Assembly (NCBI GenBank): GCA_031285965.1
Contig: JAITVD010000003.1
Location: 9,723-41,722, forward strand
Length of the DNA: 32,000 nucleotides
From: Azoarcus sp.
Lineage (GTDB): Bacteria; Pseudomonadota; Gammaproteobacteria; Burkholderiales; Rhodocyclaceae
Direction: 5' to 3'
Shown: one piece after another, positions 1 through 32,000 of the stretch
Layout: each line of letters starts with the position of its first letter
Numbering within the stretch: position 1 is the first letter of the stretch
The notes under the pieces: model-generated
What the model was told of the DNA's origin: nothing
Seen by the model: the letters and a program-made list of their open reading frames with translations, nothing else
Database searches by the model: none
Position numbers and translations under genes: made by a program

Positions 1-1026
1 CCTTGGATCAACAAGTTCTACATCCTTGATTTGCGCGAAAAGAACTCTTTCATCAAGTGGCTCGTCGACCAGGGGCAGACGGTGTTCGTCCTGTCTTGGG
101 TCAACCCGGACGAGCGGCTGGCGGAAAAGACATTTACTTCCTACATGGAAGAAGGCATTTTTTCCGCGCTGGATGCCATCGAAAAGCAGACCGGGGAAAA
201 GGAAGTCAATGCCATTGGCTATTGCCTGGGCGGCACGCTGCTGGCCGCGACGCTTGCGTATCTTGCCGCCAAAAAGAAAAAGCGCATTGCCTCGGCGACT
301 TTTCTCACCACGCTCATCGACTTTTCCGAGCCAGGCGAGCTGGGCGTGTTCATCGACGAGGGGCAGGTCAGCAGCCTCGAAAAGAAAATGTCCATGCGCG
401 GTTTTCTTGAAGGCACCGAGATGGCGGGGACTTTCAACATGCTGCGCGCCAACGACTTGATCTGGTCATTCGTCGTCAATAACTATCTGATGGGCAAAAA
501 CCCGTTCCCATTCGATTTGCTGTACTGGAATTCCGACTCCACCCGCTTGCCCGCGAAGATGCACAGTTTCTATCTTCGGAAGATGTATATGGAGAACAAG
601 CTCGTGGAGCCGGGCGGCATCGAAATCGGCGGGGTGCCGATTGACATTGGCAAAATCAACGTGCCGTGCTTCTTCATTTCCACCGTCGAGGATCATATCG
701 CCCCGTGGAAGAGCACTTACATGGGCGCGGCTCGCTTCAACGTGCCCGTGCGTTTCGTTTTGGGCGGTTCCGGCCATATTGCGGGCATCGTCAATCCGCC
801 CGCTGCCAAAAAGTACGGCTATTTCGTGAACCCTGCGGCGCGGCTTGCCAAGACGGCGGACGAATGGTTCTCGGGTGCTGTGCAGCACGAAGGTTCCTGG
901 TGGGTGGACTGGCAGGAATGGGTTACAGGGCAGGGCAGCGCCCAGACCGACGCGCGCGACCCGTCCAAAGGCGTGCTGAAAGTGCTGGAGGACGCTCCGG
1001 GTTCTTACGTCAAGCTGCGGCTCTGA
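1..1026 (+). CDS. phaC: Class I poly(3-hydroxyalkanoate) synthase PhaC, C-terminal part (5' end lies outside the window)
   Basis: Frame 1 is open from base 1 (PWINKFYILDLREKNSFIKWLVDQGQTVFVLSWVNPD...). It has the lipase-box GYCLGG and the alpha/beta-hydrolase half typical of PhaC. Stop TGA at 1024-1026. Confidence 0.9.
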   Translation, partial: PWINKFYILDLREKNSFIKWLVDQGQTVFVLSWVNPDERLAEKTFTSYMEEGIFSALDAIEKQTGEKEVNAIGYCLGGTLLAATLAYLAAKKKKRIASATFLTTLIDFSEPGELGVFIDEGQVSSLEKKMSMRGFLEGTEMAGTFNMLRANDLIWSFVVNNYLMGKNPFPFDLLYWNSDSTRLPAKMHSFYLRKMYMENKLVEPGGIEIGGVPIDIGKINVPCFFISTVEDHIAPWKSTYMGAARFNVPVRFVLGGSGHIAGIVNPPAAKKYGYFVNPAARLAKTADEWFSGAVQHEGSWWVDWQEWVTGQGSAQTDARDPSKGVLKVLEDAPGSYVKLRL

Positions 1027-1126
1027 CGCTAGCTAATCCGCGCCGCGATTTGCCGCAAAATTTGTTGCGGATGCCTTCATTCCCTCCTGCCTGTAAGCAG
1101 GAGGGAATGTTGTCTAGGCGGTCGGA

Positions 1127-1564
1127 TCAGCGTTTCGGCAGCAGGATTTGCGCTTCGCCGACGGTGACTTCAGCGTCGCCTACCGTGCAAACGGTGGAGA
1201 GCGTCGCGCGCCGCTTGTCGGCTTCAAGAGCCGTAACGGTGACGCGGGTGAGGACGGTGTCGCCGATACGCACCGGCGCTTTGAATTTCACCGATTGCGA
1301 GAGGTAGATCGTGCCGGGGCCGGGCAGTTTGGTGCCGATGACGGTCGAGATGTACGAGACGGAAAGCATCCCATGAGCGATGCGGCCTTTGAACATAGTG
1401 CTGGCCGCGAATTCTTGGTCGACGTGCACCGGATTGGTGTCGCCGGAAACGCCAGCAAAGGCAAGGATGTCGGCTTCTGAAACGGTGCGAGCCATAGAAG
1501 CGGTCTGGCCGACTTTCAGGTCTTCAAAGTTGTAGAGATAGGCTTCGGAAAAATCGCGTGGCAT
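1127..1564 (-). CDS. phaJ: MaoC-like (R)-specific enoyl-CoA hydratase (PhaJ-type hot-dog fold)
   Basis: MPRDFSEAYLYNFEDLKVGQ...SGDTNPVHVDQEFAA...GRIAHGML is the MaoC dehydratase signature. I chose the ATG at 1564, which has an AGGAG about 8 nt upstream on the minus strand, over the longer track ORF start at 1621. Confidence 0.8.
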   Translation of the reverse strand: MPRDFSEAYLYNFEDLKVGQTASMARTVSEADILAFAGVSGDTNPVHVDQEFAASTMFKGRIAHGMLSVSYISTVIGTKLPGPGTIYLSQSVKFKAPVRIGDTVLTRVTVTALEADKRRATLSTVCTVGDAEVTVGEAQILLPKR

Positions 1565-1670
1565 GTTGGTGCTCCTTTTTATGGGTGATTTTCCGGCGTC
1601 GCGCCGGAAGTGGGTAAGCATAGCGCATCAACGCCTCGACGGAAAACCAGCCGCGTCAATCGGCAAAGAA

Positions 1671-1706
1671 AAACAAAAAGGCGAACCATGTGGTTCGCCT
1701 TTTGGA
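1671..1706 (-). terminator. Intrinsic terminator downstream of rpmG (bidirectional shape)
   Basis: Perfect hairpin GGCGAACCA-TG-TGGTTCGCC at 1680-1699, flanked by an A-run upstream and a T-run downstream on the + strand, so a U-tract follows the stem on either strand. Confidence 0.55.
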
Positions 1707-1760
1707 AGAAACCCAGCAGATTTCAAAAACCCGCGCAGCGCAAGAGGCTCGCGGCTTTTC

Positions 1761-1931
1761 TTATCTCAGCTTGATTTCCTTGTACAGCACATGCTTGCGG
1801 GCGACCGGGTCGTATTTCTTGAATTCGAGCTTCTCGGGTGTCGTGCGCTTGTTTTTGGATGTCGTGTAGAAGTGACCCGTGCCAGCAGTCGATTCCAGTT
1901 TGATTTTTTCGCGTCCGCCTTTGGAAGCCAT
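1761..1931 (-). CDS. rpmG: 50S ribosomal protein L33
   Basis: Not in the ORF track because it is 56 aa. My translation of the minus strand is [56 protein letters not shown], a canonical L33, lying immediately downstream of rpmB. Confidence 0.95.
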
Positions 1932-1953
1932 GACCGTCTCCGTTCAAATAAAG

Positions 1954-2190
1954 TTAGATTTTCTCGCCGCGCTCGCGCAGCTCGCTGACAACGGCATCGA
2001 TGCCTTTCTTGTCGATGGTGCGCAGGGCCGCGTTGGTGACGCGCAGGCTGATCCAGCGGTTTTCGGCTTCAGACCAGAAGCGGCGGTTTTGCAGGTTGGG
2101 AAGAAAACGGCGCTTGGTTTTATTGTGGGCGTGGGAGATGTTGTTTCCCGACATTGGTTTTTTGCCAGTGACTTGGCAGACGCGAGCCAT
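1954..2190 (-). CDS. rpmB: 50S ribosomal protein L28
   Basis: [34 protein letters not shown]... is a canonical L28. The rpmB-rpmG pair is conserved. Confidence 0.95.
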
Positions 2191-2247
2191 AATGTGCTCC
2201 TGAAAATGAGCTTGCTAAAACGAGCGATTCTAGCCTAGACCAGAGAA

Positions 2248-2925
2248 TCATAGCAAGCCCTGTTCCGCAAATGACAACGGTTCGCCGTGCGCGGGGACGA
2301 TGAAGTGGTCAAGCACTTTCACATCGACCAGCGCGAGGGCGTTGCGCAGGTCTCGCGTGATGAGTTTGTCCGCGCCGCTGGGTTCTCGCGCCCCGGAAGG
2401 GTGGTTGTGCGCAAGAATGACGGAGGCGGCATTGCGGTGCAGGGCGAGCTTGACGACTTCCCGTGGGTAGACGCTGGTTTGGTTCAGCGTGCCGCGAAAG
2501 AGGTCGACGGCTTCGATTAGTCGGTGGCGGACATCCAGCAGCAGGACGCAGAAAGTCTCGTAGGGAAGATGGGAGATGCGAAGTTGCAGCCAGTTTTTAA
2601 GATCGGCGGGCGACTCGAACAGGATGCCTTCCGTCAGGCGTTCGGCGAGGGCGCGGCGAGCCAGTTCCATCACCGCCTGTAGTTGGGCATACTTCGCCAG
2701 CCCCATGCCGGGAATCGAGGAAAATTCATCTGCGGAAGCGTTGCACAGCCGATTGACTTTGCCAAATTGGCTGAGCAGGGTTCGGGCGAGATCGACGGCG
2801 CTTTGGCCTTTTATGCCGACGCGCAGGAAAATTGCAAGCAGTTCGGCATCGGTGAGCGCCTGCGCACCCCGCGCAAGCAGTTTTTCACGCGGGCGCTCGT
2901 CTGTGGGCCAGTCGGTGATTGCCAT
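2248..2925 (-). CDS. radC: RadC-family JAB/MPN domain protein (UPF0758)
   Basis: N-terminal [23 protein letters not shown] HhH region and C-terminal HNHPSG..EPS..D JAMM motif. Divergent from coaBC, as in many proteobacteria. Confidence 0.9.
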
Positions 2926-2947
2926 GACATAAGGGTTGGAGAAAAGA

Positions 2948-4159
2948 ATGTTGGATTATACGCACGTCATTGATGGGTTGCGTGGACGCAAAATTGTATT
3001 GGGCGTGAGCGGCGGCATCGCGGCATACAAGGCCGCCGAGCTTGCGCGCGCGCTTAAGCGCCTCGGGGCGGATGTCCATGCGGTGCTGACCGAAGCAGGC
3101 GCGAGTTTCGTGACGCCGCTCACTTTTGAGGCTCTGTCCGGCAACCGCGCATGGACGGCGCTTCAGGAAGAAGGCGCGAAAGGCGGGATGCCGCACATCA
3201 TCCTCGGACGTGGCATCGATGCCATTCTCGTAGCGCCCGCCAGCGCCAATTTCATCGCCCGTCTGGCGACGGGGTTCGCCAATGACCTGCTTTCAACGCT
3301 TTGTCTTGCGCGGGAATGCCCTTTGTTCGTCGCACCCGCGATGAACCGCCAGATGTGGGAGAACCCGGCGACCCAGCGTAACATCGCCACGCTTGCCGCC
3401 GATGGCATTGCCATCCTCGGTCCCGCTGCGGGCGAACAGGCTTGCGGCGAAACCGGACTGGGTCGGATGCTGGAACCCGATGCGCTGTGCGACGCGCTGC
3501 TCGCTTTCTTCGCGCCCAAGCTGCTAGCCGGGCGCAAGGTGGTTCTGACGGCGGGGCCAACTTTTGAGGCCATCGACCCGGTGCGGGGCATCACTAATGC
3601 CAGTTCGGGAAAGATGGGCTATGCGCTGGCGGCGGCTTGCGCCCGCGCCGGCGCTGAGGTAGTGCTCGTGAGCGGCTCCGTAGCGTTGCCTTTGCCTGCG
3701 GGCGTCCAGCGTGTTTTTGCCACAAGCGCCCTGCAAATGCGCGAAGAAGTCTTTGCGGCCATTCCCGGCGCGGATGTGTTCATCGCGGTCGCGGCGGTGG
3801 CGGATTACCGTCCTGTGGAAACGGCTCTGCACAAAATCAAGAAATCGGGCGAACCCGTCCATCTAGAATTCGTCCCTAATCCTGACATCCTTGCCGAAGT
3901 CGCTGCTTTGCCGCAGCCACCGTTCTGCGTGGGCTTTGCCGCTGAGAGCCGCGACCTCGATGCCTATGCCGAAGGCAAGCGGCGCGCCAAGCGCCTGCCT
4001 ATGCTGGTTGGCAACCTGCTGGCCGATGGGCTGGGCGGCGACGAAAACACCGTTGTCATCTACGATGATGAAGGTCGGCATCCATTGCCGCGCGCGCCCA
4101 AAGCCTTTGTTGCGCGGCAGATCGTCGAGCGCATTGCCAACCTGTTGCCCGCGAACTGA
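2948..4159 (+). CDS. coaBC: Bifunctional phosphopantothenoylcysteine decarboxylase / phosphopantothenate-cysteine ligase
   Basis: [17 protein letters not shown] flavoprotein motif, PAMN..MW, and a C-terminal CoaB half (ITN.SSGKMG). I preferred the ATG at 2948, with GGAG 6-7 nt upstream, over the TTG at 2936 used by the track. Confidence 0.9.
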
Positions 4160-4185
4160 ATCGAATCCATTTCTGGAGAAAAAAC

Positions 4186-4635
4186 ATGCACCGTATCGAC
4201 ATCAAATTGCTCGATTCCCGTCTGTGCACCCAGCCGCCCGCCTACGCCACATCCGGCTCTGCCGGTCTTGACCTGCGCGCCTGTCTGGAAGCGCCCGTCA
4301 CATTGCGTCCAGGCGAAACCGCGCTGGTTCCCAGCGGCATTGCCCTCCATCTTGCGGATTCCGGTCTGGCGGCGATTGTGCTGCCGCGCTCAGGGCTTGG
4401 GCACAAGCACGGCATCGTGCTCGGCAATCTGGTCGGGCTGATTGACTCTGATTACCAAGGGCAAGTCATGGTTTCCGTATGGAATCGCGGCAGCGAGGCG
4501 TTCACCATCACGCCGATGGAGCGCATCGCGCAACTGGTCGTCGTACCCGTCGTTCAGGCCGGATTCAATATCGTCGATGAATTCGCCGCCAGCGAGCGCG
4601 GCGAAGACGGCTTTGGCAGCACAGGCAAGCATTGA
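4186..4635 (+). CDS. dut: dUTP diphosphatase
   Basis: IDIKLLD...[13 protein letters not shown]...[38 protein letters not shown] are the canonical dUTPase motifs. The coaBC-dut synteny is conserved. Confidence 0.95.
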
Positions 4636-4651
4636 ACGTGAACAGGAGCGG

Positions 4652-5095
4652 ATGATGGCGGCACATGCGGGCATTCCTACTGGTGTGCATGTCCTGTGCG
4701 AGCGCGAAGGTCGCGTCCTGCTGCTGCGGCGGGCGGGAACCGGGTTTTTTGATGGCCTCTACAGCTTACCGGGCGGGCACATCGAGCAGGGCGAATCTGT
4801 TTTTCAGGCGGCGGTGCGGGAACTGGAAGAAGAAACCGGCTTACGAGCCAGCCCCGCCGATCTCGGCTGGCTCGGCATCATCCATCGGCACTCGGACACC
4901 AACCGGATTGACTTCTTTTTACGCGCCCGCAACTGGCAGGGCGAACCCATCCTGCGTGAGCCAGACAAATGCAGCGGCATGGGGTGGTTTGCGCGTGACG
5001 GTTTGCCGCCGGAAATCGTGCCGTATGTGAAAGCGGCACTGGATGCTGGAGAATGCGCGGGGGAGGGAGGATGGATGCTGGAACTGGGATGGTAA
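4652..5095 (+). CDS. Nudix hydrolase
   Basis: Nudix box GGHIEQGESVFQAAVRELEEETGL. ATG at 4652 with AGGAG at 4644-4648. The longer track ORF from 4442 overlaps dut and is not needed. Confidence 0.8.
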   Translation: MMAAHAGIPTGVHVLCEREGRVLLLRRAGTGFFDGLYSLPGGHIEQGESVFQAAVRELEEETGLRASPADLGWLGIIHRHSDTNRIDFFLRARNWQGEPILREPDKCSGMGWFARDGLPPEIVPYVKAALDAGECAGEGGWMLELGW

Positions 5096-5257
5096 GCGGC
5101 CTTGCGCACGATACCAGCGTTTCCATGCCCGATCTTTTATGCAAGTTGGAAACGTCGTCCGTCCGCTGATTTGATCTAATAAAAAAATTTTTGTTTTTTT
5201 GGTGTAAATGGGAAGAAAAACCGCGATAATCGCGCCCCACAATCCCTCATCAGTCTC

Positions 5258-5334
5258 GCGCCCGTAGCTCAGCTGGATAGAGTACTGCCCTCCGAAGGCA
5301 GGGGTCGTGCGTTCGAATCGCGCCGGGCGCGCCA
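5258..5334 (+). tRNA. tRNA-Arg (anticodon CCG)
   Basis: The cloverleaf folds by hand: acceptor GCGCCCG/CGGGCGC, D-arm GCTC AGCTGGATA GAGT, anticodon stem CTGCC/GGCAG with loop CTCCGAA, T-arm GTGCG TTCGAAT CGCGC, and an encoded CCA. Confidence 0.9.
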
Positions 5335-5637
5335 GTCTTTTCCGCCGTCGCCTTGCATGGCGGCGCTGAGCATGAGCGCAACGCGCTCCCATGTTGCCCG
5401 CCCCCGTTCCGTCTTTGCGCGTGCGGCGGCGCACTCGGCCATAATCTCCGGTTTTTCAAGCAGTTCCGCCAGTGCAGCGGCTTGGTCTTCATCCGGTGAT
5501 CTTTCTGCATTTCTCCATCTGGATACTGTTGCTTGGGCAATTTTTAGTCTTTTTGCAATTTCAGCATCATTTTTAATAATGCCATTGTCTTTTGCTTCAT
5601 CGAGGTAGAGGCGAATTTTTTTCATGATGTTGTCCAA
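5269..5637 (-). CDS. Phage HTH transcriptional regulator (putative repressor). Its 3' end overlaps attL and tRNA-Arg.
   Basis: Helix-turn-helix segment NDAEIAKRLKIAQATVSRWRNAE near the N-terminus. It sits at the prophage end, opposite in orientation to the structural genes. The last ~24 codons are read antisense through the att core and tRNA. Confidence 0.6.
   Translation of the reverse strand: MDNIMKKIRLYLDEAKDNGIIKNDAEIAKRLKIAQATVSRWRNAERSPDEDQAAALAELLEKPEIMAECAAARAKTERGRATWERVALMLSAAMQGDGGKDWRARRDSNARPLPSEGSTLSS
5311..5341. repeat. attL core: 31-bp perfect direct repeat (3' end of tRNA-Arg plus 7 nt)
   Basis: GTTCGAATCGCGCCGGGCGCGCCAGTCTTTT is identical at 5311-5341 and 14577-14607. Confidence 0.85.
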
Positions 5638-5650
5638 GTTGTATACGTAG

Positions 5651-5715
5651 TTTCCGATATTGTTACCAGATTGACAAGTTATTTCCAGATTGGTAAGTTT
5701 TTACTATATCGGTAA
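5651..5715. promoter_or_regulatory. Operator-like repeat cluster upstream of the HTH regulator gene
   Basis: Direct repeats CCAGATTGACAAGTT (5666-5680) and CCAGATTGGTAAGTT (5685-5699), bracketed by inverted CCGATAT / ATATCGG copies at about 5654-5660 and 5706-5712. A TTGACA lies inside the first repeat. Confidence 0.35.
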
Positions 5716-5718
5716 TTT

Positions 5719-6267
5719 CTATGGTTTATCGTAGTGACTCCAGTCTTGTCGGTCATCCGTTTTAGTTGTGATAGCAGGCGTTTTACTGTCCTGCTGTTTC
5801 CCCGCTTTATCGTGGAAAAAATCGTTCCTGATTTCTTCCACGGTCGGCAGGTTGGCGGCGTGGTACTCGATCAGTCTTATTTCTGCGGATTTAAGGGCAT
5901 TACGCTTGAATTTGTCGCTGCGCCGTCTGTCGGGTCTGTCATGTGTCTTGTCCTGCAACTCGATTGCGGAGACGACGCTGAAATCCTTGTTGCATATAAG
6001 AAAATCTACGCTTTTCATAAGAATTTTGTTAAGGGCAGCTTGTCTTGCCTTGCCGTTAGTCCTGATGCCCAGAAAGGCGCTCATTTGGGTTTAAGGCAAA
6101 ACGATGAATTCCGGCAAGGCTTCTTTTATTTTGTAATACAAAATCTGCTCTGTTTTTGTCATTACGTTTTTCGCTGTGTAGTGCAGTTTTTGGTTTTTGC
6201 CTATCCGTGCCGCAAGAATGGCCAGGACAATACAAAGCACGGCAAGGGCAATCAAAATGTTTGTCAT
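5719..6267 (-). pseudogene. DUF2726 (restriction-endonuclease-like fold) membrane-anchored protein gene interrupted by an in-frame TAA
   Basis: I translated codon by codon on the minus strand. The result is MTNILIALAVLCIVLAILAARIGKNQKLHYTAKNVMTKTEQILYYKIKEALPEFIVLP, then TAA at 6091-6093, then TQMSAFLGIRTNGKARQAALNKILMKSVDFLICNKDFSVVSAIELQDKTHDRPDRRRSDKF..., all in one frame. The N-terminal TM helix plus the VDFlic...aIELqD core matches my memory of DUF2726 architecture. Confidence 0.6.
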
Positions 6268-6326
6268 AACGGTTTTCCTATGTGCGCTGGGTGGCTATGA
6301 TGTTTATGGCGGCTCATCATACGCAC

Positions 6327-6364
6327 AAAATCCCCTCACGCGCCCCAGCGCGTGAGGGGATTTT
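6327..6364. other. Long perfect hairpin (16-bp stem) in the divergent intergenic region upstream of the phage rep gene
   Basis: AAAATCCCCTCACGCG-CCCCAG-CGCGTGAGGGGATTTT. No gene ends here, so a plain terminator role is not obvious. Confidence 0.7.
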
Positions 6365-6412
6365 GCTATGTGATTTTCATTTTTTTAATAGTGTAGCCGC
6401 AAAAAATTTTTT

Positions 6413-6458
6413 TTCGTTCGGTCACTGTAGCACCGAACGAACGTGCAATGGGTTGCAC
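6413..6458. other. Two further hairpins next to an A/T tract, just upstream of rep (candidate origin region)
   Basis: 10-bp stem TTCGTTCGGT/ACCGAACGAA (6413-6441) and 6-bp stem GTGCAA/TTGCAC (6443-6458), preceded by A6T8 at 6401-6414. Confidence 0.5.
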
Positions 6459-6522
6459 AGCTTTCCAAAAACCGCCTTTTTTTTGCCGCTGGTTTTTCCG
6501 GCACGGCACTGGGAGCTTCCCG

Positions 6523-7761
6523 ATGGCGATTGACACGGTAAAGCTGCGCTCCCCGGTGATTGACGAGGGCACGGCATGGATGCTGGAGCAGAAGTGCATC
6601 CTGCGGCAAGGCGTCCAGTTGGAAACGGGGCATGTGCTGTACGAGATCACCACGGGCGAGTTGGAAGGCTCCTTTGATTCCCGGATTATGTTCCGTGTGA
6701 TGCGCGATGACTGGGTGGTGGGGCCGGATGGGCGTGTCTGCCAGATGCCGTGTTTGCCTTTCGTCATTGTCGAGTGCTCATGGCACAAGTTTTTCTACGG
6801 TCAGAATGTGCATGGCGGCCCAGTGGATTTTCCGGTGGTGGCTGGGCTTTTCGTCAATCTGCTGGGCGAAATCATGGCGAATGACCATGAGATTTTCCAT
6901 GATGCAGCCAAGTGGGAGGTGCGGTGCGTGGACTGGGCTGAAATGTTCCATATTTCGCCAGAGGGGCAGAGGGAGTTTTTCCGCTCGTTCCGCGACGTGC
7001 ATTACCCGCGTCGGGCGAGGATGGAAGCGAAGTATGCCACGGCGATTCACTATCCCGGCAAGTCGACCACGTTCAGGGCGTATTCAAAGGGGCCGGAGTT
7101 TCTTCGCCACGGGGCGGCGGTGCTGCGCCGTGCGCTGTATGCGGTGCATATGGCGAGAAGCCGGAAGGCGGCGAATCCTTCCAAAGGTGTTTTCTTGTCG
7201 GCTCGGGATGAGCGGGCAATTAACCGCAAAGTGAAAGCGGTTCAGAAGCTGGCGGATTGGCGGCTGCGCGTGGAGGTGCAGATAAATGCCAAAAAACTGC
7301 AATACGACTTTAAGGGAAACTTCCCGAAGGTGTCCGAGATAACGGATGGTTACCTGATCTCCGTATACGAGGAACAGGTTTACAGACTTTTTAGAGAGGG
7401 ACGTTCCCAAATGGAGACTATTCGCACCTATGACCGGGTAAAGGCTCGGCTGAATTCCTGCTATGGCAAGCAGTCTGCAAATTCCCTGCTGGCGTTTTGG
7501 CTCCAGTATTCCATGCGCGGCGAGGAAGCCATAAAACAGGAATATGCCCTGCGCACTTTTTATTACAACAGGAAGAGGCTTGTGGATGCGGGCGTGTCGT
7601 GGAACCAGACGGACGTTTTCATCGTTCCGCAGGACACGGCGCTTCCACGGGATTTTGTCCCGCTACCTTCGGATGTCCGCAGGTGCTCGGGTCGCGTATC
7701 GGCTAATTCCGTCTTTAAGTTCTGTCCGGTGGAGCAGTACCGGCTTCTTAATGCGGCATAA
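6523..7761 (+). CDS. Filamentous-phage replication initiation protein (pII-like rolling-circle initiator)
   Basis: The N-terminus MAIDTVKLRSPVIDEG resembles the M13 gII start MIDMLVLRLPFIDS. The size (412 aa) and position at the head of the phage operon fit. ATG at 6523 with GGGAG at 6511-6515; the track start at 6448 is an alternative. Confidence 0.65.
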   Translation: MAIDTVKLRSPVIDEGTAWMLEQKCILRQGVQLETGHVLYEITTGELEGSFDSRIMFRVMRDDWVVGPDGRVCQMPCLPFVIVECSWHKFFYGQNVHGGPVDFPVVAGLFVNLLGEIMANDHEIFHDAAKWEVRCVDWAEMFHISPEGQREFFRSFRDVHYPRRARMEAKYATAIHYPGKSTTFRAYSKGPEFLRHGAAVLRRALYAVHMARSRKAANPSKGVFLSARDERAINRKVKAVQKLADWRLRVEVQINAKKLQYDFKGNFPKVSEITDGYLISVYEEQVYRLFREGRSQMETIRTYDRVKARLNSCYGKQSANSLLAFWLQYSMRGEEAIKQEYALRTFYYNRKRLVDAGVSWNQTDVFIVPQDTALPRDFVPLPSDVRRCSGRVSANSVFKFCPVEQYRLLNAA

Positions 7762-7774
7762 GGCCGCTTTTTTT
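7753..7774 (+). terminator. Weak terminator or attenuator-like hairpin overlapping the rep stop codon
   Basis: GCGGC-ATAAG-GCCGC followed by T7. The stem is only 5 bp. Confidence 0.3.
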
Positions 7775-7787
7775 GGAGTAATGGGAA

Positions 7788-8132
7788 ATGAGCGAAGTTT
7801 CCAATAGCAAAATTGAAAAGCCAAAGACATATACCCTGCCCATAGGACAGGCATATATCAGGGGGCGTATTTCTTCATTTCGCAAGCAGAGGGTTCAGGA
7901 TAGGGGGCTTTTGTTTTTTTCCATCCTCCGTATCCCCGCCGTAGACGAGTATAGCTTTCCCGGCACGGTTGAACTGACAAGCTCTTCGATGCTCGGGCAA
8001 ATCGGCGTTGACTGGGAAGGCTTTGTCGAGATTACGGGGATGGGAAATAACTTTGAGACGAAACCCGACCCCCATACGGGGGAAGTGACCCAGGTCAGGA
8101 GCGCCCGTAACTGGCTGCGCGTCGTCGAGTGA
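7788..8132 (+). CDS. Hypothetical phage protein in the position of the ssDNA-binding protein (gV-like by synteny only)
   Basis: 114 aa, directly after rep and before the coat genes, GGAG 9 nt upstream. I recognised no motif. Confidence 0.35.
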   Translation: MSEVSNSKIEKPKTYTLPIGQAYIRGRISSFRKQRVQDRGLLFFSILRIPAVDEYSFPGTVELTSSSMLGQIGVDWEGFVEITGMGNNFETKPDPHTGEVTQVRSARNWLRVVE

Positions 8133-8133
8133 C

Positions 8134-8427
8134 TTGATGGCTGCGGGCTGCTACGCCGCGTCCGGGCAACTGGTCGGCATGTATTCCGCCTCCGGGCAGT
8201 TGATCGGAATTTTTTCGGATTCACAGGCTCGATGTGCAGAAGTGCGCATGCCCGTTGCGGACTATCGGGCTGTCTTGGCCTCTGGCGCGGGGGCGGGCGG
8301 CGATGCGGGGGAAATTGACTATTCCAGCGGTGGCGCTGTTTTCGGTTTCTTTTTTAGCGTGACAGTGGGGCTTTGGTTTTTGGCGAAGTGCGCAGGAGTT
8401 GTTTTGCAGGCTATTCGCCGTTTCTGA
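8134..8427 (+). CDS. Phage membrane protein with a coat-protein-like C-terminal helix
   Basis: The C-terminus GGAVFGFFFSVTVGLWFLAKCAGVVLQAIRRF parallels the major coat C-terminus (..ATLAGIYITWKAAGLVLRAIRGL). It contains an internal tandem ASGQLVGMYS/ASGQLIGIFS. Start is TTG 8134 or ATG 8137. Confidence 0.45.
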   Translation: MMAAGCYAASGQLVGMYSASGQLIGIFSDSQARCAEVRMPVADYRAVLASGAGAGGDAGEIDYSSGGAVFGFFFSVTVGLWFLAKCAGVVLQAIRRF

Positions 8428-8484
8428 TTTCGGGACTTTCCTGAAAGGCGTTTCCGGGCGCTTCCCGGTTTTTGGAGTGTTGTC

Positions 8485-8694
8485 ATGAGATTTTTGAAAA
8501 ATGTTGGGTTTATCGCGGCCAGCCTCCTGTTGGCTCCTGTGGCATTTGCTGCGGTTGACCTTTCCTCGTTGACCTCTGAGGTCGACTTTTCGAGCGTCGG
8601 GACGGCAGTCTTGGCGGTAGCCGCTACCCTCGCGGGCATCTACATTACTTGGAAAGCTGCGGGGCTGGTGCTCCGCGCTATTCGTGGGCTGTGA
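8485..8694 (+). CDS. Inovirus major coat protein (pVIII-like) precursor
   Basis: Signal peptide MRFLKNVGFIAASLLLAPVAFA, then an acidic N-terminus (AVDLSSLTSEVDF), a hydrophobic core and a basic tail (KAAGLVLRAIRGL). 69 aa. GGAG 8 nt upstream. Confidence 0.75.
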   Translation: MRFLKNVGFIAASLLLAPVAFAAVDLSSLTSEVDFSSVGTAVLAVAATLAGIYITWKAAGLVLRAIRGL

Positions 8695-8700
8695 CGTAGC

Positions 8701-8784
8701 ATGGATGCCCCAGAAGGCTGGAACCTTCTTTTTGCCTTCTGGGGCATCGTCTCGGCATGGGCGGTGATTGAGGGGTTCAAATGA
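8701..8784 (+). CDS. 27-aa hydrophobic peptide (possible pVII/pIX-like minor coat protein)
   Basis: My translation is MDAPEGWNLLFAFWGIVSAWAVIEGFK. Its stop overlaps the pIII-like start in ATGA (8781-8784). There is no clear SD, and it is below the ORF-track size cutoff. Confidence 0.35.
   Translation: MDAPEGWNLLFAFWGIVSAWAVIEGFK
8704..8748 (+). promoter_or_regulatory. 15-bp perfect inverted repeat immediately after the major coat gene, with a nested short hairpin plus T-run
   Basis: GATGCCCCAGAAGGC (8704-8718) pairs with GCCTTCTGGGGCATC (8734-8748). Alternatively AGAAGG (8712-8717) pairs with CCTTCT (8724-8729), followed by TTTT. Confidence 0.5.
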
Positions 8785-9980
8785 GACTGGCCGTTGCTGC
8801 GGCAGTTCTTTTTCTTGCTTCCTCCGCCTCGGCGGCGCGGGATTACCCGGTGCAGGTCAAGGAATGGACGCTTGGCTATTTATTCGGCACAAGCCATGTT
8901 TCTGCCCACTCGTCGCTCGAAGGATGCCGCGATAACATCTATAAGGAATTTGTCGAAAATGAATCTTACTCGTATGAAAGGCGTATCGAAAAAAGGGATG
9001 AATATACATATATCCCAATTTTGAAAGAGATTGTTAAAAATGGCTATTTTGGCAACGGCAAGAATTATCGTGAGCTTGCAGGGTCTTGCAATGCGGTCAA
9101 GCATTGCCCGCACGGCGGCAACCTTAAATACAACAATGGGAAATGGATTTGCCAGAACGCCCCGGACTGCCCGGAAGGTCAGACGGCGCATGATGACGGC
9201 ACCTGCAAGCCGCCAGAGCCAGACCCCTGCCCGGAGGGGCAAATTAGGTATGAGGATGGCGAATGCGCCGTGCCGCCGGACTGTCAGGCCGCATCCGGTT
9301 ATTCCGTGCTTGTCGATGCGCTGACGAACTGCATGGATTACTGCGAGGTGGGCGATTGCGGGCGCTCTGCTACGGGCTGGAAGGATGGGCAGGTTGTCTT
9401 TGCCTCGTATGCCTGTGTCTATACGGGGAAGCATTGCCGCCCTGCGCCGCCTCCGCCTGATGGAGGCGGGGGTGATGATTCGGGTGGTGGAAATGACCCC
9501 GGTGAGCCGGGGGATGGCTCTGGGGGTAACGATGATGGTGGCTCGGGTGGAGGTGGCTCGGGGAGCGGCACTGGTGGCGGCGGCGGAACGGGTACAGGTG
9601 GCGATGGGGACGGCGATGGGTCGGATGGTGGAGGGACAGGCGGCAATGTTGAGGTGCCGATTGATCCGCCAGTCGAAAGCAAGTGCCCTTCGTGGTTGAA
9701 GTGGATTTGTGGCGATAGCACGGTGGAGGAACTGGCCATTCCGCCCGATGCGCAGTTCGACGAATCATTTTTTTCCGGCACGTTCGATGCGTTGAAGGGC
9801 TGGAGCTTGCCCAACTATTCTGGTTCTTGCTTACCTTTAAATGTGGACATTCCGTTTTTTGGGCGCTCGTATTCCACATCGTTTCATTGTGAGTTGGTCA
9901 GGGATGTTTTTCCGGTTTTTGAAACGGTGATGGCGGCGCTTTGGGCAGTGCTCGCTTTCCGCATTGTGATGGGAGCCTGA
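8781..9980 (+). CDS. pIII-like minor coat / adsorption protein
   Basis: Signal peptide, a Cys-rich N-terminal region with repeated CPEGQ..DG.C motifs, a ~70-aa Gly/Asp/Ser linker (GGGGDDSGGGNDPG...GGGTGG), and a C-terminal domain ending in the membrane anchor VMAALWAVLAFRIVMGA. Confidence 0.7.
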   Translation: MRLAVAAAVLFLASSASAARDYPVQVKEWTLGYLFGTSHVSAHSSLEGCRDNIYKEFVENESYSYERRIEKRDEYTYIPILKEIVKNGYFGNGKNYRELAGSCNAVKHCPHGGNLKYNNGKWICQNAPDCPEGQTAHDDGTCKPPEPDPCPEGQIRYEDGECAVPPDCQAASGYSVLVDALTNCMDYCEVGDCGRSATGWKDGQVVFASYACVYTGKHCRPAPPPPDGGGGDDSGGGNDPGEPGDGSGGNDDGGSGGGGSGSGTGGGGGTGTGGDGDGDGSDGGGTGGNVEVPIDPPVESKCPSWLKWICGDSTVEELAIPPDAQFDESFFSGTFDALKGWSLPNYSGSCLPLNVDIPFFGRSYSTSFHCELVRDVFPVFETVMAALWAVLAFRIVMGA

Positions 9981-9981
9981 C

Positions 9982-10281
9982 ATGGCATTGCCAGTTTTTG
10001 TCCCGTTCATGGCTTCTGCGCTGTCATGGCTGCTGCGCGAGGTCGTCGTTAAGTTCATTGTGTTCTCGGCAATTTTCGCGCTGGTTGCCTTCCTTGTACC
10101 CCGCGCGGTGTCATATCTGGGTGATTTTGTCTCGCCGGGGGCGCTGTCTGGTGCGTTTTCCGGGATTGATTCCGGGGTCTGGTTTTTCCTGCGGTTCTTC
10201 AGGCTGGATTACGGGGTTCCGCTGCTGGTCTCGGCTTACGTGTCCCGGTTTTTGATTCGGCGCTTGCCGTTTATCGGCTGA
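9982..10281 (+). CDS. pVI-like small hydrophobic minor coat protein (DUF2523-like)
   Basis: 99 aa with multiple hydrophobic helices and a basic tail (SRFLIRRLPFIG). It sits between the pIII-like and Zot-like genes as in Pf/Cf-type inoviruses, and starts 1 nt after the preceding stop. Confidence 0.55.
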   Translation: MALPVFVPFMASALSWLLREVVVKFIVFSAIFALVAFLVPRAVSYLGDFVSPGALSGAFSGIDSGVWFFLRFFRLDYGVPLLVSAYVSRFLIRRLPFIG

Positions 10282-10284
10282 AAA

Positions 10285-11415
10285 ATGTCAATAAAGGTTT
10301 ATACCGGGCGCATGGGTTCCGGGAAAAGCTACGAGGTGGTGACGGTTGTCATCCTCGGTGCTTTGAAGATGGGGCGGCGTGTCGTCTCGAACATCGCAGG
10401 GCTGGACTATGGGGAAATGCGCCGTGTTCTGATAGGGCAGAGGGTCGAAGAGGGCAAGTTGGGCACGATTGTCCAGGTTGACCATGAGGCAGTCACGAGC
10501 AAGGGCTTCTGGCTCACTGATGGGGACACGGATGCCTTTATTCGGCCCGGTGACTTGTTGGTGCTCGATGAAGTCTGGCGTTTCTATGACGGTTTCGGTT
10601 CCGCTACGCCGGATGCTGTAATGAACTTTTTCAGGATGCACCGCCATTTCACGCATCCTGAGACCGGGCAGACGTGCGATGTTGCCCTGATAACGCAGGA
10701 CATAGGCGACATAGGTCGCAAGATACGGGCAGTCGTCGAAGAGACGTATTACATGGAAAAGCTCACGGTCGTGGGCGCTGCCAAACGCTATCGGGTCGAC
10801 ATCTTCTCCGGTGCGAGGAAATACCGCGATGCGCCTTTCCGTTCTCTCCAGCGTGCCTACAACCCGAATTATTTCTGTCTTTATCAGTCGCATTCCCAGA
10901 AAGGGGACGGCAGTGCGGATGCCAAAGAGGTCAACATTGATGATCGCGGGAATATTTTCAAGGGTAAGTTTTTCCGGCTGGCCGTGCCGCTGGCTGTTGT
11001 GCTGTTCGGTGCTGGCATTTACCGCCTTGTCGGTTTTTTCGGCACGGCTCCTGTCAGCAAGCCGGGGGTAGCGGCGGTTCCGGTGGCTACACAGTCGACC
11101 TCTTCCCCCGCGCCGATCGGTGCGCCCCCTGCCCGTCCGTCTCGCCATGACGCAGTATCCGGGCTTCTGTCGTCTGGTCGCGCCCGTCTGGTGTATTCAG
11201 GCATGGTCGGCGGTAAGCGGCTGGCCAAGGTCGAATTTCTGAACGGGGAGGGCGGGTTGGTGGACGCATACTCGGAAGAGGCTCTTTTCCTCGCGGGTTG
11301 GCGGCTGTTCTTCGGCACGGACGGGCGGACAGCCATTTTGAGCAATGGCGAGGGACTACATGTTGTCGCAGTTGAGGTGCGTCATCGGCTGCCGCGCATT
11401 GATCGGAAGCCATGA
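10285..11415 (+). CDS. Zot / pI-like phage assembly ATPase
   Basis: N-terminal Walker A GRMGSGKSYE, Walker B-like LLVLDEVW, and a central TM helix (FRLAVPLAVVLFGAGIYRLVGFF). This is the typical zonular occludens toxin family layout. Confidence 0.8.
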   Translation: MSIKVYTGRMGSGKSYEVVTVVILGALKMGRRVVSNIAGLDYGEMRRVLIGQRVEEGKLGTIVQVDHEAVTSKGFWLTDGDTDAFIRPGDLLVLDEVWRFYDGFGSATPDAVMNFFRMHRHFTHPETGQTCDVALITQDIGDIGRKIRAVVEETYYMEKLTVVGAAKRYRVDIFSGARKYRDAPFRSLQRAYNPNYFCLYQSHSQKGDGSADAKEVNIDDRGNIFKGKFFRLAVPLAVVLFGAGIYRLVGFFGTAPVSKPGVAAVPVATQSTSSPAPIGAPPARPSRHDAVSGLLSSGRARLVYSGMVGGKRLAKVEFLNGEGGLVDAYSEEALFLAGWRLFFGTDGRTAILSNGEGLHVVAVEVRHRLPRIDRKP

Positions 11416-12635
11416 TGCGCCCGCTCGTCTTTGCCGCACTGCTGTTGCTGTGCCGCCCGACGTTGGCAGAAAAGGTCGATATCCTTTTTAATGATATTTC
11501 GGTGGTTGAATTTTCATATTTCGTGCTGAACGATCTGCGCAAGGAATCGTTTTTGATGGACGATGATTTCTTGCAGGTCGACAAACGAATGACGGCGCGG
11601 TTTTCGGACATTGAGACGGAGGATGTTTTCTATCACCTGCGTCATGTCTTGTCCGGCATCGGCTACACGGTCTCCAGCCGCAACGGCATTCACTACATAT
11701 CGAAGGTGAATGAAGGCGATGGCGAAGTCTTCGTTTATTTTCCGAGATACCGTGGCGCGGAGTACCTGCGCGAGCTGGCGGGAACGGTCGTTGATTCGGG
11801 TGGGTTCTCTGTGACGCGCCCGGTTCCGGGGGCAGAGGGTATCAGGCCGGAAGCGTCGCTTCAGCCGTCGGTCAACGATTGGGTTTCCCGTCGCGTGGAC
11901 GATGCACTGGTCTACCGGGGGTCGCTGGTTGAGGTGGGGCGGCTGGAAAAGCTGCTGGCGCAGGTCGACAGGCCGTCGGGCGAGGTGCTGGTCAAGGCGG
12001 CGATTTTCGAGGTCAGAAAAGAATCCACAAGAAATAGTGCGGTTTCCGTGGCTCTTGGGCTGCTGGATTCTGCGCGTGGGCTTGGCGTGTCAGTTGTCAA
12101 TGGCGTTCTTGATGCGTCGTCGTCCGTCCGGCTGCGGCTGGGGAATGTTGATGCGGCATGGTCGGTTCTTTCTGGCGATGAGCGTTTCAGGGTATTAAGC
12201 GCCCCGACGGTGCGCGTGCGTAGCGGCGAGAAGGCACGCTTTCAGGCGGGTGCGGAAGTCCCCACGCTCGGGAACGTCACGCATACGGGGGTGGGGCAGT
12301 CCGTCCAGTCCGTCGAGTACAGGTCTTCAGGCGTGATACTCGAATTGAAACCGGAAATCCGCGAGGATGGCATCGTGCTGTCCGTGACGCACCAGCTTTC
12401 CAGTTTTCAGCAAACGGATACGGGCGTAAATGTCTCGCCGACGCTTCTGAAGCGCGAGCTTCAGACCACGGTTTCCATGAAAGATGGCGAGCTTGTCCTT
12501 CTCGGCGGATTGGACGAGAAGAAAGAGTCGTCTGGCAAGAAAGGGCTACCGTTCCTGCCGGATTTTTTCGCCGGACGCCATGATGGCGCGGAAGATACGG
12601 AAATTCTGTTGCTGCTTCATGTGAAAAGAATGTAG
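11412..12635 (+). CDS. Phage-encoded secretin (pIV-like, GspD superfamily)
   Basis: Signal peptide and a C-terminal secretin domain with ..VSMKDGELVLLGGLDEKKESSGKKGLPFLPDFF......EILLLLHVK. ATGA overlap with the Zot-like gene. Confidence 0.8.
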   Translation: MMRPLVFAALLLLCRPTLAEKVDILFNDISVVEFSYFVLNDLRKESFLMDDDFLQVDKRMTARFSDIETEDVFYHLRHVLSGIGYTVSSRNGIHYISKVNEGDGEVFVYFPRYRGAEYLRELAGTVVDSGGFSVTRPVPGAEGIRPEASLQPSVNDWVSRRVDDALVYRGSLVEVGRLEKLLAQVDRPSGEVLVKAAIFEVRKESTRNSAVSVALGLLDSARGLGVSVVNGVLDASSSVRLRLGNVDAAWSVLSGDERFRVLSAPTVRVRSGEKARFQAGAEVPTLGNVTHTGVGQSVQSVEYRSSGVILELKPEIREDGIVLSVTHQLSSFQQTDTGVNVSPTLLKRELQTTVSMKDGELVLLGGLDEKKESSGKKGLPFLPDFFAGRHDGAEDTEILLLLHVKRM

Positions 12636-12664
12636 TTGACAGATAGTACCATTATTGATACTAT
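12636..12664 (+). promoter_or_regulatory. Near-consensus sigma-70 promoter with an embedded inverted repeat, directly abutting the hicA start codon
   Basis: TTGACA (12636-12641), a 17-nt spacer, and TACTAT (12659-12664). Only 5 nt separate the -10 from the ATG at 12670. ATAGTA (12643-12648) and TACTAT form an inverted repeat spanning the spacer. Confidence 0.5.
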
Positions 12665-12669
12665 AAAAC

Positions 12670-12924
12670 ATGTCCTCAATAATCCAGATACTTGACCAGA
12701 TGCGGCGCGAACCGGGCAATGTCCGGTATGCTGATTTGCTAAAGGTATGCTCTGGCTTTTTTGGTAAAGCTCGACAGTCTGGTGGTAGCCATGTCGTTTT
12801 TAAGACGCCGTGGCTTGGGGATCCAAGGATCAATATCCAGAATGACAAGGGGTGAGCCAAGGCGTATCAAGTGCGCCAGGTACTTGCCGCCATAGATAAG
12901 CTAGGGGGCCATCATGAATCTTGA
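12670..12924 (+). pseudogene. hicA: HicA-family mRNA interferase toxin gene with an in-frame TGA at 12853-12855
   Basis: The 61-aa product ends ..GGSHVVFKTPWLGDPRINIQNDKG. The same frame continues as AKAYQVRQVLAAIDKLGGHHES to a TGA at 12922-12924, overlapping the hicB ATG (12914) by 11 nt. The K-A-K-x-Y-Q-V-R-Q-V tail is, from memory, a conserved HicA C-terminal segment. Confidence 0.6.
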
Positions 12925-13240
12925 CCATTACACCTACCGTGTTACTTGGTCGCCGGAAGATGGCGAGCATGTCGGCCTGTGCGTTGAGTTTCCGTCGCTT
13001 TCGTGGTTGGCGGCCTCGCCTGATGAGGCGCTTTCCGGTATCCGGCAAGTCGTTTTTGCTGTTGTGGAAGACATGAAAGGCAGCAGAGAAGAGATTCCGG
13101 CGCCAATGGCGGAACGTGACTATAGCGGCAAGTTTCAGGTGCGCATCCCGCCAGAAGTTCATCGTGCCCTTGCCATGAAAGCCGCTGAGCAGGGCGTTAG
13201 TTTGAACCGCTTTGTAAATGCAAAATTAGCGGCAGGCTGA
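12914..13240 (+). CDS. hicB: HicB-family antitoxin with a C-terminal ribbon-helix-helix
   Basis: N-terminal HicB fold (YTYRVTWSPEDGEHVGLCVEFPSLSWLAASPDEAL) and a C-terminal RHH (GKFQVRIPPEVHRALAMKAAEQGVSLNRFV). Confidence 0.8.
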   Translation: MNLDHYTYRVTWSPEDGEHVGLCVEFPSLSWLAASPDEALSGIRQVVFAVVEDMKGSREEIPAPMAERDYSGKFQVRIPPEVHRALAMKAAEQGVSLNRFVNAKLAAG

Positions 13241-13419
13241 TTACGCAGCAAAAGCTAGGTTTTTTGCTGCAAGCCCAGCGTCCGCCCAGAATGAGACAGG
13301 CGGCATTCGCCAGCAGCGCGTGATGCTGCTTGGTCACAGATGGCGTGATAGCTGCAAGCCAGCCCAAGGTTCAGGCTGTGATGCAGGCTCACGGCGCTGC
13401 CGCGCCGCGCAAGGCTCTT

Positions 13420-13587
13420 GGCTTGCAGGTCAAGGGAATGCTATTCACTTGCGGGTTTGGGCAGCGCCCAAGGTTTGGCTTGCAGGTCAAGGGAATGCCA
13501 TTCCCTTGCGGGTTTGGGCAGCGCCCAAGGTTTGGCTTGCAGGTCAAGGGAATGCTATTCCCTTGCGGGCTTGGGCAGCGCCCAAGG
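13420..13587. repeat. Three tandem 57-bp repeats, each carrying two palindromes
   Basis: Units start at 13420, 13477 and 13534, with the pattern GGCTTGCAGGTCAAGGGAATGC(T/C)ATTC(A/C)CTTGCGGG(T/C)TTGGGCAGCGCCCAAGG(TTT/A). Palindrome 1 is CAAGGGAAT..ATTCCCTTG and palindrome 2 is TTGGGC-AGC-GCCCAA. The array lies 65 bp upstream of the integrase start. Confidence 0.9.
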
Positions 13588-13652
13588 ATGTTTTTAACGG
13601 TGTTTTTGCACATCCATGATGAGAATCCGCATTTTGACCATTTGCTTGAATC

Positions 13653-14522
13653 ATGGATGTTACGTTTGATGATGTCGTCTTGTACTATTTTTCAGTGCGA
13701 GGCCAGATGCGCCCTGTTTTGCCTGAGCGTGACCGCTATAGCTTCAAACATCTCCATGCGTTTTTTGGCGGTCGACAGATGTCCGCTATCCGGCGCTGTG
13801 ATGTCCGTGCCTATATTGCCTGCCGCCAAGCTGCCGGGGTGAAGATTTCCACAGTGCAGCGGGAATTGCGCCTGTTTTCGGCGGCGGCGAATCTTTTTCG
13901 GGTGGAGCACGGTCTAGATGGTTTGGCGAATCCTGCTGCCAATCTTTGCATTTCAAAGCAGCCGGGTCGTGTTCGGTGGATTACGCGGGAACAGGCGGGT
14001 AATCTCGTGCTTGAGGCGGAAAGGTATGCGAAGCGTCCGCATTTTCCTGTTTTTCTCAGGCTGGCGCTGAACACGGGCTGCCGACGTGGTGAGCTTCTGA
14101 ATCTTGAATGGTCGCGCATTAGCCTAGATCAGGCGTTGCTTGTTTTGGAGCCTGAGCAAAATAAGTCCCACCGTCGCCGTTCTGTGCCGCTAAATCTTGA
14201 TGCGTTGGCCGCGCTGAAACGAATGCGGCACTGGCAGGCAGAACATGGGGTAAATTCCCGCTATGTATTCGGCTATGAGGGCGGGCGCAGGATTGGATGC
14301 CTAAAAACAGCCATGAGGGGGGCATTGCAACGGGCTGGGATTGATAATTTCAGGATTCACGATTTGCGGCATACGTTCGCAAACTGGCTTGTTATGCAAG
14401 GTGAATCTATCTACGTTGTTAAAGATTTGCTTGGTCATGCCAATGTGGAGCAGACAGAGATATACGCGCATCTTGCGCCAACCCAAGGCAAGGCCGCTGT
14501 AGATAGGTTGTTGCCTTTTTGA
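13653..14522 (+). CDS. int: Tyrosine recombinase / phage integrase
   Basis: Catalytic signature in order: R in LNTGCRRGELL, HDLRHTF, and LLGH...TEIYAHL (Tyr). 289 aa. It lies adjacent to attR. Confidence 0.85.
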   Translation: MDVTFDDVVLYYFSVRGQMRPVLPERDRYSFKHLHAFFGGRQMSAIRRCDVRAYIACRQAAGVKISTVQRELRLFSAAANLFRVEHGLDGLANPAANLCISKQPGRVRWITREQAGNLVLEAERYAKRPHFPVFLRLALNTGCRRGELLNLEWSRISLDQALLVLEPEQNKSHRRRSVPLNLDALAALKRMRHWQAEHGVNSRYVFGYEGGRRIGCLKTAMRGALQRAGIDNFRIHDLRHTFANWLVMQGESIYVVKDLLGHANVEQTEIYAHLAPTQGKAAVDRLLPF

Positions 14523-14547
14523 TACGCCTGTGAAAAAATCGACGAAT

Positions 14548-14600
14548 GAGTGCGGCTCCAAAGGCAGGGGGCGTGTGTTCGAATCGCGCCGGGCGCGCCA
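14548..14600 (+). other. Partial tRNA-Arg copy (anticodon arm to CCA) at attR
   Basis: GAGTGCGGCTCCAAAGGCAGGGGGCGTGTGTTCGAATCGCGCCGGGCGCGCCA aligns with 5281-5334 of the intact tRNA but lacks the 5' acceptor and D arm. The anticodon stem is not complementary. Confidence 0.8.
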
Positions 14601-14607
14601 GTCTTTT
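14577..14607. repeat. attR core: second copy of the 31-bp direct repeat
   Basis: Identical to 5311-5341. Confidence 0.85.
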
Positions 14608-14627
14608 TTCCCATAAGCACAGATAAC

Positions 14628-15857
14628 ATGGCACTGATTGTCCAGAAATACGGCGGCACGTCGGTAGGCAGCCCTGATCGCATCAAGAACGTCGCCAAGA
14701 GAGTCGCAAAATTTCACGCGCAGGGGCATCAGGTCGTCGTCGTCGTCTCCGCGATGAGCGGCGAAACCAATCGGCTGCTTGCCCTCGCCAAAGATCTGGC
14801 ATCGTCTCCCGACCCGCGCGAGCTGGACATGGTGGTTTCCACTGGCGAGCAAGTCACCATCGGCTTGCTTGCGATGGCGCTGCAAGCGATAGGCGTTCCC
14901 GCAAAAAGTTATACGGGCGGTCAAGTAAAAATCCTGACTGACGATGCCTATACCAAGGCACGCATCCTCAATATCGACGATGCCGCCCTGCGCCGTGACC
15001 TGTCTGACGGCAAAGTTGTCATCGTGGCCGGGTTTCAGGGTGTCGATGCCGACGGCAATATCACGACTCTTGGCCGGGGCGGTTCCGATACGACTGGCGT
15101 CGCGCTCGCTGCGGCCTTGTGCGCCGATGAATGCCAGATATACACCGACGTTGATGGTGTCTACACCACCGATCCGCGCATCGTGCCCGAAGCGCGCAAG
15201 CTGGATGTCATCACCTTTGAAGAAATGCTGGAAATGGCAAGTCTTGGCTCCAAGGTGCTGCAAATCCGTTCAGTCGAATTCGCCGGCAAATATAAGGTCA
15301 AGTTGCGCGTGCTCTCCAGTTTTGAAGAAAACCAAGGCGAAGGCACGCTCATCACCGTTGAGGAAAATAAAAGCATGGAACAACCCATCATCTCAGGGAT
15401 CGCTTTCAACCGCGACGAAGCCAAGATTACCGTCCAAGGCGCTCCCGACCAGCCGGGCATCGCCTATCAGATACTTGGTCCGGTGGCGGAGGCCAATATC
15501 GATGTCGACATGATTATCCAGAACTCCGGGCACGATGGCCTCACTGACTTCTCCTTTACGGTCGCCCGCGCCGATCTGGACAAAACGGTTGGCGTGCTCG
15601 ACCGCGTCAAGGCTGTCGTCAATGCCCAAGCCATCGAAACCGATAAAAGCCTGTGCAAGGTTTCGATCATCGGCGTTGGCATGCGCTCGCATCCGGGTGT
15701 GGCCGCGAAAATGTTCCGCGCCCTCTCGGAGGAAGGCATCAACATCAACATGATCTCTACCTCCGAAATCAAAATTTCCGTCGTCATAGAGGAAAAATAT
15801 CTTGAATTGGCCGTGCGTGTGCTGCACGAAGTATTCGAGCTAGATAGCGCCAATTGA
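14628..15857 (+). CDS. lysC: Aspartate kinase
   Basis: [14 protein letters not shown]..., [12 protein letters not shown], and C-terminal tandem ACT domains. I used the ATG at 14628. The track ORF start at 14550 would read through the tRNA fragment. Confidence 0.9.
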
Positions 15858-15871
15858 GTGGGTAGCTAAAA

Positions 15872-15900
15872 TTGACCTTCTTGCGGCAAGCCGATATAGT
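15872..15900 (+). promoter_or_regulatory. Sigma-70 promoter for tRNA-Ser
   Basis: TTGACC, a 17-nt spacer, and TATAGT, followed by the GC-rich discriminator TGCCGCCC. The tRNA starts 14 nt after the -10. Confidence 0.5.
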
Positions 15901-15913
15901 TGCCGCCCTGAAC

Positions 15914-16006
15914 GGAGACGTGGCCGAGAGGTCGAAGGCACTCCCCTGCTAAGGGAGCATGCGGGCAAAACCTGCATCGAGGGTTCGAATCCCTCCGTCT
16001 CCGCCA
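15914..16006 (+). tRNA. tRNA-Ser (anticodon GCT), class II with a long variable arm
   Basis: Acceptor GGAGACG/CGTCTCC, anticodon stem CTCCC/GGGAG with loop CTGCTAA, long extra arm, T-arm GAGGG TTCGAAT CCCTC, and an encoded CCA. Confidence 0.9.
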
Positions 16007-16378
16007 AATATTAAATAAATCAATAAGTTATAAACAAAAAGATTCCATTCTCTCACATAGTTCCCACAAAAAATTTTCCTGCAATTCCCTACCCGATGTC
16101 TGCCTGCGGATGCTCCGGTTTGCCAGAGCAGTGAGAGGCGTTGGCGGCTCAAGCGATGCTCTCAGCACAAGGGCAGGCTGCTCTAGCCAAATAAACAGAA
16201 GATTGCGGAAACGGTCTGAACAATCACCCAGACAATCTGGATTTAATAGATTTTCTATGCCTTACCCTGTTAAAGTGTCATATCAAGTCGGGTCATGGAC
16301 ATTTCAAAGCGGAGGATATTCTTGTAAATATGCTGCTAGCATCGTTGTTGATATCACGCTATTTCAGAGGTTAAATTC

Positions 16379-17062
16379 ATGTCATTGTCGTCTGATTATA
16401 CGATTGAGATGCACGGAATTAGTAAATGCTTTCCTTTTGGCGAGGAGAGTATTTGTGCTATTGATCATGTCTCTCTTCAAGTCCATAAAGGTTCATTTGC
16501 GGCAATTTGCGGTCCTTCTGGTAGTGGGAAAAGTACCTTACTCAATATATGTGGTCTGATCGACACTTTTAATGAAGGTCGATATCTCTTAAATAAGACT
16601 GATATAGGCATATTGAATGAATCTGATCGTACAAAACTTCGTCGCAAAGAAATCGGATTTATTTTTCAGAGCTATAACTTAATACCTGTGATGAATGTAT
16701 TTGATAATATTTCATATCCTCTACATCTCTTAGGGGAAAGTAAATCGCAAATAAAGTCGAAAACATTTGAAATTCTAGAACAAGTCGGTTTAGCAAAATT
16801 AGCAGCCAGAATTCCAGATCAACTGTCTGGCGGTCAGCGGCAACGTGTAGCTATTGCACGTGCACTCATAAAACATCCAAAGCTAATTATTGCAGATGAG
16901 CCAACCGCAAATCTTGATACAAAAACTGCTGAAATTATTATTGCTCTCATAAAAGAACTAGGGCAACAATTTTCAACGACTTTTTTAATAGCAACGCATG
17001 ATAAACGAATGGCGCTTCATTGTAATTATATTTATAATATTACTGATGGAGTTTTAGCATGA
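16379..17062 (+). CDS. ABC transporter ATP-binding protein (LolD/MacB-type)
   Basis: Walker A GPSGSGKST, signature LSGGQRQRVAIARAL, Walker B LIIADEPT, and an H-loop ATHD. Confidence 0.9.
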   Translation: MSLSSDYTIEMHGISKCFPFGEESICAIDHVSLQVHKGSFAAICGPSGSGKSTLLNICGLIDTFNEGRYLLNKTDIGILNESDRTKLRRKEIGFIFQSYNLIPVMNVFDNISYPLHLLGESKSQIKSKTFEILEQVGLAKLAARIPDQLSGGQRQRVAIARALIKHPKLIIADEPTANLDTKTAEIIIALIKELGQQFSTTFLIATHDKRMALHCNYIYNITDGVLA

Positions 17063-18217
17063 ATGCTTTATTGTTTGCATGTAAAAATGTTTTGCGTAAT
17101 CGTAGGAGATCAGTTACAACCATTTTTGTTGCCGCTATTGGCTGTGCTGCTCTTCTGATTGCAGGCGGGTTTACTTTATATACTTACGAGATGTTAGTGG
17201 ACAATGCCGTAAGAGAATCAGGACATATTACTATTGCCGATAAACGCTTTTTTGTCGATGAAGAAGAAACGCCAATGCAATTTGGTATTGATCATTCGGT
17301 AGACAGGACTTTTATCGAATGATGATAAATCTGTTATTTTTTCTGCTATAGGTGCAAATATAAGCGAAGAAGTCCATGCTAGAGGTGCTTTTTTGAAAAG
17401 CGTGGAAGGAAACATCAATGAAAATATGAATATAGATGATATACCTAGGATTTTTATTGGTAAAGAGCTTGCCCGTAGTTTAAAGGCTCATATTGGCAGC
17501 AATCTCACTATAATGACAACTACTACAACTGGAAGTATGAATGCGATGGATGTTGTTGTTTCTGCGATTATTACAACTGGTTGGCATGAAGCGGATAAAC
17601 GTTTGATATTGCTTGATATTAAACATGCGCAACGTCTATTGATGACGGATAAGGTAAACACCTTATCTATTTACTTATTTGAAAGCAGTCGCATTAATAA
17701 AATGCAAGAAAATCTCTTATCTTTTGATGCTGACAAGCTAGCAACTAGGCCTTGGAGCGAGCAAGCTTTTTATTATGCTTCGGTTAAAGCTCTATACAAT
17801 AGGATTTTTGGTCTATTGGGTATTATTATCATGATGCTTGTATTGTTTTCTGTTGCTAACACACTGTCGTCATCTGTTATAGAAAGAACTAGAGAAATTG
17901 GTACATTCAGGGCACTTGGCAGTCATCCCTATGAAATAATAACACAATTTGTACATGAAGGAATGCTAATTGGAGTATTTGGAATATTAATCGGCAATAT
18001 GATAGCACTCATTATTGCTTCATTATTACCGTATTTTGGATTAGAAATGCCGCCACCTCCAGGACGTTCGATAGGCTATCCATTATTGGTAAGTACTCCA
18101 CTTTTTCTGTACATGTTTGTTGACATGTTAATTGTTTCGTTATGTTGCATCGCTGCATTCTATTCAAGTAGAAAGGCGGTACGTATGCAAATTATGGAGG
18201 CATTGCGTCATGTTTAA
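17059..18217 (+). pseudogene. FtsX/MacB-type ABC permease, split by a frameshift near 17303-17319
   Basis: ORF 17059-17322 gives TM1 plus the start of the periplasmic domain. The shifted frame is open from 17303 and carries the rest of the periplasmic domain and the FtsX TM2-4 region (..ERTREIGTFRALGS..). The ATGA-type overlap with the ATPase gene at 17059-17062 is intact. Confidence 0.7.
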
Positions 18218-19021
18218 GTACGGTATTATTTTTATTTTTATATCCTCTAACTATGTATATGCGAGCGATGGCAACCATATACTTCGCGAAGTGGATTCAT
18301 TCAGACTGCCAGATGGTTCTGTTCGTGTGGAAACAGAAGTCAAACTCTATCGTAATGATAAATTTGATAAAGAGCGTCATTACACTGTTTATATTAAACC
18401 TCCACGTCGTTCATTAGTTCTTATGAAATCGCCGATGGAAGTTGGGCAGAAATTATTAATGCTTGGGGAAAAGTTTTGGTTACTAACGGCAGATAGTCAA
18501 CGACCATTACGTATTACTTCCAGCCAGAAATTACTTGGTGAAGCATCAACAGGTGATATCGCAAATATGACTTGGAGCGAAGACTATACTGGAGGCATTA
18601 CTGCTGAGGTTGCTTGTCCAGAATTTCCAACAACACTTAGTAATATTGAATTTCATGTTTCTACAAAATTTTCTTCTTGTATGCAGTTAAATTTAAAAGG
18701 AAATGTTGAAAGTTTAACATATTCTGATATCACTCTTTATGTTGATAAGAATACTAAATTCCCTGTTAAAGCTGAGCTATTTGTTAATTCAGGAAAAAAG
18801 CTAAGGATGCATGGTATCTAAAACTAAGTAATAATAACAAAAAGTATATTGATACGATGATTTTATTTGATAGCATTCAGACGACACGATATACGGTTAT
18901 TACATATAAAAGCATTGAAAATAAAGAATGTCCTGATGAATTTTTTAATCCTGCCGCGTTAATTCACAACACATTACATGGATGGTGGTTTGTAAAATAT
19001 TTACGAAAAATTTTCAATTAG
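18210..19021 (+). pseudogene. LolA-like outer-membrane lipoprotein-sorting protein, frameshifted in an A6 run
   Basis: Signal peptide MFKYGIIFIFISSNYVYA and a LolA-like core (..PMEVGQKLLMLGEKFWLLTADSQRPLRITSSQKLLGEASTGDI..). The frame stops at 18819-18821, but another frame is open from 18788 to 19021 (KKAKDAWYLKLSNNNKKYIDTMILFDSIQTTRYTVITYKSIENKECPDEFFNP...), switching at AAAAAA 18794-18799. Confidence 0.6.
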
Positions 19022-19158
19022 AAACAATTTAGAATTACCTCTTCAATTGGATAGCGTTGTAATGTAAACAACATTTAGCATGAGGAGAGAAAAAGGGATA
19101 ATTAATGATAAGAGTGAGCATTTCAACTGTAATGAATTATTGTTAGCCCTAATAACAC

Positions 19159-19196
19159 AAAAATGCCCCCTCCCAAAAACAGGAGGAGGCATTTTT
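19159..19196 (-). terminator. Intrinsic terminator of dnaJ
   Basis: On the minus-strand RNA, AUGCCUCCUCCU-GUUUUU-GGGAGGGGGCAU forms 12 bp including two G-U pairs, followed by U5. On the + strand the same positions would be C-A mismatches, so the structure is strand-specific. Confidence 0.75.
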
Positions 19197-19227
19197 GCAG
19201 CGTTCGTCTCTGTGTCCGCTTTCCTGC

Positions 19228-20337
19228 CTACGACCCAAAGAAAGCCTTGACTTTGTCCATCCAGGATTTTGCTTTTGGATTGTGGTGGTCGGCGTTGCTG
19301 CGGGAGATTTCGTCGAATTCCCAGAGCAGTTCGCGCTGGCGCTCGGTGAGGTTGACCGGCGTCTCTACCAAGACGTGACAGAGCAGGTCGCCATGCGAGT
19401 GGGTGCGCACGTTTTTGATGCCTTTGCCGCGCAGGCGGAAGACTTTCCCGCTTTGCGTTTCCGCCGGAATTTTCAGGCGGGCCATGCCTTCCAGAGTGGG
19501 AATCTCAATTTCCCCGCCAAGGGCTGCGGTGGTGAAGCTGATTGGCATTTCGCAGTGCAGGTCGTCATGCTCGCGCTCGAATACCGAATGGCGGCGGATG
19601 TGGATTTCTACGTAAAGGTCGCCGGGAGGGCCGCCGTTGACGCCCGGCTCGCCGTGGTTGGCGTGGCGCATGCGCATGCCTTCGTCAATGCCGGGGGGAA
19701 TTTTGACTTCGAGGGTTTTTTGCCGCTTCACGCGGCCAGCCGCGCCGCATTCGGGGCAGGGGTCTGGGATGATGCGGCCCGAGCCGTGGCAGCGGGGGCA
19801 GGGTTGTTGGAGCGAGAAAAAACCTTGTTGGATGCGCATCTGGCCCGAGCCGCCGCAGCTTGGGCAGGTGGTGGCGTGGGTTCCGGGCTTTGCGCCGGAG
19901 CCGCCGCAGGTGTCGCATTCCTCGACGGTGGGGATGCGGATGGTTTTTTCCACGCCGTGCGCCGCTTCTTCGAGGGAGATTTCGAGGTTGTAGCGCAAAT
20001 CTGCGCCGCGATAGACGTTCGAGCGCCCGCGCCCGCCGCCGCCGAAAAGGTCGCCGAAAATATCGGAGAAGGCATCGCCAAAGCCTTCAAAGCCACTGCC
20101 GCCGGAGGAGGAGTCGATGCCCGCGTGGCCGAAGCGGTCATAAGTGTCGCGCTTCTTCGCGTCGGACAGTATTTCGTAGGCTTCTTTGGCTTCCTTGAAT
20201 TTTTCCTCGGCTTCCTTGTCGTTGGGGTTGCGGTCTGGATGGTATTTCATCGCCAGCTTGCGATACGCCTTTTTGATGACATCGTCATTGGCATCGCGGT
20301 TGACCCCGAGGATGGCGTAATAGTCTTTCTTGGGCAT
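19228..20337 (-). CDS. dnaJ: Molecular chaperone DnaJ
   Basis: J-domain with HPDRN, a G/F-rich region, and four CxxCxGxG zinc-finger repeats. Confidence 0.95.
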
Positions 20338-20442
20338 TGTTCAGATGACCTTTCGGCTTGCCGCAGACACGGCAACGGGGATGGCGGCGCATCCCCGTTT
20401 TAATGAGTGGAAAAAGTGTTGCGCTGGCAAAGATGCCGCCTG

Positions 20443-22365
20443 TTATTTCTTGTCTTTCACTTCGGTGAATTCGGCATCGACAACATCGGCTTCTTTGGCC
20501 GCGCCGCTATCGTCCGGCTGCGCGCCGGATTGCGCGCCCGCTGTTTGCTGCTGCGCGTACATGGCTTCGCCGAGTTTCTGGGCCGCTGCGGCAAGAGCCT
20601 GCGATTTGGCTTCGATACGCGCCTTGTCGTCGCCTTTGAGCGCCTCTTCGGCTTCTTTGATGGCGGCTTCAATTTTGTCTTTTTCGCTCGCGTCAATCTT
20701 GTCGCCGTATTCCTTGAGCGCCTTGCGGGTTTCGTGAATCCTGCTGTCGCATTCGTTTCGGGCGCTGACCATGTCGTGCGCTTTTTTATCCTCCTCGGCG
20801 TGGGCGGCGGCATCCTGCACCATGCGCTGGATTTCATCGTCCGAGAGGCCGGAATTGGCCTTGATGGTGATTTTGTTTTCCTTGCCGGTGGCTTTGTCCT
20901 TGGCCGATACGTGCAGGATGCCGTTGGCGTCGATGTCGAACGTGACTTCGATTTGCGGCATGCCGCGCGGGGCGGGCGGGATGTCGCTGAGGTTGAACTG
21001 CCCCAGGCTCTTGTTGCCCACGACCATTTCGCGCTCGCCTTGCAGCACGTGGATGGTGACGGCGGACTGATTGTCGTCGGCGGTGGAGAACACTTGGCTC
21101 GCCTTGGTGGGGATGGTGGTGTTCTTCTGGATGAGCTTGGTCATGACGCCGCCCAGCGTTTCAATGCCAAGGGAGAGCGGCGTCACGTCGAGCAAGAGCA
21201 CGTCTTTGACCTCGCCTTGCAGCACGCCGGCCTGGATGGACGCGCCTACGGCCACGGCTTCGTCGGGATTCACGTCCTTGCGGGCTTCCTTGCCGAAGAA
21301 TTCCTTCACCTTTTCCTGCACTTTGGGCATCCGGGACTGGCCGCCGACGAGAATCACGTCATCGATGTCAGTGACTTTGAGTCCCGCGTCCTTGATGGCG
21401 ACGCGGCAGGGTTCAATCGTGCGCTCGATGAGGTCTTCCACCAGCGCCTCGAACTTGGCGCGGGTAATCTTCATCGTCAGGTGCTTCGGCCCCGTGGCAT
21501 CCGCCGTGATGTAGGGCAGGTTGATTTCGGTCTGCTGGCCGGAAGACAGTTCGATTTTCGCCTTCTCTGCGCCTTCCTTTAGGCGCTGAAGGGCGAGCAC
21601 ATCGTTTTTCAGGTCGACGCCCTGTTCTTTTTTGAACTCGGTGACGATGTAGTCGATGATGCGCTGGTCGAAATCTTCGCCGCCCAAGAAGGTGTCGCCG
21701 TTGGTGGAGAGCACTTCAAACTGGTGCTCGCCGTCGATGTCGGCAATCTCGATGATGGAGATGTCAAATGTGCCGCCGCCGAGGTCATAGACAGCGATTT
21801 TGGAATCGCCGGGCTTCTTGTCTATGCCGAAGGCGAGCGCGGCTGCCGTCGGCTCGTTGATGATGCGGCGCACTTCCAGACCGGCAATCTTGCCTGCGTC
21901 CTTGGTGGCTTGGCGCTGGCTGTCGTTGAAATAGGCAGGAACGGTGATGACGGCTTCGGTCACTTCTTCGCCAAGGTAGTCCTCGGCGGTTTTCTTCATC
22001 TTGCGCAGCACTTCGGCGGAGACTTGCGGCGGGGCGATTTTCTTGTCGCGTGCCTTGACCCAGGCGTCGCCGTTGTCAGCCTTGACGATTTCAAAAGGCA
22101 TCAGGTCGATGTCCTTTTGCACGGCTTTTTCGTCAAAGCGTCGGCCAATCAGGCGCTTGACCGCGAAAAGGGTGTTTCTGGCGTTGGTCACGGCTTGGCG
22201 CTTGGCGGGCGCGCCGACTAGAATTTCGTTGTCATCGGCATAGGCCACGACAGACGGCGTGGTGCGCGCACCTTCGGAATTTTCGATGACTTTGGGCTTG
22301 CCGCCTTCCATGACGGAAACACAGCTATTGGTGGTTCCGAGGTCGATTCCGATGATTTTGCTCAT
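20443..22365 (-). CDS. dnaK: Molecular chaperone DnaK (Hsp70)
   Basis: [17 protein letters not shown], and the full 640-aa Hsp70 architecture. Confidence 0.97.
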
Positions 22366-22431
22366 GGTTCAGATTCCTTTATCTGGGGAAATTGGGTCGT
22401 GGCCGCATTCGCGGCTTATAGATGGAATGGC

Positions 22432-22459
22432 ATATGGGGTGGCGCGTCAGGTTTTCAAG
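22432..22459 (-). promoter_or_regulatory. Sigma-32 (heat-shock) promoter of dnaK
   Basis: The minus strand reads CTTGAAA (22453-22459), a 13-nt spacer, and CCCCATAT (22432-22439). This is an exact match to the E. coli RpoH consensus CTTGAAA-N13-15-CCCCATNT. The -35 overlaps the grpE stop codon. Confidence 0.7.
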
Positions 22460-23201
22460 AGGCTTTCGCCTTCGAGACCATGACCATCGCGGGACGGATG
22501 ACGCGCTCGTGCAGCAGGTAGCCTTTTTGCAGGACGTTGATGACCGTATTGGGTTCGGCGTCGGATTCGAGCGTGCCGATGGCCTCATGCTTATGCGGGT
22601 CGAATTTTTGGTTGAGAGGATTTTCTTCGGCAAGGCTCGCGCCCTCGAACGCGGCGGCAAGCTGCTTCAAGGTGAGTTCCATGCCTTCGTGCAGGGCTTC
22701 TAGCGTTTGCCCGCTGGCGGACAGCGCCGCTTCGAGGCTGTCCTTGACCGGCAGCATCGCCTTGGCGAATTTCTCTGCGGCGAATTTCGAGGCTTTGGTG
22801 ACATCTTCCTGCGCCCGTCGGCGCACGTTTTCGGTTTCCGCCTTGGCTCGCAACCAAGCGTCATGCTGCTCTGCGGCACGGGCTTCGGCTTCCTCGATGC
22901 GCGTTTGCGCTTCCCTGACATGCGCTTCCAATTCGGCGATACGCGCTTCCGTATCTTTGGGCGCGTCGGCGGGGACGATGCCGGGTTCGGCGGGCGGTTC
23001 GGTTTCGGCAGGAGGAGGGGCTTCCGTGCCTTTGTCTGCGGCAAGCGGCGGGATGTAGGGTTCAATCCGCGCGCTGAACTGTTTTTCGGCTCCGCCGACG
23101 CGCATTTCCGCGCCTTTGGGCGTGGCGGCGGAATCAGCGTTCTTTTTGATACCCGGTTCGTGGCTGGGCGGTTCCGGGGGCGTGGGTCGATGCGGCTGCA
23201 T
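22455..23201 (-). CDS. grpE: Nucleotide exchange factor GrpE (long Pro/Ala/Glu-rich N-terminal extension)
   Basis: The C-terminal two-thirds is canonical GrpE (..[14 protein letters not shown]...FDPHKHEAI...[16 protein letters not shown]). ATG at 23201 lies about 30 nt downstream of the predicted heat-shock promoter. A later start (M33) cannot be excluded. Confidence 0.85.
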
Positions 23202-23237
23202 GGGCGGTCAATCCTCAAAATGCGATCCAGTTTCCGC

Positions 23238-23265
23238 ATATTGGGATGGCGCGAAAGATTTCAAG
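23238..23265 (-). promoter_or_regulatory. Sigma-32 (heat-shock) promoter of grpE
   Basis: The minus strand reads CTTGAAA (23259-23265), a 13-nt spacer, and CCCAATAT (23238-23245). Confidence 0.6.
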
Positions 23266-23401
23266 TCCTTAAATAGAGAATATCTTTATCTCTATGTCTT
23301 GTTATCCTCAGCGCGTTTTCGGGATTTATGGCAACTTGGTTTTGTGCCGGATGGGTACAATTTTCTTGCCATAACTGCCGTCTATACGTAATTATCATGA
23401 A

Positions 23402-24877
23402 ATGACCAAACGACTCTTCGCCTGTGCCATCTGTTGTTTCATGTTGCCCAGCGCGGCTTCCATGCCCGCGCAGCCTACGATGCAGGGCGAGCCTGCCGTC
23501 AACGTGCGGGACGATGAAACCAACGCGCTGCGCTTGGTTGATGCCGTGCGGCTTGGGCTTGCCAACAACAGTGAAATCCGCGCCGCGTATCTCGACCGCG
23601 TTGCGCAAAAAGCCATGCTGCGGACGGCGGAAGAGCGTTTTTCCCCGAAACTTTCGCTCAACAGCAGCCATATCGTTAGCCAAAACCCGCTTGAGCAGGG
23701 CAGCCAGACGGAATTTTCCCCGACGGCCACGATGCAAAGCGAGACGGGCGCGCGTTTCAGCCTGTCTTGGAACAACCGGATTAGCCAGAGCGAAAGCGGA
23801 ATCGCCAGCCGGGATGACGGGGCGAGCTTTACGGTGGTTCAGCCGTTGATGCGCGGGGCGGGGCGGGATGTCGTTACCGCGCCCTTGCGGCAAGCGAGAA
23901 TCAACGAACAGATCAATCATCTGAACCTGAAAACCACCGTTTCGGAAATCGTCACGCAAATCATTTTTGCGTACCACGAAGTGCTGCGCGCCCAAGAACA
24001 GTCCCGGCTGGCGCAGGAGGCGTTGTCTCGGGCGCGGCGCTCGATGGCGTTCGATGTTTACAAGGCGGCAGCCGGTTATTGGCTCGAATCCGACTTTACG
24101 GGGCTTGTCCATGCCGAGGCCGATGTCGCCAGCCGGGAGATGGCGCTCGAAGAAGCGGGGAGGCGGCTCGATGTTGGCCGCGAGCGGCTGCTGCGCTTGC
24201 TTGGGCTGGATGCCAACATAAAAATCCATGCCATCGACGCGCTTGAAGCCCGGCAAGTCAAGGCGGGAACCGCCAAAACGTTTGCCGCCGCGCTCAAGCA
24301 GCAACCGGGCTATTTGATACAGCATCTTGTTGCCGAACAGGCAAATATCGAATTGCTCGTGGCGCGAGACCAGCGGCAATGGGATGTTTCGCTGGTCGGC
24401 AAAGCCAGCCAGATGCGCAATGCCACATCGGGCATGGCAATCAGCCAGGTCAGCCAGAGCCGGGACAACCACGCGGGCATCCGCGTTGATATTCCGATTG
24501 GGGATTCCACGCCCCGCCAGACCGAAGTACGCGCCCGCGTCAATGCCAGAAACCAGGATTCGCGGCTGACCGACGCGCGTAAGGCGCTTGAGCGCGACAT
24601 CGCCAACGGCGTGCGCAATCTGGATGCGCGTTGGCGGCAGTACGAAGCCGCCCGCCGCTTGCTCGAATTGGCGCGGGCGAAGCTGGAGGCCGAGCGTGAA
24701 CGGGCAAAAAATGTGGTGTCGGATAGCTTCCGTGGGCTTGTTTTCGAGTCCGATCTGTACAACGCCGAAATGGCCCGCCTCGACGCGCTGATTGCCTACC
24801 GCGACGCTTTGGCCTCGCTCGATAAGGTTTCGGGAACCACTTTAGAGAGTTGGGAAATCGAGCTTAACGACGACTAG
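23402..24877 (+). CDS. TolC-family outer membrane efflux protein
   Basis: Signal peptide and two OEP repeats (L.L.DAV.LGL.NN.EIRAA...; ...A..NL..AR..YEAA...L..A...LE). 491 aa. No cognate pump genes are adjacent in this window. Confidence 0.8.
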   Translation: MTKRLFACAICCFMLPSAASMPAQPTMQGEPAVNVRDDETNALRLVDAVRLGLANNSEIRAAYLDRVAQKAMLRTAEERFSPKLSLNSSHIVSQNPLEQGSQTEFSPTATMQSETGARFSLSWNNRISQSESGIASRDDGASFTVVQPLMRGAGRDVVTAPLRQARINEQINHLNLKTTVSEIVTQIIFAYHEVLRAQEQSRLAQEALSRARRSMAFDVYKAAAGYWLESDFTGLVHAEADVASREMALEEAGRRLDVGRERLLRLLGLDANIKIHAIDALEARQVKAGTAKTFAAALKQQPGYLIQHLVAEQANIELLVARDQRQWDVSLVGKASQMRNATSGMAISQVSQSRDNHAGIRVDIPIGDSTPRQTEVRARVNARNQDSRLTDARKALERDIANGVRNLDARWRQYEAARRLLELARAKLEAERERAKNVVSDSFRGLVFESDLYNAEMARLDALIAYRDALASLDKVSGTTLESWEIELNDD

Positions 24878-24993
24878 CGGGCGAAAGCGCGATTTTTTGG
24901 CAGAGCGGCCTGTTTTTTGATTTTTTATAAGTCCCCGCTTTGCCGCATGGGGCTAGAATCCCACGCTCCGCCAGAACAGAGACAGGATATGCC

Positions 24994-26376
24994 GTGAATA
25001 TCGGCTCAAAAGACATTCCGCCAAGTGCCGAGGCCGCCGACGCGCAAGCCAGCAGGCATCATTTTGAATCGACCGCCCGGTTCGTCGCGTGGGTGCGGGC
25101 GGCGGCGCCCTATATCCACGCTTTTCGCGGCAAGACTTTCGTGGTGGGTTTTGGCGGCGAAATCGTGTCGGGCAAGCTGGCGCAGAGTTTTGCTTACGAT
25201 TGCAATCTGCTCATGGCGCTGGGCATCCGGCTGGTGCTCGTGCATGGGGCGCGTCCGCAAATCGACGCGGAGGCGGAGCGCCGGGGGCTTGAGCAACGGT
25301 TCTGCAACGGGCTGCGCGTGACCGATTCGGCGACGATGGAATGCGTGAAGATGGCAATGGCGGTGACGCGCTTCGACGTGGAGGCACTGCTTTCGCAAGG
25401 TTTGCCCAATACGCCGATGGCGGGCGGCTACATGCGAGTGACAGGCGGCAATTTCATTACCGCGCGTCCAGTGGGCGTGGTCGATGGGGTCGATTACCAA
25501 TATACGGGGGCGGTGCGCAAAATCATCGCCGAAGAAATCAACGCCGACCTCGACCAGCAGAACGTGGTGCTGATTACGCCGCTCGGCATGTCGCCCGCAG
25601 GCGAAATCTTCAATATGTGCATGGAAGAGGTGGCCGAGGCCGTGGCGGTAGCGGTGAAGGCGGAAAAGCTGATTTATCTGTGCGACGCGCCCGGCTTGCT
25701 CGATGAGGACGGAGCCTTGATGGGTTCGGTCACGGCGGATGAGGCTGAGCGGTGCATCGAAAGCGGTGAGGGTTTATCGGAGGATTTGCATCTCTACCTG
25801 CCGTGCGTGATTCGGGCGGTGCGCAACGGGGTGTCGCGCTGCCATCTTCTGGACCACGACAAGGATGGCGCGTTGCTGCTGGAATTTTTTACGCAGGCGG
25901 GGGTCGGCACGGTGGTGTCGCGCGCGCCGCTGTTTTGCCTGCGCGAGGCGACGATTGATGACGTGGGGCCGCTGGTGGCGCTGATTTCGCCGCTGGAATC
26001 GGACGGCACGCTGGTGCGGCGCGGGCGGGAACTGCTGGAGAGCGAGACCGACCGCTTTTCGGTAGTGGAGTACGACGGAATGCTGGTGGGATGCGCCGCG
26101 CTCTACAAATTTTCCGGGGACAAGGCTGCGGAGCTGGCATGTATGGCGGTAACGCCGGAATATCGCCGCATGGGGCTTGGAGAGCAATTGCTGCACCGTA
26201 TCGAGCAGCGGGCGCGGCGCGAAGGGCTGGAGTGGCTGTTCGTGCTGACGACGCGCACGGCGCATTGGTTCAGGGAGCGCGGATTTGCGGAAATCGAGCC
26301 AGAGGCGCTGCCGGCCCAGAAACGTGAGCTTTATAACTTCCAGCGCCGCTCCAAGGTATTCGTTAAATCGCTATAA
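24994..26376 (+). CDS. argA: Amino-acid N-acetyltransferase (N-acetylglutamate synthase)
   Basis: N-terminal amino-acid-kinase fold (FVAWVRAAAPYIHAFRGKTFVVGFGGE) plus a C-terminal GNAT domain (..RRMGLGEQLL..). I chose the GTG at 24994 with an AGGA upstream. The exact start is uncertain, and the track start at 24940 remains possible. Confidence 0.85.
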   Translation: MNIGSKDIPPSAEAADAQASRHHFESTARFVAWVRAAAPYIHAFRGKTFVVGFGGEIVSGKLAQSFAYDCNLLMALGIRLVLVHGARPQIDAEAERRGLEQRFCNGLRVTDSATMECVKMAMAVTRFDVEALLSQGLPNTPMAGGYMRVTGGNFITARPVGVVDGVDYQYTGAVRKIIAEEINADLDQQNVVLITPLGMSPAGEIFNMCMEEVAEAVAVAVKAEKLIYLCDAPGLLDEDGALMGSVTADEAERCIESGEGLSEDLHLYLPCVIRAVRNGVSRCHLLDHDKDGALLLEFFTQAGVGTVVSRAPLFCLREATIDDVGPLVALISPLESDGTLVRRGRELLESETDRFSVVEYDGMLVGCAALYKFSGDKAAELACMAVTPEYRRMGLGEQLLHRIEQRARREGLEWLFVLTTRTAHWFRERGFAEIEPEALPAQKRELYNFQRRSKVFVKSL

Positions 26377-26421
26377 GCGGCTAGAATAGTCGGCTTAGCC
26401 GATATGAGAGGGGATGGAACG

Positions 26422-26694
26422 ATGGTGCGCATGGTCAATTGCGTGAAGCTGGGGCGAGAGGCGGAAGGGCTGGAGCGTCCGCCGGTTCCGGGCGAACTGG
26501 GCAAGCGGATTTTTGAAAATGTCTCCAAAGAGGCATGGCAGCAGTGGGTCAGGTATCAGACGATGCTGATTAACGAGAATCGCCTGAACCTGATGGATCT
26601 GCGGGCGCGCAAATATTTGAGCGAGCAGATGGAAAAACATTTCTTTTCGGACGGGGCAGACCAGATTTCAGGCTTCGTGCCCCCGGCGCGGTAA
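26422..26694 (+). CDS. yggX: Fe(2+)-trafficking / oxidative-damage protection protein YggX
   Basis: [38 protein letters not shown]...QTMLINE.RLN....ARKYL..QME.FF is a canonical YggX of about 90 aa. Confidence 0.9.
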
Positions 26695-27686
26695 TGTCCC
26701 TGCTTTTGGCGTTTTTCTCCCTTGTTGCCGTCCTGCTGTTTGAACAGGTTCGCCCCCTGCCCGTGCAGCGGGCGGTGCTCGGGCCTTTGCGCAAAATCAC
26801 TGCCGCGCTGCTGAAGCGCCTCGACGGCAGGGGCGGGCATCATGAGCGGATTGCCTGGAGCTTGCTGGTGTTGGGCGGCATGGGCTTGTGCGCGATCATC
26901 CTCTACGCCTTGCCAACGGTTCTTGCGCTGGTCTTTACGGTGCTGGTGCTGTACCTCTCGTTTGGTTTCCGGCACGAAAGCCATTACTTCTCCGACATCC
27001 ATTTTGCCCTGCGCTCCGGTGAAATCGACCGCGCCCGCAGCCTGCTGTCCGAATGGCGGGGCGGGCGGTATGACGAGACCAGTTCCGGCGGCATTGCGCG
27101 GCTCGCCATCGAACAGGCGCTCATCGGGGGGCATCGCAACGTGTTCGGGCTGGTGTTCTGGTTTCTGGTTCTGGGGCCTTGCGGGGCGGTCATGTATCGG
27201 CTGTCGCGGTTCCTGCACGATGAATGGAACGCGAAGCCGGAGTGTGGAGAGGGTTCCGGCCTTGGCGTGCTTGGGGCGGAGGCCGCGCCCGCCCAAATTT
27301 CGCTTGACGGGGTGCTTGAGCCGTATGGCGCGTTTGCGCGACATGCCTTTTTGATTATCGACTGGCTGCCGTCGAGGATGACGGCCATCCTGTTCGCCAT
27401 CGGCGGCAATTTTGAGGACGCGGTGTTTTGCTGGCGCGCTCAGGCGGTGCTCTGGCCAGACCGCGCCAACGCGGTTCTGGTGGCAAGCGGAGCGGGTGCG
27501 CTCGGGGTGCGGCTTGGAGAGGCGGATGCCGATGAAGGCGAGGCTTCTGTATGCCCGGAAATTGGTGTCGGCGCGAAAGCGGGCGTCGACGATTTGCAAG
27601 CAACGGTCGGGCTCGTCTGGCGGGCATTGATCGTGTGTCTGACGTTGTTGGCCCTGACGACGATTGCCGTCTTGGTCGGCAGCTAA
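26694..27686 (+). CDS. AmpE-like / CobD-CbiB family integral membrane protein
   Basis: Multi-pass membrane protein. LLFEQVRP at the N-terminus and IIDWLPSRMTAILFAIGG parallel E. coli AmpE (LIFERL.., VLDWVPVRLAGVVYALIG). Confidence 0.6.
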   Translation: MSLLLAFFSLVAVLLFEQVRPLPVQRAVLGPLRKITAALLKRLDGRGGHHERIAWSLLVLGGMGLCAIILYALPTVLALVFTVLVLYLSFGFRHESHYFSDIHFALRSGEIDRARSLLSEWRGGRYDETSSGGIARLAIEQALIGGHRNVFGLVFWFLVLGPCGAVMYRLSRFLHDEWNAKPECGEGSGLGVLGAEAAPAQISLDGVLEPYGAFARHAFLIIDWLPSRMTAILFAIGGNFEDAVFCWRAQAVLWPDRANAVLVASGAGALGVRLGEADADEGEASVCPEIGVGAKAGVDDLQATVGLVWRALIVCLTLLALTTIAVLVGS

Positions 27687-27710
27687 TTTTATGGAAAGAG
27701 GAGAAGCCCG

Positions 27711-28895
27711 ATGGCTGATCGTGAAGTTGTAGTTCTGAGTGCCGCGCGTTCTGCGGTAGGTGCTTTTGGCGGTTCCCTGAAGGATCTGGAGCCAGCGGAA
27801 TTGGGCGGCATGGTCATCAAGGAAACCATTGCCCGCTCCGGCGTCGACCCGAATGAAATTTCGTTTGCCGTGATGGGGAGCATCATGCCGACGGATCCCC
27901 GTTATCCGTATGTCGCGCGCGTCGCCAGCATCCAGGGCGGGCTGCCGATGAGTTCCATTGCGTTCGCGGTCAATCGGCTGTGCGGCTCGGCCATGCAGGC
28001 GGTCGTTTCTTCGGCGCAGGCAATCATCCTCGGGGATACCGACTACGCGCTCGCGGGTGGTACGGAAGTGATGTCGCGCGCTGTCTATATGATGCCGTCG
28101 CTGCGCTTTGGTGCGCGCATGGGCGACGCCACGGCGTTCGATTCGATGGTGTCCGTGATTACCGACCCGTTTGGCGTCGGCCACATGGGCGTCACCGCCG
28201 AAAACCTCGCGGTCAAGCACGGCATTACCCGCGAGGAGCAAGACGCTTTCGCGCTGGAATCGCAAAAACGCGCGGGCGCGGCGCTGGCTGCCGGTTATTT
28301 CAAGGGGCAAATCGTGCCGATCACGCTCAAGACCCGCAAGGGCGAAGTGGTGTTCGATACCGACGAGCATCCGAAGCCGGATACGACGATGGAATCTCTC
28401 GCCAAGATGCGTCCCGCCTTCAAGAAGGACGGCACGGTCACAGCGGGGAACGCTTCGGGCATCAACGACGCAGCCGCCTTCCTTGTGCTGGCCGATGCCG
28501 CGAAAGCCGCTGCCGCTGGCCACAAGCCGATTGCCCGGCTGGTTTCCTACGCGATTGCGGGCGTGCCGAACGACGTGATGGGCGAAGGCCCGATTCCGGC
28601 CACGCAGCTTGCGCTCAAGCGCGCCGGGCTGACGCTGGATCAGATGGACGTGATTGAGTCCAACGAAGCCTTCGCCGCGCAGTCGTTGACCGTCGCGAAG
28701 GTCTTGGGGCTTGACCCGGCCAAGACCAACCCCAATGGCGGCGCGATTGCCCTTGGCCATCCAGTGAGCGCCACTGGCAGCGTCATCATCACCAAGCTGC
28801 TGCACGAAATGCAGCGCCGCAACGCCCGTTATGGCTTGGCGACGATGTGCATCGGCGGCGGGCAAGGGATTGCGACCATCTACGAACGGCTCTGA
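27711..28895 (+). CDS. Acetyl-CoA C-acetyltransferase (thiolase II)
   Basis: VVVLSAARSAVGAFGGSL, active-site NRLCGSAMQAV, and C-terminal NPNGGAIALGHP and MCIGGGQG. Confidence 0.92.
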   Translation: MADREVVVLSAARSAVGAFGGSLKDLEPAELGGMVIKETIARSGVDPNEISFAVMGSIMPTDPRYPYVARVASIQGGLPMSSIAFAVNRLCGSAMQAVVSSAQAIILGDTDYALAGGTEVMSRAVYMMPSLRFGARMGDATAFDSMVSVITDPFGVGHMGVTAENLAVKHGITREEQDAFALESQKRAGAALAAGYFKGQIVPITLKTRKGEVVFDTDEHPKPDTTMESLAKMRPAFKKDGTVTAGNASGINDAAAFLVLADAAKAAAAGHKPIARLVSYAIAGVPNDVMGEGPIPATQLALKRAGLTLDQMDVIESNEAFAAQSLTVAKVLGLDPAKTNPNGGAIALGHPVSATGSVIITKLLHEMQRRNARYGLATMCIGGGQGIATIYERL

Positions 28896-28916
28896 TTTTT
28901 AGCCGCTCCGCATGAG

Positions 28917-28946
28917 AAAACGGCATCTTCGGATGCCGTTTTTTTT
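28917..28946 (+). terminator. Intrinsic terminator after the thiolase gene
   Basis: AACGGCATC-TTCG-GATGCCGTT followed by T8. Confidence 0.8.
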
Positions 28947-29054
28947 GCGCATAGCCCGTGATGACAGGTACACGCTGATACTTTTCATTTCCGCTGCCTG
29001 TACAGACAGTGTTTATCATGACCGAATGCTTGATAAGCGCAGCGAGGTGGTGTC

Positions 29055-30461
29055 ATGGAGATACGGTTCCTTTCAGCGTCGCGTGTTGGACGAAACATGC
29101 TGGCCGCAGCGGCGGCGGGTCTGATTTCGCTGGCCTTGCCCGCGCTGGCGCAAGAAGATGCTTATTTGCCGGACGCGGCAGAAAACCAGGCGGATTTGGA
29201 GATTTCGCAGGAAACGCTCGACGGGCTGCTCGCCCCGATAGCCTTGTACCCCGATGCTTTGCTGGCGCAAGTGCTGATGGCGACGACGTATCCGGTCGAT
29301 GTGCTCGAAGCGGCGGACTGGGAACGGAAAAATTCTGGCTTAAGCGAACAGGCGTTGCAGGACGCGCTGGCAGCGTTCGATTGGGACCCGAGCGTCAAAT
29401 CGCTGGTGAGCGTGCCGCAAGTGCTGCATTACATGAGCGATTCGCCGCAATGGATGCGGGTGCTTGGACGCGCCGTGACGGAAGATCAGCCACGGGTGAT
29501 GGCGAGCGTGCAGGCATTGAGAAAAAAGGCGCGAGCCGCCGGAAATCTGGCGAGCAACAGCAGGCAGACGGTGGTCGTTGATATGGATGAAGCCCGCCGT
29601 GTCGAATACATCACGATTACGCCGATGTCGCACAGGGTCATTTATGTGCCAGCGTATCGCCCCGACATCGTATATGGCACTTGGTGGTGGCCGTCGCGTC
29701 CGTACTATTGGGGTTCGCCGCCTTCGGGCGTGCTGCTCGGCTCGGGGTTTTTCTGGAGCAATGTGTATTTTCCGTCGGCGGCTCTGTGGGGGGGCTTCAA
29801 CTGGGGCGGCAGGGAGATGGTCGTCAACGTGCCCGCCTACAGAAGGTATTACCGCGCTTCACCGCCCAAGTGGGCAAGAAATGTATGGCGTCCCTCGCGG
29901 GTTCACAGGCATCCCGGCTTTGCCCGCCATCATCCCCGCCGTGCGGCGGAACACAGGCTTGGACGCTCGCCGGATCGGAAGTGGGTACGCCCATCGGAGC
30001 AAAGGCCGCCGCGCTCGTCATGGCAGAGACCGCCGCGTTCGTCGGAGCGGCAACAGGTTCGCCCATCGGGATGGCGGTCGGCTCGCCCATTGGATGGGCA
30101 GAGGCCGCAACGTCCATCTGGGTGGCGGTCTGCGCGTTCGACTGAGCGGAATCAGGCTCGCCCATCGGACGGGCATAGGCCACCGCGTTCGTCGGAATGG
30201 CGGTCTGCGCGTTCGCTGGAGCGGAATGCCATACGCTCGCCGGAATCGAGCCGGATGCGTTCGCCGGAATCGAGGCCATCGCGTTTTTCAGAGTCGAGGC
30301 CAGCGGTTGGCGCGCAGCCATCGAAATCTGCCGCCCGTTCGTTTGGCCGTTCGGAAACGCGCATTCGGCATGAACGTCCTCGGGAATCTCCGCGCTCATC
30401 AAACCAGAGAGCATCCAGAAGGGATTCGTGGCGGGGCGACGGAAGATCGGGACGACGATAA
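29055..30461 (+). CDS. DUF3300 domain secreted protein with a repetitive Arg/Ser/Pro-rich C-terminal tail
   Basis: Signal peptide, then LDGLLAPIALYPDALLAQVLMATTYPVDVLEAADW, the hallmark DUF3300 start. The frame of the tail after about 29900 is uncertain (see findings). Confidence 0.65.
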   Translation: MEIRFLSASRVGRNMLAAAAAGLISLALPALAQEDAYLPDAAENQADLEISQETLDGLLAPIALYPDALLAQVLMATTYPVDVLEAADWERKNSGLSEQALQDALAAFDWDPSVKSLVSVPQVLHYMSDSPQWMRVLGRAVTEDQPRVMASVQALRKKARAAGNLASNSRQTVVVDMDEARRVEYITITPMSHRVIYVPAYRPDIVYGTWWWPSRPYYWGSPPSGVLLGSGFFWSNVYFPSAALWGGFNWGGREMVVNVPAYRRYYRASPPKWARNVWRPSRVHRHPGFARHHPRRAAEHRLGRSPDRKWVRPSEQRPPRSSWQRPPRSSERQQVRPSGWRSARPLDGQRPQRPSGWRSARSTERNQARPSDGHRPPRSSEWRSARSLERNAIRSPESSRMRSPESRPSRFSESRPAVGAQPSKSAARSFGRSETRIRHERPRESPRSSNQRASRRDSWRGDGRSGRR

Positions 30462-30544
30462 AAACAGATTTAGAGAGAATGACGGCGTTGGCGTAACGCG
30501 CAAGTTCTCATCCAAATAGCCGCTCGTCGGTAGAATACCGACCG

Positions 30545-31231
30545 ATGAGAATCTTGGCGGTTGAATCTTCCTGCGAACGCGCCAGTGCCGCGCTGAACCT
30601 GAATGGTGATATTCGGTTGCGGCGGGTCGACGGGCATGTCAATCATTCGGAGCACATGCTTGGGCTTATCCGTTCCCTGCTGGCGGAAGCCGGAATGGGC
30701 GCGGGGGCGCTTGATGCCGTGGCCTTCGGCACGGGGCCGGGGGCTTTTACTGGCTTGCGGTTGGCCTGCGGCATTGCGCAAGGTCTGGCGCTGGGGGCGG
30801 GATTGGGGGTCATTCCTATATGCAGTTTGGCGGCGCTGGCGGCGCAATCGCCCCTGCCTTGGGCGCTGGTGGCAACGGATGCCCGCATGGGCGAGGTTTA
30901 TCACGGGCGTTACAGGGTGGAGGGCGACAGGATGACGGAACTTTCCGCGCCCGCTTGTTGCGCGCCCGCCGCGTTGGCGTGTCCTGAAGAAGGGGAGTGG
31001 TTCGGCCTCGGAATGGCTTTTACCGCTTACGGGGAGGCGCTGGCGGATGTCCGCGCAAGGCTTGCGGGTTGCAGCCCGCTGGCCGTGCCGGATGCCGAGG
31101 CCGTTTCCCGGCTGGCGGCGGCGCGGGGCAGGGCGGGCATGGTTTCTGCTGAGCAAGCGCATCCGCTTTATGTGCGCGACAAGGTTGCGCTCACCGTGGC
31201 GGAACGGCTGGCGCAAGGGGACAAGGCATGA
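30545..31231 (+). CDS. tsaB: tRNA t6A37 biosynthesis protein TsaB (YeaZ)
   Basis: MRILAVESS...AFGTGPGAFTGLRLACGIAQGLA. It is followed by rimI, the conserved pair. Confidence 0.88.
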   Translation: MRILAVESSCERASAALNLNGDIRLRRVDGHVNHSEHMLGLIRSLLAEAGMGAGALDAVAFGTGPGAFTGLRLACGIAQGLALGAGLGVIPICSLAALAAQSPLPWALVATDARMGEVYHGRYRVEGDRMTELSAPACCAPAALACPEEGEWFGLGMAFTAYGEALADVRARLAGCSPLAVPDAEAVSRLAAARGRAGMVSAEQAHPLYVRDKVALTVAERLAQGDKA

Positions 31232-31680
31232 CGGCGCGTTCATTGCGCTTTGTGCCGATGGATGAGCAAGACCTCGGCTGGGTCGTGGCGCAAGAAGCCA
31301 GTCTGCACAGATTTCCGTGGAGCCTGCAAAATTTTACGGATTCGCTGGCAGCCGGATATTCCTGCTGGCTGATGCGCGACGCGGACACGCCAATCGGTTA
31401 CGCGGTGGTGCTCTTTGTGCTTGATGAAGCCCATCTGCTCAATATCAGCGTGGCGCGTGAGGCGCAGGGGCGCGGGCTGGGCGGGCAGTTGCTCGGATAC
31501 TTGATTTCGCTTGCCAGAAACAGCGGTGTCCGCCAGTTTTTTCTTGAGGTGCGTCCTTCCAACCTGTCCGCCCTGGCGCTTTACCAGCGGGCGGGCTTTA
31601 TGGAAATTGCCCGCCGAAAAGGCTATTACCCGTCCAAAGAGGGGAGAGAGGACGCTATCGTGATGAGGCTTGAGCCATGA
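31228..31680 (+). CDS. rimI: Ribosomal-protein-alanine N-acetyltransferase
   Basis: GNAT motif A (VAREAQGRGLGGQLL) and the ..LEVRPSN..A..LY...GF core. 4-nt overlap with tsaB. Confidence 0.85.
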   Translation: MTARSLRFVPMDEQDLGWVVAQEASLHRFPWSLQNFTDSLAAGYSCWLMRDADTPIGYAVVLFVLDEAHLLNISVAREAQGRGLGGQLLGYLISLARNSGVRQFFLEVRPSNLSALALYQRAGFMEIARRKGYYPSKEGREDAIVMRLEP

Positions 31681-32000
31681 ATCCAGCATCGCGCCGCAAC
31701 GCCATTCTTCGAGAGATGGGGCTTGCCCCGCTCTGGCGGCTGCGGATGCCCGCCGAATCTTCTGCGGCTGCCGCTGAGGGCGAAGTTGCCGCCGAGATGG
31801 TTGCCGCATCCGTTCCGGTTGCCGTTTCCGAGGAGATTGCCGCGTCCGCACCCGCGTTTGCGGCGAACGCCCAGCCCGTATCCCCTGTTGCCACAATGGG
31901 CTGGCAGGAACTTGAAGATGCCATTCGCGCTTGCCGCGCCTGCGGGCTGTGCGAAAGGCGCACGCAGGCCGTTCCCGGCGTGGGCGACCGTCAGGCGCGG
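31677..32000 (+). CDS. Family 4 uracil-DNA glycosylase, N-terminal part (runs off the window end)
   Basis: Not in the ORF track because no stop lies in the window. My translation is MNPASRRNAILREMGLAPLWRLR...MGWQELEDAIRACRACGLCERRTQAVPGVGDRQAR. It carries the C-x2-C-x-L-C..R...V.G.G Fe-S motif, and its ATG overlaps the rimI stop (ATGA at 31677-31680). Confidence 0.8.
   Translation, partial: MNPASRRNAILREMGLAPLWRLRMPAESSAAAAEGEVAAEMVAASVPVAVSEEIAASAPAFAANAQPVSPVATMGWQELEDAIRACRACGLCERRTQAVPGVGDRQAR

Follow-up and report, generated by a model that had tools for sequence, protein, structure and literature searches.

The analysed window, a stretch of 32,000 nucleotides from an Azoarcus sp. assembly (GCA_031285965.1, contig JAITVD010000003.1), contains an intact tRNA-Arg(CCG) gene, a block of phage-like genes and the host lysC gene (Table 1). 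The block is bracketed by a direct repeat of 52 nt with 94% identity (5290-5341 versus 14556-14607, identified with a repeat finder), within which 31 nt are perfectly identical (5311-5341 and 14577-14607), as the initial annotation had described, and comprise the last 24 nt of the tRNA and 7 nt downstream. The presence of a perfect 31-mer twice inside 11 kb far exceeds chance, and the unit including one core copy measures 9,266 bp. Three mismatches to the tRNA were confined to the phage side of attR (14556-14576), and the phage attP bears about 52 nt of tRNA-like sequence; the crossover lay inside the 31-bp identical core, which regenerates the tRNA at attL and leaves a partial copy at attR. 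Moreover, the empty attB that the initial annotation proposed to look for was found in two related metagenome contigs (L133 and L134), in which lysC directly follows tRNA-Arg. These contigs share the tRNA-Arg-lysC-tRNA-Ser order, with 84% nucleotide identity in lysC, and carry a tRNA identical to tRNA-Arg(CCG) of the window. The GC content is about 0.60 in the flanks and falls to 0.43-0.57 within the element.

Table 1 Features of the element and its flanks in the window.
Feature	Position	Strand	Evidence
tRNA-Arg(CCG), intact, host attB target	5258-5334	+	ARAGORN
HTH (Cro/CI-type) regulator, 118 aa as integrated	5269-5625	-	PF01381 1.9e-06; phrog_638 1.2e-16
attL core, perfect 31-bp repeat	5311-5341	+	imperfect repeat reaches 5290-5341
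DUF2726 accessory gene, interrupted	5719-6267	-	in-frame TAA 6091-6093
Inverted repeat, perfect 18 bp, 4-nt loop	6326-6365	.	between divergent DUF2726 and Rep genes
Candidate (+)-strand replication origin, two hairpins	6413-6458	+	conserved architecture, GTAGCAC
Rolling-circle replication initiator (Rep), pII/X family	6523-7761	+	PF05144, TIGR01629, phrog_702
ssDNA-binding protein (SSB), gV position	7788-8132	+	phrog_8473 1.1e-12
Small membrane protein (97 aa), coat-like C-terminus	8134-8427	+	phrog_3679 5.4e-06
Major coat protein	8485-8694	+	phrog_2186 8.8e-16; phrog_6548 'major coat protein' 2.3e-06
27-aa hydrophobic ORF	8701-8784	+	ATGA overlap with pIII start
pIII-like adsorption/termination protein	8781-9980	+	C-terminal PHROG matches, position, architecture
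pVI-like minor coat protein (DUF2523)	9982-10281	+	PF10734 2.9e-07; phrog_974 4.9e-16
pI/Zot assembly ATPase	10285-11415	+	PF05707 1.5e-27; phrog_197 4.4e-65
pIV-type outer-membrane secretin	11412-12635	+	PF00263 7.7e-25; phrog_1012
Promoter-like site TTGACA-17-TACTAT, extended -10 TG	12636-12664	+	upstream of hicA; consensus match only
HicA-family toxin gene, truncated	12670-12924	+	TGA 12853-12855
HicB antitoxin, intact	12914-13240	+	PF05534 8.9e-19; phrog_9151
Main non-coding region	13241-13652	+	3 x 57-nt array; ssDNA fold z = -5.3
Tyrosine integrase, 289 aa	13653-14522	+	PF00589 8.7e-29; phrog_1 5.8e-57
attR	14556-14607	+	phage-borne tRNA-like segment 14556-14576 and 31-bp core 14577-14607
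Host lysC (aspartate kinase), right flank	14628-15857	+	PF00696 and ACT domains

The open reading frames listed in the initial annotation were all present on the plus strand where it had placed them, except that Rep starts at ATG 6523 rather than at 6448. Profile searches returned significant matches for the Zot ATPase, secretin, DUF2523 protein, integrase and HicB, along with PHROG matches for the major coat protein and the SSB (Table 1), and Rep exceeded the cut-offs of both PF05144 (31.2 bits; cut-off 21.7) and TIGR01629 (40.8 bits; cut-off 29) in addition to matching phrog_702 (1e-25). The SSB had no Pfam match in the profile search. The secretin matched phrog_1012, 'protein IV of M13' (6.1e-88), over residues 5-407, and the Walker A motif GSGKS of Zot was invariant in alignment A1. 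The major coat protein displays a signal peptide, an acidic N-terminus, a transmembrane helix and a basic C-terminus. The pIII-like protein, which consists of a signal peptide, a Cys-rich N-domain, a Gly/Asp linker and a C-terminal membrane anchor, matches phrog_11232, phrog_3942 and phrog_7187 over its C-terminal 60-70 aa and shares 27-48% identity with the proteins that occupy its place in relatives; its position and architecture suggest the function proposed here. By the same two features, the 97-aa protein, whose more likely start is ATG 8137 and which is 37-65% identical to its positional counterparts in relatives, is a candidate minor coat protein, and the 27-aa ORF is a candidate pVII/pIX-like protein; the latter had no family match in profile searches, and ORFs of 29-30 aa occupy its position in L129 and L131. 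The tight coupling initially claimed for the block held for most junctions, namely SSB to the 97-aa gene (1 nt), coat to the 27-aa ORF (6 nt), pIII to pVI (1 nt), pVI to Zot (3 nt), and the ATGA overlaps of the 27-aa ORF with pIII and of Zot with the secretin, whereas Rep to SSB (26 nt) and the 97-aa gene to coat (57 nt) are longer. Measured against their counterparts in relatives, none of the nine genes for replication and morphogenesis is truncated, and the same is true of the integrase and the regulator; lengths in relatives that agree include 369-377 aa for Zot, 405-412 for the secretin, 98-99 for pVI and 287 for the integrase.

Two minus-strand genes at the left end, which were absent from the initial annotation, encode an HTH repressor and, in interrupted form, a DUF2726 protein. 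The regulator ORF, homologous to the regulator of L079 (E = 2e-08), has no stop ahead of the att core, enters the core from about residue 94 and terminates inside the tRNA, while the reconstructed attP form would encode 196 aa; its C-terminus is therefore set by the integration state, and the same arrangement was found in L079, L082 and L131. The DUF2726 gene is conserved in the clade, with at least 14 relatives carrying it in the corresponding place. The fragment scored 65.7 bits against PF10881, rising to 82 bits on read-through (profile positions 2-123 of 126), and relatives have Gln at the position of the stop, so that on its sequence this gene is a recent pseudogene. The neighbouring 18-bp inverted repeat is possibly a terminator/insulator or an ssDNA hairpin. 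The candidate origin consists of a T-run, hairpin 1 (10-bp stem) and hairpin 2 (6-bp stem), with GTAGCAC, a motif unique within the prophage, in the loop of hairpin 1 (6427-6433). In seven relatives with a homologous Rep, the two-hairpin layout with an invariant loop-1 GTAGCAC was observed 50-100 nt upstream of Rep; across relatives the stem sequences diverge while pairing is preserved (z from -3.9 to -6.6). This conservation suggests that the GTAGCAC hairpin may be the Rep nicking site.

Behind the secretin is a toxin-antitoxin slot whose content varies between close relatives. Of the hicAB pair reported initially, hicB is intact, but the hicA ORF (12670-12855) stops at an in-frame TGA corresponding to codon 62 of about 85. 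HicA homologs, several of which are named 'toxin HicA' by NCBI, are 82-85 aa long and 70-80% identical; the stop aligns with Lys or Arg in them, and the 22 codons beyond it still fit the consensus. The match to the Pfam HicA_toxin model reached only E = 0.06, and the same stop was present in an independent Logan assembly (L001). The non-coding region that follows contains the expected repeat array (three 57-nt units at 13418-13588, 95-96% identical), each unit comprising a 21-nt palindrome (CAAGGGAATGcCATTCCCTTG), found only in this array, and a TTGGGCagcGCCCAA hairpin; L131 has a palindromic array of different sequence at the same position. The integrase is short and XerC/D-like, scoring under the Xer equivalog cut-offs, with no arm-binding N-domain evident in its 289 residues; alignment to XerD 1A0P matches up the catalytic residues R, HxxR, H and Y, and identity to the integrase of L131 is 58%. 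Neither an excisionase nor a recombination directionality factor was recognised in the element.

Collectively, our findings indicate, with a probability of roughly 85% that includes the life cycle proposed below, a temperate inovirus of 9,266 bp integrated at the 3′ end of tRNA-Arg(CCG) in an Azoarcus-like betaproteobacterium; because the source is a metagenome-assembled genome, the host assignment and population frequency are uncertain. The initial description of a complete 9.27-kb filamentous prophage was borne out by the family matches and att repeats, which mark an essentially complete inovirus. Its Ff-like gene set is complete (pII/X Rep, SSB, coats, pIII-like, pVI, pI/Zot and pIV secretin), and the element further carries two cargo modules, an HTH regulator and a XerC/D-like tyrosine integrase of its own. 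In the proposed cycle, the integrase would catalyse integration, and excision would restore the circular replicative form. Rep would nick the (+) strand at the GTAGCAC hairpin upstream of its own gene, initiating rolling-circle replication, and progeny ssDNA would be coated by SSB. The hairpin-rich region 3′ of hicB is a candidate packaging signal and/or complementary-strand origin. Virions are predicted to leave the cell without lysis, extruded by inner-membrane pI/Zot together with the outer-membrane secretin that the phage itself encodes, so that no host secretin would be needed. The HTH regulator presumably holds the prophage quiet, and HicAB may be former addiction or defence cargo whose toxin was recently inactivated.

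The initial annotation had further regarded the element as recently active rather than a relic, a view that the intact core genes uphold and that the nonsense mutations in hicA and DUF2726, together with the circular phage-left junction not found in an exact-match scan of JGI metagenome contigs, weaken. We therefore considered whether the prophage is recently immobilised and decaying, with a core that looks intact, virions no longer made and the element becoming a fixed island, which the host may keep because of HicB, the secretin or, for superinfection immunity, the repressor. The two independent single-base nonsense mutations, one in codon 62 of hicA and one in a Gln codon of DUF2726, show that some mutational decay has begun; the lack of a recognised directionality factor and the result of the junction scan point the same way, as does the recovery of the phage protein on only one long contig and one short Logan contig. 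However, the replication, morphogenesis, integrase and regulator genes are full-length, the two copies of the att core are identical and neither origin hairpin is disrupted. Loss of the toxin from a toxin-antitoxin pair leaves phage function unaffected, and since the codons past both stops still match the consensus, both are very recent changes, in cargo that the phage can do without. Decay of this kind is rather unlikely.

Far less probable is an assembly artefact in which an episomal phage with a tRNA-like attP was fused to a host contig via the shared 31-52 nt, as the metagenomic source and the tRNA-like sequence on attP might suggest. Final k-mers in metagenome assembly are normally longer than 31 nt, exceeding the stretch of identity. 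Furthermore, both junctions are oriented as site-specific integration predicts, the three mismatches occur only on the phage side of attR, and the integrated arrangement is repeated in 28 relatives. A non-phage chromosomal secretion or pilus-like island is effectively refuted: the Zot ATPase and secretin resemble parts of secretion machinery, with weak NCBIfam matches to the GspD and PilQ models, but these lie far under the cut-offs while the secretin fits the M13 pIV PHROG end to end, the pII/X Rep, phage SSB, major coat and DUF2523 proteins occur in Ff order, the att-bounded element is missing at the empty site, and circular 8-kb relatives exist.

For the temperate inovirus at tRNA-Arg(CCG), profile matches confirmed that it encodes both a pIV-type secretin and a tyrosine integrase of its own. 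The accompanying suggestions that this combination is uncommon and marks a new lineage found no support in comparison with relatives. The secretin adjoins Zot, following it, in all 80 genomic relatives fetched and in 39 of 43 IMG/VR relatives; moreover, in 28 of the 80, drawn from isolate genomes and metagenome-assembled genomes, a tRNA and a second copy of its 3′ end flank the element, and a tyrosine recombinase lies between them in every case. One of these 28, the Cupriavidus STM 6070 prophage (L031), has been published as combining a tyrosine recombinase and a pIV secretin with insertion at tRNA-Met (PMC10011098), and Roux et al. 2019 reported 582 prophages whose att sites lie in a tRNA or next to an integrase, as well as 15 toxin-antitoxin sets in 181 inoviruses (PMC6813254). 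An own secretin and integrase with toxin-antitoxin cargo is thus common and already described. New here are the nonsense mutations in hicA and DUF2726, one each, amid intact core genes, the conserved two-hairpin candidate (+) origin, the variable toxin-antitoxin slot and the att-spanning repressor ORF.

Among named systems, the Ff phages (M13, fd, f1) and IKe share with the element the order gII-gV-(small coats)-gVIII-gIII-gVI-gI-gIV (PMC10011098 and established knowledge), an own pIV secretin, the pII/X Rep family and a structured intergenic region. Ff phages differ in being strictly episomal, lacking an integrase, att site, repressor and toxin-antitoxin pair, and their sequence similarity to the element is confined to the level of profiles. 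Pseudomonas Pf phages (Pf4, Pf5) are likewise temperate inoviruses with XerC/D-type tyrosine integrases and tRNA insertion, often bearing a toxin-antitoxin moron (ParDE); Pf4, unlike our element, lacks a G4P/secretin homolog and presumably depends on a secretin of its host (PMC7549136). The Rep and coat families of Pf phages also differ from those of the element. CTXphi and Ralstonia RSM are also integrating inoviruses with a Zot-type pI (about 27% identity for RSM Zot); CTXphi depends on its host both for XerCD, acting at dif, and for a secretin, and RSM1 integrates at tRNA-Ser (PMC10011098). For the att-spanning regulator, the integration-dependent immunity of mycobacteriophage BPs (PMC4557955) offers a possible analogy in mechanism only: BPs-type phages are tailed dsDNA phages of Actinobacteria rather than filamentous ssDNA phages, the BPs viral form has an ssrA-like tag of which none was seen in the window, and the two forms of the L131 regulator are about equal in length.

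The Cupriavidus prophage, also from a betaproteobacterial host, resembles the element in its Zot-secretin order, Phage_CRI (pII) type Rep, phage-encoded XerD-like tyrosine recombinase and integration in a tRNA gene, of which 47 nt at the 3′ end are duplicated to form a 10.9-kb bracket. It differs in its target (tRNA-Met) and in its integrase, which adjoins the intact tRNA on the opposite strand, whereas ours lies at the far end beside attR; identities reach only 39% for Zot, 36% for the secretin, 41% for Rep and 31% for the integrase, and no homolog of HicA or HicB was detected in it. Closest by sequence are uncultivated Rhodocyclales inoviruses (L131/L132, L127, L084/L129) and the Azovibrio restrictus prophage (L012/L087), with identities of 55-72% for Zot, up to 64% for the secretin, up to 72% for pVI and 58% for the integrase (L131). 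Some have additional small genes between pVI and Zot, L127 has no integrase on its 8.7-kb contig, and the cargo is BrnT/BrnA in L131 and RelE-like plus HTH in L127 versus HicAB here. L131, a sister phage with an unchanged gene order, resides in tRNA-Pro(CGG) with a 47-nt att repeat. The group as a whole has in common with our element the gene order, the toxin-antitoxin slot behind the secretin and DUF2726 upstream of Rep, and those members that share its Rep also share the GTAGCAC origin hairpins.

The repeat-bracketed block on which the initial annotation centred is real: an intact tRNA-Arg(CCG), identified by ARAGORN, stands at its left junction, and a perfect 31-nt core occurs at both ends. 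A repeat finder delineated a 52-nt direct repeat with 94% identity, the 3′ 31 nt of which are perfect and comprise the final 24 nt of tRNA-Arg plus 7 nt past the tRNA end. One unit together with one core gives a prophage length of 9,266 bp, and the GC content is ~0.60 in the flanks and 0.43-0.57 inside the element. All three mismatches between the 52-nt repeats fall on the phage side of attR, as expected with an attP-borne tRNA-like segment and a crossover in the 31-bp core. An unoccupied attB was recovered with a degenerate DNA pattern (tRNA-Arg 3′ end, short spacer, lysC start), which yielded two metagenome contigs, L133 and L134; both carry an identical tRNA-Arg(CCG) directly before lysC (spacing ~30 nt), followed by tRNA-Ser(GCT), and the prophage is absent. 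Given that their lysC shares 84% nucleotide identity with that of the window, these contigs are empty sites of a related organism, not the same one. An exact look-up of the flanking LysC protein matched no record, and the phage-left junction had 0 exact matches in JGI metagenome contigs, which has no bearing either way on circular forms.

All the ORFs listed for the block exist and are co-oriented, and profile searches returned matches for Zot, secretin, DUF2523, a coat PHROG, Rep and integrase. The tight spacing ascribed to them applies to most junctions, which are 1-6 nt or ATGA overlaps, but not to Rep-SSB (26 nt) or to the junction between the 97-aa coat-like ORF and the coat gene (57 nt). 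The ssDNA-binding protein (SSB), pVI and pIII-like minor coat proteins stand in the order of the Ff phages (M13/fd/f1). The GSGK of the Zot N-terminal P-loop is invariant across the Zot alignment. For the secretin, scores against the GspD, PilQ and YscC NCBIfam models were far under their cut-offs, and on its profile matches the protein is a pIV-type phage secretin, M13 pIV-like rather than GspD or PilQ. Rep had no Pfam match when translated from the ORF-list start at 6448; translated from the homology-supported ATG at 6523, it matched PF05144 (Phage_CRI; 31.2 bits, cut-off 21.7) and TIGR01629 (rep_II_X; 40.8 bits, cut-off 29), and is thus a pII/X-family rolling-circle initiator. Alignment of the integrase to XerD 1A0P placed the catalytic Arg, HxxR, His and Tyr in position (R in TGCRRGEL; HDLRH; LLGH; IYAH), with an Arg, ambiguously, at the beta-hairpin Lys position. 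Since these catalytic residues are kept and the protein scores far under the XerC/XerD equivalog cut-offs, it is assigned to the short, XerC/D-like phage integrases. At the left end, the HTH regulator and the DUF2726 gene are additions to the initial annotation. Overall, the block is a true inovirus, integrated at a tRNA, complete in its genes and equipped with a secretin and an integrase of its own.

Features of the prophage and its surroundings, with the profile matches behind each assignment
Feature	Coordinates	Strand	Assignment or content
tRNA-Arg(CCG)	5258-5334		intact
52-nt direct repeat, left	5290-5341		
52-nt direct repeat, right	14556-14607		
31-nt core, left	5311-5341		
31-nt core, right	14577-14607		
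Reconstructed attP			...GGCAGGGGGCGTGTGTTCGAATCGCGCCGGGCGCGCCAGTCTTTTCCGCCGTCGCCTTGCATGG...
Empty attB			...GGCAGGGGTCGTGCGTTCGAATCGCGCCGGGCGCGCCAGTCTTTTTTCCCATAAGCACAG...
HTH regulator	5269-5625	-	PF01381; phrog_638
DUF2726 gene	5719-6267	-	split by TAA at 6091-6093
Inverted repeat	6326-6365		perfect, 18 bp
Candidate Rep nicking origin	6413-6458		two hairpins
ssDNA-binding protein			phrog_8473, 1.1e-12
97-aa coat-like ORF	8134-8427		
Major coat			phrog_2186, 8.8e-16; phrog_6548; signal peptide, transmembrane helix and basic C-terminus read off the sequence
Inverted repeat	8704-8748		perfect, 15 bp, 15-nt loop
pIII			position, architecture and C-terminal PHROG matches only
pVI			DUF2523 (PF10734), 2.9e-07; phrog_974
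Zot/pI			PF05707, 1.5e-27, 96.8 bits (cut-off 20.3); phrog_197, 4.4e-65
Secretin			PF00263, 7.7e-25, 87.9 bits; phrog_1012 'protein IV of M13', 6.1e-88, residues 5-407, end to end
HicAB	12670-13240		hicA stop TGA at 12853-12855
HicB antitoxin			PF05534, 8.9e-19, 67.6 bits (cut-off 21)
Non-coding region	13241-13652		412 nt
Integrase			PF00589, 8.7e-29, 100.9 bits
tRNA-Ser(GCT)	15914-16006		
Low-GC island	16007-19000		35-39% GC
ABC ATPase	16379-17062		island gene
FtsX-like permease	17393-18217		island gene
LolA-like protein	18132-18821		island gene
NAD-GH ORF	20407-21582	+	PF10712, 5e-102
640-aa ORF	20443-22365	-	
Tandem repeats	30080-30285		75 nt x 2; 24 nt x 4.5

The description of the element as recently active needs qualifying: the core proteins are length-matched to those of relatives, but hicA and the DUF2726 gene each carry one nonsense codon. 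The hicA stop follows 61 codons (codon 62) at a column that holds Lys or Arg in the homologs, which are 82-85 aa long, 70-80% identical and in several cases named 'toxin HicA' by NCBI; the 22 codons past the stop, which still follow the consensus of the family, would extend across the hicB start, and the GSH motif is conserved. The same stop is present in an independent Logan assembly (L001) covering the pIII-to-hicB stretch, and the toxin ORF of HicAB is accordingly not intact. The match of hicA to PF07927 was weak (E = 0.06, 13.9 bits; cut-off 27), and neither PHROG nor NCBIfam profiles matched; we call its product a HicA-family homolog, a putative label that, with such profile support, draws on the named close relatives and the HicB partner, and the toxin-then-antitoxin gene order beside HicB fits hicA as the toxin. 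In the DUF2726 gene, relatives read ...LAQVQMS... where the window reads ...LP(stop)TQMS...; the read-through product scores 82 bits and covers the whole profile, and the fragment scores 65.7 bits. Both lesions look recent and leave the core functions unaffected. The prophage is therefore best described as core-intact, with two lesions that temper the claim of recent activity. As a separate observation, DUF2726 genes whose product has a transmembrane N-terminus recur as accessories, located on the opposite strand upstream of Rep in at least 14 related inoviruses (for example, L018:5046-5399, L007:3674-4069 and L109:383-868, as well as in the window).

Among 50,697 GenBank phage records, none matched the prophage at the nucleotide level, and in a protein search of the GenBank phage collection the nearest named phages reached only ~35% Zot identity (best value 35%). 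These are Dulem virus 52 and Inovirus D_HF5_61, circular 8-kb saliva inoviruses that carry Zot and secretin, with no integrase annotated. A large protein database contained hundreds of Zot relatives, 45-68% identical and drawn mostly from Rhodocyclales and other Betaproteobacteria. An identical Zot protein is recorded there for a metagenome-assembled genome named 'Azoarcus sp.', on a contig of 47.8 kb. From the Zot alignment we assembled a survey set of 80 loci of species-representative genomes and 43 IMG/VR contigs. A secretin homolog lay directly downstream of Zot in all 80 genomic loci and in 39 of the 43 contigs, the remaining four of which end shortly past Zot. In 28/80 genomic loci the Zot-secretin block was bracketed by a tRNA on one side and an 18-52-nt duplicate of the tRNA 3′ end on the other, with spans of 10-17.5 kb; tRNA-Met was the commonest, and Lys, Thr, Cys, Phe, His and Pro tRNAs were also used. 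Profile searches located a tyrosine recombinase ORF within every one of these 28 brackets, at most 1.5 kb from an att end in 20. Two of the relatives, L079 and L082 (both at tRNA-Phe), match the layout of the window, with the tRNA on the left and a + strand integrase abutting attR.

The Cupriavidus STM 6070 prophage, which is locus L031 of the survey, encodes a XerD-like tyrosine recombinase, a pIV secretin and a pfam05144 pII and resides in tRNA-Met (PMC10011098), and Roux et al. (2019) described 582 inovirus prophages delimited by direct repeats in a tRNA or adjoining an integrase, found tyrosine-recombinase families to be shared, and counted 15 toxin-antitoxin sets among 181 inoviruses (PMC6813254). 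Pf phages, with tyrosine integrases, tRNA sites and ParDE (PMC7549136), resemble the element in integrase, tRNA site and toxin-antitoxin, but a G4P homolog is absent from them, whereas the element has a secretin. The survey counts and these published cases do not bear out the premise that the combination of own secretin, tRNA-specific integrase and toxin-antitoxin pair is seldom seen. Within the clade, an own secretin is universal among the fetched relatives, and an integrase with a tRNA site is frequent. Instead of the new lineage suggested at first, the prophage represents a new species or genus within a betaproteobacterial clade that is abundant and largely uncultivated and whose architecture is already published.

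The closest relatives differ in what follows the secretin. In the uncultivated Rhodocyclales inoviruses L131, the sister phage, and L132 (Zot 57%), the order is Zot, secretin, BrnT/BrnA, non-coding region and integrase, and in L127 (Zot 68%) a RelE-like and HTH pair occupies the equivalent place. The differing type II pairs (RelE-like and HTH at L127:6924-7549, BrnT/BrnA at L131:12450-13020, HicAB in the window) identify the position after the secretin as a variable toxin-antitoxin slot. The L131/L132 integrase is 58% identical to that of the window, and L131 occupies tRNA-Pro(CGG), where its att repeat measures 47 nt (L131:4596-4642 and L131:15214-15260); close integrases of this subclade thus differ in tRNA targets and orientations. 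In L131, the intact tRNA-Pro lies beside the integrase. Two other contigs drew attention. The Azoarcus MAG Iy174_bin16 locus (L004, Zot 59%), downstream of tRNA-Lys(CTT), carries long direct repeats (L004:4694-4972 and 12552-12830) whose spacing is exactly 7,858 bp, with the contig breaking off within the second copy; the probable explanation is a 7.9-kb inovirus arrayed in tandem. On an 8.6-kb contig, the Zot-secretin pair of a relative is succeeded by non-phage genes, one of them a T6SS Hcp-domain gene (L128:3727-8572), an arrangement that may represent a prophage boundary or a chimeric contig.

Among cis elements, a two-hairpin structure was found 50-100 nt upstream of Rep in eight elements with a homologous Rep. 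The loop of hairpin 1 carries an invariant GTAGCAC, a motif with a single occurrence in the prophage, and hairpin 2 follows immediately; in the window, a T-run precedes hairpin 1. Gapless MAFFT alignment left two sequences one base out of register, so the sequences were folded one by one, and formal covariation statistics are not claimed. Each of the eight folds on its own as ssDNA (z -3.9 to -6.6), and 0/200 shuffles fold as well. The stems of the window (TTCGTTCGGT/ACCGAACGAA and GTGCAA/TTGCAC) have no sequence in common with those of the other elements (for example, GATCAGCGG/CCGCTGATC and TCCGG/CCGGA). From this loop conservation and folding, we infer a candidate nicking origin for Rep. 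The 18-bp inverted repeat separates the DUF2726 gene from the divergently oriented Rep gene, and a strong promoter-like site (TTGACA-17-TACTAT, extended -10) is located upstream of hicA. Within the 27-aa ORF just 3′ of the major coat gene sits the 15-bp inverted repeat, a position that recalls the terminator/attenuator of Ff phages after gVIII.

The non-coding region beyond HicAB holds an array of three 57-nt units, in each of which a 21-nt palindrome is combined with a 6-bp GC hairpin. Its ssDNA fold has a z of -5.3, a score inflated by the tandem palindromes. Arrays downstream of the secretin occur in only 8/107 relatives; the equivalent position in L131 is taken up by a palindromic array of unrelated sequence and by many hairpins. 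In Ff phages the intergenic region is located after gIV, and by analogy we tentatively favour a putative packaging signal and/or complementary-strand origin for this region. Arm-type sites for the integrase are unlikely, since that short XerC/D-like protein aligns to XerD from ~residue 40 and has no extra N-domain. Nor is the array a general operator of the HTH regulator, given that the element has the 21-nt palindrome only within the array and not, for instance, in the promoter region of the divergent Rep and DUF2726 genes. The idea of a host repeat or of a feature common to the clade is countered by the absence of the 57-nt unit from the rest of the window, 126 loci and IMG/VR, and that of part of a conserved gene by tblastx, which detected no similarity between the array region and its L131 equivalent.

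Beyond the prophage, a low-GC island (host ~60%) lies directly 3′ of tRNA-Ser(GCT), and homology of the window to L133/L134 ends right after this tRNA. A duplicate of the tRNA-Ser 3′ end and an integrase were sought for the island, and neither was found; the island probably represents a transporter cassette gained by horizontal transfer, with this tRNA as a second hotspot. Further downstream, the NAD-GH ORF overlaps the 640-aa ORF on the other strand, and the pair probably includes one spurious gene. Tandem repeats are also present in the GC-rich right part of the window.

The analysis adds a cleanly delimited, near-intact inovirus to this clade and supplies its precise anatomy, with the att sites exactly placed, attP and attB reconstructed, and an origin motif that lends itself to testing. 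It also serves as a correction, in that an own secretin and an own tRNA-specific integrase should not be flagged as unusual here, and the variable slot with its freshly inactivated HicA toxin illustrates cargo turnover in inoviruses. A small testable lead is the arrangement of the repressor across attP.

The integration module consists of integrase, attP and a convergent HTH regulator, and the regulator ORF reaches the att core without meeting a stop codon: the integrated form is 118 aa and ends in the tRNA, and the circular form, reconstructed at attP, would be 196 aa and run antisense into the integrase 3′ end. Site-specific integration thus swaps the C-terminal tail. Family homology stops at ~aa 93, exactly at the core, and completed DUF3693 homology was looked for in the reconstructed episomal repressor and not seen. 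A regulator also spans the att core in L079, L082 and L131, giving four elements and three tRNA targets (Arg, Phe, Pro). The regulator of L079 and L082 is homologous to that of the window (E = 2e-08) and is extended by ~35 aa in the episomal form; that of L131 is a different, Cro/YdaS-like HTH protein, with two stop-to-stop frames of about equal length (183 and 180 codons). We regard the arrangement as a compact-genome overlap; regulatory consequences are a small possibility, and it seems improbable that the tail swap would act as an integration-dependent switch. Should the two isoforms be unequally stable or active, the act of integration would decide between silent lysogeny and chronic virion production. 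In mycobacteriophage BPs, the prophage encodes the shorter repressor, and the viral-form repressor carries a C-terminal ssrA-like degradation tag (PMC4557955), whereas the reconstructed tails of the window and its relatives (...PHGCF, ...AAHFL, ...PHFLH) have no such tag and no -AA terminus, and the L131 forms are equal in length. The likeness to BPs lies in the attP core inside the repressor ORF, common to the window, L079, L082 and L131, and, if true, the switch would be a filamentous ssDNA phage analogue of mycobacteriophage integration-dependent immunity.
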